DNA of 64,000 nucleotides, taken from the NCBI GenBank assembly GCA_947084845.1, contig CAMTUE010000004.1, positions 7,217-71,216 on the forward strand, read 5' to 3'. Below are positions 1 to 64,000 of the stretch, in pieces. The position numbers and the translations under genes were made by a program. This DNA comes from an uncultured Bryobacteraceae bacterium. Its GTDB lineage: Bacteria > Acidobacteriota > Terriglobia > Bryobacterales > Bryobacteraceae. The notes under the pieces are model-generated. The model did not search any database and had not been told where the DNA came from. It saw nothing but the letters and a program-made list of their open reading frames with translations. The first letter of the stretch is position 1, and the number at the start of each line of letters is the position of its first letter.

Positions 1-741
1 CATGAGGTGTTCGCCGACGAGGAAGGCGTGGAAGCCGGCGGCCAGCAGGCGGCGGACGTCGTCGCCAGAGTGGATGCCGCTTTCGGCTGCTTTGGTGACC
101 TCGGCGGGCATCAACGCAACCAGGCGTTCCGAGTTTTCCAGGTTGACGTCAAAGGTGCGTAGATCGCGGTTGTTGACGCCGATGATGGATGCGCCGGAAT
201 CGAGCGCCTTGGCGAGTTCGGCTTCATCGTGAACTTCGACCAGGGCCGCCATTGAATAGCTCTCAGCGAGAATGCGGAAACTCGAAAGTTCATCGCGCGT
301 GAGGATCGCGGCGATCAGGAGAATGGCGTCTGCTCCAGATGCAGCGGCTTCGAGGATGTCGATCCCGGCGATGGTGAAGTCCTTGCGGATGACGGGCAGG
401 AAGGTGGAAGCGCGGGCAGTCTTCATGTCGCTGAGAGAGCCCTGGAAGAAGTCACGGTCGGTGAGGACGGAGAGTGCGGCGGCGCCTCCGGCGAAGTAGG
501 ACTGGGCCTGCAGTGCAGGGTTGAAGTCGGGCGCGAGCAGGCCTTTGCTGGGTGATGCCTTTTTGATCTCGGCGATGATGGCTGGGGGCCTGGCCCGCAG
601 TGCAGCGGCAAAGTCGCGTCGCTGGGTGGACTGGTAGCGCGCGCTCTGCTCGAACGAGGAGCGGAACTTCTCCTTTGCGGCGACCTCGACGCGCTTGCGG
701 TCTACAATGCGCGCGAGAATATCGGGGACGCTTTCAATCAT
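1..741 (-). CDS. trpC: indole-3-glycerol phosphate synthase, C-terminus cut by window edge
   Basis: Minus frame is open from ATG at 741 to position 1. It is absent from the ORF track because there is no stop in the window. My translation MIESVPDILARIVDRKRVEV..IIAEIKKASPSKG..VLTDRDFFQGS..IIGVNNRDLRTFDVNL carries the conserved IGPS motifs. Confidence 0.85.
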   Translation of the reverse strand, partial: MIESVPDILARIVDRKRVEVAAKEKFRSSFEQSARYQSTQRRDFAAALRARPPAIIAEIKKASPSKGLLAPDFNPALQAQSYFAGGAAALSVLTDRDFFQGSLSDMKTARASTFLPVIRKDFTIAGIDILEAAASGADAILLIAAILTRDELSSFRILAESYSMAALVEVHDEAELAKALDSGASIIGVNNRDLRTFDVNLENSERLVALMPAEVTKAAESGIHSGDDVRRLLAAGFHAFLVGEHLM

Positions 742-873
742 GCGGGGAACTCCCAAGATAACATGCGGTTCGAATAGCGCCTTCAAGCCGGAACAAGCCC
801 GGCTGCGGTCTCGTATGTAGGAATGAGCGGCGAAGTTGCCGCCGTTCGGTTAGTGACGAATCGGGAGGAAGCC

Positions 874-1191
874 ATGTATTGCACCGATTGTGGGAACCAG
901 ATGCAATCGACCGACGTGTTCTGCGCCCGGTGCGGGCACAGATCGGCCGCATCGCCCAGCCCTGGCCCAGCTCAACCTCGATCGCGCCTCATGCGCTCCA
1001 TGGGCGACAGGAAAATCGCCGGTGTCTGCTCAGGTATGGCAAAGCAATACGATTGGGACGTGACACTGGTCCGCCTCGCCTTCCTGCTTGGCATCGTATT
1101 TCACGGCGTGGGCCTGCTGGTCTACGCGCTGGCGTGGGCCACGATGCCCCGCGACGACAGGGCCACGGCGGATTTGAACTACGGGTCCTGA
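874..1191 (+). CDS. zinc-ribbon + PspC-domain membrane protein
   Basis: GGGAGGAAG lies upstream of ATG 874. N-terminus has CTDCG..CARCG (zinc ribbon). Then RSMGDRKIAGVCSGMAKQYDWDVTLVRLAFLL plus a TM helix, as in PspC domains. Confidence 0.7.
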   Translation: MYCTDCGNQMQSTDVFCARCGHRSAASPSPGPAQPRSRLMRSMGDRKIAGVCSGMAKQYDWDVTLVRLAFLLGIVFHGVGLLVYALAWATMPRDDRATADLNYGS

Positions 1192-1203
1192 CCAGGCCAG
1201 GCC

Positions 1204-1668
1204 TCAGACGGCGGGCTTGTCCCACGGGCGGGGTGAGGGGCCGTGGTCACGGCCTTCGACGCGATCGTAAATGTGTTTCTCGTTGGTCGTACCCAGACCA
1301 TCGTTGTAGAAACGGGTTAACCCCAGAGTCCTTTGAATCCCCTCGACGAAGCTGTGCAGTCCCTCCAGGTGTTCGGCCAGCGCAGGCGTCTTCTTCCCGC
1401 CGCGCGTCAGGAAGATCTTCTGGAAGCCGAGGTCGGTCAGCACGGCGATCTCCTCGCCCAGCGCCAGCCCTGCATCGGCCATCCCGGCCACTCCATCCGT
1501 GCCTTCGCGCAATCTTGCCGCAAAACCGCCGCGCCGGACGATGGTCGCGCCATCGGCCAGACGCGTCTCAAAACCGGCCGCCTTCAAGGAATCCATCTGA
1601 GAGGCGTACTGGGGGACTTCGGGTTGTTGGCGTTTGAAGAACATGGCAATGAGGAGACTCTCCTCCAT
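1204..1668 (-). CDS. hypothetical protein
   Basis: ORF 1204..1719. Internal ATGs at 1668 (MEESLL) and 1644 (MFFKRQ) are more plausible starts. No family recognised. Confidence 0.5.
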   Translation of the reverse strand: MEESLLIAMFFKRQQPEVPQYASQMDSLKAAGFETRLADGATIVRRGGFAARLREGTDGVAGMADAGLALGEEIAVLTDLGFQKIFLTRGGKKTPALAEHLEGLHSFVEGIQRTLGLTRFYNDGLGTTNEKHIYDRVEGRDHGPSPRPWDKPAV

Positions 1669-1824
1669 TATAGGGCTGCTAAAATAGGGACCAAACCGTG
1701 GTGCGCCGTGCGCGCACATGTCTGATGGCCCCCCGTCCGAGCCGTTCGATGCCGGATGCGCAGCGTGAAGCCACGCGGAATGTCATTTCGCGGCCAGGGG
1801 GTCTGAATAGGAAAGGATGGCCCG

Positions 1825-3228
1825 ATGGCCCTAACGATCGCCGGCATAGAGATCAACCCCAAGTTCACACCCAAACACGACCCCGACTTTGCCGCCGCCT
1901 CTCTCTTCGAGCGTGCCTACCAGGAATTGGCCGCCCGCCTCGGCAGCGTGAAGATTGTCCTCGCCCTTGAGCGGACCGGAGGATCGGTTTCGCGTTTCGA
2001 GACCGTCGCCATCCCGCCCTCGGCCGGATACCTGGATGCGACGCTGTTGCGCATCGAGCGGATCGTGAAATTTCTGCTCTGGCAGCGCGGAGGCCATACC
2101 CTTTATTGTGGCGGGCCGCCGGAGATCGGCGAATATCTGGCGAAAACGTACTCGCCCACAGGCGCTCGCTCTTTCGACTTCGACTTCATGAGCGGCGTTT
2201 TTGAACAGCCGTTCCGTGTCGTGACCTGCGAAGCCGCCGCCGCGCCCGAGTCGCGGGAGACCGGCATCGCCCTTGGCCGCCACCTCGACGGATGCCGCGT
2301 CGGATTCGACCTCGGCGCCAGCGACCGCAAGGCAAGCGCCGTCATCGATGGCGAGGCCGTGTTCAGCGAGGAAGTGGTTTGGGACCCGCGCAACGCCACC
2401 GATCCCGATTACCACTACCAGGGCGTGATGGATTCCATCCGCCGCGCCGCCAAACATCTGCCGCGCCTGGACGCCGTTGGCGGCAGCGCCGCCGGCGTCT
2501 ACATCAACAACCGCCCGCGCGTGGCATCGCTTTACCGCGGCGTCCCGAAGGACGAGTTCGAAGCCAGGATCGCCCCGATGTTCGAACAGATGGGCAAGGA
2601 ACTGGGCGTGCCGTTCGAAGTGGTGAACGACGGCGAGGTCACGGCGCTTGCCGGGTCGATGTCGCTCGGAGAGAATCCCGTGCTCGGACTGGCGTTCGGA
2701 TCGAGTCTCGCAGCCGGCTACGTCAATCGCGACGGAAACATCACCGGCTGGCTGAATGAGTTGGCCTTCGTCCCGGTCGACTATCGCGCCGATGGCCCCA
2801 GGGACGAATGGTCCGGCGACGCCGGCTGCGGTGTCCAGTATTACAATCAGGTCGCCGCGAACCGCATCTCGACGGCGGCGGGTATCAGGTACGACGAGGG
2901 CCAGCCGTTGCCCGAACGCCTGGTCGAATTGCAGAAGAAGATGGCCGCCGGCGACCCCGTGGCCGCCGAGGTTTACGAATCCATCGGCATCATGCTCGGC
3001 TACGGAATCGCCCACTACGCGACGTTTTACGACTTGAGGAACATCCTGGTGCTCGGCCGCCTGACGACCGGAAAAGGCGGCGACATCCTGCTCCAACGCG
3101 CACTCGATGTCCTGTCGGCTGAATTCCCCGAATTGGCTGCGCGCATCACGGTCGCGCTGCCGGACGAGAAGAGCCGCCGCGTCGGCCAGTCGATCGCCGC
3201 GGCCAGCCTGCCGGCCCTGAAATCGTGA
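1825..3228 (+). CDS. ROK/ASKHA-type sugar kinase-like protein with about 150-aa N-terminal extension
   Basis: 467-aa ORF with GFDLGASD (phosphate-1-like), VVNDGEVTALAG and GLAFGSSLAAGYV motifs resembling ROK/glucokinase. The ROK zinc Cys motif is not evident. Confidence 0.6.
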   Translation: MALTIAGIEINPKFTPKHDPDFAAASLFERAYQELAARLGSVKIVLALERTGGSVSRFETVAIPPSAGYLDATLLRIERIVKFLLWQRGGHTLYCGGPPEIGEYLAKTYSPTGARSFDFDFMSGVFEQPFRVVTCEAAAAPESRETGIALGRHLDGCRVGFDLGASDRKASAVIDGEAVFSEEVVWDPRNATDPDYHYQGVMDSIRRAAKHLPRLDAVGGSAAGVYINNRPRVASLYRGVPKDEFEARIAPMFEQMGKELGVPFEVVNDGEVTALAGSMSLGENPVLGLAFGSSLAAGYVNRDGNITGWLNELAFVPVDYRADGPRDEWSGDAGCGVQYYNQVAANRISTAAGIRYDEGQPLPERLVELQKKMAAGDPVAAEVYESIGIMLGYGIAHYATFYDLRNILVLGRLTTGKGGDILLQRALDVLSAEFPELAARITVALPDEKSRRVGQSIAAASLPALKS

Positions 3229-3248
3229 TCCAACAGGAGGACAAAGAA

Positions 3249-4100
3249 ATGCCCCAATTGAAAACCCCAACCTCTGAGATCTGGGTTCCCGACGGCGCGC
3301 CCGTCGAAACCGCCCTCGGCCGCGCCACCCATATGTCGATCGCCGCCCACCAGGACGACGTCGAGATCATGGCTCTCGACGGCATTCTTAAGTGCTTCGG
3401 CGTCGATGACAAGTGGTTTGGCGCCGCCATCGTCACCAACGGCGCCGGCTCCCCCCGCGACGGAATCTATGGCCGTTATACCGACGCGGAAATGATGACG
3501 GTGCGCCGCCTCGAACAGAAGAAAGCCGCCTACGTCGGCGAGTACTCCTATGTTGCTTTCCTCGACCATCCAAGTTCAGTGGTCAAGAACGGTTCCCATC
3601 CCGACCCCGCCGCCGACATCCGCGCCCTGCTGGAAACGTCGAAGCCGGAGATCGTCTACACCCACAACCTCGCCGACAAACACGACACCCATGTCGGCGT
3701 GACGCTCCATACGCTGCGCGCCATCCGTTCGATGCCCGCCGGCAAACGCCCCGGTAAGCTCTACGGCTGCGAAGTGTGGCGCGACCTCGATTGGATGATT
3801 GACTCCGACAAACTCGCCTTCCTGCTCGACGAGCGCGAGAACCTCGCCATGTCTCTGGTTGGCGTCTTCGACTCCCAGATCGCCGGCGGCAAGCGTTACG
3901 ATCTGGCCACCATGGCCCGCCGCCGCGCCCATGCGACCTATCATCAGAGCCATTCGGTCGACGCCGCCCAAATGTTGAACTTCGGCATGGACCTCACCCC
4001 GCTGATCGAAAACGACGACCTCGATCCCACGGTTTACGTCGAAGGCTATATCAATCGCTTCCTGGACGAAGTCCGGTCGCGCATCAGCAAGCTCTCCTGA
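3249..4100 (+). CDS. PIG-L (LmbE-like) family deacetylase
   Basis: AGGAGG at 3235-3240 then ATG 3249. HMSIAAHQDDVEIMA matches the PIG-L AHPDDE-type motif. Confidence 0.75.
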   Translation: MPQLKTPTSEIWVPDGAPVETALGRATHMSIAAHQDDVEIMALDGILKCFGVDDKWFGAAIVTNGAGSPRDGIYGRYTDAEMMTVRRLEQKKAAYVGEYSYVAFLDHPSSVVKNGSHPDPAADIRALLETSKPEIVYTHNLADKHDTHVGVTLHTLRAIRSMPAGKRPGKLYGCEVWRDLDWMIDSDKLAFLLDERENLAMSLVGVFDSQIAGGKRYDLATMARRRAHATYHQSHSVDAAQMLNFGMDLTPLIENDDLDPTVYVEGYINRFLDEVRSRISKLS

Positions 4101-4118
4101 TTAAGGAATAATGGACCC

Positions 4119-4979
4119 ATGCAACCCAAACTCGAACTCGCCGCCATCACCGACGAATTCACCCCGGACCTCGAAAAGGCCCTCGATGCCATGGCCGCCA
4201 TCGGCATGACCGGAGCCGAACTGCGAGTCCTGTGGGGCAAGAACATCATGGATCTCACTGACGATGAGGTGAAACGCGCCGTCGATGCCGTCAAATCGCG
4301 TGGCATGCACGTGCTTGGCATATCGTCGCCGATTCTCAAGTGCGTCCTGCCCGGCGACCATCAGCTCGACACCCGTTTCCAGCAGGACGCCTTCGCTTCG
4401 AAGCACACCTTCGAAGACCAGCCGCGGCTGGCCGGCCGCGCCTTCCAACTCTGTGAAATGACCGGCGCGAAGCTGATCCGCGTCTTCTCCTTCTGGCGCA
4501 CGCTTGCGCCCCAACGCTGCCACGACGCGATTTGCGAGAACGTCACCCGCCTCGCCGACCAGGCCAAGGCCCATGGCGTCATCATCGGCATCGAAAACGA
4601 ACACGCCTGCAACGTCGGCACCGCCGCCGAGGCCCTCCGAATCCTCGATGCGGTTCAGCATCCCAACCTGAAACTCGTTTGGGATCCGGCCAATATGCTG
4701 GTGGGCGGCGAAGACCCGTATCCGGCCGGCTACGACCTCCTGCCCATCGACCGTATCGCTCACGTCCACGCCAAGGACTGCCACATGGAGGGCCACAAAC
4801 CCGTCTGGGGCCCGCTCGGCACACGCCACGTCGATTGGAAGGGCCAGATCGCCGCGCTCCTCCATGACGGCTACACCGGCGCAGTCAGCCTCGAAACCCA
4901 TTGGCCCGGCCCCAACAACGACAAGTTCGAAGCCAGCGTAATCTGCGGCTGGAACCTGCGCGGACTTCTCGCCGCATAA
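4119..4979 (+). CDS. sugar phosphate isomerase/epimerase (xylose isomerase-like TIM barrel)
   Basis: 286-aa ORF with IRVFSFW, GIENEH and HVHAKD segments typical of the AP_endonuc_2 / TIM-barrel family. Confidence 0.75.
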   Translation: MQPKLELAAITDEFTPDLEKALDAMAAIGMTGAELRVLWGKNIMDLTDDEVKRAVDAVKSRGMHVLGISSPILKCVLPGDHQLDTRFQQDAFASKHTFEDQPRLAGRAFQLCEMTGAKLIRVFSFWRTLAPQRCHDAICENVTRLADQAKAHGVIIGIENEHACNVGTAAEALRILDAVQHPNLKLVWDPANMLVGGEDPYPAGYDLLPIDRIAHVHAKDCHMEGHKPVWGPLGTRHVDWKGQIAALLHDGYTGAVSLETHWPGPNNDKFEASVICGWNLRGLLAA

Positions 4980-4999
4980 ACAACCCGCAATCTCTGTTA

Positions 5000-5043
5000 C
5001 CCGGACCCCTGTTTGTTCGTCAGATAGGGGTCCGGGCTTTTCT
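5000..5043 (+). terminator. intrinsic terminator after the sugar gene trio
   Basis: cccggacccct (5000-5010) pairs with aggggtccggg (5026-5036), followed by cttttct. Confidence 0.75.
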
Positions 5044-5096
5044 GCTATCCTGATGCGCAACGATCGGTCTGTCAGGGGACCTCTGGGAAGGATGTA

Positions 5097-5912
5097 GTGA
5101 CCGCACGTACCTTTACTGCCGCCGCTGTACTTGTCTCCATTGCCGCCGCTTCTGCGTTCGCTTTCCAGCGCGGAGGCGGACGCGGGTCAGCGCGCGTTTT
5201 CCGCGACTCCGAGGGCCCCATCGTCCTGCCCTCCGACGCCAACGATAAGAACGAATTCAATTTCGCCCGCCTGCGTTACACAAACGTCCGCGCATCCGGC
5301 ATGTGGGGCGCGCGTGGCGGGTGGGCCGTCGATTACCCCAAGGCCGACCGCCAGTTTCTCATGGGCGTTCGCCGCCTGACACGCCTCAATACCCATTCCA
5401 TCGAAACCGTCGTCGATCTCAACTCAGACGAGATCTTCAATTACCCCTGGGTCTACGTCGTCGAACCCGGTCACTGGAGTCTCTCCGACAAGGAAGCCGC
5501 CAAACTCCGCGAGTACATCGACCGCGGCGGATTCCTGATGACCGACGACTTCCACGGGACTTACTCCTGGGGCAATTTCATGGCCAGCCTGTCCCGCGCT
5601 TTTCCCGACAAGACGGTCGTCGACATCCCCGATGACGACCCCATCTTCCAGGTCGTCTATGATCTCAAACAGAGATTCCAGGTCCCCGGTATCGTCAACT
5701 ACCCCTTCCAGCAGTCCCACGAATACGACGGCTTCGAGCCCCGCTGGCGCGCCGTCCGCGACTCGAAAGGCCGCATCGTCGTCGCCATCTGCCACAACAT
5801 GGACCTCGGCGACGCCTGGGAGTGGGCCGACCACCCCGAATACCCGGAAAAGTACGCCTCGCTCGCCTACCGCATCGGCATCAATTACATCCTCTACGCC
5901 ATGACGCATTAA
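5097..5912 (+). CDS. DUF4159-like secreted protein, first gene of MoxR/VWA operon
   Basis: GTG start and signal-like MTARTFTAAAVLVSIAAASAFA. FARLRY..GGWAVDYPKADRQFLMGVRRLTRLN..PWVYVVEPGHWSLSDKEAAKLREYIDRGGFLMTDDFHG resembles DUF4159. Family name recalled, not searched. Confidence 0.7.
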   Translation: MTARTFTAAAVLVSIAAASAFAFQRGGGRGSARVFRDSEGPIVLPSDANDKNEFNFARLRYTNVRASGMWGARGGWAVDYPKADRQFLMGVRRLTRLNTHSIETVVDLNSDEIFNYPWVYVVEPGHWSLSDKEAAKLREYIDRGGFLMTDDFHGTYSWGNFMASLSRAFPDKTVVDIPDDDPIFQVVYDLKQRFQVPGIVNYPFQQSHEYDGFEPRWRAVRDSKGRIVVAICHNMDLGDAWEWADHPEYPEKYASLAYRIGINYILYAMTH

Positions 5913-5916
5913 CGCC

Positions 5917-8190
5917 ATGTTCGAACTCCTCTTCAAGTACCCGGCCATCATGTTCCACAAGGGGGAGTTCGTCTTCGGCCGCAGTTGGCCCGTCTGGCTG
6001 TTGATTACACTCTGCGCGGCGGCGGCGGCTTATGTCGCATTCGTCGCCGTGCGGGCCCGGGACCGCGCGGCAACTCCTCCGCGGGCCTCCGCGAGCCGTT
6101 GGTTGCGGCCACTCGTCCTCGGCGCATTGAGCTGGTCCACCCTTGCCGTCCTGCTGCTGATGCTCTGGCAGCCCGCCCTCAGCGTTTCCAGTTTGAAGCC
6201 GCGCCAGAACGTCGTCGCCGTGGTGGTCGACGCATCGCGTTCCATGTCGCTGCCGGGGCAGGGAACCACTCGCATCGCCCAGGCCCGGAGCCTCCTTGAT
6301 TCAAACCTCCTCGCGGCGATCCAGGCCCGCTACCCGGTACGTATCTATACCGCCGGAGCTTCGGCCACCCGCATCGAAGCCGCCTCCGCGATTGAACCAA
6401 ACGAACCGGTCACCCGCCTCGGCGATTCGCTCGCGCAGATCGCCGCCGAATCGGCCACGCTCCCCATCGGCGCAATCGTCCTGCTGAGCGATGGATCCGA
6501 CAACGCCCACGGCTTTGACCGCGCCGCGCTCTCGGCCCTCAAACAGGCCCGCATCCCCGTACACACAATCGGCTTCGGACCCGAATCGCTCACCACCGAC
6601 GTCGAAATGCTCACCGCCGTCGCTCCCACCCGTGCTCTGCCCGGCGCCCGCATCCCCATCACCGCCCGCATCCGCCACGCCGGTTTCGACAATCGCCAGG
6701 CGAAGCTGACGGCCGTCTCCGAGGGCCGCGTCCTCGCCTCGCGCCAGATCACCCTGCCGCCCGCAGGCCAGCTCGCCGCCGAATCGCTCACGATCGCCGT
6801 GGGCAAGGCCGGCGCGATGAATGTCGAGATCAAGGTCGAGCCTCTCGGCGGTGAGTTGTCGCCCGCCAACAATGCGCAATCCGTCCTCGTCCAGATCGAA
6901 GACCGGCTCCCGCGAATCCTCTACTTCGAGGGCGAACCCCGCTGGGAATTGAAGTTCATCCGCCGCGCCGCCGAAGCCGACAGGGACGTCGAACTCGTCA
7001 GCCTGCTGCGTACGACGCAGAACAAGTTCTATCGCCAGGGCATCGCTTCGCCGGCTGAACTGGTCAACGGATTTCCGGCCACATCCGAGGAGATCTTCTC
7101 TTACGATGGCCTCATTATCGGCTCGGTCGAAGCCGGCGCTTTCGCGCCCGTCCAACTCTCCCTCATCCGCGCATTCGCCGACCGCCGGGGCGGCGGCGTC
7201 CTCTTCCTCGGCGGACGCACTTCTTTATCCGATGGCGCCTGGCAAGCCACCGAGGTCGCCGACATCCTCCCCGTCACCCTCTCCTCGCGCAACAATACGT
7301 TCTCGCGGACGCCCGTCAAGGCCGAACTCACCCAACAGGGCGCGCTCCACGACCTCACCCGGCTCGACGATTCCCCTCAAGCCAACGCCACCCGCTGGCG
7401 CGCCCTCCCGCCCATCGCCGACTTCCAGGAATCCGGCGCGCCCAAGCCCGCCGCGCTCGTCCTCGCCGAAACCGTAACGCCGGGCGGCCGCCGGCCCCTG
7501 CTCGCCATCCAGCCCTTCGGCCGCGGACGCGTCGCCCTGCTCGCAACCGGCGGGACCTGGAAATGGCAGATGCTGTTGGACGCCCGCGACCAGTCCCACG
7601 AGACGTTCTGGAAACAGATGCTGCGCTGGCTCGTCTCCGAATCGCGCTCCCGCCTGTCGGCCCGCGTCTCCGAGTCTGTCCTCAACGACACGGCGAAGCT
7701 CCGCATCGACGCCGAAGTCTTCGATTCAAACTACCTGCCCAACTCCGAAGCCGCCGTCGAAGCCCGCATCACGATGCCCGGCGGAGAAACATCGCTGGCC
7801 GCTCTACAGCCCGATCCGGTCCGTCCCGGCCACTATTCCGCCGAGTTCAAAGCTCTCTCCGCCGGAGCCTACGTCGCCCAACTCACCGCCCGCCACGGCG
7901 ACAGCGAATTTGCGCGCGACGAACTGATGTTCCGCCGCCAGGACGGCGTCGCCGAAGCCTTCCATCCTGAGCAGGACCGTCCTCTCCTCGAAGACCTCGC
8001 CGCTCAGACCGGCGGCCGTTACTGGACGCCGGAATCCTCGCGCGACCTGCCAAAGGAGATCGAATTCAGCGAAGCCGGCCTCTCGGTCCGCGAACTTCAC
8101 GACCTCTGGGACATGCCCGCCGCCTTCCTTCTGTTGATCGGCCTCAAGGCCGCCGAATGGTTGTTGCGCCGCCGCTGGGGTGCCGTCTGA
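5917..8190 (+). CDS. membrane protein with VWA domain and GATase1-like domain
   Basis: N-terminal TM helices and a MIDAS-type VVAVVVDASRSMS. Later LYFEGEPRWELKFIRRA..GLIIGSVEAG..GGGVLFLGG. C-terminal TM helix. Confidence 0.75.
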   Translation: MFELLFKYPAIMFHKGEFVFGRSWPVWLLITLCAAAAAYVAFVAVRARDRAATPPRASASRWLRPLVLGALSWSTLAVLLLMLWQPALSVSSLKPRQNVVAVVVDASRSMSLPGQGTTRIAQARSLLDSNLLAAIQARYPVRIYTAGASATRIEAASAIEPNEPVTRLGDSLAQIAAESATLPIGAIVLLSDGSDNAHGFDRAALSALKQARIPVHTIGFGPESLTTDVEMLTAVAPTRALPGARIPITARIRHAGFDNRQAKLTAVSEGRVLASRQITLPPAGQLAAESLTIAVGKAGAMNVEIKVEPLGGELSPANNAQSVLVQIEDRLPRILYFEGEPRWELKFIRRAAEADRDVELVSLLRTTQNKFYRQGIASPAELVNGFPATSEEIFSYDGLIIGSVEAGAFAPVQLSLIRAFADRRGGGVLFLGGRTSLSDGAWQATEVADILPVTLSSRNNTFSRTPVKAELTQQGALHDLTRLDDSPQANATRWRALPPIADFQESGAPKPAALVLAETVTPGGRRPLLAIQPFGRGRVALLATGGTWKWQMLLDARDQSHETFWKQMLRWLVSESRSRLSARVSESVLNDTAKLRIDAEVFDSNYLPNSEAAVEARITMPGGETSLAALQPDPVRPGHYSAEFKALSAGAYVAQLTARHGDSEFARDELMFRRQDGVAEAFHPEQDRPLLEDLAAQTGGRYWTPESSRDLPKEIEFSEAGLSVRELHDLWDMPAAFLLLIGLKAAEWLLRRRWGAV

Positions 8191-9107
8191 TGAAACACTT
8201 CGCCATCGCCCTCATCCTCCTTTGCGCCCCCGCGCAGGCCGCCACCTTCCACATCCTCTGCGCCGGACTCGGCGGCGAACCCGACTACGACACCCGCTTC
8301 ACCTCGCTTGTCAACGACGCCGCCAAACTCCTCGCCTCGCCCGGCGATACCGTCACATTATTCACCGCCGCCGCATCGCGGAAGGACGCGCTCCAGGCCG
8401 CCATCGCCAAATCGATCGCTGCCGCCGCCCCGGACGACACCATCGTCATCACTTTGATTGGTCATGGGACCTACGACGGCACGGACTACCGCTTCAACCT
8501 GCCCGGCCCGGACCTCACCGCCGCCGAACTCGATCAATGGCTCGTCCCAGCCCGCACCCGCACGGTCATCGTTCTCGCCACGGCAGCCTCGGGCGGGGCC
8601 ATCTCAACCTTGCGCGCGCCCAATCGCGTCATCATCTCAGCCACCCGCTCCGGCACCGAGAAGAACGCCGTCGTCTTCTCCCGTTTCTGGGTCGATGCCC
8701 TGCGCGACGCCGCCGCCGATACCGACAAGAACGAATCCGTTTCAGCACTCGAGGCCTTCCGCTTCGCCAAGCTCAAGACCGCCCGTTACTACGAAACCCT
8801 CAAACGCCTGGCCACCGAACATCCTGTCCTGGAAGACTCCGGCAAGGGCGAAGCCGCCGCCGATCCCTCGGCTGAAAACGGTCAGGGCCTGCTCGCCATG
8901 CGCACGCCCATCGTCCGTTTCGGAGAGGCTCAGAAGGCGCTCGCCAACCCCGTCAAGCAACTCCTGCTCCGTCGCAAGGAGTCCATCGAACAGGCCATCG
9001 ACAAGCTGAAATACGAGAAGGCCGCCATGCCGCTGGCCGACTATCGCAAGCAACTCGCCACGCTCCTTCTCCAACTCGCCCAGACCCAGGAGGAAATCGA
9101 AAAATGA
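8190..9107 (+). CDS. secreted caspase/legumain (C13)-like protein, apparently lacking catalytic Cys
   Basis: ATG 8190 shares one nt with the upstream TGA. Signal MKHFAIALILLCAPAQA. ITLIGHGTYDG gives a His-Gly as in the clan CD dyad. The expected (A)C(E/Y)SG position reads LATAASGG. Confidence 0.5.
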   Translation: MKHFAIALILLCAPAQAATFHILCAGLGGEPDYDTRFTSLVNDAAKLLASPGDTVTLFTAAASRKDALQAAIAKSIAAAAPDDTIVITLIGHGTYDGTDYRFNLPGPDLTAAELDQWLVPARTRTVIVLATAASGGAISTLRAPNRVIISATRSGTEKNAVVFSRFWVDALRDAAADTDKNESVSALEAFRFAKLKTARYYETLKRLATEHPVLEDSGKGEAAADPSAENGQGLLAMRTPIVRFGEAQKALANPVKQLLLRRKESIEQAIDKLKYEKAAMPLADYRKQLATLLLQLAQTQEEIEK

Positions 9108-11523
9108 AGCGATTCCTCCAAATTGTCCGGCCCATTCCCCCGCACCATGAGGCCGCGAACGAAGAGAGCGGGTCCCCAAAACCGCCATCAACCGCGAACG
9201 AAGAGAGCGGGTCCCCAAAACCGCCATCAACCGCGAACAAAGAGAGCGGGTCCCCAAAACCGCCATCAACCGCGAACAAAGAGAGCGGGTCCCCAAAACC
9301 GATTCCAGCCCAGCCGTCGCCCCGCATCCGCCCATGGGTACTGGCTCTAGTCCCATTCATGCTCTCCGCCGCCCCCGCCGAAGACTGCTGGCAGCACCAG
9401 AAGCTCAGCCGCCGCGAACCCGCCCGCGCCTGCTTCATCGCCGCAACGCGCTCGACAGACGCCTGGTCGCAGGCCGAAGGCCTCTGGGGCCTGGGCGACT
9501 TCAAAGCCGCCAACGAAGCCTTCCGCGCCGCTGCGAAGAGCCGCGACAAGGACCCCGGCGTGCGCGTCCGCTGGGGCCGCATGTTGCTCGACCGCTTCAA
9601 CCGCGCCGACGCATCGGACCTGTTCGGCGAAGCCCTTAAACTGAATCCCGACCATCCGCCCGCCCTTATGGGACTCGCCCTCGCCGCCGCCGACGCCTTC
9701 GACCGCCGCGCCATGGAATTCGCCGCCAAGGCGCTGGAAAAGGATCCCAACCTAGTCGAAGCCCGCGAACTCCTCGCCGCCCTGCATCTCGAAGACGTCA
9801 ACCAGCCGAAGGCCGCCGAGGAGGCGACCGCCGCGCTCAAACTCTCCCCGGACGCCCTCGACGCCCACGCCCTGCTCGCAACAATCGAAATCCTAAACGA
9901 CCGTTCCTTACTCGAACCGTCGTCCAACGCGCCTCTCGCCGCCATGCTCGCCCGCAGCCCCCAATACGGCCAGGGCTACGCCCGCATCGCCCACTGGCTC
10001 GTCATCAACCGCCGCTACACCGACGCCATCGCCGCCTACCGCAAGGCCCTCGTCCTCGATCCCTCGCTCGACCGCGCCAAGTCCACGCTCGCCATCAACC
10101 TCATGCGCGTCGGCCAGGACGCCGAAGCCCGCACTCTGCTGACCGAATGTTACGAAGGCGGCCTGCGCAATGCCGCGACCGTCAACACGCTGCGCCTGCT
10201 CGATTCCTACTCGCGTTTCGTCACCATCAAGACCCCCCGCGCCCTCATCAAACTGCACTCCTCCGAAGCCGCGCTTCTCGAACCCTACGTCGCCCGCGAA
10301 ACCGAACGCGCCATCTCCACCTACGAGAAGAAATACGGCTTCACCCTCCCCGGACCCGTCCAACTCGAACTCTACCCCGACCACGAGGACTTCGCCGTCC
10401 GCACCCTTGGCATGCCCGGCCTCGGCGCCCTCGGCGTGGCCTTCGGACTCGCCATCGCGATGGACTCGCCCTCCGCCCGCCCGCCCGGCGAGTTCCACTG
10501 GGCCAGCACACTGTGGCACGAACTCAGCCACGTCTTCGCCCTCGTCGCCACCCGCCACCGCGTCCCGCGCTGGTTCACCGAAGGGCTCGCGGTGCATGAG
10601 GAGACCGCCACCAATCCCGAATGGGGCGACCGTCTCGCGCCCCACATCGTCCAGGCCATCAGGGAGAAAAAACTCCTCCCCATCGCGACGCTCGACCGCG
10701 GCTTCATCCGTCCCGCTTACCCCCAACAGGTGATCGTCAGTTACTTCCAGGCCGGCCGCATCTGCGATTACATCGAGCAGCGCTGGGGCTGGGCCAAGCT
10801 GCGCGGGATGCTCGACATGTTCAAGGAGGTCCGGCCCACGTCGGAGGTCGTCGAAGCCGCCCTCGGCATGAAGGCCGAACAGTTCGATAAGGAGTTCCTC
10901 GCCTGGGTTGAAAAGGAACACGCCACCCCGGTCGCCCGCTACGACGACTTCATCAAGGGCCTCAAGCAGCTCAAACAGGATCTTGCGGCAAAGGACGACG
11001 CCGCGATCCTGAAGACCGCCGCCGCCATCGAATCCTTCTACCCCGAGTTCGTCGAAGCCGGCAACCCTTACGAAGCCGCCGCCGACGTCCTCATTCGCCA
11101 GGGGAACAAGGACCAGGCCCGCGCCGCCCTCTGGAACTACGTCCGCCGCGGCGGACGTTCACCCGAGGCCATCCAGCGCCTCGCCACACTCGAGGAAGAG
11201 GCGGGCAACAGGGAAAAGGCCGTCGAGGTTCTGGAACGTCAACTCTGGATCTACCCCGTCAAGGACGAGCCGCTCCACCGCCGCCTGGGCCAGCTCCGCG
11301 CATCTCTCAACCGCTGGCCGGAAGCCGCCGAGGAGTTCGCCGCCGTGGTCGCCATGAAACCAACCGACCCGGCCGAAGCCCACTTCCGCCTCGCCAACGC
11401 GCTGAAACAAACCGGCCGCATCGAAGCCGCCGAGGAACAGGTCCTGCTCGCACTCGAAGCCGCCCCCGGCTACCGCCCGGCGCAAAAACTCCTGCTTGAA
11501 CTGAATTCAATGGACAAGAAGAA

Positions 11524-11527
<4 letters not shown>
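9104..11527 (+). CDS. TPR-repeat protein with peptidase MA-like (HExxH..E) domain
   Basis: ATGA overlap with the upstream gene. Multiple TPR-like helices. WHELSHVF (HELSH at 10517-10531) followed by WFTEGLAVHEE, a gluzincin-like third ligand. More TPRs at the C-terminus. Confidence 0.7.
9155..9301 (+). repeat. 39-bp in-frame tandem repeat, about 3.8 copies
   Basis: Unit gcgaacgaagagagcgggtccccaaaaccgccatcaacc begins at 9155, 9194, 9233 and 9272. Copies 1-2 are identical. Copies 3-4 carry one G>A change. Encodes ANEESGSPKPPST / ANKESGSPKPPST. Confidence 0.95.
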
Positions 11528-12543
<1,016 letters not shown>

Positions 12544-12564
12544 GCACTCCCAAGGTAACTTTCA

Positions 12565-13452
12565 ATGGTGCAGAGGTTCCTCGACCCGCAGATCCTGGCC
12601 GGCATCGCCAACCTTGAGTTGACGGCGCGCACGGTTGTCGACGGCTTCATCGCCGGCCTCCACCGTTCGCCGGACTTCGGCTTTTCGCAGGAGTTCGCCG
12701 AATACCGCCAGTATGTCCCCGGCGACGATCTGCGCTACGTCGATTGGAACGTCTACGCCCGCGCCGACCGCCTCTATCTGAAGCGCTACCACGGCGAAAC
12801 CAACACCCGCCTGACCGTCCTGCTCGACCGTTCCAACTCGATGGGATTCGCCTCCCAGGGCATCCGCAAGATCGACTATGCGCGGTTTCTGGCCGCCTCG
12901 ATGGCTTACCTTGCCCACCATCAGCGCGACGCCGTCGGCCTGATCGCTTTCGACGACGAAGTCCGCGATTTCATCCCGCCGTCGTCGCGCCAGGGCAACT
13001 GGATGAAGGTCCTTCATGCCATCGACCGCGCCGAACCCGGCAACCGCACCGATTTCGCCAAGCCGTTCCTCCAGTTTCAGGAGGTTCTGCGGAGCCGCGG
13101 CATTGTCCTTGTCGTCTCGGATTTCTACGCTGAACCAGCGTATGTCGTCAAGACCGTCGCCCCGCTGCGCTTCCGCGGCAACGACGTGATTCTCTTCCAT
13201 GTGCTTGATCCCATGGAAGTTCGGCCCGTGCTCAACGAGCCTAAAATCCTCATCGACCTGGAAACCGGACACGAGTTGGAGGTTTCGCCCGAATACGCCG
13301 CCGGTCCCTACCGCCGCAGAATCGACTCGCATCTCGCCGCCATGAAGAGCCAGGCCGAGGCCGCCGGGCTCACCTACATCCTTGTGGAAACCGACAAACC
13401 GCTCGACAAAGCACTGCGCGAGTATCTCGCCATCAGGCAGGGGCGGCTCTAA
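12565..13452 (+). CDS. DUF58 domain protein (MoxR partner)
   Basis: EFAEYRQYVPGDDLRYVDWNVYARADRLYLKRY is the DUF58 hallmark. Sits directly downstream of MoxR. Confidence 0.88.
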   Translation: MVQRFLDPQILAGIANLELTARTVVDGFIAGLHRSPDFGFSQEFAEYRQYVPGDDLRYVDWNVYARADRLYLKRYHGETNTRLTVLLDRSNSMGFASQGIRKIDYARFLAASMAYLAHHQRDAVGLIAFDDEVRDFIPPSSRQGNWMKVLHAIDRAEPGNRTDFAKPFLQFQEVLRSRGIVLVVSDFYAEPAYVVKTVAPLRFRGNDVILFHVLDPMEVRPVLNEPKILIDLETGHELEVSPEYAAGPYRRRIDSHLAAMKSQAEAAGLTYILVETDKPLDKALREYLAIRQGRL

Positions 13453-15435
13453 ATGGGTATTCTGGCGCCGATCTTTTTGACCGCATTAGGGTTGCTGGCG
13501 TTGCCCCTCTGGCTGCACCTGCTTAAGCGCCACCGCTCGACGCCGCAGAAGTTCAGTTCGCTGATGTTCTTCGAGCGCTCGACCGCGGCCAGCGTCAAGC
13601 AGCGCCACCTGGACTATATCCTGTTGCTTCTGTTGAGGTTGGCACTGCTGGCTCTGGCCATTTTCGCCTTCTCCCGCCCGTTCGTCTCGCGCGCGCTTCT
13701 TCCTTCAGAAATGAACGGACTGACCATTCTGGCGATCGACGAATCGGCCAGCATGGGGTCGGAGGACAAACTCGCCCGCGCTCAGAACGAAGCCGTCCGG
13801 GTGGTGGATTCGCTGCCCGCCGGAGCGAGGGCAAGGGTCATGTCGTTTGGATCGACCAGCCACCTGCTGACCGAAGCCAGCGGCGACAAGGATGCGCTCA
13901 AAGCGGCCATACGACCAATCAAACCCACTCCCTCCAGGAGTTCGTTGGGCGACCTGGCGGCTTCGCTGAGAAACCTGGGCCGCAGCACAAACGAACCTAA
14001 GACGGTTCATCTTTTCAGTGACTTGCAGCGTTCGTCGATGCCGCCCGCATTCAACGAATTGCGCCTGAATGCCGGGATGCGGCTGGTGGTTCACTCAATT
14101 GAGGGCAAAGAAAAGGCGAATTGGACGATTGAATCGGTCAACGCCCCGGCTCGCCTGTTGGACCCGTCAACTTCCCGCGTGGAAGCGGTCGTGGCAGGCT
14201 ACGGGACGCCGGCAGCTTCGCGCACGGTGGTCCTGCGCGCGAACGGGCGGCAGATCGCGCAGCAAACCGTCCAGGTTCCCGCCTCGGGCAAGGCGCGAGT
14301 TGTCTTCGACGGAGGGTTCGGCGTCCCTTACGGTTTCGCCGAATGTGAGGTGGCGTTGACTGAATCCGACGCCCTCGATGCTGATAACAAGTTCCTGTTC
14401 GCAGTAAATCGAGCCGACCCTGAGCGCATCATTTTCTCAGGCAATGGTTCAGCTAATAGCGGCTATCTCTATATACAAACAGCACTTGCCTCCGTCTCGC
14501 AGAACCTCTTCAGAATCGAGCAAACGCCTGCCGGCAGTTCGTTTGGTAGCGCCGCCGCCGTCATCCTCTCCGACCCCGGCGCGTTGTCTCCCGCTGCCGA
14601 GGAGTCTCTGCGCAGCTACATCCGGGGCGGCGGCGGGGTCCTGATCGCCGTTGGTCCGGCGACTGCCGCGGCCGGCCGGATTCCGGTCGTGGGGTTGGCC
14701 ATCAAGGGAAGCCGCTATGCCGAGCGCGGCTCTGAACGCTTCGAATCGGTCAGCGAAACCGATCAGACCCATCCGGTGCTGGAAGGCGCGGGGCGCTGGG
14801 AGTCGGTGCGGTTCTATCAGTCGTTCAGAATCGACCCTGGACAGGCGAAGGTCATCGCGCGGCTCAGCGATTCATCTCCGCTGCTGATCGAAGCCCGTTT
14901 AGGGGAAGGGAAGGCGCTCATCCTGGCTTCGCCCCTGGATGGCCGCGCGAACGACCTTCCGCTACAGCCGGTCTTCCTGCAATTCATGGAAAAGAGCCTG
15001 CGCTGGCTGAGCGATGCCGGGGAGCGGGTGGGATCCGTGACGGTGGATGCGAACTACGAATTGCGGCAGTCCGCGGCGGCGGCCACGGTTGAAGTGCTGA
15101 CGCCCGGCGGGCAACGCGCCCTTTCGGTGGCCGAAGCCGCGAAGGCGCGATCCATCTCGTTGGATCAACAAGGTTTCTGGACGATCCGGCGGGCTGGGGG
15201 GCGGGCGGAGATGGTGGCAGTCAACATCGACCGGCGGGAATCGGATCTTGAAGCCATGCCCGCGGAATCGACCGAACTATGGCAGGGGTCGGCTGGCTCG
15301 AACGCGGCTTCCGCGCAGGTCGAGCAGAGCGCGGGGACGCGTCCCCTATGGCCGTGGTTCTTGGCTTTCGCGCTGGCGGCGGCATTGGTTGAGGTCTGGG
15401 TTGCATCCAAGCATCTGAGACGGGAGGCGGCATGA
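13453..15435 (+). CDS. BatA-type N-terminal double-TM domain + VWA protein
   Basis: MGILAPIFLTALGLLALPLWLHLLKRHRSTPQKFSSLMFF matches the aerotolerance-regulator N-terminal domain. ILAIDESASMG is MIDAS-like. C-terminal TM helix. Confidence 0.8.
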   Translation: MGILAPIFLTALGLLALPLWLHLLKRHRSTPQKFSSLMFFERSTAASVKQRHLDYILLLLLRLALLALAIFAFSRPFVSRALLPSEMNGLTILAIDESASMGSEDKLARAQNEAVRVVDSLPAGARARVMSFGSTSHLLTEASGDKDALKAAIRPIKPTPSRSSLGDLAASLRNLGRSTNEPKTVHLFSDLQRSSMPPAFNELRLNAGMRLVVHSIEGKEKANWTIESVNAPARLLDPSTSRVEAVVAGYGTPAASRTVVLRANGRQIAQQTVQVPASGKARVVFDGGFGVPYGFAECEVALTESDALDADNKFLFAVNRADPERIIFSGNGSANSGYLYIQTALASVSQNLFRIEQTPAGSSFGSAAAVILSDPGALSPAAEESLRSYIRGGGGVLIAVGPATAAAGRIPVVGLAIKGSRYAERGSERFESVSETDQTHPVLEGAGRWESVRFYQSFRIDPGQAKVIARLSDSSPLLIEARLGEGKALILASPLDGRANDLPLQPVFLQFMEKSLRWLSDAGERVGSVTVDANYELRQSAAAATVEVLTPGGQRALSVAEAAKARSISLDQQGFWTIRRAGGRAEMVAVNIDRRESDLEAMPAESTELWQGSAGSNAASAQVEQSAGTRPLWPWFLAFALAAALVEVWVASKHLRREAA

Positions 15436-18400
15436 CGTCATTGGAGCAGTTCCGAAGTTGGATTGAATCGATCGAACGGCGGTTCAAGCGGCGCGCTCTG
15501 ATGGGCGGAGCGGCGGCGGTGGCAGGCGCGGCGCTGGGGGCGACGCTGGCCGGCGTATGGGTGGCGAACCGCTATGCGTTCAGCGACCAGAGCCTTCTTT
15601 GGGCGCGGATGGGCGTCTTTCTGGCCATCGCGCTCACCGTGGCATTCGCCATTGCGGTGCCGCTGGCTCGGGCCAGCCGGCGAGGCGTGGCGAAGGAGGC
15701 CGAACGGCGCGACGACGGGTTCAAAGAGCGCGTTCTGACCCTGGTTGAGAGTCCGGAAGGCAATCCGTTCCATGAGATCGTCGCCGAGGAGGCGATGCGG
15801 ACGGCGGTCGAGTGGCCGCCGGAGCGGTTCGTTCCGGGGCTGACTCTGGCGAGTTTCGGGGCCGCGGCCGTGGCTGCGGCGGGCGTGCTGATCTGGCTGA
15901 CCATGGCGGGCCCGGGCGCGCTTGGCTACGGCGCGGCGCTGCTCTGGCGCGGTACGCCGCCCACCCAGGAGGCGTTTTACCGCATCGAGATCGCTCCGGG
16001 CGACAGGAAGGTGAGGAAAGGCTCGGACCAGGTTATCGAAGCCCGGCTGATCGGTTTCGACGCCCCGCAGGTGCGGCTCATGGTGCGGCCGCGTGGCGCG
16101 GCGAAATGGGAAATGGCCCAGATGGAATCGAAGACGGGCGTGCCGGGGACCTACGGGTTCCTCATCGCCTCGTTGATGGAGAACACGGATTACCGGGTCG
16201 AGGCCGGAAGGCTTCAGAGTTCGACGCACCAGTTGACCGTCGTCGATCTGCCGGCGGTGCGGAAGATCCGCGTGACCTACAACTATCCGGCCTGGCTGGG
16301 CATGGCGAAGCGCGTCGAAGATCCGGGCGGCGATCTGCGCGCCGTGGAAGGCACCGAAGCGGTGATCGAGGTTGAAACGGATCGTCCTTTGAATGAAGGA
16401 CAGATGGTCCTCGACGATGGGCGCAAGATTCGTCTGGAAAAGACCGGAGAGCGCACATCGACGGCGCGCGTGCGAATCGAGCGTGAGGCCGTGTATCACA
16501 TCGCGGCGCTGGACGAAGGCGAATCGGTCAGGATCAGCGAGGACTACTTCATCGAACCAAAGGCCGAGAAGCCGCCCGTGGTCCGCATCGCCAGGCCGGG
16601 GCGCGATGCGCGGGTGAGTCCGATTGAGGAAGTGGTGATTGAAGTGGACGCCAGCGACGACTATGCGTTGACCTCGCTTGAACTGCGTTACTCAGTGAAT
16701 GCGGGTCCTGAGAAAGCCGTCGCGTTTCCCCAGTCCAGCGGGGCGAAGGACGGGAAGGGCAAGACGTTGATCGCGTTGGAGGACTACAAACTCCAGCCGG
16801 GCGACCTTCTGTCGATGTACGCGGTGGCGCGCGACGCCCGTTCGGCGACGCAGACCGACATCTTCTTCCTGGAAGCTCAGCCTTTCGAGAAGGAGTACCG
16901 GCAGGGTCAGCAGGTCGATCCAGGCGGTGCCCAGGGGGCAGCCGGAGGCCAGCAGGAAGGCGACATCACCAAACGGCAGAAAGAGGTGATCGCCGCCACC
17001 TGGAATGTGATCCGTTCGAAAAAAGGCGCCGCGGCGTTGAAGGAAGACTCCGAATTCCTGACCGGCGTGCAGAAGAAACTGGGCGAGCAGGCGCGGTCGC
17101 TCGCCGGGCGCATGCAGAGCCGGGATCTGTCGGGGACCAACGAGGAGTTCAAGAAGTTCACCTCCGAGATGCAGTCGGCGGCGAAGTCGATGGACGAGGC
17201 TTCAGAGCAATTGAAGGGGTTGAAGTGGAAAGAGGCGTTGCAGCCGGAACAGAAGGCGCTTCAGCACCTTCTGCGCGCCGAGTCGATCTTCCGCGAGATT
17301 CAAGTGGCCTTCGGTCAGAGTGGGGGCGGGGCTGGCGGGGCGGGAGGACAAAGCCGCGATCTGGAGAGCCTGTTCGACCTGGAGTTGGACACGAACAAGA
17401 ACCAGTACGAGACGGGCGGATCGCAGGAAGTGGCGTCGAACCGCGAACGCCAGGTGGACGAGGCGCTCAAGAAGCTGGAGGAACTCGCCAAACGCCAGCA
17501 GCAACTGGCCGAGCAGCAGAAGCGGAACAGCCAGCAGAGTTTCCAGCAGCGCTGGGAGCAGGAGATGTTGAGGCGCGAGGCCGAGCAGCTCCGGCGGCAG
17601 ATGGAGGAGTTGTCGCGCAATGGAGGGCAGCAGGAGGCGCCGCAACAGGCGCAGTCGGGCCAGTCTCAACAGCAGGGTCAGCAGCAAGGTCAACAGCAGG
17701 GCGGGCAATCGCAGGGCCAGCAGGGTCAACAGCAGGGCGGGCAGGGAAGCCAGCGGGCTCAACAGCAGAGCGGCGCCCAGGGCCAACAACAACAACCGCA
17801 ACGCGCTTTGGGCGAGATGGCAAGGGGCGATCAGAACGGCGATCCGAGGATGAACCGGGCCTTGCAGCAACTCGAACAGGCGATCGAGGACATGCGCCGG
17901 GCGCAGCAGCAGGGCCAGCCGGACGCTCAGCGGGCGGCCGAACGGATGGCCGAGGCAGGGCAGTCGTTGAACCGGATGAGACGGCAGCAGACGGGTCAAC
18001 AGATCGACGACCTGGTGAACCGGTCGAAGGAGCTTGCCGGACGCCAGGAGCAGCTCGAAAAGCAGATCACACAGACCTACGGACCCAAGCCGACCGGCGA
18101 GCCGAACACCGGCACCGAGCAACAGAACAGGGAGCTCGGCGGCGCCAAGGACGCTTTAAGACAGGACTACGAGAGGCTCGAAAAGGATATGCAGGCGGCG
18201 TCGCGGGCGATGGCGGGCAGCCAGCCGCAGGCCTCGTCGCAAGTGCGCGGGGCGCTGGGCGAGGCGCAGCAGGACGAGATCCGATTGCGGTTGCAGTATG
18301 GGGCCGATTTGATCAGGAAGGGCCTGGGTGGATATCTGGCGCCGCGGGAGCGAGTGGTGTCGCAAATGATGCGGAAGTTGAGCGAAAGGCTCGAACGCGC

Positions 18401-19118
18401 GCAGCAGGCGGCCGCGGGTGAACGCGGCGGCGAAAACGAAGGCCGCGAGGCGATCGAGACGGCGTTGAACCAGATCGAACGTGCAAGGCGGGCGCTGAAC
18501 CGGCCCGGCCAGAATGGTCAACAAGGCCAGCAGGGACAACAGGGCCAGCAGGGACAAGGTGGGCAGCAGGGTCAGCAAGGTCAGCAGGGACAGGGGGGCC
18601 AGCAGGGTCAGGGTGGCCAGCAAGGTCAGCAGGGCCAGCGGGACGGCCAGGGATCGTCGCCAGGTCAGCGGCAGCAGCAGTTCGCCGGTGGCGGCAGGAT
18701 GGACCCCGGCTACTCGGCGATCAACGACGGAACGCGTCAGGGACCCCCGGGCGGAGGCCGTCAAGGCGGCGTGTCCACACCCGCCGAAATCGAGCGGGCC
18801 TATTCGGAAGCCATGCGCCAACTGGAGAATGTCCGCGCAGGCGAGGCGGGCGAGATGGAAGGCACTCGCGCCGAAGTCGATGCGTTGATCGAACAGATGA
18901 AGCGGCTGGATCCGAAGCTCTTCCCCGGCAACCCGCAATTGCTGGAAGCGCTGCGGCTATCGGTGTTGCCGAGGATGGAGCAGCTTGAGCTGCGTCTCAG
19001 GCAGCAGCTCGGGGAAGGCCGCGGCGCGGTACGCGGGTTGACGCCTTCGAGAGTCCCGCCCGGCTATGAGAAAGCGGCGGCGGAGTATTACCGCAGGCTG
19101 GGCGCGGGCAAGAAGTAG
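15432..19118 (+). CDS. large membrane-anchored coiled-coil, Q-rich protein (DUF4175-like)
   Basis: ATGA overlap with the upstream gene. Three N-terminal TM helices, a beta-rich middle, then a long E/Q/R-rich coiled-coil with two GQQ tracts. DUF4175 assignment is from memory of Bat-neighbourhood proteins and is unverified. Confidence 0.6.
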   Translation: MTSLEQFRSWIESIERRFKRRALMGGAAAVAGAALGATLAGVWVANRYAFSDQSLLWARMGVFLAIALTVAFAIAVPLARASRRGVAKEAERRDDGFKERVLTLVESPEGNPFHEIVAEEAMRTAVEWPPERFVPGLTLASFGAAAVAAAGVLIWLTMAGPGALGYGAALLWRGTPPTQEAFYRIEIAPGDRKVRKGSDQVIEARLIGFDAPQVRLMVRPRGAAKWEMAQMESKTGVPGTYGFLIASLMENTDYRVEAGRLQSSTHQLTVVDLPAVRKIRVTYNYPAWLGMAKRVEDPGGDLRAVEGTEAVIEVETDRPLNEGQMVLDDGRKIRLEKTGERTSTARVRIEREAVYHIAALDEGESVRISEDYFIEPKAEKPPVVRIARPGRDARVSPIEEVVIEVDASDDYALTSLELRYSVNAGPEKAVAFPQSSGAKDGKGKTLIALEDYKLQPGDLLSMYAVARDARSATQTDIFFLEAQPFEKEYRQGQQVDPGGAQGAAGGQQEGDITKRQKEVIAATWNVIRSKKGAAALKEDSEFLTGVQKKLGEQARSLAGRMQSRDLSGTNEEFKKFTSEMQSAAKSMDEASEQLKGLKWKEALQPEQKALQHLLRAESIFREIQVAFGQSGGGAGGAGGQSRDLESLFDLELDTNKNQYETGGSQEVASNRERQVDEALKKLEELAKRQQQLAEQQKRNSQQSFQQRWEQEMLRREAEQLRRQMEELSRNGGQQEAPQQAQSGQSQQQGQQQGQQQGGQSQGQQGQQQGGQGSQRAQQQSGAQGQQQQPQRALGEMARGDQNGDPRMNRALQQLEQAIEDMRRAQQQGQPDAQRAAERMAEAGQSLNRMRRQQTGQQIDDLVNRSKELAGRQEQLEKQITQTYGPKPTGEPNTGTEQQNRELGGAKDALRQDYERLEKDMQAASRAMAGSQPQASSQVRGALGEAQQDEIRLRLQYGADLIRKGLGGYLAPRERVVSQMMRKLSERLERAQQAAAGERGGENEGREAIETALNQIERARRALNRPGQNGQQGQQGQQGQQGQGGQQGQQGQQGQGGQQGQGGQQGQQGQRDGQGSSPGQRQQQFAGGGRMDPGYSAINDGTRQGPPGGGRQGGVSTPAEIERAYSEAMRQLENVRAGEAGEMEGTRAEVDALIEQMKRLDPKLFPGNPQLLEALRLSVLPRMEQLELRLRQQLGEGRGAVRGLTPSRVPPGYEKAAAEYYRRLGAGKK
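17643..17801 (+). repeat. Q/G low-complexity tract 1 in the 1228-aa protein
   Basis: Encodes QQAQSGQSQQQGQQQGQQQGGQSQGQQGQQQGGQG..QGQQQQPQ. Confidence 0.9.
18507..18653 (+). repeat. (GQQ)n low-complexity tract 2
   Basis: Encodes GQNGQQGQQGQQGQQGQGGQQGQQGQQGQGGQQGQGGQQGQQGQRDGQG, with cagcagggtcag-type nucleotide periodicity. Confidence 0.9.
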
Positions 19119-19132
19119 GAGCGGCTTACAGG

Positions 19133-21655
19133 CTACCGGACCGGAATCGTGATCGTTCCGGCGCTCTTGCCATCGAAATGGACGGTGAGCGGCAGCGTAG
19201 GCGGATCGGAAGGCGTGGAAGCCGAGAGCACGATAAAGACGTTGTACTCACCCGTCCTGCCGGCAACCGTCTGCGCCGACACGACCGCGTGGTCCAGCGT
19301 TCCGGACGTGATCGAGAACCGCTTCAGGTCAGGCTGGACGCCAAGGTCAGGCAGGTTCCTGACAACAACCTGAATCAGGTCACCCGCTCTGTGCGCGTCA
19401 CCGGGCGAGAGATCGATCCCCTTCCAGGTTTGCGCCTTCACCACCTGGGGCGGAGCAGGTTCGATGACGACGAAAGCCGGCATCGTCGTCCTGCCGCCAA
19501 CGATCAACTGAAGCGACGCCGGCCCGGGCGTCACAGAGGCCGGGATGGCAATGCGGACAACTCCGGCCGGGGCGTCAACTTCGGTGAGTGCCGCGGGAAT
19601 GCCGCCGATGGCCGCGCTGACCGTCTGTAGCGTGGTCGATTGCGGCAGGTTCATCACGGGCACGATCAACTCGCCGCCCGGATACGGCTTGCCGCCCGAG
19701 ATGCGCGACATGGCGACGTAGGGGGCCGTGGTTGCAGCGCCGATCTGAAGCTGAGCGCCGGCCACGGTGCGGCGCAAACCCGTCCAAACGGCGACCGGCA
19801 CCGCGCCGGGCATCGCCTGTCCGGAGATGGCGACCTGAACCAGCGCCTTCGAATCAGACAGCGGAATCAGTTTGAGAAACGTCACATCGCTCGAACCGAA
19901 TGCCGCCTGGACCGAACCGGCAGTGAGTTTCATCCCCGTCGCCGTCAGTTCAACGACCGTCTCGACACCGGCCGGCAGAGTCGCGGGCGAGAACTCCAAC
20001 GTAGGTTCCACGGCGGTCTCGAATGCGTAAACCGGCGATTTGGCGCCCAACGTCATCAGCGTGCTCTGGCCGTCCGGATTCAACACGGCGACGATGCCTT
20101 TGTGAGCGAAAGGAGCAGCCGGCGGAGCGACGGTCAGCCTCCCATCCTCAACCAAACGAACCGTTCCCCGCGCGCCGTCAAACAAAACGCTGGAACCTTC
20201 CTGGAACGGGCCGCCTTCAATGGTCAGGGTTCCGTCGGCGTTGGGGACAACAGACGTGATGACGGGGGCCTGACGCGCCTGGATGCGGAGTGCGGAAGGG
20301 GCGACATGCGTTTCGCCGTTCAGCGAAAAGATCAGATGGCGATGGCCGGGCTGGGCGTCCGCGAATTTCTGAATGTCGAGTTGAATATAGTAGGGGCCGG
20401 AGGCGTATGCCTTGATGCCGCCGGGAGCGATGGATTCCCTGGCGTCGAGCAGCGAAACGCCAAGACCGGGCATCGGCGCCGTGCCTGTCGACATGCCGTA
20501 GCCGAAAAGGATCAACGGGGAGACGCCCGAGGACGGCACCATCGTGGCCGGCTTGATCGCCTCCTGCCCGGCAAAAGTGTAGGTCTGGACCGAATGGAGG
20601 TTCACGCGGTCGCGGGCGCGGACGCTAAAGCTGTAATTCTCATACTCGACGCCGGCGGTGAACTGGTTGGGAGGCAGCACTGGGGTGGACGTGGCTGCCG
20701 GGAAGAACGCCGTGTCGAACCTGGGTCCGGGAAGAAGCAGGCGGCTGGAATCCGCGGGATCGGCGGGCAGGGTGATATTGACGGGCTGCGGTTCACCTTG
20801 AAGGGAGGGCGGCAGCGGCTGGGCGTAGAGGTAATAGGATCCGGGCGGCAGGCCTTCCAACTTGTATGATCCGTCGAGACCGGTGAGAGTGGAAACAGCC
20901 GGACCCGACGCCGTGATGGCGGTGACCGATGCCAGATGGACGCCCGCGTTCCCGATCGCGACCCGCCCGGAGATCGAAACCGACTTGGACCGGAAGGATT
21001 CGGCGGGGTAGAGGATGGAAAGTCCGATCGCGTCGTCCAGCGACAAGGGCGAGCCTTTCGAGGTCGTGCGGGTGATCTCGGTCGACATCACGCCGCCGCT
21101 CCAACTGTGTTGCAGGCCCAGCGCGTGGCCGATTTCGTGCACCAGCGTCAGGAAGAACCTCTCCGTGTAGACCGGCCGGACGGGCGTGGCGAGATTGGCG
21201 CGGAGAACCACCAGCGACTTCACGATGGGCACAAACGAACCATACGATGTCGTCACCGGATCGAGCCGGTTCGTCGGTCCGCCCAGGGCGATGACGCCAT
21301 CCGGCATCTCGTCGAAGACGACTTCAATATGCGGCGACGCCATCGGCCGGCTCTCGGAGGAGAGCCCGCCAAAGGCGATCTTCAGATTCGAGGTCGATAC
21401 CGTGTTCCACGCCTCGGCGGCGGCGCGAACCTGACTCACCAGGGAAGTGAAGTTATCGCCCGGCGCATACTCCGCCGCGCCGGTTTCGCGAATCAACAGC
21501 GGCAGGCGGTTGCCCGGCAGAACGCTCGTATCGAAGCGTGTGACCAAAGGAACCCGGGAATCAGGCCCAAGCTGGTAGACGATGAAGTGGTAGTAGGCCG
21601 AAGCCAGCGGCGCCAGCAGCAACATGCAGGCCAGCAGTGCGCCGCGCATCTTCAT
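19133..21655 (-). CDS. secreted matrixin-like zinc metalloprotease with CarboxypepD_reg/IPT-like repeats
   Basis: Signal MKMRGALLACMLLLAPLASA. HEIGHALGLQHS metzincin motif. SISGRV..TGLDGSYKLEGLPPGSYYLYA is a CarboxypepD_reg-like domain. Confidence 0.8.
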   Translation of the reverse strand: MKMRGALLACMLLLAPLASAYYHFIVYQLGPDSRVPLVTRFDTSVLPGNRLPLLIRETGAAEYAPGDNFTSLVSQVRAAAEAWNTVSTSNLKIAFGGLSSESRPMASPHIEVVFDEMPDGVIALGGPTNRLDPVTTSYGSFVPIVKSLVVLRANLATPVRPVYTERFFLTLVHEIGHALGLQHSWSGGVMSTEITRTTSKGSPLSLDDAIGLSILYPAESFRSKSVSISGRVAIGNAGVHLASVTAITASGPAVSTLTGLDGSYKLEGLPPGSYYLYAQPLPPSLQGEPQPVNITLPADPADSSRLLLPGPRFDTAFFPAATSTPVLPPNQFTAGVEYENYSFSVRARDRVNLHSVQTYTFAGQEAIKPATMVPSSGVSPLILFGYGMSTGTAPMPGLGVSLLDARESIAPGGIKAYASGPYYIQLDIQKFADAQPGHRHLIFSLNGETHVAPSALRIQARQAPVITSVVPNADGTLTIEGGPFQEGSSVLFDGARGTVRLVEDGRLTVAPPAAPFAHKGIVAVLNPDGQSTLMTLGAKSPVYAFETAVEPTLEFSPATLPAGVETVVELTATGMKLTAGSVQAAFGSSDVTFLKLIPLSDSKALVQVAISGQAMPGAVPVAVWTGLRRTVAGAQLQIGAATTAPYVAMSRISGGKPYPGGELIVPVMNLPQSTTLQTVSAAIGGIPAALTEVDAPAGVVRIAIPASVTPGPASLQLIVGGRTTMPAFVVIEPAPPQVVKAQTWKGIDLSPGDAHRAGDLIQVVVRNLPDLGVQPDLKRFSITSGTLDHAVVSAQTVAGRTGEYNVFIVLSASTPSDPPTLPLTVHFDGKSAGTITIPVR

Positions 21656-22197
21656 CGCACGGCCCCTTCAGTGGACCGGACCATGCGGCGCAGACCTTCC
21701 AGGGTCAGCGTGACGGGTTGGGACTGGACTTCCTTGCCCGACTTGTCGACCAGTTCGGCGTCAAGAACGCCGCGCATCAGCACCGTCTCGCCCGCCTGGT
21801 TCACCTTCAAATCAAACAGACCCTGCGAGAGCCCAATAATATGGAGGATGCCGCTCTGTCCCTTCCACACGAAGACCACGTATTCACTGCCGGTCTGCAA
21901 GGTGGGGGTTCCGGCGAACGACTGGCGAATGCGCCCGATCGTGCCGCCAGGTACGGAAACCCGGAGCGTTTCGCCGGCGTCGCCCTTCAGTTTCTCGGAT
22001 ACCTTCAGCGAATAGACCGTGTAGACGAGCGATCCGCGCTGCATGGCGGTTTGGCCGAGGACCGTCGCGCGAACGATGATGTGGCTCTTGGCGGCCATCT
22101 CGTCGAGGCTGAGTCTCTCGAGAGTGGTGGCGGGAACCTGAAGAGTCAGGATCAGCAGTCCCAACGCGATGCTGGACAGACGACGGAGCATCACCAA
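21652..22197 (-). CDS. small secreted hypothetical protein, 4-nt overlap with the protease gene
   Basis: ORF with signal-like MLRRLSSIALGLLILTLQVPA (alternative ATG at 22191). Its stop overlaps the protease start (21652-21655). Confidence 0.6.
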   Translation of the reverse strand: MVMLRRLSSIALGLLILTLQVPATTLERLSLDEMAAKSHIIVRATVLGQTAMQRGSLVYTVYSLKVSEKLKGDAGETLRVSVPGGTIGRIRQSFAGTPTLQTGSEYVVFVWKGQSGILHIIGLSQGLFDLKVNQAGETVLMRGVLDAELVDKSGKEVQSQPVTLTLEGLRRMVRSTEGAVR

Positions 22198-22304
22198 TGA
22201 ATATGCAATTCATGCGCCAAACCGCAACGCCGTAAGTGATTCAAAACACGTGGCAGGGCGGGGCAGTGTGGGTCAGGCGGACACAATAGGGGACCGATGT
22301 TGTC

Positions 22305-24185
22305 TCAGCGGGACTCGCGCTCGCGGACGACCAGGACTGGGACTCCAACGGCATGACGTACTTCATTAATAGTAGCCCCGAAGATCATGTCTTTCAAGCC
22401 TTTATGTCCATGCGCGCCCATGACGAGCAGGTCTGCGTCGACCGACTTGGCCGTACGCACGATCTGGTCGCTGACGCGTCCGCCGTGGGCGACGATCAGT
22501 TCGGCGTCGAGTCCGGCGGCCTGAACGAGGGAGCGCAGCGTTTCGAGGTAGTGCTGGCCTTCTTCGACTTCGGCGGTCGAGGCATCGTCGCCGTAGAGGA
22601 AACTGGTCACGCCCTCTTCGACGTGCAGGAGGAAGAGTTTGGCGTTGTGGCCGCGGGCGAGCGATGTGGCATGAAGGAGAGTTTGGGCATCGAGCCGGGA
22701 GTGATCGAGCGGGACCAGAATGCGGGTGTAGGCGGCGGCGTCAATTGCCAGCTCCAACTTGACCGGGGTAGCGACGGCGGCGGCCGGGGCGGGAGGCTTG
22801 ACGCCGCGGCGCAGCCAGGGTTCGGCGATGAGCCAAAGCAGGAGACCGCCCACGGCCAGGTTGACGGGAATCAGGATGAAAGCAAGGGCAGGCGTGGTGG
22901 TCAGCCAGCCGGTGATGGTGGTCCAGGCGAGCATCCCGTTCAGAGCCAGAATGAGGGCCGCGGCGGCCCATGCCAGAGTTTTGACCCAAACGGGGTTGGC
23001 GAACGCGCCCATCCGTTCGCGGTCGGAGGTGAAGCGGATCAACGGGATGACGGCGAACGGGAGCTGAAGACTGAGGACGACCTGGGAGAAGATCAACAAC
23101 TGGTAGGTGGCCTTGTCGCCGAAATACATGATTGTCAGCACTGCCGGGACCACCGCCACGGAACGCGTGATCAGCCGACGCAGCCAGGGCCTCATGCGGA
23201 TATTGAGGAAACCCTCCATGACGATCTGGCCGGCCATGGTCCCGGTGATGGTCGAACTCTGGCCGGCGCAGAGCAGGGCGATGGCGAAGACGATCGAGGC
23301 CAGGCTGGTGCCGAGCAGGGGGGTCAAAAGGTGATGGGCCTGCTGGATTTCGGTGACCACGATGCCGTTCTTGAAGAACGTGGCGGCGGCCAGGATGAGG
23401 ATGGCGGCGTTGACCAGCATGGCGCCGTTCAGGGCGATCACCGAATCGATCAGATTGAACTTGCAGGCGTCGCGCTTGGCTGCGTCCCCGTCGCTGATGC
23501 GGCGGGTCTGGACCAGGGATGAGTGCAGATAAAGGTTGTGCGGCATCACCGTCGCGCCGAGGATGCCGATGGCGACATAGAGACTCTCAAAGTTGAGCCG
23601 GGGGATCAGTCCGCCCGCGACTTCGCTCCAGATTGGCTTCGAGAGGAAGATCTCGACAAAGAAGCAGCCGGCGATGATCGTGATGAAAGCAAGGATGATG
23701 GATTCCATCGCCCGGATGCCGAACCGGGTGAACCAGAGGACGAGGAAAGTGTCGAGCGTGGTCAGCAGAACGCCATAGATGAGCGGGATGCCGAACAGAA
23801 GATTGAGTCCGATGGCCGCGCCCAGCAGTTCGGCCAGATCACAGGCGGCGATGGCCAGTTCGCAAAGCACCCACAGGGCAAGAGCGACGGGCTTGGGATA
23901 GCTGCGGCGGCAGGCCTGGGCGAGGTCGAGGCCCGATGCGATGCCCAGACGCGCGCTGAGCGTCTGAAGCAGGATCGCCATGAAGTTCGACAGGACCAGG
24001 ACCCAGAGCAGTTGATAGCCGAAACGCGCTCCGCCTTCAATGTCGGTGGCCCAGTTGCCGGGATCCATGTAGCCGACCGAGACGAGGTAGGCGGGTCCGG
24101 CGAAGGCGAAGATACGCCGCCAGAGCGATGGGTGAGTGGTCGAAACCGAGGAATGAACTTCGGAAAGTGAACGGTTGTCGCTCAA
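22305..24185 (-). CDS. mntH: Nramp-family divalent metal transporter fused to a C-terminal universal stress protein domain
   Basis: GYMDPGNWATDIEGGARFGYQLLWV Nramp signature and about 11 TM helices. C-terminal roughly 140 aa, RILVPLDHS..LFLLHV..LLVMGAHGHKGLKDMIFGATINEVRHAVGVPVLVV, is USP-like. The only in-frame start is TTG 24185. Confidence 0.85.
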   Translation of the reverse strand: MSDNRSLSEVHSSVSTTHPSLWRRIFAFAGPAYLVSVGYMDPGNWATDIEGGARFGYQLLWVLVLSNFMAILLQTLSARLGIASGLDLAQACRRSYPKPVALALWVLCELAIAACDLAELLGAAIGLNLLFGIPLIYGVLLTTLDTFLVLWFTRFGIRAMESIILAFITIIAGCFFVEIFLSKPIWSEVAGGLIPRLNFESLYVAIGILGATVMPHNLYLHSSLVQTRRISDGDAAKRDACKFNLIDSVIALNGAMLVNAAILILAAATFFKNGIVVTEIQQAHHLLTPLLGTSLASIVFAIALLCAGQSSTITGTMAGQIVMEGFLNIRMRPWLRRLITRSVAVVPAVLTIMYFGDKATYQLLIFSQVVLSLQLPFAVIPLIRFTSDRERMGAFANPVWVKTLAWAAAALILALNGMLAWTTITGWLTTTPALAFILIPVNLAVGGLLLWLIAEPWLRRGVKPPAPAAAVATPVKLELAIDAAAYTRILVPLDHSRLDAQTLLHATSLARGHNAKLFLLHVEEGVTSFLYGDDASTAEVEEGQHYLETLRSLVQAAGLDAELIVAHGGRVSDQIVRTAKSVDADLLVMGAHGHKGLKDMIFGATINEVRHAVGVPVLVVRERESR

Positions 24186-24221
24186 TCGTCTATGTTAACC
24201 GATGGCGTGCGCGGAGACGGA

Positions 24222-24254
24222 AAGAGGGAGGCGCACGGGATGCGCCCCCCTCTT
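24222..24254 (-). terminator. hairpin downstream of the TonB receptor gene
   Basis: aagagggaggcgca (24222-24235) pairs with tgcgcccccctctt (24241-24254): 13 bp with one mismatch. On the minus strand it is followed by a short U-containing stretch. Confidence 0.5.
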
Positions 24255-24284
24255 GTTAAACGGCCAGAAGCGGCCGGCGGCGTC

Positions 24285-27200
24285 CTAGAAGCGGATGCGT
24301 CCGCCGAGTTGAATGTTCCGGGTGAAGTTCAACTGGGCGACCGGAAGGATGCCGAAGTCGGCGCCCGCCGGGTTGGTCGAGGGCGGATCGCCGCGCAGCG
24401 GTGTGTTGAAGGCGTTGAACGCCTCGGCGCGGAATTCGAACGAGAAACGCTCATTGATCTGGAATTTTTTCGAGACCATGAAGTCGAATTGAGGAGCCGT
24501 ATGGCTTCTAAGCTGGTGGAAGCGAGCGGGCAATTGGGCGTACTCGAAGGGCCGCAACTGCCTCCAGCACTCGCTGAACCGGGAGCGGTCGTTGAAGAAC
24601 CAGCTATTTTCTCCAACGTTGACTCCCTGGCGGGGATCGCCGCATTGGAACTGCCAACTGCGCCAGGCGGCCAGCGGGACGCCGCTCTGGTAGATCAGGT
24701 TGAAGTTGGTCGTCCAGCCGCCGACGAGGAACTCGGCGGCTTTGGGGAGATGGCTGCCGAAGGCCCGGTTCTTGCCGAAGGGCAGGTCCCAGATGGCGGC
24801 GGTGGTGAAGTTGTGGGTGCGATCTTCCCCCGTGACCTGGCTGCGCATCTCCTGCCACTGGAAGGCATAGTCGTTGCGCAGGAAGTTCTCCATCATCTTC
24901 GACCAGGTGTAGGCGGTCACCCACGTGACGGCGCCCGTCTTGGCGCGATCGCCGAGCATGCGCTTCTCAAAGCGGGTCTGAAGAGCGTGGTACCAGACGC
25001 GCCCGGAGGGGTTCACGTTGTCAAAGACGCTGGTAAAACCGGGAAAACGGCGCAGCAGATCCCGCCGCGAGATGTTCGCCTGGCTGGCCATGGTGGTGCC
25101 GGGCCGCGCGAGACCGAAGAAGGGGTTCGGCACCGCCGTTTGGTAGAAGCCGACGTTGGCGGAATCCTGGGCGCGATCCCAATCCGCTTGCGCCATATCG
25201 CCCAACTGGATGCCGCGGCCTTCCTGCGTCGTGCGCGAGCCTACGTAGCTGGCCTCCAAAACAATGCTCCAGGGCAGTTCACGTTCGAGGGTGACCGACC
25301 ACTGGCGGGTGCGGGGGATGGGGCGGTTCGGATTGTCGAAACTCACTCCGCCGCCGAATCCCGTGGCCAGGCCCAGTTGGTTGCCGAAGGGCCGCACCAC
25401 GCCGTCGGGGAAGGGATTCTCGAACGAGTAGGGACCGGTACCGAGACCGCTCGACGGCGTCAGCCCGGCGTTGAGGGAGTTGATGTAGTCGGTGTTCAGG
25501 CTGTAGCCGGTCGCGATGTTGCCACGGGTGTCGGTGCGGTGGAAAATCCCCACGCCGCCCCGCAGAACGGTCTTGCTGGCCAGGTTCCAGGCGAAGCCGA
25601 AACGGGGCTGGATGTTGGTGAGGTCCCAGTTGTAAACCCGCCGCGGCTGACCGCCGGCGTTCGCAAACTGGAGCCCGCCGCGGATCACGCTCGGGACGGC
25701 GGGAAATGTCGCGCCCTGGGCGGTCTGAATTGTGCGCCAGCGGGCGATGATGTCGGCGCTGTTGGGTTGCGCGCCGTCATAGTTGAAACCACGATTGAGC
25801 CGGTTGTGGATTTCATACAGAGGGAACTGGATGTCGTAACGGAGCCCCAGGTTCAAGGTGAGGCGGTTCGTTATTTTCCAGTCGTCCTGGATGAAGCCGG
25901 CGGTGTAGGACTGGCGGCGCAGGAACGAGTCGTTGAAGGCCATGAACCCCGACGACATGTTGCCGAGCAGCAGGTCGGCCACGGCACTGCCGTCGCGGGC
26001 GCCCTGGGCGACGCCGAAAAACTGCCGGCTCCACATGCCATTGAAGCTGAACTCGCCGCTCGAACGGCCCGACGCCCGATTGTGGTTGATCAGTTGCGCC
26101 AGCTCGATGCCGTACTTAAGGTTGTGACGGCCGCGGACCTCACTGATATTGGCCTGGAAGTTGAGCTGCTGGCGCGAACTCTCGTTGATGTACTGGTTGC
26201 CGAACAGGGCGGAAAAGCCGCTCACGTTGACGCGCGGCGCATACCGGCTGGGGAAGGTGTCCACGATGGGCAGTTGCTTGATGCCGATCTTGTCCAGGGT
26301 GAAGGACGGATCGGAAACGTCCGGGAAGTTCTGTTTGAAGCGGTTGTAGTTCGCCTGGGCGTGGAAGACCCGCGACGGCGTCAGCGTGCGGTCGTAGCTG
26401 ACCAGGTAGTTCATGTCCCGCCGCACGGTGCCGGTCATATTGCCGAACTGGGCCGGCGGATCGAATCCGTTCTGGTTGCGGAACTCGCTGCCGTCCTGGA
26501 AGGTGACCAGGAAGTAGAGGCGGTCGTTGTCGGTGAGGATCTTGTCGTATCGTGCCATTGGCTGCTCGTAGCGGTACTTGCCCAGGTTGTCGGGGCGCGT
26601 GAAGTTGTTCACCAGGGATTGGGGCTGGAAGTTGGGTCCAGGATAGTAGCCCATAATCGAGCGTCCCGACGGGGTGATGCGCGACCCCGGAATGGCGTTG
26701 CCCGGGAAGGGATCGCGCCGGTAGAGGCCCCCCGAGACGCAGGTGACATCGCCGCCGCACACGCGCGAGGTCATCGGGTCGTAGATCTGGATGGCGCCGG
26801 TTTGGCCCTGCGGCGTGAAGCCGGCGAAATTGCCGCCCCGGATCTCCACGGGCGGCACGCTGACGTTCGACGGGAAGGGGACGCGTTCGCGCCAGCCCTC
26901 GAAAGAGACGAACACGAAGTCGGTGTTCTTCCTCAGCGCGAACCCGGCCGTGCCGCCGAACTGGTGCTGGTTACGGAAGCCGCGGCCGACGCCGAGCGCG
27001 TTGTTCTGCCGTGTATTGGCGTCGAGGATGCGGTTGCGCCAGAAGTTGAACAGCGTGCCGTGCAACTCGTTGGCGCCCGAGCGGAGCGTGGTGTTGACGT
27101 GGCCGCCGCCGGAGCGCCCGAACTGCACGTCATAGGTGTTCACCATCACCTTCATCTCGGACACCGCCTCGACGTTGGGGGCCAGGTTGAAGGTGCCGTC

Positions 27201-27818
27201 GGAGGAGATCGGCGCGCCGTTCAACAGAAACTGGTTGGAGCCGGAACGGCCGCCGTTCATCACGAACGAGCCGTTGACGTCCCAGGCGCGGGTGCCGGAA
27301 AATCCCGTGGCGCCGAATGTGCGCTGCACGAACATCACGCCCGGCGACAGGCGCATCAACATGTAAAGCTGGCGGCCATTGAGCGGAATTTCCTGGAGCT
27401 TCACCGGATCGAAGACCAGTCCGCGGCTGGCGGTGGTGGTTTGGATCAGTTCTTGCTCGCCGACGACAGTGACCTGCTGCGTTATGGAGCCGACCGCCAT
27501 CTCCAGACTGAGATTCAACTTGTCGGCGGTGTTAAGGACAATGCCCTCGCGGCGGATCTGCTGGAAACCTTCGGCGGCCATGGTCACCGTGTAGCGGCCG
27601 GGTTCGAGTCCCAACAGGGCGTACACGCCCTGCTCGTTGGTCCTGGTTTGGGTTTTGACACCGGTGTCGTCCTTGGTGGCGCTGACCTCGGCTCGGGCTA
27701 TGGGGGCTTTGCTCGGGTCGGTGACCACGCCTAGAATCGTGGCGCGGTAATCCTGGGCATGCAAAACGCCCATCGTCAGCAGGGCGGAGAAGGCGCAAAG
27801 TGCGAACCTTCGAATCAT
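24285..27818 (-). CDS. TonB-dependent receptor with CarboxypepD_reg-like N-terminal domain
   Basis: AGGAGG then ATG 27818. Signal MIRRFALCAFSALLTMGVLHA. ILGVVTDPSKAPIARAEVSA..NEQGVYALLGLEPGRYTV. Long beta-barrel ending ..NIQLGGRIRF. Confidence 0.88.
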   Translation of the reverse strand: MIRRFALCAFSALLTMGVLHAQDYRATILGVVTDPSKAPIARAEVSATKDDTGVKTQTRTNEQGVYALLGLEPGRYTVTMAAEGFQQIRREGIVLNTADKLNLSLEMAVGSITQQVTVVGEQELIQTTTASRGLVFDPVKLQEIPLNGRQLYMLMRLSPGVMFVQRTFGATGFSGTRAWDVNGSFVMNGGRSGSNQFLLNGAPISSDGTFNLAPNVEAVSEMKVMVNTYDVQFGRSGGGHVNTTLRSGANELHGTLFNFWRNRILDANTRQNNALGVGRGFRNQHQFGGTAGFALRKNTDFVFVSFEGWRERVPFPSNVSVPPVEIRGGNFAGFTPQGQTGAIQIYDPMTSRVCGGDVTCVSGGLYRRDPFPGNAIPGSRITPSGRSIMGYYPGPNFQPQSLVNNFTRPDNLGKYRYEQPMARYDKILTDNDRLYFLVTFQDGSEFRNQNGFDPPAQFGNMTGTVRRDMNYLVSYDRTLTPSRVFHAQANYNRFKQNFPDVSDPSFTLDKIGIKQLPIVDTFPSRYAPRVNVSGFSALFGNQYINESSRQQLNFQANISEVRGRHNLKYGIELAQLINHNRASGRSSGEFSFNGMWSRQFFGVAQGARDGSAVADLLLGNMSSGFMAFNDSFLRRQSYTAGFIQDDWKITNRLTLNLGLRYDIQFPLYEIHNRLNRGFNYDGAQPNSADIIARWRTIQTAQGATFPAVPSVIRGGLQFANAGGQPRRVYNWDLTNIQPRFGFAWNLASKTVLRGGVGIFHRTDTRGNIATGYSLNTDYINSLNAGLTPSSGLGTGPYSFENPFPDGVVRPFGNQLGLATGFGGGVSFDNPNRPIPRTRQWSVTLERELPWSIVLEASYVGSRTTQEGRGIQLGDMAQADWDRAQDSANVGFYQTAVPNPFFGLARPGTTMASQANISRRDLLRRFPGFTSVFDNVNPSGRVWYHALQTRFEKRMLGDRAKTGAVTWVTAYTWSKMMENFLRNDYAFQWQEMRSQVTGEDRTHNFTTAAIWDLPFGKNRAFGSHLPKAAEFLVGGWTTNFNLIYQSGVPLAAWRSWQFQCGDPRQGVNVGENSWFFNDRSRFSECWRQLRPFEYAQLPARFHQLRSHTAPQFDFMVSKKFQINERFSFEFRAEAFNAFNTPLRGDPPSTNPAGADFGILPVAQLNFTRNIQLGGRIRF

Positions 27819-27947
27819 GAGAGACCTCCTGTGTTGCGCATCGGAAATTTCAGACACCTAAAAGCTAAGACTTCGACTCAAGGGCAGTGTATAGAAGCCT
27901 CGCTCCGGAGTCAAGAGATAGCGGAAAGTGATAGCGTCAAGCGACAG

Positions 27948-30218
27948 TCAGAGAAGCCGTGCCCCGCGGCGTCCAAGCAGCACGAGCACGGCCCCGCAGA
28001 GCAAGGTCGTCAGGCTGAGTGCGGCGCCCGCTAGAACAGACAGCGGCCGGTAGGTCAGGACCACTACATGTTCCCCCTGATCGACGACGATGCCTCTCAG
28101 TCCGCCATAGACCTCATAGATCGGGGCCTCGACGCCATCGACGGTGGCCTTCCAGCCGGGGAAAAAAGTGTCGGTCAAAATCACCATTCCGCGACAACCC
28201 ATGTCGGCGTTGAGGACGACTTTCGATGGGTTGTGCAACACGAGTCGAACGTTGTCGGGACGGTCGGGGCAGGAGTCCAGTTTCGGCGGCGGGCCGGTGA
28301 CGAAGGCGGCCCGGGCGAGTCGGTCTTTGTAATGGTCGTTCATGGCCATGGCGTTATGGCCGGACAGCCAGGGGAGCAGTTCGTGGACCGCGAAAACGCG
28401 CGGGCGCGCCGCGGGATCCCTGTAGACCTTGAGGCCCGACTGGCCCGTGAAGACATCCTCGGTGTGAATCGCCGTCGGTTTGTCGCCCACGGCGAAGGCC
28501 ACGCCCAGCAGGCGATTCTCACTGAGGCCGTTCAATCCCGTCGCGAGGGCGCTGGTTGACAGGCTGGCCAGATAGCCGCCCGACGTGTTGATCCCATGCC
28601 AGTCGCCGAAATTGTAAGGGACCAGCGACCGGTTGATTTCGACGCGCGGATTGCCGGGCTGGCGGCGCAGAAACGCGGCGATATCGCCGTGTTCGGAAAG
28701 AGCCGTCAATGGCGCGACACGCTCCTTCTCCGAATAGGCAGGCATCAGGAAGCTGTTCTCGTTGGACGCCTCGGTGACCATGACCAGCGTGGCGCAGAGC
28801 GCGGCGGCGCTGAGCGTGATGCGTTTCCTGCGGGCCAAAACAACGATGAGCGCCAGCGCCAGCGCGCACAGGGCGGTGACCAGGACGCGGTCTTCCTTGA
28901 GTGCGGCGAACTGCTGCGTCAGCGCCCAGCCGGTCCTGAGCGCGAAGATGCCCGCGGCCAGCCAAACCAGCCACCGCGAAACCTTTGACACCGAAGCTGG
29001 ATCTCTGAGCAGCCTGTCGAGCGCCATCGCCGCCAGCACGGCGCCGGCAAGTCCCATCAGATAGAACGCGGCCGAGGGGTTTCTGGCCTTCTCGACCAGC
29101 GGCACGAGGCTGTAGAGCAGACCCTCCAGAGGCGAGTTCTCCGCCAGGGCGAAGAGGAGCGATCCCACGCCCAAGGCCGCCAGCCAGCGGGCTTCGCGCT
29201 TCCGCCGCCAGAGCCAGACGCCAACCAGGGCCAGGGTCAGCGTGACGACGCCCATGTAGGGCGAGGAGTGCGTGTGCATGCCGGGGAAGACGATGCCCAG
29301 CATGTCGGCGGGCCGGGCGCGAAAGTCCTTGTGGACGGTCCAGGGGACCTTGTCGCCCCAACCAAGGGGTCCGGGCGCGCCCACCCACCGCACTGAGTTC
29401 TTTCCATACTCATATGCCGGCAGGATCTGAACTGCCCCCGCGCAGACAGCCACCAGGAAAAACACGGCCGCGACGGCAAACAACCGGCGGTTCCGGACCC
29501 CATTCCAGAGGAAGATGCCGCCGCAGGCGACCGATAGGAAGATCGGCGCCTGGTGGTGTCCGCTGAGCCAGGCCATGCCGAGAAAAACGCCGCCAAAGAC
29601 CGCCGATGCCCACACGGCCCGTCCGCGGCAGGCGCGAAAGACGTACATCAAAACCAGAGGGGCCCAGACCGCGCCGTTGAGCATCTGCGGCCATTCGGTT
29701 TCGCCCATCCATCCTAATAAGGTGTAGGCGCAGCCGGCGAAGATGGCGCTGGCGCGGCGGCAGCCCAGATCGCGGGCCAGGCGGTAGGCAAACCAGGCGG
29801 CCATCAGGTGGATGACGACGAAATACCAGTTCAGAAAACCGGTTTTGATGAATCCGTCGCGCAGCGGCATGGCGAACAGCAGCCAGTTCAAGGGATAAGC
29901 TACGCCCGGTTGCGCCTGGCCGATCAGCGGCTGGCCAAGCCATAAGTTCGGGTCCCACAGCGGGACGCGCCCGGCATGCCATTCGGCGGCTTGAAACTGG
30001 AGCCAGGGCAGAACCTGGGACGTGGTGTCGCCTCCCGTGAGCCAGGTGAACTGGTTGGTCAACAGGATCTTCCAGTAGAAGCCGCAGACGATGAGAACGA
30101 GGACGATCGCGGCGGCCAGGCGGGAGAGGCCGGGTGGTGGTTGATTATGTCCGGTGTGGTGGATTTCGGCCATGCCAGGATCCGGCGGTGTGAGTAAAAG
30201 CTTAGCAGAATCAAGCAA
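27948..30218 (-). CDS. YfhO-family polytopic membrane protein
   Basis: Many TM helices. C-terminal VILTDTFFPGWKATVDGVEAPIYEVYGGLRGIVVDQGEHVVVLTYRP is typical of YfhO. The start may instead be ATG 30173. Confidence 0.7.
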   Translation of the reverse strand: MLDSAKLLLTPPDPGMAEIHHTGHNQPPPGLSRLAAAIVLVLIVCGFYWKILLTNQFTWLTGGDTTSQVLPWLQFQAAEWHAGRVPLWDPNLWLGQPLIGQAQPGVAYPLNWLLFAMPLRDGFIKTGFLNWYFVVIHLMAAWFAYRLARDLGCRRASAIFAGCAYTLLGWMGETEWPQMLNGAVWAPLVLMYVFRACRGRAVWASAVFGGVFLGMAWLSGHHQAPIFLSVACGGIFLWNGVRNRRLFAVAAVFFLVAVCAGAVQILPAYEYGKNSVRWVGAPGPLGWGDKVPWTVHKDFRARPADMLGIVFPGMHTHSSPYMGVVTLTLALVGVWLWRRKREARWLAALGVGSLLFALAENSPLEGLLYSLVPLVEKARNPSAAFYLMGLAGAVLAAMALDRLLRDPASVSKVSRWLVWLAAGIFALRTGWALTQQFAALKEDRVLVTALCALALALIVVLARRKRITLSAAALCATLVMVTEASNENSFLMPAYSEKERVAPLTALSEHGDIAAFLRRQPGNPRVEINRSLVPYNFGDWHGINTSGGYLASLSTSALATGLNGLSENRLLGVAFAVGDKPTAIHTEDVFTGQSGLKVYRDPAARPRVFAVHELLPWLSGHNAMAMNDHYKDRLARAAFVTGPPPKLDSCPDRPDNVRLVLHNPSKVVLNADMGCRGMVILTDTFFPGWKATVDGVEAPIYEVYGGLRGIVVDQGEHVVVLTYRPLSVLAGAALSLTTLLCGAVLVLLGRRGARLL

Positions 30219-30275
30219 ATGAGTGATGGCACGACGATTGCACTGGATGTGGTTGAACGAAGGAGGTTCACGGCC

Positions 30276-33167
30276 ATGAAACGCCGCACATACACATTCC
30301 CGGCTCTGCTCACGCTGATGCTGGCAGTAGCCGTTCCTCCCATGACTGCCCAGACCGCGAACGACGACGCCGACGGCCCAGGCCGCGGCGTGGCCCGTTT
30401 GAGCCTGATGAACGGTGAAGTCTCGGTGCGCCGGGGGGACTCCGGCGACTGGGTCGCCGCCGCCATCAACGCGCCGCTGATGACCGAAGACCGCGTCTTC
30501 AGCGGTCCGCGTTCACGCGCCGAGGTGCAGTTTGACTACTATCACAGAGTTCGTCTGGCCGAAGATACCGAGCTCCGCCTGGCCGACATCGAGAACGGCC
30601 GGTATCTGATTCAACTGGCCCGCGGCACGGCCACCTTCAGCGCCTTGAAGGGCGGCGACGCGCAGGTCGAGATTTCGACGCCCGCGGCGGCGGTTCGTCC
30701 GGTGTCTTACGGCAGCTACCGCATCACGGTTTCCCCCGACGGCACGGCCGAGATCACCGTGCGCAGCGGCGAGGTCGAAATCTATACGCCCAGCGGGACC
30801 GAGCGGCTGAAGTCCGGCAGGACCATGCTGGTGCGCAATGGCGAGAACGGCGAGCCGCTGTTCCAGACCGTTGCCGCCATTGGCAGGGACGACTGGGACC
30901 GGTTCAACGACGCCCGCGACAAGGAGTTGCGGCGGGGTCTGGAGACCTATCAATATGTGAGCCGTGACATCTACGGCGCCGAGGATCTCCATGGTCACGG
31001 CGATTGGGTCGATGTCGCGCCTTACGGCCGCGTCTGGCAGCCGCATGTGGCGAGTGGCTGGGCGCCTTACCGCCATGGACGGTGGTCCTGGCTCGACTAC
31101 TACGGCTGGAGCTGGGTGAGCTACGACCCCTGGGGTTGGGCTCCTTACCACTATGGCCGTTGGTTCAACCACGGTGGCCGGTGGTCCTGGTATCCGGGCG
31201 CGTATGGTCATGGGCGCCACTACTGGAGCCCGGGCCTGGTGGCCTGGTTTGGCTGGGGCAGCGGCGGAATCGGCATCGGTTTTGGCGGCGGCTGGGGCCA
31301 CATGGGATGGGTGCCGCTGGCGCCTTATGATCCCTTCCACCGCTGGTGGGGCCGGGATTCCTATCGCGGCTACCGCGACGGGCGCGGGTACAACAACCTG
31401 ACCGTGGTCAACAACGTGAACATCACCAATGTTTACCGGAATGCCCGCGTGAACAACGCCATCTCCATGCACGACGGCGACTTCAGCCGCGGCATGAGAG
31501 GCCAGGCCTTCCGCGGTAACTCTGACGAACTGGGCCGCGCCAGCGTGATGCGCGGTGGCGTACCGGTGACGCCGCAGCGCGAAAGCCTGCGCTTCGCCGA
31601 CCGTGAAGCGCGTGCCATGCCTGCCGCCAGGAATGCTGGCGCCGGCAACGAGCGGTTCTACTCCAGAACTGAAGCGCGCGGCGTGGACCGCGTGCCGTTC
31701 GAGCGGCAGCGTGAAGCCATGCAGGGCGCCGAGCGCCGGACCGCGTCCGATGGGCGGCGCGGCGGCGAGGGCATCGAGACCATCCGCGGCGGCAACGTTC
31801 GCGGCGGGGTCGAGAACGCCCCTGGAAGAACCGTGGGCACCGATGGCAGCCGAAATGCGCGGACCGGCGAAGAGAACCGGGGCGGCTGGCGGACTTCCGG
31901 CGAACCGGCAACGGCTGGCGCCCGTGGCGGCGACACCAATAATGTTGGTGAAGGCCGCACGGCTGCTCCGAGAGGCGGCGAAGCCGGTGGCGCGACCACC
32001 CGCGGTGGTTGGCGGTCATTCGGCGATCCGGCTGGCGGACGGCCGGCGGGCGGCGAAGCCTCCGGCGCACGGACCAGCGGCGAACCCGGCGGCGCCAGGA
32101 CTGGCAGGAGCGCGGATGCCGTGCGGGGCGGGGAAGCCGCGAACTCCGATTCCCGGGGTGCGTGGCGCGGATTCGGCGATCCTGGGCGCGGTTCCAGGAA
32201 CGAGTCCACGGTCCGTACCGGCGATGCGACTGAAGGAGCCCGGACGAGCGGGAACGCGCGTTCGGCCGAAGCTCCGGCGAGCCGCTCCGACAGCGGGCGC
32301 GGGACGTGGTCCACTCGCGGCGGCGACACCAGCGGCCGCGAAGCCACCGGGACCGGAACGGGGCGCACCGAGAGCGGTCGCGGCAATGAATCCTGGTCCA
32401 CCCGTGGCGGGTCCGATCGCGGCAGCGCGCCGGCCCGGGTCGAATCGCCGAGAAGCGAGACTCCTCGCAGCGAGGCGCCTCGCAGCGAAACGCCCAGGGC
32501 CGAACCGGCCAGGAGCGAGCCTTCGCGGTCCGAACCGCCCGCGCGAACCGAGTCGCCGCGGGCGGGCGGGCGAGGCGGCAACGATGATATGGCGGGCGCG
32601 CGCTCCAGCGCGCCCTCTTCCACAGGCAGCGGGTTTGTCAGCGGCGGGTCGGGCCAGCGGTGGTCGACCCGCTCTTCCGATGCGGGAGAAGCCAGCAGCA
32701 GCCGGAGCTTCGGCTCGGGATCGGCGGGCATGAGCGAGTCCAGGTCCGAGAGCCGGGGCAACTGGTCGACTGGCGGCGGCGACATCGGCAGCCGGTCGTC
32801 GATTGGAAGGAGCGAATCCTACGGCGGCGGCAATTCGGGTATGGGTTCGTCCCGTTCGATGCCGTCGACCCGCGGCATGGATAGCAGCCCCAGTTATGGC
32901 GGTTCGAGCCGGAGTTCCGGTGGAGGCGGCGGGATGAGCGCGCCGGCTTCCAGTTCCCGTAGCGGAGGCGACTCCGGTGGCGGAGGCGGTGGAATGCGCA
33001 GCAGCGGCGGCGGATTCGGCGGAGGCGGCGGGATGAGCAGCGGTGGCGGAAGCGGTGGAGGCAGCGGTGGAGGAATGAGAAGCAGCGGCGGCGGCGGGAC
33101 GAGCAGTGGCGGACGCAGCAGCGGTGGAGGCGGTGGCCGCAGTGGTGGAGGCGGCGGGCGGCGGTAG
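30276..33167 (+). CDS. secreted FecR-like domain protein with Trp/Tyr/Gly-rich repeat region and long G/S/R-rich disordered tail
   Basis: AGGAGG 30261-30266 then ATG 30276. Signal MKRRTYTFPALLTLMLAVAVPPMTA. VARLSLMNGEVSVRRGD..RAEVQF..VRLAEDTELRLADI is FecR-like. GDWVDVAPYGRVWQPHVASGWAPYRHGRWSWLDYYGWSWVSYDPWGWAPYHYGRW resembles DUF6600 (from memory). About the last 480 aa are low complexity. Confidence 0.65.
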   Translation: MKRRTYTFPALLTLMLAVAVPPMTAQTANDDADGPGRGVARLSLMNGEVSVRRGDSGDWVAAAINAPLMTEDRVFSGPRSRAEVQFDYYHRVRLAEDTELRLADIENGRYLIQLARGTATFSALKGGDAQVEISTPAAAVRPVSYGSYRITVSPDGTAEITVRSGEVEIYTPSGTERLKSGRTMLVRNGENGEPLFQTVAAIGRDDWDRFNDARDKELRRGLETYQYVSRDIYGAEDLHGHGDWVDVAPYGRVWQPHVASGWAPYRHGRWSWLDYYGWSWVSYDPWGWAPYHYGRWFNHGGRWSWYPGAYGHGRHYWSPGLVAWFGWGSGGIGIGFGGGWGHMGWVPLAPYDPFHRWWGRDSYRGYRDGRGYNNLTVVNNVNITNVYRNARVNNAISMHDGDFSRGMRGQAFRGNSDELGRASVMRGGVPVTPQRESLRFADREARAMPAARNAGAGNERFYSRTEARGVDRVPFERQREAMQGAERRTASDGRRGGEGIETIRGGNVRGGVENAPGRTVGTDGSRNARTGEENRGGWRTSGEPATAGARGGDTNNVGEGRTAAPRGGEAGGATTRGGWRSFGDPAGGRPAGGEASGARTSGEPGGARTGRSADAVRGGEAANSDSRGAWRGFGDPGRGSRNESTVRTGDATEGARTSGNARSAEAPASRSDSGRGTWSTRGGDTSGREATGTGTGRTESGRGNESWSTRGGSDRGSAPARVESPRSETPRSEAPRSETPRAEPARSEPSRSEPPARTESPRAGGRGGNDDMAGARSSAPSSTGSGFVSGGSGQRWSTRSSDAGEASSSRSFGSGSAGMSESRSESRGNWSTGGGDIGSRSSIGRSESYGGGNSGMGSSRSMPSTRGMDSSPSYGGSSRSSGGGGGMSAPASSSRSGGDSGGGGGGMRSSGGGFGGGGGMSSGGGSGGGSGGGMRSSGGGGTSSGGRSSGGGGGRSGGGGGRR

Positions 33168-33193
33168 TTTTCCTGATTCGACCTTTCCCCTCA

Positions 33194-33235
33194 GCCCGGC
33201 CTGGCAGCTAAGTGGTTGCAGGCCGGGCACTTTTG
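33194..33235 (+). terminator. intrinsic terminator
   Basis: gcccggcctg (33194-33203) pairs with caggccgggc (33219-33228), followed by acttttg. Confidence 0.75.
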
Positions 33236-33425
33236 CGTCCGGGGAATCTCGACCAAACGAACCTCTGGCTCCTGATGGTCTGGGTTTGGACCAACGCAAG
33301 TTGACATAATATTGATTATCATCAGTTAAACTACCACGCCAACTAAGCCGGCAGTGGCCGTCCCCGCCCTTCCGAAAGACGGCCCAATCGGCCGGCACCC
33401 CGATGATCGGGACCGGGTTGGGGTG

Positions 33426-34085
33426 TCAGCGTGTGGGGACTTCGGGAAACCGGATGAGGGCTGAGACCACATCCTCGATCAGGCGTGGAACGTCGGCCGG
33501 GTTGGTTACCTCGACCACCTGGCAGCCGGCGGCGCGGGCGCTGGCGATTCCTGCGGCCGAATCCTCGAAGGCGATCCCGCAGCTGACGCCGAGCCGCTCC
33601 ATGGCAGTCCGATAAGGCTCGGGGTCCGGCTTGAGGGCCGTGACCTCGTCACCGTAGACAATCGCGCCAAGAAGAGGAAGTACTCCTTCTCTCCGTAAGA
33701 TCGGCTCGATCTCTGTCTTTCCGCTTGAAGTTACGACGGCTATCTGATAGTCCTGACAACCTGTTAGAGCATCCAACAGGGCTTGAGAGATGACTCTGTT
33801 GTGGGCAACTAGATCTCTAAATGCCTGTTCTTTCAATGGGTAAAGCGGTGTCAGCTCATCCAGTGAATAAACAATCGGCCCCATCTGGCCTAAAGTAAAC
33901 AACATCTGGCGGTCTGAGATGCCGATGCAGTTCGTTTGGTAGTAGTCCCAGTCCAGGCGGATTCCTTTGGTCAGCAGGAGGTCCCGCCAGCACTGGAAGT
34001 GCAAGGGTTCGGTATCAGCCAGGACGCCGTCAAAGTCAAAAAGCAGCGCCGGCAGGTGTGGGTTTTTCAATTGGCTTGATCTCAC
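33426..34085 (-). CDS. HAD-superfamily hydrolase (beta-phosphoglucomutase-like subfamily)
   Basis: LFDFDGVLADTEPLH (DxDG motif I), VVTSS, and a C-terminal GIAFEDSAAGIASARAAG motif. Confidence 0.8.
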   Translation of the reverse strand: MRSSQLKNPHLPALLFDFDGVLADTEPLHFQCWRDLLLTKGIRLDWDYYQTNCIGISDRQMLFTLGQMGPIVYSLDELTPLYPLKEQAFRDLVAHNRVISQALLDALTGCQDYQIAVVTSSGKTEIEPILRREGVLPLLGAIVYGDEVTALKPDPEPYRTAMERLGVSCGIAFEDSAAGIASARAAGCQVVEVTNPADVPRLIEDVVSALIRFPEVPTR

Positions 34086-35455
34086 TGGGTGAAGCGGATG
34101 CTGCGGGCCGTGGCTTGATAGACCGGCTCGAAGCGCTGGAAGTCGTTCTCGGGCGAAACAAAGATGAAGTAATACAGATTCGCGCCGCGGTCGATGGTGA
34201 TCACAACGTCGATCTCTCTGGTGTTCGGGAACGGGGATTCCGACGACAGCCGGGTGACGTAGGCGTTGGAGCCGTCGATGACAATCTGCTGCGACTGGAC
34301 TTCCACCTTGACCCCCTGGTTGGACTGGCTGACCTGCTGAAGGAACGCCTTGGTGTCGCGCTGCAAATCCACTCTGCCGCCCTGCACCTGCGACGAGCCG
34401 GCGATGATGCCGTAGCCGATGGCGTTGTTGCCTCCCTGCCCTTGGACGATGCCTTCCTTTGGGGCGAGCGTGACGCCGCTCGATCCATTGCCTTGCTTGA
34501 CGAAACCCTCAGGATAGGAGAATGAGACTCCCCCGCCCTGGTAGGTCAGCGACCTGCCGGAGAGCGTCAATTTAGGCTGTGACGATGCCTTGGGGGTAGG
34601 CTGAGCCTGGCCGGGAGCCGGTTTGGCGACCGCCGGGAGTTTGGCGATGGCCTGCTTCATTTTGGCGAGGTCGCCTTCGGTCTGGCCGTAGGACCGTTTG
34701 GGAAGGAACGGGATCTCTTTTTCGACCGATTTGACGCGGTTGCCGGGATTGGGGTGGGAGGAGAAGAACTCGACCAGTTTGCTGTTGCCGCGGCCGGCCT
34801 CGGCCTGGAGTTTTTCGAAGAAGTGGGCCATTTCGAGCGGGTCGTAACCGGCCTTGGCCATGGTGTGCATGCCGAGCAGGTCGGCGTCGCTTTCGGCGCC
34901 GCGGGAGTATTTCATCAGGACGGAGTTGGCGCCGAGTCCGATGCCGAGTTGGGCGAGGTTTCCCATCAGCGAGCCGCCGCCGCCGGCCAGTGCGCCGCCG
35001 AGGGTGGCGATCAGGGCGATGCCCTGGGACTTGGACGCCTGGTTGGTGCCGTGGCGAAGGACGACATGGGCAAGTTCGTGGGCGAGGACGCCGGCCAGTT
35101 GGGCCTCGCTTTCGGCGGCGGTGATGAGGCCGGTATGGACGTACATGGGTCCGCCGGGCAGGGCGAAGGCGTTGATGCTGTCTTCCTTGACGGCTTTGAA
35201 GTAGAAGGGGTATTTGTCGAGTTCGCCGCGCTCGACGAGGCGGTTGCCGATGCGGTTGACGTAGGCGGTGAGGTCCTTGTCGGAAACCACGACAAGCTGC
35301 TTTTCGATTTCGGCGGCGGCTTCGCGGCCGAGTTGGATGTCCTGCTCCTTGCTGAACAGGTTCCAGCCGGGTTTGGGCAGTTTGCGCGCGCCGGCGGCGA
35401 AGAGCAGGACGGTTGTGGCCAGCAGGCCAATCGTCACTCGTTTACGCATCGTCAT
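34082..35455 (-). CDS. M48-family zinc metallopeptidase with C-terminal extension
   Basis: AGGAGG upstream of ATG 35455. N-terminal signal/TM. HELAHVVLRHG HExxH motif. NAFALPGG. ATGA-type overlap with the HAD gene. Confidence 0.85.
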   Translation of the reverse strand: MTMRKRVTIGLLATTVLLFAAGARKLPKPGWNLFSKEQDIQLGREAAAEIEKQLVVVSDKDLTAYVNRIGNRLVERGELDKYPFYFKAVKEDSINAFALPGGPMYVHTGLITAAESEAQLAGVLAHELAHVVLRHGTNQASKSQGIALIATLGGALAGGGGSLMGNLAQLGIGLGANSVLMKYSRGAESDADLLGMHTMAKAGYDPLEMAHFFEKLQAEAGRGNSKLVEFFSSHPNPGNRVKSVEKEIPFLPKRSYGQTEGDLAKMKQAIAKLPAVAKPAPGQAQPTPKASSQPKLTLSGRSLTYQGGGVSFSYPEGFVKQGNGSSGVTLAPKEGIVQGQGGNNAIGYGIIAGSSQVQGGRVDLQRDTKAFLQQVSQSNQGVKVEVQSQQIVIDGSNAYVTRLSSESPFPNTREIDVVITIDRGANLYYFIFVSPENDFQRFEPVYQATARSIRFTQ

Positions 35456-35486
35456 GAAATCCTCCTAGCTGTCATAATGTACAAGT

Positions 35487-36419
35487 ATGACGCCCACAGA
35501 AAAAATATGGCACAACGGGCGCTTCATCGGCTGGGATGATGCGCGGATTCATGTGCTCTCACATGTCGTCAGCTACGGCAGCAGCGTCTTCGAAGGCGTT
35601 CGCTGCTATGAAACACTCGCCGGTCCGGCCGCATTCCGGCTTCGCGAACACACGCGCCGGCTGCTTGATTCTGCCAAGATCTACCGGATTCCGGTGGACT
35701 ACACGGTGGATCAGTTAATTGAGGCCCAGGTCGAACTCGTACGGTTGAGCGGTCTAAGGTCATGTTATATCAGGCCGATCATTCTACGCGGTTACGGCGG
35801 CGTGGGCGTGCTGCCGGTGAACAACCCGACGGAGATTTTCCTGGCCTGCTGGGAGTGGGGCAAGTACCTGGGCGAAGAGGCGCTGGCCGAGGGCGTCGAC
35901 GTCTGCATATCGTCATGGACGCGGATCGCTCCAAATACGTTGCCGGCGCTGGCCAAGGCCGGGGCCAACTACATGAACTCGCAGTTGATCCGCATGGAAG
36001 CCGACCGCAACGGCTACGCCGAAGGCATCGCGCTGGACTCGAACGGGACCATCAGCGAAGGGTCGGGCGAGAACATATTCGTCATTCGCGATGGCAAGAT
36101 GCATACGCCGCCGCTGAGTTCGAGCGTGCTGCCCGGGATCACGCGGGACACGGTGGTGACGCTGGCGCGCGAGCTGGGCGTGCCGGTGGTTGAGACGGTA
36201 TTGCCGCGTGAAATGCTTTACATCGCGGACGAGATCTTCTTCACGGGCACGGCGGCCGAGGTTACGCCGATCCGGACAGTGGACAAGATGCAGATCGGAA
36301 CAGGGCGTCGCGGGCCGATCACGGAGAAGTTGCAGAAGGCGTTCTTCGACATCGTCGAGGGCAAGGTGGCCGACACGCATGGTTGGCTGACTCCGATCGG
36401 CGGCGGAGCGGCGGGATGA
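35487..36419 (+). CDS. ilvE: branched-chain amino acid aminotransferase
   Basis: [54 protein letters not shown], and [29 protein letters not shown]. Confidence 0.9.
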
Positions 36420-36475
36420 AGCCTTTTGCGGGATGAAGCCTTTTGCGGGCTGAAGCCCTTTGCAGGCTGAAGCCC
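36414..36475 (+). repeat. 17-bp tandem repeat, about 3.6 copies, starting on the ilvE stop codon
   Basis: ggatgaagccttttgcg at 36414 and 36431 (identical), ggctgaagccctttgca at 36448, ggctgaagccc at 36465. Each copy contains TGA. Confidence 0.9.
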
Positions 36476-36490
36476 GCCCCACCAAACGAT

Positions 36491-36563
36491 CCGGGCCGCG
36501 GAGGCCGCTCCCGATGTCTTCACCTCCCCCGAGATTTAACAAGCGGAGCGGCCCCGCGGCCCG
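36491..36563. other. long GC-rich hairpin (19-bp stem, one bulge)
   Basis: cgggccgcggaggccgctcc (36492-36511) pairs with ggagcggccccgcggcccg (36545-36563), with A36502 bulged. The 33-nt loop contains cacctccccc. Confidence 0.8.
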
Positions 36564-36587
36564 AACTCTTAAGACTGTACACGGAAG

Positions 36588-36634
36588 ACGGGCCCGGCGG
36601 GAAGAGATTTCCACGCCGGGCCGCCGTGTTTTTG
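36588..36634 (+). terminator. intrinsic terminator ending the ilvE transcript
   Basis: gcccggc (36592-36598) pairs with gccgggc (36615-36621), plus flanking imperfect pairs. Followed by gtttttg. Confidence 0.65.
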
Positions 36635-36704
36635 ACAGAAATAAGCTGTCTGGAATGAATAGGTTGCGAACCGCCCCATGTGGGCAAGTTGTGGATAAAA
36701 CAGA

Positions 36705-37859
36705 ATGGCTGTGAATTGTTCCGGGTTTGACGCCTCGACCGGCTGCTATGTGGAGCTTGGATTCGACGGCTTGATTGCTTCGGTGGACACGCCGATCAGG
36801 GTTCCTGAGCGGGGGCCGTGGCTGGCGCCGGGGTTCATCGATTTGCAGGTGAACGGGTTCAAGGGGGTGGATTTCTGCGCCGCCGGTGCGAGCCTGGACG
36901 AGATCGGCGCGGCGATCGACGCCATTCTGGCGACGGGCACGACGCGGTTCTTCCCGACAGTCATTACGGGATCGGCGGAGACGATGCTGGGGTCGCTGAA
37001 GATGCTGGCCGCGGCGCGGAAGGCGCTGCCGAGGGGGCGGGCGATGGAGGCGTTCCACGTCGAGGGCCCGCATATTTCGCCGGTCGACGGTCCGCGGGGG
37101 GCGCATCCCAAGGACGCGGTGCGGCCGCCTTCGATTGACGAATTCGAGCGCTGGCAGGAGGCGGCCGAGGGCAATATCCGCCTGGTGACGCTGGCGCCTG
37201 AATGGCAGGGCGCGCCCGCCTATATCGAGCACATCACGGGGCGGGGGGTGGTGGCGGCGATCGGTCATATGGACGCGGACGAAGCGCAGATCGACGCGGC
37301 GGTGCGGGCAGGGGCGACGCTATCGACACATCTGGGCAACGGGGCGGGGGCTTCCCTGCCCCGGCACCCTAATTTCCTTTGGAGTCAGATGGCGGAAGAT
37401 CGTTTGGCCGCCAGCCTGATTGTTGACGGTATTCATCTGGGCAAGGCGTTTCTGAAGGTGGCGCTGCGGGCCAAGGGGTTGGAACGGGCAGTCCTGATCA
37501 CCGACGCAGTGGCTCCGGCGGGTTGCGCGCCGGGTGCTTACAAGCTGGGCGAAGTGGATGTCATCCTGCATCCGGAAGGGAAAGTGACGCTGACAGACGG
37601 GCAGCGATTGGCCGGATCGAGCCTGCATATGGACCGGGGTGTTGAGAACCTGATGCGGATCTGCGGGCTGTCGTTGCGCGACGCGGTGACGATGGCGACG
37701 CGGAATCCGGCGCGGGTTGGGCGGGTGGCGGGACGGCAGCGGGGGTTGGCTCCTGGGGAACGGGCCGACATAGTTGAGTTCGAGTATGACGAGCAGGGGA
37801 GGTCGATTCGGGTGCTGAGGACGTGGCTGGATGGCGAACTGGTTTTTGAGGCGCGGTGA
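36705..37859 (+). CDS. nagA: N-acetylglucosamine-6-phosphate deacetylase
   Basis: APGFIDLQVNGFKGVDF, FHVEGPHISP, THLGNGA and LITDAV motifs. Confidence 0.85.
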   Translation: MAVNCSGFDASTGCYVELGFDGLIASVDTPIRVPERGPWLAPGFIDLQVNGFKGVDFCAAGASLDEIGAAIDAILATGTTRFFPTVITGSAETMLGSLKMLAAARKALPRGRAMEAFHVEGPHISPVDGPRGAHPKDAVRPPSIDEFERWQEAAEGNIRLVTLAPEWQGAPAYIEHITGRGVVAAIGHMDADEAQIDAAVRAGATLSTHLGNGAGASLPRHPNFLWSQMAEDRLAASLIVDGIHLGKAFLKVALRAKGLERAVLITDAVAPAGCAPGAYKLGEVDVILHPEGKVTLTDGQRLAGSSLHMDRGVENLMRICGLSLRDAVTMATRNPARVGRVAGRQRGLAPGERADIVEFEYDEQGRSIRVLRTWLDGELVFEAR

Positions 37860-37893
37860 GTCGGACAGCGGGGCCCGAGGACTTGCGCTGAGC

Positions 37894-37926
37894 TGGAATT
37901 TTCATGGTTTTTCGTGGAATTTCATG
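37894..37926 (+). promoter_or_regulatory. direct repeat upstream of the RHH antitoxin (candidate operator)
   Basis: tggaattttcatg (37894-37906) and tggaatttcatg (37915-37926), 12 nt before the antitoxin ATG. Confidence 0.45.
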
Positions 37927-37938
37927 TAGGCTGAAGAC

Positions 37939-38157
37939 ATGGAGCGCACTGCTTCCCTTTCGACCGCGATCGATGCCGAGTTAAGAGAGGCGTTGACGCG
38001 ATACTGCAAGCGGCGCGGCCTCAAGATCCGCCACGTGGTAGAGCAGGGCCTTCTGGAACAGCTTGAAGACGAGATCGACCGCCAGGCGTGGCTTGAGCGC
38101 CGCGATGAGCCGAGGGTTGCCCTTGAAGCCGTTCTCTCCGCCCGCCGCGGCTCGTAG
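37939..38157 (+). CDS. type II antitoxin, ribbon-helix-helix-like
   Basis: 72-aa ORF 3 nt upstream of a RelE/ParE toxin. Its STAIDAELREALTRYCKRRGLKIRHVVEQGL segment fits a strand-helix-helix pattern. Confidence 0.7.
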   Translation: MERTASLSTAIDAELREALTRYCKRRGLKIRHVVEQGLLEQLEDEIDRQAWLERRDEPRVALEAVLSARRGS

Positions 38158-38160
38158 GCG

Positions 38161-38436
38161 ATGGCTTCCGTCTACCGCGTCGAGTTCACACGCAGCGCGG
38201 GGAAGGAGTTTCTTGGGCTTCGCCGGGAGGTCCAGGAGAAGGTTCTTGAGTCGATTGAGGTCATCAGGCGAAATCCGGCGACGACTCTGGTCCAAATCAG
38301 GAAGCTGTCCGGCCTGGAGTCCGTGTATCGTTTCCGGGTGGGGGACTTTCGCGTGGTTTATGAGTTGCGCGCGCGCCAGTTGGTCATCCTGGTCATCAAG
38401 ATCGGCGACAGGCGGGAGGTGTACCGTGCGTTCTGA
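38161..38436 (+). CDS. RelE/ParE-family type II toxin
   Basis: YRVEFTRSAGKEF..L....KVLESIEVIRRNP.....KLSGLESVYRFRVGDFRVVYELRARQLVILVIKIGDRREVYR matches the RelE/ParE pattern. Confidence 0.85.
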   Translation: MASVYRVEFTRSAGKEFLGLRREVQEKVLESIEVIRRNPATTLVQIRKLSGLESVYRFRVGDFRVVYELRARQLVILVIKIGDRREVYRAF

Positions 38437-38517
38437 TCGGGCGGATTGGAAGGAAGGGCGTTCCGATTGAACGGCGCCCTGCTATACTCATCTGAAATCA
38501 AGAGAGGGAGCACTGGG

Positions 38518-39552
38518 ATGCCCTTGACCACTCGACGTGTATTTTGCGCCATCGCGCCGGCGATTCTGGGAGCGACGGATAAGTCCGGAATGAAGCGGCC
38601 TGTGACGGGCAGCGGCAGTCACTTGTATGAGGTGATCCACGACTGGGGCGAGTTGCCGCGGACGATCAGCTATGGCAACACGCATGGGGTTTGCGTGGAT
38701 GGGCAAGGCCAGGTTTACGTCCACCATACCGTCCATGCGTCGAGCGCGAGCGAGGACACGATGGTGGTGTTCGACGGCAAGGGCAGGTTCGTGCGGAGTT
38801 GGGGGCGTGAGTTCAAGGGCGGCGCCCACGGGTTGCATATCCGCAAAGAGGGGCGGGAAGAGTTCCTCTATCTGTGCGATACGGTGCGCGCCGTGGTCGT
38901 AAAGACGACGCTGAAGGGCGAGGTGGTTTTCACGCTCGGCTATCCGAAGGAGTCGCCGGAGTACCCGCTGGATGGGGAGGGCAAGCCGGCAGGGAAGTAC
39001 AGCCCGACAAATCTGGCGGTCGCGCCGAACGGGGACATCTATGTCGCCGACGGGTATGGATCGAGCTACATCAATCAGTACAGTTCGAAGGGGAACTTCA
39101 TCCGCACGTTCGGCGGCAAGGGCAAAGAGGCGGGCCAACTGAACCAGCCCCATGGGATCGCGATCGACGAGCGGGGTCGGGAGCCGGCGGTCTTGGTGGC
39201 GGACCGGGCGAACCGGCGATTCCAGTACTTTTCCCTTGACGGCAAGCATCTGAGGTTCGCGGCCGAGGGGGGCGTGAAACTGCCGTGCCACTTCGACCAG
39301 CGGGGCGAGTTGTTGCTGGCGCCGGACCTGGAAGCGCGGGTGACGCTGCTCGACGGGAAGGACCAGGTGCTGGCGCAGTTGGGCGAAGACGATACGAACA
39401 CCTGGGGGCAGATGAGGAAGAAGGCGCGCGGGGAGTTTGTTCCGGGCAAGTTCATATGCCCGCACTCGGCCTGCTTTGACCGGGACGGGAACATATTTGT
39501 TGTGGAGTGGGTGGAAGTGGGGCGCGTGACGAAGCTGAGCAGGATATCCTAA
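38518..39552 (+). CDS. NHL-repeat six-bladed beta-propeller protein
   Basis: GAGGGAG then ATG 38518. Tat/signal-like MPLTTRRVFCAIAPAILGA. Repeats such as PTNLAVAPNGDIYVADGYG and LNQPHGIAIDERG. Confidence 0.75.
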   Translation: MPLTTRRVFCAIAPAILGATDKSGMKRPVTGSGSHLYEVIHDWGELPRTISYGNTHGVCVDGQGQVYVHHTVHASSASEDTMVVFDGKGRFVRSWGREFKGGAHGLHIRKEGREEFLYLCDTVRAVVVKTTLKGEVVFTLGYPKESPEYPLDGEGKPAGKYSPTNLAVAPNGDIYVADGYGSSYINQYSSKGNFIRTFGGKGKEAGQLNQPHGIAIDERGREPAVLVADRANRRFQYFSLDGKHLRFAAEGGVKLPCHFDQRGELLLAPDLEARVTLLDGKDQVLAQLGEDDTNTWGQMRKKARGEFVPGKFICPHSACFDRDGNIFVVEWVEVGRVTKLSRIS

Positions 39553-39557
39553 TTAGG

Positions 39558-40037
39558 ATGTCCGAGATCACAGTCCGCGTGGCCACGCCGGCCGATGCCG
39601 AGTTTATCGTCCGGGGCAATGCCTCGATGGCGCTGGAGACCGAGGGGTTGTCGCTTGACCTGGACCGGTTGCGCGATGGGGTCCACGCGCTGTTCGAGAA
39701 ACCGGAGCGCGGGGTATATTATGTTGCCGAAGTGGGGGGCAAGCGGGCTGGGCAGATGATGATCACCTACGAGTGGTCGGACTGGCGGAACGGCGATTTC
39801 TGGTGGATTCAGAGTGTGAATGTGGAGAAGGAGTTTCGGGGGCGGGGTGTCTTCACAGCGTTGTACAGATTCGTGGAGGGGCTTGCACAAACGAACTCCG
39901 GGGTGGGTTTGAGGCTGTATGTGGAGCACGAGAATGGGCGGGCGCGGGCGACGTACGAAAAGGTAGGGATGGTGAAGACGGTGTACGAGATGTTCGAGGT
40001 CGATTTTGTGCTCTCGCGACCGTCAACCGTGCTGTAA
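39558..40037 (+). CDS. GNAT-family N-acetyltransferase
   Basis: MSEITVRVATPADAEFI... and IQSVNVEKEFRGRGVFTALY, the acetyl-CoA binding Q/RxxGxG/A motif. Confidence 0.8.
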   Translation: MSEITVRVATPADAEFIVRGNASMALETEGLSLDLDRLRDGVHALFEKPERGVYYVAEVGGKRAGQMMITYEWSDWRNGDFWWIQSVNVEKEFRGRGVFTALYRFVEGLAQTNSGVGLRLYVEHENGRARATYEKVGMVKTVYEMFEVDFVLSRPSTVL

Positions 40038-40055
40038 TTTTCAACAATCGCCGTT

Positions 40056-40069
40056 GTGTTTTGCAACAC
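40056..40069 (+). promoter_or_regulatory. inverted repeat GTGTT-ttgc-AACAC, candidate enhancer (UAS)
   Basis: 5+5 palindrome about 155 bp upstream of the -24/-12 element. A second 7-bp inverted repeat, TCGCAAC (40157-40163) / GTTGCGA (40193-40199), lies closer. Confidence 0.35.
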
Positions 40070-40170
40070 GCCTTAACATCTTTCTTTTCATCTGCTTAGC
40101 CGCTTTTTGTGGAATCTTACAGCGCTTCATGTAGACATTCACAACACATGGCATTTTCGCAACTGACCCG

Positions 40171-40183
40171 CAAGTCATTGATT
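40171..40183 (-). promoter_or_regulatory. IHF-like site
   Basis: The minus strand reads AATCAATGACTTG, which fits WATCAANNNNTTR. It lies between the inverted repeats and the sigma-54 promoter. Confidence 0.4.
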
Positions 40184-40211
40184 TATTGATAGGTTGCGAG
40201 GATTTCGAGTT

Positions 40212-40227
40212 TGGCCACCAGCTTGCA
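40212..40227 (+). promoter_or_regulatory. sigma-54 (-24/-12) promoter
   Basis: TGGCCAccagcTTGCA versus consensus TGGCAC-N5-TTGCW. GG (40213-14) and GC (40225-26) have the canonical 12-nt offset. It is 49 nt upstream of ATG 40276, and a GAFTGA activator is encoded in the same cluster. Confidence 0.65.
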
Positions 40228-40275
40228 TATAGAAAGGTGCAGGCAGAAGAGCCTGAAGAAAGTCGAGATCCTCAC

Positions 40276-40938
40276 ATGACAGTCCTATTCGTAATTCTAA
40301 CCTTCACGGTCTTTATTATTGCTGACCTCGTGATGAACAAGGGCAAGGCTCCCATGGCCGCCCATGAACCGGTGCTTGAACCCGCCATTGAAGACGCCGA
40401 AGTTGCTGGTGGATACGCAATCCCTGGCCATCTCCGCTATCACCCCGGCCACATGTGGCTCGCCCGAGAGCGCAAGAACGTGAATCGGGTTGGCGTGGAT
40501 TCGTTTGCCGCTGCGTTCACCGCCGGAGTCGAGAAGATCGACCTGCCGAAGGCCGGCCAGTGGGTCCGTCAGGGCCAGAAGGTCGTCACGCTGCATCGCA
40601 ACGGTGAAAAAGTTGAGATCGTGTCGCCGGTGGAAGGCGAAGTTGTTGAAGTGAATGCCCGGATCGCCGAAGACGCTTCCCTGCTCCGCCAGGACCCTTA
40701 TGGCGAAGGCTGGTTGATGACCGTGTTTGCTCCCGACGACGAGAGCCCGGCCCGCAACCTGCTGCCCACAAACCTGGTCGCCAACTGGATGCGTGAAGCG
40801 GCCGACCGCTTGTTCGCGATGCAGCCCCAGCTTGCCGGCGCCACGGCCGCGGACGGCGGCGAACCGATTCAGGAACCTGCACTTGCTCTCGACGCCAAGA
40901 CCTGGAGCCAGGCTGGTCGCGAGTTTTTCCTCGATTGA
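40276..40938 (+). CDS. membrane-anchored GcvH-like (glycine cleavage H fold) protein
   Basis: TM helix MTVLFVILTFTVFIIADLVM. Then LRYHPGHMWLA..VGVDSFAA..G....IDLPKAGQWVRQGQKVVTLHRNGEKVEIVSPVEGEVVEVN..I..D.SLLRQDPYGEGWLM aligns by eye to GcvH. The ORF-track start 40186 lies upstream of the promoter. Confidence 0.75.
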   Translation: MTVLFVILTFTVFIIADLVMNKGKAPMAAHEPVLEPAIEDAEVAGGYAIPGHLRYHPGHMWLARERKNVNRVGVDSFAAAFTAGVEKIDLPKAGQWVRQGQKVVTLHRNGEKVEIVSPVEGEVVEVNARIAEDASLLRQDPYGEGWLMTVFAPDDESPARNLLPTNLVANWMREAADRLFAMQPQLAGATAADGGEPIQEPALALDAKTWSQAGREFFLD

Positions 40939-41019
40939 TGAAAATATCATCACTTCAGACCTTTTAGTCTGGTAAGAATCCACAGTACGGGCTAGACTGA
41001 AGACTAGCCCGGAGGTCAA

Positions 41020-41760
41020 ATGGCGCGAGCGATCCTGTATGACAGCGTACTTTGCGTAGGCTGCCGACAATGTGAAGAAACCTGTTCTGAGCGTTGGAAA
41101 CTGCCGTACAACGAGAAGATAGCGGCCGAGGAGAAGGTCTCGGCGCACAAGCTCACCGCGGTTCGCACCCATGGTGAGCGTTTCTCGAGGAAGCTCTGCA
41201 TGCATTGCATCGATCCGGCCTGTGTTTCGGTTTGTCCGGTAGCGGCGCTACAGAAGACCGAAGCCGGGCCGGTTGTTTATTTGGAGGAGCGGTGCATGGG
41301 TTGCCGATACTGCATGACGGCGTGCCCGTTCCAGGTTCCCTCCTATACATGGAGTGAACGGCTGGCTCCGAAGGTGGCCAAGTGCGACATGTGCTCGGAC
41401 CAACTGAAGGAGCCGACGCGGTGCAGTTCGATCTGCCCGACGGAGTCGACGATCACGGGTGACCGTGACGAGTTGATCGAAAAGGCGAAGGCGAGGATCA
41501 AGGAGAATCCCAAGGATTACTATCCCGCCATCTACGGGATTGAGGAGGCGGGCGGGACATCTGTGCTGATCCTGTCGGCGGTTCCATTCGATCAGATCGG
41601 CTACAACATGAACGTGCCGAAGGAAGCGTTGCCGCTGACGACGTGGGCGGCGCTGCAGCATATCCCGAACATTGTCGTGTCCGGATCGGTCCTGATGGGC
41701 GGCATCTACTGGCTGAACAACCGCAAGGAAGAGGTTGCGCGGCGGGAGGGCGGGAAGTGA
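41020..41760 (+). CDS. four-cluster [4Fe-4S] ferredoxin (HybA/DmsB/NrfC-like) with C-terminal TM helix and no Tat signal
   Basis: GGAGG then ATG 41020. Cys groups CVGCRQCEETC, CMHCIDPACVSVCP, CMGCRYCMTACP and CDMCSDQ..CSSICP. N-terminus MARAILYD has no RR motif. C-terminal IPNIVVSGSVLMGGIYWL. Confidence 0.85.
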   Translation: MARAILYDSVLCVGCRQCEETCSERWKLPYNEKIAAEEKVSAHKLTAVRTHGERFSRKLCMHCIDPACVSVCPVAALQKTEAGPVVYLEERCMGCRYCMTACPFQVPSYTWSERLAPKVAKCDMCSDQLKEPTRCSSICPTESTITGDRDELIEKAKARIKENPKDYYPAIYGIEEAGGTSVLILSAVPFDQIGYNMNVPKEALPLTTWAALQHIPNIVVSGSVLMGGIYWLNNRKEEVARREGGK

Positions 41761-42941
41761 TGAAACTGGCGATGCCGAAAATCACCTTCTGGCGTATGAT
41801 CTTCGCGGGTCTGATGCTTGCAGCTCTGTGGGCGACCTATGTACGCGTGACCGGCGGACTGGCGGCCTCGACGAACCTGAGTGACGAGTTTCCATGGGGC
41901 ATTTGGATTGGTTTTGACATCCTGTGCGGTGTGGGGTTGGCCGCGGGCGGGTTCACGCTGGCGGCGATCGTCCACATCTTCAATCTGAAGGAGTACAAAC
42001 CCGTTGTCCGGCCGGCGATTCTGACGGCGTTCCTGGGCTATGTTCTGGTCGTTATCGCGCTGATGTTCGACCTTGGCCGCCCGTGGCGTATCTGGCATCC
42101 ATTGATCATGTGGAATCCGCGCTCGGTGATGTTTGAGGTGGGCTGGTGCGTGACGCTGTACACGACGGTTCTTTTCCTGGAGTTCTTCCCGCTGGTTCTT
42201 GAGCGATTCAAGTTGAAAAGGGCGATTTCGGTGCTCAAGGCGATGATGCCGCCGATCATAATTCTTGGCGTGGTTCTGTCGACGCTGCACCAGAGTTCGC
42301 TGGGCAGTCTGTATCTGATCATGAAGGGCAAGTTGCATCCGCTGTGGTACAGCCCGCTGCTGCCGCTGCTGTTCTATATTTCGGCTATCGCGGTCGGTTT
42401 GGCCATGACGATCTTCGAGTCGTGGCACAGTGCGAGGGCGTTCGGACGGCAGCTCGAGTGGCCTCTGATTCAGAAACTGAGCCGGATGCTGGCGGTTGTG
42501 CTGGCGCTGTATGTGGCGATGCGGCTGTTTGACTTGACCCAACGGCAGGCCTGGCACTATCTGGAACAGCCGGGGTGGGAGAGCCGGCTGTTTATGCTGG
42601 AGATGATTCTGACGATTGTGCCGATGCTGCTGCTGTTCAGGGAGAAGACGAGGCAGAATCCAACGGGACTCTACATCACGGTGGTGATGTTCCTGCTCGG
42701 CTTTGTCACGAACCGGTTGAACATCAGCATCACCGGCATGGAAAGGTCCTCGGGCGTGAGCTACATTCCGAAGTGGACCGAAGTGGCGGTGACGTTCGCC
42801 ATCATCGCGGGCGCGTTTGCCATCTTCCGTTTTGCGGCGAAGCATCTGCCCGTCTTTGAAGCCGCGGAGCATCCGGCGCCGGCCGGCGAATCGGGCGGGC
42901 GCAGATCGGATCTGGTGAGCGCGGGCGCATCCGGGGATTAA
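41760..42941 (+). CDS. NrfD/HybB-like polytopic membrane (quinone-interacting) subunit
   Basis: ATG 41760 shares one nt with the upstream TGA. About 10 TM helices. FPWGIWIGFDILCGVGLAAGGF and LMFDLGRPWRIWHPLIMWNPRSVMFEV resemble NrfD/PsrC/HybB. Confidence 0.8.
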   Translation: MKLAMPKITFWRMIFAGLMLAALWATYVRVTGGLAASTNLSDEFPWGIWIGFDILCGVGLAAGGFTLAAIVHIFNLKEYKPVVRPAILTAFLGYVLVVIALMFDLGRPWRIWHPLIMWNPRSVMFEVGWCVTLYTTVLFLEFFPLVLERFKLKRAISVLKAMMPPIIILGVVLSTLHQSSLGSLYLIMKGKLHPLWYSPLLPLLFYISAIAVGLAMTIFESWHSARAFGRQLEWPLIQKLSRMLAVVLALYVAMRLFDLTQRQAWHYLEQPGWESRLFMLEMILTIVPMLLLFREKTRQNPTGLYITVVMFLLGFVTNRLNISITGMERSSGVSYIPKWTEVAVTFAIIAGAFAIFRFAAKHLPVFEAAEHPAPAGESGGRRSDLVSAGASGD

Positions 42942-42946
42942 GCCCA

Positions 42947-44608
42947 ATGGCGGACGAGACCGCATCGACGAGCCTGCCGCGATTCGGTATTGCGGCCAAA
43001 CTTGCGGTGTGCCTGGTGTCGGCCGTTCTGGCGGGATTCGGTCTTTTCAGCTATTTCCAGCAGAAGTTGGAGCAGACCCATCTCGAGACCCTGGTCGGCC
43101 TGAGCGCGGAACAGGTGGCTGACGTAGTGCATTCGTCGGCATACCGGGCGATGCTGCATAACGACCGCGACGCCCTCTACACGCTCATTCGCGATTTCGG
43201 GCGAGAACCGGGCATCCGGCGTGTGCGCATAGTCAACGAAGAAGGGCTGATCCAGCACTCGACGCACCTGGGCGAGGTGGGCGAGGTTGTGGACAAGAGC
43301 GCGGAGGCGTGCGATGCCTGCCACGCTTCGACGCAGCCGCTGACGAGGCTGGACAGAAAGGACAGGGCGCGCATTTTCACCGACGACGAGGGGCGCCGCA
43401 ACCTGGCGGTGATCCGTCCGATTGAGAACGCTCCAGAGTGCAGCAACGCGGCCTGCCATGCGCATCCGGCATCGCGCCGGATTCTGGGCGTCATCGACGT
43501 CCATCTGGCGCTCCACGGCGTAGACGCTCAACTAGCCGAATTCCGCATGCAGATGATCTCGTTCACGGCCGCCGCGGCGCTGCTGGCCTGCGTGTTGAGC
43601 GTTCTATTCGTGTTCAATGTTGTGCACCGTCCGGTGAGGCTGCTGTTGCATGCGATCGGGGAATTGAAACGCGGCGATCTGACCCATCGCGTGAACGTGG
43701 GAACGCGCGACGAGTTTGGCGTGCTGGCCAGCGAATTCGATTCGATGGCTCATGCGATCGACAAGGCGCAGATCGAGTTGCGCAGGTGGAACGACACGCT
43801 TGAGGCACGGGTGAGCCAGAAGTCCGCGGAACTTGAGAAGGCGCATAAAGGCCTTGTGGTAAGCGAGAAGATGGCGTCGCTTGGAAGGCTTGCGGCGACG
43901 GTGGCTCACGAAGTCAACAACCCGCTATTCGGCATGCTCACCTATGCGCGGCTTTGCCTGAAGGACCTGGACAAGCTCGAAGGCGACGAGTCGCGCAAGG
44001 AACGGGTGAAGGAACATCTGAGGATCATCGAACGGGAGAGCCGGCGCTGCGGGGACCTGATGAAGACGCTGCTGGCGTTTTCCCGGCAGAAGCCCCCGGA
44101 GAGGGCGCAGACGGACGTGAACACCGTGGTCGAGCGCGCGTGCTCGCTCCTGCTGCATAAATTAACGTTGTCCCGCATCGAACTGATCAAGGAGCTTGAT
44201 CCTGATCTGCCTGCGATCCTGGCGGACACGGCGCAGATCCAACAGGTGATTGTGGTGTTGCTGGCCAACGCATCGGAGGCGGTCACGGAAGGCGGATCGG
44301 TGCGGATCCGGACGGGTTGCGCGAGCGATGGCAAGGGCGTTGTGATCACTGTCACCGATAGCGGACCGGGCGTACCGGCCGGCTTGCGGGAGACGATCTT
44401 CGAGCCCTTCTTCACGACAAAGGAAGAGCAGCACGGCACAGGCCTGGGCTTGGCAGTGGCCCGCACCATCGTGGACCATCACGGCGGTTCGCTGACTCTG
44501 AATCCCGATTCGAGCCACGGGGCGGAGTTCGTTGTCCGGCTCCCAATGGAAGCGCCAGAAGAACTCGCGGCGTCGGCAGCAGACTTTAGCGGAGGAACCA
44601 AAGAATGA
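42947..44608 (+). CDS. sensor histidine kinase (TM - periplasmic Cys..CysHis domain - TM - HAMP - HisKA - HATPase)
   Basis: Two TM helices flank a sensor region of about 165 aa that contains CDACH (43310-43324) and CSNAACH (43439-43459). HAMP follows. H-box is ATVAHEVNNPL. DSGPGV and GTGLGLAV are ATP-lid motifs. Confidence 0.85.
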   Translation: MADETASTSLPRFGIAAKLAVCLVSAVLAGFGLFSYFQQKLEQTHLETLVGLSAEQVADVVHSSAYRAMLHNDRDALYTLIRDFGREPGIRRVRIVNEEGLIQHSTHLGEVGEVVDKSAEACDACHASTQPLTRLDRKDRARIFTDDEGRRNLAVIRPIENAPECSNAACHAHPASRRILGVIDVHLALHGVDAQLAEFRMQMISFTAAAALLACVLSVLFVFNVVHRPVRLLLHAIGELKRGDLTHRVNVGTRDEFGVLASEFDSMAHAIDKAQIELRRWNDTLEARVSQKSAELEKAHKGLVVSEKMASLGRLAATVAHEVNNPLFGMLTYARLCLKDLDKLEGDESRKERVKEHLRIIERESRRCGDLMKTLLAFSRQKPPERAQTDVNTVVERACSLLLHKLTLSRIELIKELDPDLPAILADTAQIQQVIVVLLANASEAVTEGGSVRIRTGCASDGKGVVITVTDSGPGVPAGLRETIFEPFFTTKEEQHGTGLGLAVARTIVDHHGGSLTLNPDSSHGAEFVVRLPMEAPEELAASAADFSGGTKE

Positions 44609-45954
44609 CACGCGGTCGAATTCTGATCGTCGACGACGATCCCGTTGTTCGCGATTCACTGGGCAAATGGTTTGAAAGCGAGGAGTTCCAGGTCGAGGTC
44701 TGTCCCGGCGCGCATGTGGCGCTCGAGAGGCTGTCGCACGACCGTTTCGACCTGGCGTTGCTTGATATAAAAATGCCGGGCGTGGACGGTATTGAATTGC
44801 AGGCCCGCTTGCACGACATTGCTCCGGAAATGCCGGTGGTGATCATGACTGGCTTCGCGTCGGTTGAGACTGCGGTGAAGGCGCTAAAGAACGGCGCCTA
44901 TGACTACATCACGAAGCCGTTCGACCCGGACGAACTGGTGCACCTGGTATCGAACGCGATCGCGCACCGCCGCGCCGAGGGTGAAGTGGTCAGGCTCAAG
45001 GAGAACCTGCAACAGATCTTTCCGGAGACATCGCTGATCGGGCAGAGTCCGCAAATGAAACGGGTGATCGAACTCGTCGAAACGGTTGCGCCGACAGACG
45101 CGACCGTGCTGATCACAGGTGAGAGCGGCACGGGCAAAGAGGTTGTCGCGCACGCCATCCACGCGGCCAGCCCGCGGCGTTACAACCCGATGGTGGTCAT
45201 CCATTGCGGCGCACTCACCGAGACGCTGCTCGAGAGCGAGCTGTTCGGCCACGAGAAAGGCGCGTTCACCGGCGCCCAGGCGCGAAAGAAGGGCAAGTTC
45301 GAGATGGCCGAGGGCGGGACCGTTTTTCTGGACGAGATCAGCGACATCAGCCTGCGGACACAGACGGATCTGTTGCGCGTGCTTCAAGAGAAAGAGATCG
45401 TCCGCGTGGGCGATTCACATGCAGTGAAAGTGGATTTTCGGGCCGTAGCGGCGACAAATAAACGGCTGGAAAAGCAAGTCGAAGATGGCTTGTTCCGCCC
45501 TGACTTGTATTATCGCTTAAATGTTTTTACTATTGACATTCCTCCTCTGCGCGCCCGAAGAGAAGACATTCCACTGCTGGCCACTCACTTTATCGGAAAG
45601 CTTACCTCACAGATGAACAGGCAGCCGCAGCGGTTATCGGCGGCAGCGATGGAAGCGCTGATGGACTATGCGTGGCCCGGCAACGTCAGGGAGTTGGAGA
45701 ATTCAATCGAGCGGGCGCTTTTGATCAGCCGGACGCCCGAGCTTGAGCCGGATGATTTCCCGTTTCAGACGCTGCGCGCCGCACAGCTCGGCGGACGGCG
45801 ATTGGAGGATATCGAGCGGGCCCATATCGAGCGTGTTCTGACTGAAACCACATGGAATTTGTCGCACGCCGCGCGAGTGTTGGCCATTGACCGCACAACG
45901 CTCTATAACAAGATCCGCCGCTACGAACTGGAAGACCCAAGGCGTATCAGGTAG
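44605..45954 (+). CDS. sigma-54-dependent response regulator (NtrC family)
   Basis: ATGA overlap with the kinase. Receiver [26 protein letters not shown] Walker [10 protein letters not shown] (GAFTGA loop). Fis-type [26 protein letters not shown]. Confidence 0.92.
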
Positions 45955-45957
45955 CGG

Positions 45958-46503
45958 TTGAAAAACGTGGCGGCGAAGATCCACATCCTGCCGGTTTCGC
46001 CTCCGGTCCCGGATTTGAACCTCCTTGACCAGCTCTCCGCCGGCCTGGCAGGTGCGCTGAAGGTCTCCTGCCGCGTGGTGACCGAGGAGTTCGACGCGTC
46101 ATTCGCCTTCGACACGTACAGGGGGCAGACTTACTCGACGGCTGTGCTGGCGCGGCTTGCTGAAGCGCCGATCGGAGACGGCGAGATCATGCTGGGAGTC
46201 TGCGAAGCGGACCTGTACGTGCCCGTGCTGACGTTCGTCTTTGGCGAGGCGCAGTATCCTGGGCGTGCGGCGATTATCTCGGCGGCGCGCCTTCACGAAG
46301 AGTTCTACGGGCTGCCGCCCGACCCGGCGAAACTGAATGAACGGCTGCTGAAAGAGGCGATTCACGAGATCGGGCACACGCGAGGATTGGGCCATTGCGA
46401 CGACTGGAACTGCGTGATGGTGTCGTCGCATCGCGTGGAGCGTCTGGACCTTAAATCGGCTCAATACTGCGCGCGTTGCAAAAGAAAGCTCAGCGCTTTC
46501 TAA
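45958..46503 (+). CDS. archaemetzincin-like (M54) zinc peptidase
   Basis: HEIGHTRGLGHCDDWNCVM then 16 aa then CARC, close to the archaemetzincin signature HExxHxxGx3Cx4CxM..CxxC. TTG 45958 or GTG 45966 start, 3 nt after the regulator stop. Confidence 0.75.
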   Translation: MKNVAAKIHILPVSPPVPDLNLLDQLSAGLAGALKVSCRVVTEEFDASFAFDTYRGQTYSTAVLARLAEAPIGDGEIMLGVCEADLYVPVLTFVFGEAQYPGRAAIISAARLHEEFYGLPPDPAKLNERLLKEAIHEIGHTRGLGHCDDWNCVMVSSHRVERLDLKSAQYCARCKRKLSAF

Positions 46504-48808
46504 ATCTGGCAGTGGGGGGCTTTTTGCCGGTATTCCGCGCCCAGGGTCCGGCAAGCGAAAACATCAGGCGCTTCTCGACGGCATCGACGTGGTCAAGCCG
46601 AACCCGCACCGGGTCGCCGATGGCGATTTCGCGGCGGGAGCGTTCACCGGCGATTTTGCGGGTGTTTTCATGATAATTCCAGTGCTCGCCAGGCAGACCG
46701 TCGATCGGGACGAGCCCTTCCACAAAGAGGTCGTTCAATTCGACGAAGAAGCCGAAGCGCGTGGTTGAGATGACCAGGGCGTCGAACTCTTCGCCGACGC
46801 GGTCCGCCATGAACTTGACGCGTTTCCATTCGAGCAGTTCGCGCTCGGCTTCGGCGGCGCGGCGTTCGGTGTCGGAACACATGCGGGCGAGGCCGGGGAG
46901 ATCCGAGACCTCGGGAGGTTGGCGATCGAGCAAAGAACCGAGGAGACGATGGACAATGAGGTCGGGGTAGCGGCGGATGGGCGAAGTGAAGTGGGTGTAG
47001 CTATCAGCGGCCAGCGCGAAGTGGCCGACGTTCTCGGCGGCATAGCGGGCCTGCTTGAGCGAACGCAACATGAGGAAACTCAGGATGCGTTCCTCGGGGC
47101 GGCCTTCGAGCTTCGCGACCAGTTTTTGATACATGCGCGAAGAGACCTTCATGCGTTCGTCGGCGCGCACGATATCGCGCCTGAGTTTGCGTCCGTCCGA
47201 GGTTCGAGTGACGGCGGGGAAGCGCTTGACGGGCACTGCGCCGAAGCCGAGCGAATAGCCGAAGCGGGCGGCGAGGTCTTCGAAATCCATCACCTTTTGC
47301 GGGTCGGGAGACTCGTGGATGCGGAAGATGGACTCGGTCAGAGAGGCTTCCAGATGGGCGCTGACGGTCTCGTTCGCGGCCAGCATGAACTCTTCGATGA
47401 TGCGGTTCGCGATGTTGCGCGGCGCGCGGTCGATGGAGGTCATCAGGCCGTTTTCGTCGAAGACGATGAAGGGTTCAGGCAGGTCGAAATCGATTGAGCC
47501 GCGCTTCTGGCGCTTGCGTTGGAGGATTTCAGCCAGGTCCTTCATCATCAGGAAACGATCGACCAGCGGCGCGTATTTCGTGCATCGCTCCGGGTCGCCT
47601 TCGAGGATCAGATGGACATCGGTGTAGGTCATCCGCTCGGCGCTGCGGATGACGCCGCGGCAGAATTCCTTTTTGACGACCTGGCCCTGGTGGTCGATCT
47701 CAAGCAGGGCCGACATGACGAGGCGGTCCACAAGCGGCTTGAGGGAGCAGATGCCGGTGGAGAGTTCGAGCGGCAGCATGGGCACGGCGCGGTCTGGAAA
47801 GTAGACGCTCGTGCCGCGGATGAGGGCTTCGTTGTCGATGGCCGAGCCGGGCTTGACGTAGTGGCTGACGTCGGCGATGTGGACGTGAAGGAGATAGCGG
47901 CCTTCGGCGGAGCGGTCCACCCAAACGGCGTCGTCGAAATCCCGCGCCGTCTCGCCGTCGATCGTGACGCAGTCCATGTGGCGGAAGTCGCGGCGGCGGG
48001 CGATCTCGGCGGCGGCGATCGACTCGTCGAAGGCTCGCGCCTCATCGAGTGCTTCGGCGGAGAAGCGATTCGGCAGGTGATGCTTGCGGATCGTGATTTC
48101 GACATCGACGCCGAAGTCGTCGGGATGGCCGAGGATTTCGATGACACGGCCGGCAGCGTCTTCGCCGCGCTCGGGGAAGTCGAGAAGTTCAACGTTAACG
48201 ATCTGGCCGTCGAGGTCCTCGATCGAATTCACCTTCGGAATCGGCGCGCCAATGCGATCGGGGTTTGACGCCGTGCCGGGGAACTCCATTCCATCAGGGA
48301 TGAAGATCGCCTGCTGGATGCGGCTTTCCTGAGGCACGACGTAATTCGTCTTGCGGCCGATCTTGAACTCGCCGACGACAGTGGGGTGGGCTCGCCTGAT
48401 GATGCGGACGAGGTCGCCTTCGGCCTTACCGTCGGGCAGGACGCGGGTGACATGGGCGAGGACGCGGTCTCCGTGCATCGCGCTCATCGACGGGTCTGGC
48501 GGAATGAAGATGTCGCCTTTGACGCCGCGTACGGGGCTGTCCGGGACGACGAAACCGTAGCCGTCGCGGTGCATTGCAAGGCGGCCGATGGCGTATTCCT
48601 GAGTTCGCGACGGGAGCACGAACTGGCCGCGCATTTCGATCACGGCGCCACGCCGGACGAGGAGATCGAGGGCGTCCTCGAAGCGCTGGCGGTCCTCGCC
48701 GCGGACACGCAGTTCCTTCATGAGATGGCGGGCCGTGGCCCGGCCCTTCGGCTGAAGGTCCAAGTGGTCGAGAATCGACTTTTCCAAACCCGGTTCAGGC
48801 TTGCTCAC
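46490..48808 (-). CDS. rnr: ribonuclease R
   Basis: RNB motifs DFDDAVWV, HIADVSHYV and SVYFPDRAVPMLP. C-terminal S1 domain (GFFVEL) and a basic tail. GTG start 48808. Confidence 0.9.
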   Translation of the reverse strand: MSKPEPGLEKSILDHLDLQPKGRATARHLMKELRVRGEDRQRFEDALDLLVRRGAVIEMRGQFVLPSRTQEYAIGRLAMHRDGYGFVVPDSPVRGVKGDIFIPPDPSMSAMHGDRVLAHVTRVLPDGKAEGDLVRIIRRAHPTVVGEFKIGRKTNYVVPQESRIQQAIFIPDGMEFPGTASNPDRIGAPIPKVNSIEDLDGQIVNVELLDFPERGEDAAGRVIEILGHPDDFGVDVEITIRKHHLPNRFSAEALDEARAFDESIAAAEIARRRDFRHMDCVTIDGETARDFDDAVWVDRSAEGRYLLHVHIADVSHYVKPGSAIDNEALIRGTSVYFPDRAVPMLPLELSTGICSLKPLVDRLVMSALLEIDHQGQVVKKEFCRGVIRSAERMTYTDVHLILEGDPERCTKYAPLVDRFLMMKDLAEILQRKRQKRGSIDFDLPEPFIVFDENGLMTSIDRAPRNIANRIIEEFMLAANETVSAHLEASLTESIFRIHESPDPQKVMDFEDLAARFGYSLGFGAVPVKRFPAVTRTSDGRKLRRDIVRADERMKVSSRMYQKLVAKLEGRPEERILSFLMLRSLKQARYAAENVGHFALAADSYTHFTSPIRRYPDLIVHRLLGSLLDRQPPEVSDLPGLARMCSDTERRAAEAERELLEWKRVKFMADRVGEEFDALVISTTRFGFFVELNDLFVEGLVPIDGLPGEHWNYHENTRKIAGERSRREIAIGDPVRVRLDHVDAVEKRLMFSLAGPWARNTGKKPPTARFRKR

Positions 48809-48828
48809 GCTGGTAGTATAGGTGATCG

Positions 48829-49311
48829 ATGGAACTGAAAACGGTCGCGCTCGAAATTCCTGATGACGGCAACATCATTCTCGGCCAGTCGCACTTCATC
48901 AAGACGGTCGAAGACATCTATGAAGCCATCGTCAACACCGTCCCCCAGATGAAGTTCGGCGTGGCGTTTTGCGAAGCGTCGGGCGCCTGCCTGATCCGCG
49001 CCGACGGCAATGATGACGGTTTGAAGGAACTCGCCATCCGGAACGCACGGACCGTGGCAGCCGGCCACACGTTTGTGATCTGCATGAAAGAGGGCTATCC
49101 GATCAACCTGTTGACACGCATCAAGGACGTGCCGGAAGTGGTGGGGTTGTTCTGCGCCACGGCCAACGCGGTTGAGGTCATCATCGCCGAAACGGAGCTT
49201 GGCAGGGGCGTGCTTGGCGTCATCGACGGTTCGTCACCCAAGGGTGTTGAAGGTCCCGAGGACATCGAGTGGCGCCATGCGCTTCTGCGCAAGATCGGCT
49301 ACAAGCGTTGA
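48829..49311 (+). CDS. adenosine-specific kinase family (DUF355-like) protein
   Basis: IILGQSHFIKTVEDIYEAIV..KFGVAFCEASG..AGHTFVI..YPINLL..IK.VPEV..LFCATAN.VEVIIAETE.GRGVLGVIDG matches my recollection of this small conserved family. Confidence 0.65.
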   Translation: MELKTVALEIPDDGNIILGQSHFIKTVEDIYEAIVNTVPQMKFGVAFCEASGACLIRADGNDDGLKELAIRNARTVAAGHTFVICMKEGYPINLLTRIKDVPEVVGLFCATANAVEVIIAETELGRGVLGVIDGSSPKGVEGPEDIEWRHALLRKIGYKR

Positions 49312-49414
49312 TCTGCAGCGCTCGCCTCTGAGCCTTCTCTTCCCTCCCGCTGCGTTGAACGCTCGGCAGGGAAGGCCTTTCAGCCGAGTGTGAAACGCCG
49401 AATCCGCCGCACTT

Positions 49415-51898
49415 TCAAATCGGCTTCGCGGCCGACAGGTAGATCGCGTTCAGCAGCAACTTGAATGTGCCGAACGTCTGACCGCGGAACTGTGGCCGGA
49501 ATCCGAACAGCACCACCCTGCCCTGCCCCAAGCGGGCTTCCACCATCGCCGGACGGCCCGCCGCGGCGCGTTCCCCGCTCAGCCAGCCGCTGGCCAGCAG
49601 GTTCTGCTTCGCATAGTTGACCACGGTCCTGGTTTCGCGTTCACCTTTGTTGTAGTCGCCCAATAGCGTGACCTCGAAGGCCTGGCCGCCGGTCGATGTG
49701 ACGATCGCCTCGGCCGGCATCCCGAAGCCGAGCGGGTGGGTGGGATCGACCGTGACACGCAGCAGCGATCCCGGGCAGTACCAGTCGTTCGCGCCGCTGC
49801 CCGTCCGCAGCACACCCCGCACACCGATGTCCAGCATCTCCATCGGCAGATCCGCCGCAGTGTCAAATGCCACCAGCGTTCCGCCGGCGCGCACGAACTC
49901 GTCCAAGGCTTTGACGCCCTCGACGCCGATGCCGCCCGCGTGTTCGGGCCGGGGCTGGCTCTTCTCCGGCGCGCCGAAGCGTCCGCCGCCGCTGCGGGTC
50001 CCGGCGCGCTGGCCATGGAGAATCGACTGCGTGGCCTGCTGCGCCAGAAGGATCACGTCGTACTTCGATCGCAGCGAACCTGTCCTGATTTCGTCGTTGC
50101 GCAGCGCCGTAAACGGAATCTCGTAGTTGTCGAGCAGCCACTCCGTCCAGCCCGCATCCATGTTCGAAGTCCAGGGGGTATAGAGCGCAACGCGCGGCGC
50201 GGCGACCTCCCATTTGGCAGGCGCTGATTTCGAATCGAGGAATGTGCCGTCGGCTCCCCGCCACAACTTCGCGCCGCCCTTCAGCGTACGGGCCAGCGCG
50301 ATGAAACCGGTGTTCTGCTTGTGGTCAAGAACAGGCGCGGGCGCGGCGAGCATGCTCTCGGGCGCAAGCGCGGCCTCAAAACTGTCCTCAATCCGATCCA
50401 CCTTGACGCCCATCTGGTAACTCAACGTCCAGCCCGCAAGGTCATAGGGGCGATTCGTCGGACCCGATTCCCCCGTGCGGATCTCCGGGTACTTCTGCGG
50501 TTCGAGCAGATCAACCAGATAGCCGCGGAACGCCTGAGCCGTCTTCATCACCAATGTCCCCGCCGGGTACTGCTTGCCGCCCGCGCTGAACGGCGACGAA
50601 GCGCGCTGCACCTCGATGCCGGACATCTGAAGCCTCCGGACCATCTCGACGGCAGCCGATGCGTCGTCCTGGACGGGCGCGATCACATAGGCGTAGGGCT
50701 TGCCCTTTTCGCCCGCTTGAATTTGTTCGCGCGCCATCGACCACGCCTTCCTGACGAAGTAATCCGGCTGGCTCGCGGCGAGATTGAGGATCGCCATGTC
50801 GGCGGTCAGCATATATTCCACCGCATCGTTGAGCGCCCACCGGCCGCCCTTCCATGGCATGGGATAAAAGATCGACGGCTCGCGCGCGGGCAGCCCCGAC
50901 ATGAACCGCACAGGGATTTCGGCTGGCTTGACCTCATACGGAGTCGCGTAGACATAGCCGGCCGTCTCGGTCAGGATGCCGTGCATGTTGTGGAACGCGG
51001 GCGTTGAACGCAATCCGCCATTCCACCAGCCGTCGAACGACATGTAGCTGACCACGCCCGGCTTGTTCTCGCGCAGAAAGCGCTCCTTCATCACGCTGCC
51101 TATCAGATTGATGCCCTCCATCACGGCCGGCGGGATGTTCGGATTCAACGGCTCGGCGTAGGGCGGAATGAAGATACGCGCCGGAAACGGCGCATACTGA
51201 TGCTGGTTGTAGACGATATGCGGGAACCACTCGCGGAACAGCAACCGGCTCACCGCGCGGGTCTCTTCCAGGTTCATCATGAACCAGTCGCGGTTATTGT
51301 CGTGGCCGGCGTATTTCTGGTAGAGCTGCGGCAGCGGGGCGAGTTCGTGCGGCGAACCGAGGTTCTTTCTGTACCACTCGGCGGTCATCTGAAGACCATC
51401 GGGATTGATCACCGGGACCTGCATCAATATGACGTTGTCGCGGATGCGGCGGATCTCCTCGCTCTCGCCGGTGACCATTTGGTAGGCCAATCGCGGCGCA
51501 TGTTGCACCGGCGCGACTTCGGTGGAGTGCAGACCCGAATCGATCCACACGATCGCCTTCCCTTCGCGCGCGAATCGTCCGGCCTCTTCCGCCGTGGCCA
51601 GTCCAAGAGCCATCTTGCGGTTGATCTCTTTCCACCGGTCGAGGCGCTTCAGGTTCGCCTCGGAACTGATGAAGGCGACCAGCAACGGACGGCCTTCGGA
51701 ACTTCTGCCAAACTCTTCGACGCGGATACGTCCCGATTCGGCGGCGAGTTTGCGGAAGTACGACGACACCTGATCGTAGTCGGCCAGTTTGTAGTCGTCG
51801 CCGGGGGTGAAGCCGAAATGGTCCTTCGGCGGCGTCACCGCGCCCGATGCGACGAGGGCCAGGAGCAGGAAGACAATCAGGAATCTGCGAGAGAGCAT
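49415..51898 (-). CDS. M14-family metallocarboxypeptidase (large, secreted)
   Basis: Signal MLSRRFLIVFLLLALVASG from ATG 51898. WIDSGLHSTEVAP carries the HxxE zinc motif. Confidence 0.75.
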   Translation of the reverse strand: MLSRRFLIVFLLLALVASGAVTPPKDHFGFTPGDDYKLADYDQVSSYFRKLAAESGRIRVEEFGRSSEGRPLLVAFISSEANLKRLDRWKEINRKMALGLATAEEAGRFAREGKAIVWIDSGLHSTEVAPVQHAPRLAYQMVTGESEEIRRIRDNVILMQVPVINPDGLQMTAEWYRKNLGSPHELAPLPQLYQKYAGHDNNRDWFMMNLEETRAVSRLLFREWFPHIVYNQHQYAPFPARIFIPPYAEPLNPNIPPAVMEGINLIGSVMKERFLRENKPGVVSYMSFDGWWNGGLRSTPAFHNMHGILTETAGYVYATPYEVKPAEIPVRFMSGLPAREPSIFYPMPWKGGRWALNDAVEYMLTADMAILNLAASQPDYFVRKAWSMAREQIQAGEKGKPYAYVIAPVQDDASAAVEMVRRLQMSGIEVQRASSPFSAGGKQYPAGTLVMKTAQAFRGYLVDLLEPQKYPEIRTGESGPTNRPYDLAGWTLSYQMGVKVDRIEDSFEAALAPESMLAAPAPVLDHKQNTGFIALARTLKGGAKLWRGADGTFLDSKSAPAKWEVAAPRVALYTPWTSNMDAGWTEWLLDNYEIPFTALRNDEIRTGSLRSKYDVILLAQQATQSILHGQRAGTRSGGGRFGAPEKSQPRPEHAGGIGVEGVKALDEFVRAGGTLVAFDTAADLPMEMLDIGVRGVLRTGSGANDWYCPGSLLRVTVDPTHPLGFGMPAEAIVTSTGGQAFEVTLLGDYNKGERETRTVVNYAKQNLLASGWLSGERAAAGRPAMVEARLGQGRVVLFGFRPQFRGQTFGTFKLLLNAIYLSAAKPI

Positions 51899-51918
51899 AT
51901 ATGGAACAATCGTAAGGT

Positions 51919-52812
51919 ATGCCCGCACCATCCCGCAGAGAGTTCACTGCCGGCCTGGTCCAGATGTCCTGCTCGACTGACCGGCGCGAGAACCTGGAAA
52001 AGGCCGTTTCGCGCGTCCGCGAGGCCGCCGCGCAAGGGGCCGGGATCGTCTGTCTTCAGGAGTTGTTCACGTCGCAATACTTCTGCCGCGATGAAGACGC
52101 CCGCCTGTTTGACCTCGCCGAGACAATCCCCGGACCCTCCACCGTAACCCTCGGCCGGATCGCCAAAGAGCTCGGCGTGGTCATCATTGCATCGCTGTTC
52201 GAACGCCGCGCCAAGGGCCTCTACCACAACACCGCCGCCGTTCTTGGCACGGACGGCGCGCTGCTGGGCATCTACCGCAAGATGCACATCCCGGACGATC
52301 CGCTCTTCCATGAGAAGTTCTACTTCACGCCCGGCGATCTCGGATTCAAAGTGTTCGAAACGCCATTCGCGAAGATCGGCGTGCTGGTCTGTTGGGACCA
52401 GTGGTATCCCGAAGCGGCGCGATTGACCGCGCTGCAAGGCGCCGACATTCTGTTTTACCCCACGGCCATCGGCTGGCACCCGCACGAGAAGGAACAATAC
52501 GGTCCGTCGCAACTTGACGCATGGCGCACCATCCAGCGCAGCCATGCCATCGCCAACGGGCTGTACGTCGCGGCGGTGAATCGTGCAGGTTTCGAAGGCA
52601 CAGCGGATCACGGACTCGAATTCTGGGGCAACTCGTTCGTGGCCGACCCGTTTGGCGTCGTCGCCGCCGACGCGCCTCACCAGAACGAAGAGATCCTCAT
52701 CGTGCGCTGCGACCCGGCGCGTATCGAAGAGGTGCGCCGCAACTGGCCCTTCTTCCGCGACCGCCGTATCGACGCCTATTCAAACATCACGAGCCGCTGG
52801 GACGCGGAGTAG
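51919..52812 (+). CDS. aguB: N-carbamoylputrescine amidase (carbon-nitrogen hydrolase)
   Basis: CLQELFTSQYFC, YRKMHIPDDPLFHEKFYFTPGD, and CWDQWYPEAAR (catalytic Cys). Adjacent to aguA. Confidence 0.85.
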   Translation: MPAPSRREFTAGLVQMSCSTDRRENLEKAVSRVREAAAQGAGIVCLQELFTSQYFCRDEDARLFDLAETIPGPSTVTLGRIAKELGVVIIASLFERRAKGLYHNTAAVLGTDGALLGIYRKMHIPDDPLFHEKFYFTPGDLGFKVFETPFAKIGVLVCWDQWYPEAARLTALQGADILFYPTAIGWHPHEKEQYGPSQLDAWRTIQRSHAIANGLYVAAVNRAGFEGTADHGLEFWGNSFVADPFGVVAADAPHQNEEILIVRCDPARIEEVRRNWPFFRDRRIDAYSNITSRWDAE

Positions 52813-52817
52813 CCGCC

Positions 52818-53858
52818 ATGACCCTGCCGCCGGTTTACCGCATGCCCGCCGAATGGGCGCCTCACAAAGCGACATGGCTCGCCTGGCCGCATAACGAATC
52901 GGACTGGCCCGGCAAGTTCGCGCCCATCCCGCATCTCTACGCCGAGATCGTCCGTATCCTGTCGCGCCACGAGGATGTCAATATCCTCGTCCCGGAGTCC
53001 GCCAAACGCAGGATTCGGGATTTGCTCAGGAAGGCCGGCGCATGGAACGCCAACGTCCATCTGTTCGAACGGAAGACCAACCGCGGTTGGACACGCGACT
53101 TCCTGCCTACCTGGGTTGCCGCTCCCGGATACGCAACGGTCGCCGTGAAGTGGCATTTCAATGGCTGGGCCAAATACCGGAACTGGCGCGCCGACGATGA
53201 CGCCGGCATCGAGACGGCCTCACTTTCGGAATCTGTGCTCGTATTGCCCGACTTCGCGGAACGCCGTGTCGTGCTCGAAGGCGGCTCGATCGACGTCAAC
53301 GGATCGGGGTCGTTGCTGACCACCGAAGAGTGCCTGCTCAGCGACGTGCAGCAACGCAATCCGGGTCTCGAACGGGGCCAGATCGAAGCGCTGTTCGAGG
53401 GCTGGCTGGGCGCATCGAACGTGATCTGGCTGAATCGAGGGATCGCCGGGGACGACACCCACGGCCATGTCGACGACATCGCGCGCTTCGTCTCGCGTTC
53501 AACGGTCATCGCCGCCGTCGAGCAGGATCGCGACGAGATCAATTACGCGCCTCTGAGAGAGAACTACGGCATCCTGCGCGATGCCGTGGACGAACGCGGC
53601 GTGAAGTTGCGCGTCGTCCCGCTGCCGATGCCCAAGCCGGTTTACTACGATAAGCAACGTCTGCCGGCGTCGTATGCGAACTTCTACATCGCCAACAAGA
53701 CCGTCCTCGTGCCGACGTTCCACGACCCGAATGACCGGGTCGCGTTGAACATCCTGGCCAAGTTGTTCCCGGGCCGGGAGGTGATCGGCATCCATGCGGT
53801 GGACCTCGTTCTGGGCCTGGGGACGCTGCACTGCATGACGATGCAGGAGCCTTTATAG
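52818..53858 (+). CDS. aguA: agmatine deiminase
   Basis: ATG 52818. MPAEWAPHKATWLAWPHNESDWPGKF, DDTHGHVDD, PASYANFYIAN, and a C-terminal GLGTLHCMTMQEP with the catalytic Cys. Confidence 0.88.
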   Translation: MTLPPVYRMPAEWAPHKATWLAWPHNESDWPGKFAPIPHLYAEIVRILSRHEDVNILVPESAKRRIRDLLRKAGAWNANVHLFERKTNRGWTRDFLPTWVAAPGYATVAVKWHFNGWAKYRNWRADDDAGIETASLSESVLVLPDFAERRVVLEGGSIDVNGSGSLLTTEECLLSDVQQRNPGLERGQIEALFEGWLGASNVIWLNRGIAGDDTHGHVDDIARFVSRSTVIAAVEQDRDEINYAPLRENYGILRDAVDERGVKLRVVPLPMPKPVYYDKQRLPASYANFYIANKTVLVPTFHDPNDRVALNILAKLFPGREVIGIHAVDLVLGLGTLHCMTMQEPL

Positions 53859-54392
53859 GACCAGAGTCCGGGCGACCAGGCGGAGGACGGAGGCGTCGGT
53901 GTCCAGATCCGGGACTTCGACCAAACGAATCCAAGCCAGGTCGTGGGACTCGTTGCTGACCGTCAGCGGCAGATCTGAAGGAGCTTCGATCAGATAACGG
54001 ATGTCATAGTGTATATGTTTAGGCTCAGATCCGCGAGCCGGGATCGTGTGGGCGTCCACATCGAAGATTTCGTCGCTCCAAAGCCGCAATCCGGTCAACC
54101 CGGTCTCTTCCCAGGCTTCGCGCAAGGCGACCCGGGCGACGTCGCCATCGCCGTCGCAGTGGCCGCCCGGTTGGAGCCATTTGTTCAGCTTGGCGTGGTG
54201 GGTGAGCAGGGCATGAGTTCGTTTGGTATCGACGATCCAGGCCGAGCCGGTGACGTGGCCGGACTGTTGCGAACGCTCGAAGCAGTCTTCATGAGTCCGG
54301 ACGAAATCGAGGATTCGTTTGAGCATCGCGGCTTCATGGGCGTTGAACGGCGTGTGCCGATCGAGAGCGGCGATCAGCGGCGCACGAATCAT
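53853..54392 (-). CDS. Nudix hydrolase
   Basis: ATG 54392 in an ATGA overlap with the upstream gene. Nudix box GGHCDGDGDVARVALREAWEETGL. Confidence 0.8.
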   Translation of the reverse strand: MIRAPLIAALDRHTPFNAHEAAMLKRILDFVRTHEDCFERSQQSGHVTGSAWIVDTKRTHALLTHHAKLNKWLQPGGHCDGDGDVARVALREAWEETGLTGLRLWSDEIFDVDAHTIPARGSEPKHIHYDIRYLIEAPSDLPLTVSNESHDLAWIRLVEVPDLDTDASVLRLVARTLVL

Positions 54393-54994
54393 AGACCAGC
54401 CTGGTTTTCGAGACTTCGCCAGAGATACCAGCAGGCAATGGTGCGGTAGGGGCTCCACGGAAGGGCGATCGCTTCCATGGCGGCGGGCTTCGGCGGCGCT
54501 TCCATCGCCCATGCTTTTTGGATGGCGTTGCGGATGCCAAGGTCGCCGGTTGGGAAGACATCGGGACGGCGCAGCGCGAACATGAGCAGCATCTGCGCGG
54601 TCCAGACGCCGACGCCCTTGACCTGGGTGAGATGCGCAATCACCTCGTCGTCATCCATCGATTCAAGCCGGTCAAATCTGAGCTGGCGGGCCTTCGTCTT
54701 TTCCGCCAGATCGAGCAGGTAAGAGGTCTTCTGCGTGGACAGGCCAAGCGGGCGCAGGTTTTCCGGACCGAGCGACAGGACGGCGCGGGGCGTGACGCCG
54801 GCGGGTCCGCAGGCGTGTTCGAAACGGGCATGGATGGTGCGGGCCGCCTTGCCGCTCAGTTGCTGGCCGACGATGCAGCGCGTCAGCGTCCTGAAATCGG
54901 GTTCAAGGTAGTCGATTTTAGGCGGTCCGCAACGCTCGATGATCCCGGCCATGACGGGACACGACTTCTTGAGATAGGAAACGGCTTGGCGCAT
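54389..54994 (-). CDS. DNA-3-methyladenine glycosylase II family (HhH-GPD)
   Basis: IVGQQLSGKAARTI, LTQVKGVGVWTAQMLLMFAL.RPDVFPTGDLG (HhH-GPD with the Asp), and YRTIACWYLW. Confidence 0.82.
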   Translation of the reverse strand: MRQAVSYLKKSCPVMAGIIERCGPPKIDYLEPDFRTLTRCIVGQQLSGKAARTIHARFEHACGPAGVTPRAVLSLGPENLRPLGLSTQKTSYLLDLAEKTKARQLRFDRLESMDDDEVIAHLTQVKGVGVWTAQMLLMFALRRPDVFPTGDLGIRNAIQKAWAMEAPPKPAAMEAIALPWSPYRTIACWYLWRSLENQAGL

Positions 54995-55032
54995 GGAACG
55001 ATCCGGCGGTGGGCTGCATCCACAAGTATGGC

Positions 55033-56034
55033 ATGGTGAAGTTGATGCTCCGTTCGTTCCCCCTCGTTCTGCTGGGCCTGGCCGGCCTGACTGCGCAAGT
55101 TCCGCCCAAGCCGCCGGCCGCGCCGCCGCCGGCTGTGGAAACGGACCAGGTCATCCGCATCGACGTGGATCTGGTCAATATCTACTTCAACGTCCGGGAT
55201 AAGCGGGGCGCCTATGCGGGCGGCCTGAAGGCCGAGGATTTCGATGTCTATGAAGACGGCAAAAAGCAGGACATCCGATCGTTCACTCGCGAGACCGATC
55301 AGCCGTTGACGCTCGGCCTGCTGGTTGACGTCAGCCGCAGCCAGGAGAACCTGATCGAGGTCCAGAAACGCGCCTCCTCGACGTTTTTCGCCAAGGTTCT
55401 CAAACCCAAGGACATGGCCTTCATCATCAGCTTCGGCTCTGACTCGGATCTGGTCCAGGACCTCACCGGGAGTCTCGCTTCACTGGAACGCGGCTTGCGG
55501 GAACTGCGCATCAGAGGAGGCGTTCAGGGCGTGGTGACGCCGAGCACGGTCCCGACTCCGGGCGGCCCGCGCGGGACGGTTCTCTATGATGCGGTCTGGC
55601 TGGCGGCCCGCGACAGGCTGCAGAACGAAGTCGGCCGAAAGGCCATCGTGATCATCACCGATGGCGTCGATGTCGGCAGCCGGATCAAGATTGAAGAGGC
55701 GATCGAAGCGTCGCAGAAGTCGGACGCGATCGTGTTCCCGATTCTCTATGAGGACCCCCGTTATACGTCGCCGATGTTTGGCGGCTACTCGGGCGAGGGG
55801 GCGATGAAACGGCTCGGCAACGAGACCGGCGGCCGGGTCTTCCGGGTAGACCGCCGGAACACGCTCGACCAGATCTACAAAGAGATCGAAGATGACATGC
55901 GGACGCAGTACGCCATCAGCTACTCGTCGTCGAATGCGGTGCGCGACGGGGGGTTTCGCCGGATTGAGATCAGGCCGAAGAACAAAGACCTCAAAATCCA
56001 GGCCCGGCGCGGATACTACGCGACGAAGAATTGA
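55033..56034 (+). CDS. VWA-domain protein of the Acidobacteria-type VWFA family
   Basis: Signal MVKLMLRSFPLVLLGLAGLTAQ. IRIDVDLVNIYFNVRDKRGAYAGGLKAEDFDVYEDGKKQDIRSF..LTLGLLVDVSRSQ resembles TIGR03436 (recalled). Confidence 0.75.
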   Translation: MVKLMLRSFPLVLLGLAGLTAQVPPKPPAAPPPAVETDQVIRIDVDLVNIYFNVRDKRGAYAGGLKAEDFDVYEDGKKQDIRSFTRETDQPLTLGLLVDVSRSQENLIEVQKRASSTFFAKVLKPKDMAFIISFGSDSDLVQDLTGSLASLERGLRELRIRGGVQGVVTPSTVPTPGGPRGTVLYDAVWLAARDRLQNEVGRKAIVIITDGVDVGSRIKIEEAIEASQKSDAIVFPILYEDPRYTSPMFGGYSGEGAMKRLGNETGGRVFRVDRRNTLDQIYKEIEDDMRTQYAISYSSSNAVRDGGFRRIEIRPKNKDLKIQARRGYYATKN

Positions 56035-56292
56035 CCGGCGTGGGGCGGCCGCCTGCGTCAGGCGCCTCCAGTTGACGGCACGTCAAGGACACGTGGATTG
56101 CTCCGTAGCTGCTGCTGGAAGAAACGCTGACCGGAATTCCGGGAGTATTGGCTCCGCCCGGCGGCTGCTAGCGAGGTCTGTAAACAGCCTCAATGGGACC
56201 GGTTGACGGTCAAAGCGCCTTTTGGAGGCATCACCGACCGAACGGAGCCAAGGCCAAATTAATACGAATCCGCGCCTGGTGTCAACAGAAAT

Positions 56293-56709
56293 CTACTGGA
56301 CTTTGGGGGGCAGCAGACGGCGGGCACGCAGGTCGGGCAGGATTGAATCGCGCAGACTCGGCGCAAGCGTCTCCGGATCGCCGTCAGGACCATACCAGAC
56401 CAGTTCGCCGATCTCGGCGCAGGGGCGCGGGTCGCCCGTGAGATTGCCGGAGAACAGGTCGATCACGACGGTGCTGCCGGGATCGTTGGCCGCGGGACCC
56501 TCGTACCTGCCAACGAACTTGAGATCGGCGACAGACACATCGCCCAGCTCTTCCTGAAGTTCTCGAACCAGGGCCTGTTCGGGCGTTTCGCCGGGTTCGA
56601 GCTTGCCGCCCGGCAGGATCAGCAACTCTGAGCCGCTGTGCCGCCGGCAGAGCATGATGCGGCCGCCGCGGCAGAGGAAGAGGCCGGCTTTGCGGATCGT
56701 TTGGCTCAT
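56293..56709 (-). CDS. Nudix (MutT-like) hydrolase
   Basis: Nudix box LPGGKLEPGETPEQALVRELQEELG. ATGA overlap with the U32 gene stop. Confidence 0.8.
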   Translation of the reverse strand: MSQTIRKAGLFLCRGGRIMLCRRHSGSELLILPGGKLEPGETPEQALVRELQEELGDVSVADLKFVGRYEGPAANDPGSTVVIDLFSGNLTGDPRPCAEIGELVWYGPDGDPETLAPSLRDSILPDLRARRLLPPKVQ

Positions 56710-59333
56710 TGCAGAATGGGCAACTCCAGGTAGCCGGGCGACACGAACAGACTGCCTTGCGTGACGCCCTGCGGGGCGGTCCGCTTCAGGATCGCGCCCA
56801 GTTTGCGGTATTCGATCCGGCCGGCGAGGGCGGCGGCAAAGGCACTGGCGATGGCCTCGATCTGAGCGGGTGATTCGTGCGCGAATTCAAGCCGGAAATG
56901 GCCGATCCCGGCGTCCAGCCACGATTTCAGGTGCAGGCTGGCTTCCTGCGCCTCGGCTCCGAAAACCGTGTTGCGGCAACCCACATCGGCCAGCACGGGG
57001 TGGGCGCGGCCGTTTGCGTCGCGCAGTTCGAGGCGGTGTTTCTCGCATGGGCGTCCACAGTCCTCGAATGTGGTCCCGGTCGAGAGGAAGCGGCAGAAGA
57101 CGCAATGTTCGGTATGGAAAACGGGCAGGTGGTGATACGCGATGGCTTCGATGCGCGAACCGCCGATCTGGCGGGCAAGCGTGGCGACCTGCGCCGCGTT
57201 CAGATCGTGCGTGGGTGCCAGCCGGGTCAACCCGGCGTCGAGCAGCATGCGCGCTGAAATGGCATTCGCCGCGTTGAGGCTGAAGTCGCCGGTCAACTCG
57301 ACGCCTTCCCTGCCCCGCAACGCATGCAGGAGCCCGGCCGGCCGGACCAGGATCGGACAGCCCAAACGCAGGAGAAAATCGGCGATCTTCTCCTCGCCGG
57401 GTTTCAGGATGCGGGGGCTGGCGACGCGGCAGACAACGCCGGATGCGAGCACTTTTTCGACGGACGGTTTGAGGCCATAGAGGTCGAGGTAATCGAGGGT
57501 CAGGCTGGCCGGATGCGCTTCAATTGCCGCGTCGAGTTGATCGGCCGTGCGGACGAGGAGGTGGATTTGCGGCTCGGATGACGCATCGCGCACGGGTTCG
57601 AAGGCGATTGCTTTGGCGGCTTCCGCAACAGGATCGTGGACGGCCACGGGTCGAGGCCGCGATTGCGCTGCCTCCAATTGCTCGACCGCCTCGCGCCGCA
57701 GTTGGTTGAGTAGCGAGAGGGGGACGAATGGCGTGCCCTGGACGTCGAGCGTCAGTTCGGCCAATTCATATGGGGTGCCGCCGAGTCTGGAAAACTGGGC
57801 GCGGAGGGACTCGATGGTCAGACCGCGATTCTCCGCCGCCACCAGGCCGGCGTCCGCTTTGACGGTCACTTCCACTCCGTTGAAAGTCGCGCCCGGAACC
57901 GCGAACGCAGAGCGCGGGTCTTTTCCCGAACCCGCTCTCTGCGTTCGCGGTTCCAGGAGTTGGGTCGCTGCGGCGCGACTGTGGCCCGTGGGCACTCTGT
58001 TCACACTCCACACCGCCAGGATGGGTTTGCCCACGTGTGCGGTGACGGCGACATTGACAGGTTGTTTCGCCACGGGGGCCTGGGCTTGGGTGAAGACGCG
58101 CAATTTCCGTTCGACTGCCGGATCGTCGCTGCGCCAGACGAGGTCTCCGGGGCGGATGCGCGACCAAACGATTGCCTCCCGGCCAAACCGCAACTCGATC
58201 ATTCCATTGGCCGCTTCGAAAATCTCGAAGACTCGTCCGCCCTCTTCGTCTTCCTGCGGGCTGCGCCAATCGGCGGCGTCGAAGACGATTCCGTCGCCGG
58301 GCTTGAGGGGCGAGATCTGATGAGCGCGGCCTGGTTTGACGAGGACGCCCGCATCAGTCGCACGTACGACTTGACCTACTCGTACGCCCCTATGCCTGGG
58401 AACCCGTCCGGTGACGACCGCCTGGTGGTTGGTCCCAGTGACGAAGTGCGCCCCCATGCCGCGGGAATAGACCTGTTCGAGGTCCAATTCCTCTTCAGGC
58501 GACACCGACAAGGCCCGGCCGGCCCAGGCGTCATCGACGGCCTTGCGGTAGGCGGCGGTGGCGGCGGCGACATACTCGGCTTCTTTGTAGCGGCCTTCAA
58601 TCTTGAATGCGGCAATGCCGAGATTGGTCAGTTCCGGAACCTGATGGAGCGCGAACAAGTCGTTTGGCGACAGCAGATAGCGGGCGTCGCCGAGAGGTTT
58701 CAATTGCCCGTCGACCAGCATTTCGTAAGGCATGCGGCAGGCCTGAGCGCAGAGTCCGCGGTTGGCGCTGCGGCCGCCCCAGGCTTCGGACGAAAAACAC
58801 TGTCCGGAATAGGCGACGCAGAGCGCGCCGTGGACGAAGACTTCGAGTTCGACGTCAACCGATGCGGCGATGGCCCCGATCTCCCTGATCGACAGTTCGC
58901 GAGCCAGGGTGACGCGCGATGCGCCGAGTTCAGCCGCCGCGCGGACGCCTTCGGCGCCGGTGACGCTCATTTGCGTACTGGCGTGGATTTCGAGATCCGG
59001 AACGATGCGGTGGGCAAGAGAGAGGATGCCGATGTCCTGGACGATGATGGCGTCGGCTCCGGATTCGGCGATGCGGGCGAGGGCCTTGGCGGCTTCGGCG
59101 ATTTCGTGGTCGAAGATGAGCGTGTTGAAGGTGACGAATCCGCGCACGCCACGGCGGTGCAGGGTGCGCATGACGGCGGGCAGTTCGTCGATGGAGAAAC
59201 CGACCTTGGCGCGCGCGGTGAAGTGTTTCAAGCCGAAATAGACCGAGCTGGCGCCGGCTTCGATGGCGGCATGGAGTTGGGGCCAGTAACCGGCCGGGGC
59301 CATGATTTCGGGTTTGCGGCGAAGGGAGGGCAC
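56706..59333 (-). CDS. U32-family peptidase-like protein (long form)
   Basis: N-terminus RKPEIMAPAGYWPQLHAAIEAGASSVYFGL matches the U32 start KPELLAPAG. Then E.SIREI, VFVHGALCVAYSGQCF and more. The GTG 59333 start shares one nt with the vapC stop. Confidence 0.85.
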   Translation of the reverse strand: MPSLRRKPEIMAPAGYWPQLHAAIEAGASSVYFGLKHFTARAKVGFSIDELPAVMRTLHRRGVRGFVTFNTLIFDHEIAEAAKALARIAESGADAIIVQDIGILSLAHRIVPDLEIHASTQMSVTGAEGVRAAAELGASRVTLARELSIREIGAIAASVDVELEVFVHGALCVAYSGQCFSSEAWGGRSANRGLCAQACRMPYEMLVDGQLKPLGDARYLLSPNDLFALHQVPELTNLGIAAFKIEGRYKEAEYVAAATAAYRKAVDDAWAGRALSVSPEEELDLEQVYSRGMGAHFVTGTNHQAVVTGRVPRHRGVRVGQVVRATDAGVLVKPGRAHQISPLKPGDGIVFDAADWRSPQEDEEGGRVFEIFEAANGMIELRFGREAIVWSRIRPGDLVWRSDDPAVERKLRVFTQAQAPVAKQPVNVAVTAHVGKPILAVWSVNRVPTGHSRAAATQLLEPRTQRAGSGKDPRSAFAVPGATFNGVEVTVKADAGLVAAENRGLTIESLRAQFSRLGGTPYELAELTLDVQGTPFVPLSLLNQLRREAVEQLEAAQSRPRPVAVHDPVAEAAKAIAFEPVRDASSEPQIHLLVRTADQLDAAIEAHPASLTLDYLDLYGLKPSVEKVLASGVVCRVASPRILKPGEEKIADFLLRLGCPILVRPAGLLHALRGREGVELTGDFSLNAANAISARMLLDAGLTRLAPTHDLNAAQVATLARQIGGSRIEAIAYHHLPVFHTEHCVFCRFLSTGTTFEDCGRPCEKHRLELRDANGRAHPVLADVGCRNTVFGAEAQEASLHLKSWLDAGIGHFRLEFAHESPAQIEAIASAFAAALAGRIEYRKLGAILKRTAPQGVTQGSLFVSPGYLELPILQ

Positions 59334-59791
59334 TACTTAGAGTCTAGCGACTCGACTGGCCCCGCGAAGGGATTGCGGACCGTGACGCCCTGCCACTGCC
59401 ACCCATCCGTGAGATCTTCCGACCACAGCACCTGGCACCCCAGTTGGGCGGCACTTCTAATAATCATCGCATCCCAAAACGAGACCGGCTGGCGGGCATG
59501 GACTTCGCACGCCGCGAGCACATCCGCGACGGCGGGCTGATGCACACGCCAGCGTCCCATGCGTTCAATCTGCCTCAAGGCGTCGCCCGGCGGCATGGCG
59601 AACTTCTTCGTCACCGCGACGTAATATTCCTGAAGAACCTGGATGCTCAGGCAACCGGTCCGGCTCTCGCCAACCCGTTCCATCAGTTCGATCGCAACCT
59701 GATGTTTTGCACCCGCGTTGCGGTCCGCCGCATACACCAGAATATTGGTGTCCAGGAATTCACCTTCGTTCATGGAGCGAGTCTCTATCAA
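59333..59791 (-). CDS. vapC: PIN-domain toxin VapC
   Basis: FLDTNILVYAADRN, SIQVLQEYY, SFWDAMII, and LWSEDLTDG..GVTVRNPF. The start may be ATG 59773. Confidence 0.85.
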   Translation of the reverse strand: MIETRSMNEGEFLDTNILVYAADRNAGAKHQVAIELMERVGESRTGCLSIQVLQEYYVAVTKKFAMPPGDALRQIERMGRWRVHQPAVADVLAACEVHARQPVSFWDAMIIRSAAQLGCQVLWSEDLTDGWQWQGVTVRNPFAGPVESLDSK

Positions 59792-60005
59792 TCCTCAGTT
59801 GTCCACCGGTGCCCAGGTCATACCCTCGCCTCAGGTCGCTCATTAACTCCCTCAATGCCTCGTCATAACCATCTTCCTGATCCACCAACAGTTGCAGTTG
59901 ACTGGCGAGCAGCGCGGAGATCGACGTATCGCGTTGAGCGGCAATGATTTTGATGCGCCTGACGAGCTGGTCCGGAAGAGCCAGGGTCACGTTTCGTGTA
60001 TTCAC
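59760..60005 (-). CDS. vapB: ribbon-helix-helix antitoxin VapB
   Basis: GTG 60005 gives VNTRNVTLALPDQLVRRIKIIAAQRDTSISALL (RHH/CopG-like). Overlaps the vapC start. Confidence 0.7.
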   Translation of the reverse strand: MNTRNVTLALPDQLVRRIKIIAAQRDTSISALLASQLQLLVDQEDGYDEALRELMSDLRRGYDLGTGGQLRIDRDSLHERR

Positions 60006-60017
60006 AAAACCAGTGTA

Positions 60018-60033
60018 CCACGTGTTTACGTGG
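60018..60033. promoter_or_regulatory. inverted repeat CCACGT-gttt-ACGTGG upstream of vapB (candidate operator)
   Basis: Perfect 6+6 palindrome 13 nt upstream of the vapB GTG. Confidence 0.45.
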
Positions 60034-60040
60034 AGACAAC

Positions 60041-60078
60041 AATAAACATAAGAAAGGGCGGCCCCGGAGGACCGCCCC
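60041..60078 (-). terminator. intrinsic terminator of the second TonB receptor gene
   Basis: Minus strand reads GGGCGG tcctccgggg CCGCCC followed by TTTCTTATGTTTATT. Confidence 0.75.
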
Positions 60079-60103
60079 TGGTTTTGCATGGCTGCGCCGG
60101 TTC

Positions 60104-63100
60104 TTAGAAGAAGAACGAGAGTTGGAGGCGCAGTGAACGCGGGGACTGGAAGGAATTCGCCCAGTTGTAGTACGGGCTGACGCGGATTTTCTGCGTGGCC
60201 ATCATCGACCGGGTGTTGAAGCCCTTGAACACATCGGCATCATTGTTGAATCCGATGTAGCCGTCGTTTTCGTGCAACAGCGTGCTGTTCTTGTTGGTTA
60301 CGATGTTCGTGTTCAGCGCGTTGAAGATCGTCAACTCGAAGCGGAACTTCAAGGCCTCGTTGCTGGTGAACGGCTTGAAGTCGTGCATCACGTTGAAGTC
60401 CATTTTGCTGAAGATCGGCGTCCGGCCAAGGTCGCCACGACCATACGGAGCCGCCGGGGTCGAGGAGATCACGTTGGCTTCGGTAGTGATTGGCGTGCCG
60501 GAGTAGACGACGAAGTTCGGCGAAACGGTGGTCGAACCCAACTTGTTGTTCAGCGTGTAGCCGCCGAAGAACTTGAGGGTGTGCGGGCGATCGGTGGCCA
60601 GACGGCCTTCCGCGAACTTGCCCTGCTCGGTGTAGTAGATCCAGGGCAGATCGAAGTAGCGGTTGACGTTCGGGCTGGTACGGCCGTTTTCGTCCGAGCT
60701 GGCCAGACCGGAGTAGTTGCCGTAGGAACGGCTCCAGGTATAGCTGCCGGCGAACTGATACGACTTCGAGAAGCGCTTGTCGAGGCGCAGTTCCAAAGCG
60801 TCATAGTTACGCACCGGCTTCGGGGTGACCGGCATGCCGGCTTCCCAGGTCTTCGGATTGGCAGTGATGCCCTCGCCGGGGTTGGCGATGAAATAGACTT
60901 CGCCGTCCGGGCCGAGGGTGCCGACGTCTTCAATCGTGCGAATCAGGCGGCGGTTGGTGTACCGGGCCGACGCCACAAGATTCGAACTGAGGCTGCGCTC
61001 GTAGCCGATGTCGAACATCTGCTGCTGCATCGGCTTGAGGCCGGGATCGACCGTGTTGGCACTAGGATCGTTCGAGGGGATGCGCCAGTTGACGTATTCG
61101 AGGAACTTACCGCCCTTGAAATCACTCGGCTTGTTCAGTGCACTCGTATTCTGGGTCACTGCACTGGGATCGTCCAGTGTGTAGTAGTAGTCGTAGTAGA
61201 CGTTGCCGCCGAAGCTGCCGCGAGGCATTTCGTACTTCATGATGTCGAAGAAACGGCCCCACGAAGCGTAGACTCGCTGCTTGCCGTCGCCCTTGGGATC
61301 CAAGGCGAAGCCCAGACGGGGAGACAGCTTCTGTGACCAAGGGAACTCGATCGCCTTGGAAGGAATGTTGCTGGCCGTCGCGAAGCTGGGGACGAATTCA
61401 CGCTCGGCGCGAAGGCCGAGGTTCAGCGTCAAGTACTTATTGACGCGCCAGGTGTCCTGGAAGAAGAGGGCCTGATTGTCGCTCGACACGTTTCCGGTCT
61501 CGCCGTATTCACGGTAACGGGCGTAGCCGTAAGCGCCGGTCTGGCGGCCGGAGCACTGGCTGGTGATGCAGGTCCAACCGGGGGAGAACCAGTAGTAGCG
61601 GAGATAGCCGTTGGCCCAATTGCGCGTGAGGACCTCATTCGCCAACTTGTTCATCTGCCAGCCGCCCTTAATGTTGTGCTGGCCCATCCAGTTGCCGAGG
61701 TAGGAAACGTCGGCATTGTAGTTCTTGCGTCTGTATTTGTCGAAGAAGCTGGCCCCAGGAGCGAACTGTCTGTAGCCCGCCGGACCCCTCAAGGCTTCCG
61801 GAATGCGCGCGTCCGTGCTCGCACCCGAGTAAAAGATCGACATAACATTCGGAATGGCATAGTTCCCGTTGTGGTTGGTGTAATGGTACCCGCCACGGAA
61901 CGAGATCACCAGCTTGCTGGTGGCCAGGAAATCCGCCGAATAGGCGAAAAGCTGACCGGCATCGTAACTGCCCTGCCTCGCCCAATCGTTGCCTGGATCG
62001 TCCGTGCCGCCGCGGCTGGGAAGAAGTCCCTGCGTGTAGCCGGGATTCCAGGTCCAGGATGCGGACGAGCGCAGTTTGGTGAACGGCATGTAGTCCAGCT
62101 TGTTGGTCATGTAGTGCTGGAAGCTGTTCTGCGAGTAACTGCGCGTCTTCTTATCCACGTTGAAGGTGACGTCGCGGTTGGTTACCGTCTTCGTCGGCAT
62201 GAAGCCGCTGAAGAAGAAAAGCTTGTTCCGTAAGACCGGGCCGGCAATGTTAAAGACCGGGTTCACGGTCTTAAAGTCGTCGGCTTTGTTGCGGAAGTAC
62301 TCGCCCCGGTTCTCGTTAAACGGATCCAGGCGCAGGGAGTCGCGCGGACGGCCCTCCATCTCATCGTTGTTGAAGTAGAATCCGGCCTGGCCGTGGAAGT
62401 CATTCGATCCGCTGCGGACCACGGCGCTGATGACGCCGCCCATGGCACCGCCGTACTGGGCTTCCATGACGCCATTCTTGATCTGCGTCTGCTGGATCAT
62501 CTCGACTGGAATCCGGTTCTTGTCGCTCAGTACGCCGGTCTGGATGTTGGTGACTTCCATGCCGTCGATGTAGAACGTGTTCTCCGAACCCGAGGCGCCG
62601 TCCACCTGCACGCCGCCGCTCTTGCTCTCGGCGCGGGCGCCGGGGGCGATGGCGGCGAGATCATAGAAGCTGCGGCCCTTCGGCAGCAGGTCAAAGAAGC
62701 TCCTATCGACGTTCACCGACGAGGAACTGGTCGTCGTGTCGACCATGACCGCGTCGGCGCTGACGACGACGCTCTCGGTCACCTGGCCGACTTCGAGCTT
62801 GAAGTTGAGCTGAGTCGATCTACCCAGGACCACGTTCACGTCGGTCTTCTTCATTGTCGAGAAACCCGTCACGGCGGCCGTCACCGTGTAGGCGCCGGCC
62901 GGGACGTTCCCGAAAGAATAGTTGCCGGTGGAGTTGGTCGCGGTCACAAGCCCACGGGGCAGGCTCGTGCCGGTGACTTCCACTTTGGCGTTTGGAATGG
63001 CCGCGCCGCTGGGGTCCACGACTGAGCCCGTGAGGCTGCCCGTCACTTCCTGACCAAAGGCCGGGAAGCCGAACAGCGCCACGAACGCCAGTACGAGGGC

Positions 63101-63148
63101 CATCATGCGGGCCGTCCCGTTGGATTTCGCATATGCGTTGAAACTCAC
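60104..63148 (-). CDS. TonB-dependent receptor with CarboxypepD_reg-like N-terminal domain
   Basis: GGGAGGA then 5 nt then GTG 63148 (ATG alternatives at 63106 and 63103). Signal MMALVLAFVALFGFPAFG. TGSLTGSVVDPSGAAIPNAKVEVTG..STGNYSFGNVPAGAYTV. Barrel ends ..LRLQLSFFF. Confidence 0.88.
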   Translation of the reverse strand: MSFNAYAKSNGTARMMALVLAFVALFGFPAFGQEVTGSLTGSVVDPSGAAIPNAKVEVTGTSLPRGLVTATNSTGNYSFGNVPAGAYTVTAAVTGFSTMKKTDVNVVLGRSTQLNFKLEVGQVTESVVVSADAVMVDTTTSSSSVNVDRSFFDLLPKGRSFYDLAAIAPGARAESKSGGVQVDGASGSENTFYIDGMEVTNIQTGVLSDKNRIPVEMIQQTQIKNGVMEAQYGGAMGGVISAVVRSGSNDFHGQAGFYFNNDEMEGRPRDSLRLDPFNENRGEYFRNKADDFKTVNPVFNIAGPVLRNKLFFFSGFMPTKTVTNRDVTFNVDKKTRSYSQNSFQHYMTNKLDYMPFTKLRSSASWTWNPGYTQGLLPSRGGTDDPGNDWARQGSYDAGQLFAYSADFLATSKLVISFRGGYHYTNHNGNYAIPNVMSIFYSGASTDARIPEALRGPAGYRQFAPGASFFDKYRRKNYNADVSYLGNWMGQHNIKGGWQMNKLANEVLTRNWANGYLRYYWFSPGWTCITSQCSGRQTGAYGYARYREYGETGNVSSDNQALFFQDTWRVNKYLTLNLGLRAEREFVPSFATASNIPSKAIEFPWSQKLSPRLGFALDPKGDGKQRVYASWGRFFDIMKYEMPRGSFGGNVYYDYYYTLDDPSAVTQNTSALNKPSDFKGGKFLEYVNWRIPSNDPSANTVDPGLKPMQQQMFDIGYERSLSSNLVASARYTNRRLIRTIEDVGTLGPDGEVYFIANPGEGITANPKTWEAGMPVTPKPVRNYDALELRLDKRFSKSYQFAGSYTWSRSYGNYSGLASSDENGRTSPNVNRYFDLPWIYYTEQGKFAEGRLATDRPHTLKFFGGYTLNNKLGSTTVSPNFVVYSGTPITTEANVISSTPAAPYGRGDLGRTPIFSKMDFNVMHDFKPFTSNEALKFRFELTIFNALNTNIVTNKNSTLLHENDGYIGFNNDADVFKGFNTRSMMATQKIRVSPYYNWANSFQSPRSLRLQLSFFF

Positions 63149-63655
63149 AATAATCCTCCCAAAACGGACTGAATTTGACTGCAAGGACTCACTCGATGAG
63201 TGCGTGCCCAGGAGACTCCCTGGCGCGGACAGGGCGTGGGGTTCTGGACTGGAATGAAATGACGGGGCAGGTGCGGATGGAGGGGAACAGGCCGAGTCCC
63301 GGAGCCTTGGCTCGATTCCCGGCAGCGCCGAAGGAGGTTCAGATACGAATACCTTCTGACGCCGCGGCCTACCGCTTCGAATTGTTCTGGTGCCCCGGGA
63401 GGCCCTGACATTGGGTCAGGCGCCACTCCGCCGCTGGCAACGACAAAGATCAAAAGAACTCCTGCCGGCTCCGCGGATATACGGAACCGAAACTAGTGTA
63501 ACAATCGTAACATCAAGTCGGCCAATCTTGTCAAGTAAGGATATCGGGTCTTGCGACGCCTTTGTCCTGGGGCCGCCCGCCTGGTTTTGTGAACGAAACC
63601 GGCCTGGCACCACCGGGCTGTCTTGCAATCGCCTTACAATCAATAAGTAAGGGCC

Positions 63656-64000
63656 ATGGATCGCCCTCGACCGGACATGAACCATCGCTACCGTTTCGGA
63701 TTCGGCGTGGCCGCGCTGCTGGTCCTCACCGCACTGGTGATCTGGCAGGGGTCCTTCACCGTCGGCGATTACGGTCCGCGGACCCCCGATCAAACCTACG
63801 TCTACTGGGGTCTCTCGACGCTCATCTTCCTGATGACGGTCCTGCTCGCCTTCATGCTCTTCCGCGACGCGGTGAAACTCTACACCGCGCGGCGCGCCGG
63901 GCAGGAAGGCTCGCGCATCCGGACAAAGATCCTGGTCGGCGCCCTCACGCTGACCTTCCTGCCGACCATCTTCCTGGTCCTTTGGAGCGTCGAAGTCCTC
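63656..64000 (+). CDS. membrane protein N-terminus, probably an NtrY-like sensor kinase (truncated by window)
   Basis: ATG 63656 opens a frame that runs to the window end (115 codons): MDRPRPDMNHRYRFGFGVAALLVLTALVIW..LIFLMTVLLAFMLFRDAVKLYTARRAGQEGSRIRTKILVGALTLTFLPTIFL. This resembles NtrY N-termini. Function call is weak. Confidence 0.5.
   Translation, partial: MDRPRPDMNHRYRFGFGVAALLVLTALVIWQGSFTVGDYGPRTPDQTYVYWGLSTLIFLMTVLLAFMLFRDAVKLYTARRAGQEGSRIRTKILVGALTLTFLPTIFLVLWSVEVL

Follow-up and report, generated by a model that had tools for sequence, protein, structure and literature searches.

A candidate self-regulated sigma-54 operon of soil Acidobacteria that pairs a HybA/HybB-type quinone module with an anchored GcvH-fold protein and an archaemetzincin

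Six genes (g1-g6) within the window, the whole 64-kb stretch of DNA analysed here, form what gene order and spacing indicate is a single operon, conserved in soil Acidobacteria. We incline, without great firmness, to the view that this is a self-regulated sigma-54 operon carrying a periplasm-facing HybA/HybB-type quinone module, and that its first product, a membrane-anchored GcvH-fold protein, would serve as a cytoplasmic adaptor or effector. The combination of a membrane electron-transfer module, an anchored GcvH look-alike and a zinc protease was found in no paper.

The open reading frames g1 (40276-40938), g2 (41020-41760), g3 (41760-42941), g4 (42947-44608), g5 (44605-45954) and g6 (45958-46503) all lie on the plus strand, and their coordinates give junctions of 81, -1, 5, -4 and 3 nt. 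Direct reading of the sequence yielded TGATG at g2/g3, TAA-5nt-ATG at g3/g4, ATGA at g4/g5 and TAG-CGG-TTG at g5/g6, in agreement with the gene order and spacing described in the first-pass annotation. The flanking genes it had named were likewise confirmed by domain searches: a GNAT gene (39507-40037) and, on the minus strand, rnr (46490-48808; RNB, CSD2 and S1 domains). We place the start of g1 at the ATG at 40276 and not at the TTG at 40186, because all orthologues open with MTV... and the promoter falls within the longer ORF. The g1-g2 spacer (40939-41019, plus strand) contains three predicted hairpins (MFE -33.2 kcal/mol, z = -2.6), the last of which is a GC-rich stem immediately 5' of the g2 ribosome-binding site; no U-tract follows it. 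Gene-neighbourhood conservation had been suggested as a check, and it bore out the grouping: about 60-70 Bryobacterales genomes share the six-gene order while their flanks differ, and the order is retained at identities down to 44-65%, where the GNAT and rnr flanks are gone. The cultured Paludibaculum fermentans is one of the carriers. In a neighbourhood survey of 80 loci, the only families recurring around g1 were the six of the operon. All six genes also occur together in unrelated contigs in which g1 identity is 43% and 29%, and within Bryobacterales the order g1-g2-g3 is invariant.

A sigma-54 -24/-12 promoter, TGGCCACCAGCTTGC, lies on the plus strand at 40212-40226, with its GG at 40213-14 and its GC at 40225-26. 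The GG-to-GC distance is canonical, the element ends 50 nt 5' of the g1 ATG, and transcription is predicted to start at ~40237. A loose -24/-12 pattern is by itself weak evidence for a promoter; it matched 22 times in the window against 13.7 expected. The element is convincing because it is conserved: of the 80 loci, 76 have TGG-N9-TGC in the 130 nt preceding the g1 orthologue, compared to a mean of 1.5 and a maximum of 6 in shuffled sequences. On the plus strand, the interval 39900-46700 showed no sigma-70-like site. Further upstream, three palindromes of the GTTG-N7-CAAC type span 40031-40145 and make up a candidate enhancer for an NtrC-type activator. The second, GTTGTGTTTTGCAAC (40053-40067), is perfect, and the first (40031-40045) and third (40131-40145) each have one mismatch; the entire window holds 2 perfect sites. 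Exact copies were found upstream of g1 orthologues in 44/80 loci, mostly 140-250 nt 5' of the ATG, against a chance expectation of about 0.3 loci that is a rough estimate and not a computed value. These sites would be bound by g5. The promoter that the first-pass annotation had placed before g1 is thus upheld by its conservation and accompanied by clustered upstream palindromes.

The regulators encoded by g4 and g5 also match their earlier description as a haem-motif kinase and a GAFTGA activator. The g4 product is a 553-aa sensor histidine kinase composed of TM1, a periplasmic domain (~residues 34-200), TM2, HAMP, HisKA and HATPase. Its periplasmic domain carries two haem-c motifs, CDACH (nt 43310-43324, plus strand; residue 122) and CSNAACH (nt 43439-43459, plus strand; residue 165). 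Of 72 homologous sensor domains, 64 retain the CxxCH and Cx4CH pair, and in 4 more the Cx4CH is replaced by a second CxxCH. We found no sequence relative of the sensor domain in the PDB. The g5 product is a 449-aa NtrC-family sigma-54 activator with REC, AAA+ and HTH_8 domains (Pfam Response_reg 1e-32, Sigma54_activat 2e-70, HTH_8 8e-13) and a GAFTGA motif at residues 219-224 (nt 45259-45276, plus strand).

Pfam and NCBIfam profile searches agreed with the proposed structural trio of a TM-anchored GcvH-fold protein, a four-cluster ferredoxin and an NrfD/HybB-like subunit. The 246-aa g2 product is a tail-anchored, ferredoxin-like protein of the HybA/HmcB type with a Fer4_11 domain match; its 16 cysteines fit four [4Fe-4S] clusters, and all 16 are kept in 76 homologues. 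Its best NCBIfam matches were HmcB (230 bits, cut-off 420) and HybA (168 bits, cut-off 263); among solved structures, FdnH (1kqf_B, 5e-21) is nearest in sequence. The 393-aa g3 product belongs to the NrfD family (Pfam NrfD 4e-29), is of the HybB/HmcC type (HmcC 338 bits, cut-off 550; HybB 311 bits, cut-off 450) and has 10 TM helices; it is devoid of cofactor motifs. Over its full length it can be aligned with E. coli HybB, and likewise with NrfD subunits that have Tat-signal partners. It retains HybB residues R89, Y99, E148 and H184, and replacements of these residues in E. coli HybB caused a significant drop in H2 oxidation (PMC8076601). The NrfD/HybB-like assignment therefore stands and is refined specifically to the HybA/HybB-HmcB/HmcC type.

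The g2 alignments to HmcB and HybA both begin past the Tat signals of those proteins. The g2 product has no signal peptide, and in 70 of 71 loci no RR (Tat) motif is reachable in frame. Its C-terminal tail beyond the TM helix is K/R-rich in every locus compared, a feature also seen in a relative with a Tat signal. The loops of g3 show a K/R bias of 13.1 inside to 8.0 outside (n = 71), weaker than that of HybB (14:5) and of the same sign, a sign shared by NrfD subunits with Tat-signal partners (13:6 and 19:8). These topology signals suggest that the Fe-S domain of g2 lies in the periplasm; the protein is probably carried across the membrane bound to a partner that has a Tat signal and is encoded elsewhere. 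Neither the window nor the surroundings of the cluster in 80 loci contain a cytochrome, hydrogenase, hydrogenase maturation gene, Mo-enzyme or Tat redox protein. The absence of a catalytic subunit from the locus, claimed earlier, accordingly holds over this range; the term orphan may apply to the locus only, since a signal-less g2 with periplasmic topology signals implies a partner encoded elsewhere.

The g1 product, of 220 aa, opens with a TM helix (residues 2-21), in which T9 and D17 are conserved; a disordered linker leads to a GcvH beta-sandwich (~residues 42-151), and a helical, family-specific C-terminal extension of 55 aa follows, with an invariant DGG at residues 193-195. The protein also has an extra HxxH motif. 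Pfam GCV_H matched at 2e-19, and every NCBIfam GcvH model scored under its cut-off. In Foldseek searches the AF2 model (pLDDT 85) matched GcvH structures with E about 1e-11, a TM-score of 0.85 and an rmsd of 2.1 A. The K/R residues after the TM helix suggest an N-out/C-in orientation with a cytoplasmic fold. In the alignment, the lipoyl lysine of E. coli GcvH falls on G110, a position that is variable across the family (G, N, S, K), and g1 has neither a conserved lysine at this site nor any cysteine. Judged from its residues, g1 cannot be lipoylated and is therefore not expected to be a classical swinging-arm carrier. Automatic annotation labels its homologues 'glycine cleavage system protein H'.

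The last gene, g6, encodes a 181-aa archaemetzincin (Peptidase_M54; NCBIfam archmetzin 153 bits, cut-off 145; Pfam M54 4e-25) with an intact HEIGHTRGLGH motif (nt 46363-46395, plus strand) and four cysteines, C147, C152, C171 and C174, suited to a second zinc site. An archaemetzincin is kept 3' of the activator in 61 loci and adjoins the kinase/activator pair in every distant context examined. The first-pass annotation did not discuss g6, the conservation of which equals that of the other five genes.

In the model that we favour, the two-haem c-type periplasmic domain of g4 would, as its conserved motifs suggest, sense a redox or ligand state, and the kinase would phosphorylate g5. The activator would then bind the sites at 40031-40145 and open the promoter at 40212-40226, and transcription of all six genes, regulators included, would provide positive autoregulation. 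The cargo would be a periplasm-facing, quinone-coupled electron-transfer module of the HybA/HybB (HmcB/HmcC) type, in which the four clusters of g2 would form the link between a redox partner in the periplasm and the quinone site of g3; g3 retains the HybB residues required for proton-coupled turnover. Most likely, g2 would be exported through Tat by 'hitch-hiking' on a partner that bears the signal and is encoded at another genomic locus. Lacking a lipoyl lysine or cysteine and so presumably no redox carrier itself, g1 may act in the regulon as a cytoplasmic subunit, an adaptor or an effector, and dock on the membrane module; in relatives, a GcvH-like domain is fused to the helix of the HmcD subunit. 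The archaemetzincin probably acts on g1 or on the regulator. Against the model, no Tat-signal partner was linked to the cluster in the window or the 80 loci, which would be unusual for a dedicated partner. The weaker K/R bias of g3 relative to HybB and the failure of the g1 TM helix itself to match HmcD models also count against it.

Relatives in other phyla bear on the placement of g1. Eight contexts outside Bryobacterales had enough flanking sequence, and in 8/8 the genes for a GcvH-like protein, a histidine kinase, a sigma-54 response regulator and an M54 protease were adjacent; two (L085 and L091) are missing the Fe-S/NrfD genes. As far as these contexts indicate, the constant core across phyla is the GcvH-like protein, kinase, sigma-54 activator and archaemetzincin, with the Fe-S/NrfD pair frequent and dispensable. 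Even the NrfD-less cluster L085 retains T9 and D17 in the TM helix of its GcvH-like protein, one relative is a REC-GcvH-like fusion, and lone g1 paralogues exist that keep their own sigma-54 promoter. Because the GcvH-like protein occurs with these regulators and M54 but without Fe-S/NrfD, and as lone paralogues, g1 need not be a g2/g3 subunit. All of these observations fit the idea, which we regard as possible although not probable, that g1 and the archaemetzincin are part of the signalling apparatus and not of a redox complex, with the membrane GcvH-like protein joining the kinase/activator pair as a third component or as its effector. As a feedback partner, this protein might contact the kinase through its conserved TM helix, the protease might turn it over, and the HybA/HybB-type pair would be one among several cargos under the control of the system. 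Kinase TM1 has, at its cytoplasmic end, a K18 that is conserved in 66/71 homologues and compatible with such contact, but basic residues often occur at TM boundaries and are no specific sign of it. The fixed g1-g2-g3 order in Bryobacterales also speaks against this idea, as do fusions among the relatives. GcvH-like proteins encoded straight after an NrfD gene have HmcD-like N-termini (31.3 and 26.7 bits, cut-off 34), with c3/c7-type cytochromes adjoining, and in P0202 a single chain runs from a signal peptide through four CxxCH motifs and an HmcD-like TM helix to a GcvH-like domain, which is thus fused to a periplasmic tetrahaem cytochrome. Both point to a GcvH-like domain physically within an electron-transfer complex. 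The earlier proposal of a GcvH-like third module subunit fits the gene order in Bryobacterales, and across phyla is one of two live readings.

We think it improbable that the module faces the cytoplasm like SoeABC, with g2 inside, g3 functionally inverted and the GcvH-fold domain of g1 replacing the missing catalytic subunit as the docking site through which an electron donor or acceptor in the cytoplasm would reach the Fe-S chain. Inverted NrfD complexes are possible, as SoeABC illustrates (PMC8076601), and a cytoplasmic g1 fold would put g1 and g2 on the same side of the membrane. The lack of a reachable Tat motif in g2, the absence of a periplasmic partner gene in and near the cluster and the weaker K/R bias of g3 are all in keeping with this orientation. 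So is the finding that cytochrome c genes were seen only in relatives whose Fe-S protein carries a Tat signal, which also have an HmcD-like TM helix fused to the GcvH-like domain. However, g3 shows no reversal of K/R bias, its end-to-end alignment is with HybB and with the NrfD subunits of Tat-signal partners, and g1 is missing a cofactor-bearing residue. Moreover, the g2 tail is basic as in periplasmic versions, and a cytoplasmic Fe-S domain would place this tail in the periplasm. We give next to no credence to g1 being an ordinary glycine-cleavage H protein paralogue that came to this neighbourhood by chance. The Pfam match and the automatic label of its homologues suggest as much, but the variable lipoyl site without lysine, the scores below all NCBIfam GcvH cut-offs, the TM anchor, the 55-aa C-terminal extension, the absence of gcvT and gcvP nearby and the synteny with the other five genes in >60 genomes refute it.

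No GcvH-type subunit figures in a published catalogue of NrfD complexes (PMC8076601), and our literature search for a link between GcvH-type, Fe-S/NrfD, sigma-54 two-component and archaemetzincin parts found none, in line with the earlier statement that the arrangement is not assignable to a described complex. The Desulfovibrio Hmc/Nhc complexes (HmcB-HmcC-HmcD; NhcBCD) share with it a tail-anchored four-cluster Fe-S protein, a 10-TM NrfD-type protein and a small subunit with a single TM helix. The top NCBIfam matches of g2 and g3 are HmcB and HmcC, and the GcvH-like protein of relatives opens with an HmcD-like helix, comes after the NrfD gene and has c3/c7-type cytochromes nearby. Unlike Hmc/Nhc, the operon has no multihaem cytochrome (HmcA/NhcA), cytochrome b (HmcE) or HdrD-like HmcF, g2 has no Tat signal, the g2 and g3 scores (230 of 420 and 338 of 550 bits) are far under the equivalog cut-offs, and the g1 helix does not match HmcD. 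Those complexes in turn have no GcvH-fold domain or archaemetzincin and are regulated by Rrf1/Rrf2, whereas this operon has a sigma-54 two-component system. HybA-HybB of E. coli hydrogenase-2 has the same Fe-S plus membrane-subunit architecture, and g3 aligns with HybB over its full length and keeps R89, Y99, E148 and H184. By contrast, HybA carries its own Tat signal, hydrogenase subunit and maturation genes are absent from the window and from beside the cluster in 80 loci, and g2 (168 of 263 bits) and g3 (311 of 450 bits) score under the cut-offs.

A signal-less, tail-anchored Fe-S protein has been described with a HybB-like partner and a periplasmic FeFe-hydrogenase that bears a Tat signal (bioRxiv 10.1101/2023.11.02.564894). 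Like FdnH of formate dehydrogenase-N, it parallels g2 as a signal-less, tail-anchored four-cluster protein expected to be periplasmic and exported by hitch-hiking; in both of those systems, however, the gene for the signal-bearing partner is next door, and the g1-g6 loci have none linked. SoeABC resembles the module in having peripheral subunits without signal peptides, but it has a Mo-subunit and its SoeC is expected to be inverted with 8 TM helices (PMC8076601), whereas g3 has 10 and a HybB-like charge bias. The BccR-cbcBA system of Geobacter sulfurreducens, in which a redox change leads a sigma-54 activator to switch on an electron-transfer module of the inner membrane that is linked to quinone, is an analogy of function without established homology; its cargo is a b/c-type cytochrome pair, and we found no evidence of a GcvH-like or M54 gene at that locus, where neighbours are annotated only as hypothetical. 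For g1, GcvH has the same fold, as do the LbpA proteins, which bind lipoate in the Hdr-like systems of sulfur oxidisers; in contrast to both, g1 has no lipoyl lysine or cysteine and adds a TM helix, an HxxH motif and a C-terminal extension with DGG. On present comparisons, the g1-g6 system is nearest to HmcBCD/Nhc and HybAB and belongs to neither.

The six genes of the module lie on the + strand and encode a GcvH-fold protein (g1, window 40276-40938), an Fe-S protein (g2, 41020-41760), an NrfD-family protein (g3, 41760-42941), a kinase (g4, 42947-44608), a sigma-54 activator (g5, 44605-45954) and an archaemetzincin (g6, 45958-46503). The ORF table and the junction sequences gave spacings of 81, -1, 5, -4 and 3 nt, exactly those claimed in the first-pass annotation: the stop of g2 and the start of g3 overlap by 1 nt, and the kinase and activator genes share 4 nt. 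A domain search returned the same flanks that it had named: on one side a gene for a GNAT acetyltransferase, on the other rnr, which runs convergently. The latter (RNase R, - strand) shares 14 nt with the 3' end of g6 (46490-46503), and therefore leaves no room for a terminator of the operon's own ahead of rnr. In a simple scan, we found no sigma-70-like promoter on the + strand anywhere in the operon and only two terminator-like sites, both weak and fewer than in shuffled sequences. The 81-nt spacer between g1 and g2 (40939-41019) has a predicted MFE of -33.2 kcal/mol (z = -2.6) with three hairpins, the last of which is a GC-rich stem that abuts the g2 ribosome-binding site and is without a U-tract. 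These hairpins could set differing levels of g1 and g2/g3 expression or mark a site of mRNA processing. Elsewhere in the window, positions 37939-38436 hold a type II toxin-antitoxin-like pair, a 72-aa protein with a weak DUF6290 match followed by a 91-aa ParE-family toxin (Pfam 1e-9).

A word-indexed search returned more than 1,600 homologues of g1. The named ones came from Bryobacteraceae, Candidatus Solibacter and other Acidobacteria; the closest relative of the window, at 95% identity, comes from a MAG of an uncultured Candidatus Solibacter. In species-representative genomes we located 231 loci and fetched 80 of them. Nearly all of these belong to Bryobacterales (Candidatus Solibacter, Bryobacter, Paludibaculum), which are common in soils and peat, and they include the cultured Paludibaculum fermentans. 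By tblastn, the order g1-g2-g3-kinase-activator-archaemetzincin was present in essentially every locus long enough to hold it, with identities down to 52% (g1), 55% (g2) and 44% (kinase). Only the nearest relatives retain GNAT and rnr as flanks; the six genes co-occur in other genomes while their surroundings change. Unsupervised clustering of ORFs from the 80 loci recovered, besides spurious overlapping frames, only six recurring families (61-80 loci each), and the next real family was found in 17 loci, indicating that there is no conserved seventh gene around g1. Some loci, L026, L027 and L043 among them, have 1.2-1.8 kb inserted between g1 and g2, and we considered whether the insert was a missing subunit. 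In L027 it is a tandem duplicate of g1 (L027 9193-10002). Upstream in the same locus (3576-7107, - strand) is a second, divergent set of kinase (with CRSCH and CASADCH motifs), activator and archaemetzincin genes.

The promoter element itself (TGGCCACCAGCTTGC, 40212-40226, + strand) is of the TGGCAC-N5-TTGC type, has the correct -24/-12 spacing and lies 50 nt before the g1 ATG; transcription is predicted to start near 40237. A loose -24/-12 pattern matched 22 times in the window versus 13.7 expected, which alone is not significant. Conservation, however, bore out the well-spaced promoter reported ahead of the operon: 76 of the 80 loci have TGG-N9-TGC in the 130 nt ahead of g1, compared to a mean of 1.5 and a maximum of 6 in shuffles. 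The consensus over these loci is tTGGC(c/a)-N6-(g)TGC(c/a), mostly 45-70 nt ahead of the ATG. Further upstream of g1, an exact GTTG-N7-CAAC palindrome was found in 44/80 loci. One of only two perfect copies in the 64-kb window is at 40053-40067, and one-mismatch copies lie on either side of it at 40031-40045 and 40131-40145. The cluster has the layout expected of an enhancer for an NtrC-type activator, and g5 would be the protein that binds it. Several Bryobacterales also have a lone second g1 paralogue (L040 8001-8675, L050 8001-8672 and L079 8001-8672), in L040 among unrelated genes for a sulfatase, a GH67 protein and an RraA-like protein. Each of the three has a -24/-12 element (at -59 or -60), accompanied in L040 and L050 by a GT(T/C)G-N7-CGAC palindrome near -220, suggesting that the regulon reaches beyond the operon and that the lone paralogues probably belong to it. 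Separately, a near-consensus sigma-54 promoter (TGGCACGACGATTGC, 30227-30241) lies at the start of an ORF with FecR and DUF6600 domains (30219-33167), just ahead of an internal Met that is followed by a signal-peptide-like segment; it is a candidate second target of sigma-54.

The two regulators matched their earlier description as a heme-motif kinase and its GAFTGA activator. Pfam identified REC, AAA+ and HTH_8 domains in g5, with GAFTGA at residues 219-224 of the AAA+ domain. The kinase has a TM helix, a periplasmic domain of ~165 aa, a second TM helix and HAMP, HisKA and HATPase domains. Between the two helices are the motifs CDACH and CSNAACH, putative sites of covalent haem-c attachment. 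Both were kept in 64 of 72 homologous sensor domains, and in 4 more the second motif was CxxCH in place of Cx4CH, an interchange compatible with haem attachment. The motifs persist in relatives that are only 30-34% identical (L085, L088 and L092), and Cache-type sensors take their place in other distant clusters. A sequence search of the PDB returned no relative of the sensor domain.

The first structural gene, g1, encodes a 220-aa protein with an N-terminal TM helix and a GCV_H domain (Pfam 2e-19) that scored below every NCBIfam GcvH cut-off (TIGR00527, 67.9 bits versus 115.85; NF002270, 74.2 versus 117). An AF2 model built from 57 sequences (pLDDT 85, pTM 0.74) predicts that the TM helix (residues 2-21) is joined by a disordered linker to a beta-sandwich, which two C-terminal helices follow. 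In Foldseek the model matched GcvH structures (E ~1e-11, TM-score 0.85, rmsd 2.1 A), which supports the assignment as a TM-anchored protein with the GcvH barrel-sandwich fold, and nothing matched the C-terminal extension. In a gapless alignment, the lipoyl lysine of E. coli GcvH corresponds to G110, a position that is G, N, S or K across the family, and g1 contains no Cys; it is thus neither a lipoyl nor a thiol carrier. Nor is it a glycine cleavage H protein. In addition to the sub-cut-off scores, there is no lipoyl-lysine (SVK*A) motif, and neither gcvT nor gcvP was among the recurring neighbours in the 80 loci. The automatic name 'glycine cleavage system protein H' is accordingly a systematic annotation error for this family, corrected here. 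We also tested NCBIfam GcvH_rel_desulf, which proved to be a different family, since all g1-family members tested scored 32-47 bits versus a cut-off of 150. Features specific to the g1 family are W171, a second His in a (Y/F)HxxHxW motif, a DGG that is invariant and lies in a loop modelled with low confidence, and a conserved TM helix with T9 and D17 that is kept even at 29-34% identity. K/R residues directly after this helix predict an N-out, C-in orientation. The fusion protein P0202 supports this predicted topology: after its signal peptide come four CxxCH motifs, then an HmcD-like TM helix and last a GcvH-like domain. Another fusion, P0234, in which three GcvH-like domains are joined to an FAD oxidase and an HdrD-like domain, was set aside as evidence, as it is without the HxxHxW and DGG motifs. 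An exhaustive search of 50%-identity representatives returned 1,377 proteins with E<=1e-10, a threshold that canonical GcvH, with an expected score near 1e-9 in a database of this size, would miss; the g1 family is accordingly large.

The first-pass annotation had included the sixth gene and left it without an interpretation. We found that g6 is an archaemetzincin (Peptidase M54) by profile score, motif and Cys content, and a predicted protease. It scored 153 bits against NCBIfam NF033823 (cut-off 145) and has an intact HExxHxxGxxH motif (HEIGHTRGLGH, residues 136-146). Cys 147, 152, 171 and 174 could form a second zinc site.

Outside Bryobacterales, eight contexts had enough flanking sequence to be compared: an unclassified contig (43% identity), a Latescibacterota MAG, a Myxococcota MAG and five metagenomic contigs. 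In all eight, at least one GcvH-like gene lies beside genes for a kinase, a sigma-54 activator and an archaemetzincin, which identifies these four as the invariant core. An NrfD gene was present in 6/8 contexts and a Fer4_11 partner was evident in five of those six; in the sixth, L093, the contig begins just upstream of NrfD. In L087, L092, a JGI contig and L093, a GcvH-like gene directly follows the NrfD gene. The N-termini of the GcvH-like proteins in L087 and L092 resemble HmcD (NCBIfam NF045712, 31.3 and 26.7 bits versus a cut-off of 34), and they match PF28260 (DVU_0533) in precomputed annotations only. Soluble g1-family members with an N-terminal Cys-rich motif (for example, CVWMVAGVVSYKLCDRNRDCESCP) are encoded at L087 9713-10432, L092 8266-8985 and L091 9001-10830; the motif may be a metal or Fe-S site and is absent from g1 of the window. 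At L093 240-7437, genes for NrfD, three GcvH-like proteins (one REC-fused), MTHFR, a small Fer4_8 protein, a c3-type cytochrome and DUF5981 are grouped, and the M54, activator and kinase genes converge on this cluster. The link to MTHFR may hint at a cytoplasmic redox partner. In one distant lineage (L088 15820-17284 and L089 11351-12815), the six-gene cluster is followed by genes for DsbD_N-domain and AhpC/Redoxin-family proteins, which are periplasmic thiol-redox functions.

Profile HMM searches agreed with the description of g2 and g3 as a four-cluster ferredoxin and an NrfD/HybB-like membrane subunit. The 246-aa g2 has 16 Cys in four ferredoxin-type motifs, all 16 conserved across 76 homologues, and a C-terminal TM helix. 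Its best NCBIfam matches were HmcB (230 bits, cut-off 420) and HybA (168 bits, cut-off 263), and both alignments start past the Tat signals of those proteins. The 393-aa g3 belongs to the NrfD family by its Pfam score (103 bits, cut-off 25.8), its 10 hydrophobic segments, the lack of cofactor motifs and the adjacent four-cluster partner, and is predicted to interact with quinone. HmcC (338 bits, cut-off 550) and HybB (311 bits, cut-off 450) were its best NCBIfam matches; a PDB sequence search returned none. It retains HybB residues R89, Y99, E148 and H184 of the proton path, the replacement of which, as summarized in PMC8076601, impairs H2 oxidation by E. coli in a manner relieved by a protonophore (Lubek et al. 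2019).

Which side of the membrane the pair faces was judged from charge and from export signals. Two observations put the Fe-S domain on the periplasmic side. Over its full length, g3 can be aligned with E. coli HybB and with those NrfD subunits that have Tat-signal Fe-S partners, and the K/R residues of its loops are biased to the inside (13.1 inside versus 8.0 outside, n=71), as in HybB (14:5), L087 (13:6) and L092 (19:8), though less strongly than in HybB. In addition, the tail past the g2 TM helix is short, always basic (NRKEEVARxEG...) and similar to that of a Tat-signal relative, which under the positive-inside rule predicts a periplasmic Fe-S domain. Yet the sequence upstream of g2 offers no in-frame twin-arginine motif in 70 of 71 loci. 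These findings are most simply reconciled by Tat hitch-hiking, the export of a signal-less protein attached to a signal-bearing partner. FdnH, the closest solved structure to g2 by sequence, is exported in this way and we propose the same for g2; hitch-hiking has also been proposed for signal-less HybA-like proteins beside Tat-signal FeFe-hydrogenases (bioRxiv 10.1101/2023.11.02.564894). The 64-kb window has no Tat-signal, CxxCH-rich or other redox ORF, and no carrier, cytochrome or hydrogenase recurs near the orthologous clusters in the 80 loci. The claim that no catalytic or cytochrome subunit is encoded nearby thus holds for both, and the locus can robustly be called 'orphan'. This leaves a partner encoded elsewhere or, against the charge signals, an Fe-S/NrfD module that faces the cytoplasm; the latter is the less likely of the two, and we consider it improbable. 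In distant relatives the Fe-S protein does have a Tat signal (SRRNFLK in L087, KRRDFLK in L092), and exactly in these two loci c3/c7-type cytochromes are encoded alongside, together with a Tat-signal Mo-enzyme in L092.

Sequence comparison shows the layout of the operon, its conserved promoter and enhancer, the domains of its proteins, the topology signals and the lack of a lipoylation site in g1, and the model that we propose builds on these. The dihaem kinase would read the redox state of the periplasm and the activator would bind the palindromes and fire the sigma-54 promoter, which would also raise expression of the regulators themselves. Having reached the periplasm on a Tat carrier, g2 would, together with g3, connect the quinone pool to a periplasmic partner by electron transfer that is coupled to protons through g3. 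For its part, g1, as an adaptor or effector, may dock on the membrane module from the cytoplasm, and the archaemetzincin may process g1 or the regulator. We hold the regulatory half of this model with considerable confidence; the composite, with its cargo and the roles of g1 and g6, is one that we lean toward. Its main rival, with which it partly overlaps, makes g1 and g6 signaling accessories and not subunits of the complex. L085 and L091 have neither an NrfD nor an Fe-S gene, and one paralogue is a REC-GcvH-like fusion; the HmcBC/HybAB-type pair, for its part, is the core's most frequent companion. We regard this rival as possible, though rather unlikely. A broader and tentative idea is that non-lipoylated membrane GcvH-fold proteins are a hitherto unrecognized cytoplasmic subunit class of HmcC/HybB-type NrfD complexes, forming a gating or coupling module with a dedicated M54 protein and the sigma-54 two-component system. 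If so, g1-type proteins would occupy the place held elsewhere by HmcEF or DsrMK, and quinone-linked periplasmic electron transfer would be coupled or gated from the cytoplasmic side. This would amount to a signal-and-respiration module, its sensor a periplasmic haem or Cache domain, that is widespread and occurs in Acidobacteriota, Latescibacterota, Myxococcota and Planctomycetota, and to the first physiological role for bacterial archaemetzincins and lysine-less GcvH-like proteins.

With the g1 family amounting to about a thousand 50%-identity clusters in public data, the composite model, if right, would describe a redox-regulated respiratory module whose catalytic partner is still to be found, add a new kind of accessory subunit to NrfD-family complexes, and provide the first functional context for bacterial archaemetzincins and non-lipoylatable GcvH-like proteins. 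These questions can be tested directly because the cluster occurs in cultured P. fermentans. In the open-access literature, we found no paper that pairs these gene families or describes the arrangement, and a description in a subscription journal is possible; a paper on the Desulfovibrio sigma-54 regulome mentions no GcvH, NrfD or peptidase.

The first-pass annotation could assign this arrangement to no described complex, and the catalogue of NrfD complexes agrees: none of Nrf, Psr, ACIII, Dms, Hyd-2, Arr, Ttr, Qrc, Sre, Nhc, DsrMKJOP, Mcc, Fqo or Soe has a GcvH-fold subunit (PMC8076601). The Fe-S/NrfD pair would work like HybAB and HmcBC, yet fails membership in both Hmc and hydrogenase-2. 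HmcB and HmcC are the best matches of g2 and g3 but below the equivalog cut-offs; the multihaem cytochrome HmcA, the cytochrome b HmcE and the HdrD-like HmcF are absent from the operon and the window and recur in none of the 80 loci; HmcD matches only distant relatives of g1, just under the cut-off, and not g1 itself; and g2 is missing the Tat signal. For hydrogenase-2 (HybOABC), no NiFe hydrogenase subunits are encoded in the window or recur in the 80 loci, and g2 is without the Tat signal of HybA. A homology link to the Geobacter cbcBA/BccR operon was rejected: the papers call GSU0597 and GSU3489 only hypothetical proteins, and a homologue search from P0283, the most Geobacter-like relative, returned no named Geobacter proteins. 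The likeness to that system is one of functional analogy only. Judged from sequence, what sets the operon apart from these systems is an obligatory, non-lipoylatable GcvH-fold membrane protein, an archaemetzincin co-conserved with the module, and the systematic absence of both a g2 signal peptide and a linked catalytic partner; its other elements, an NrfD/Fe-S quinone module and sigma-54 two-component control, are of known kinds.
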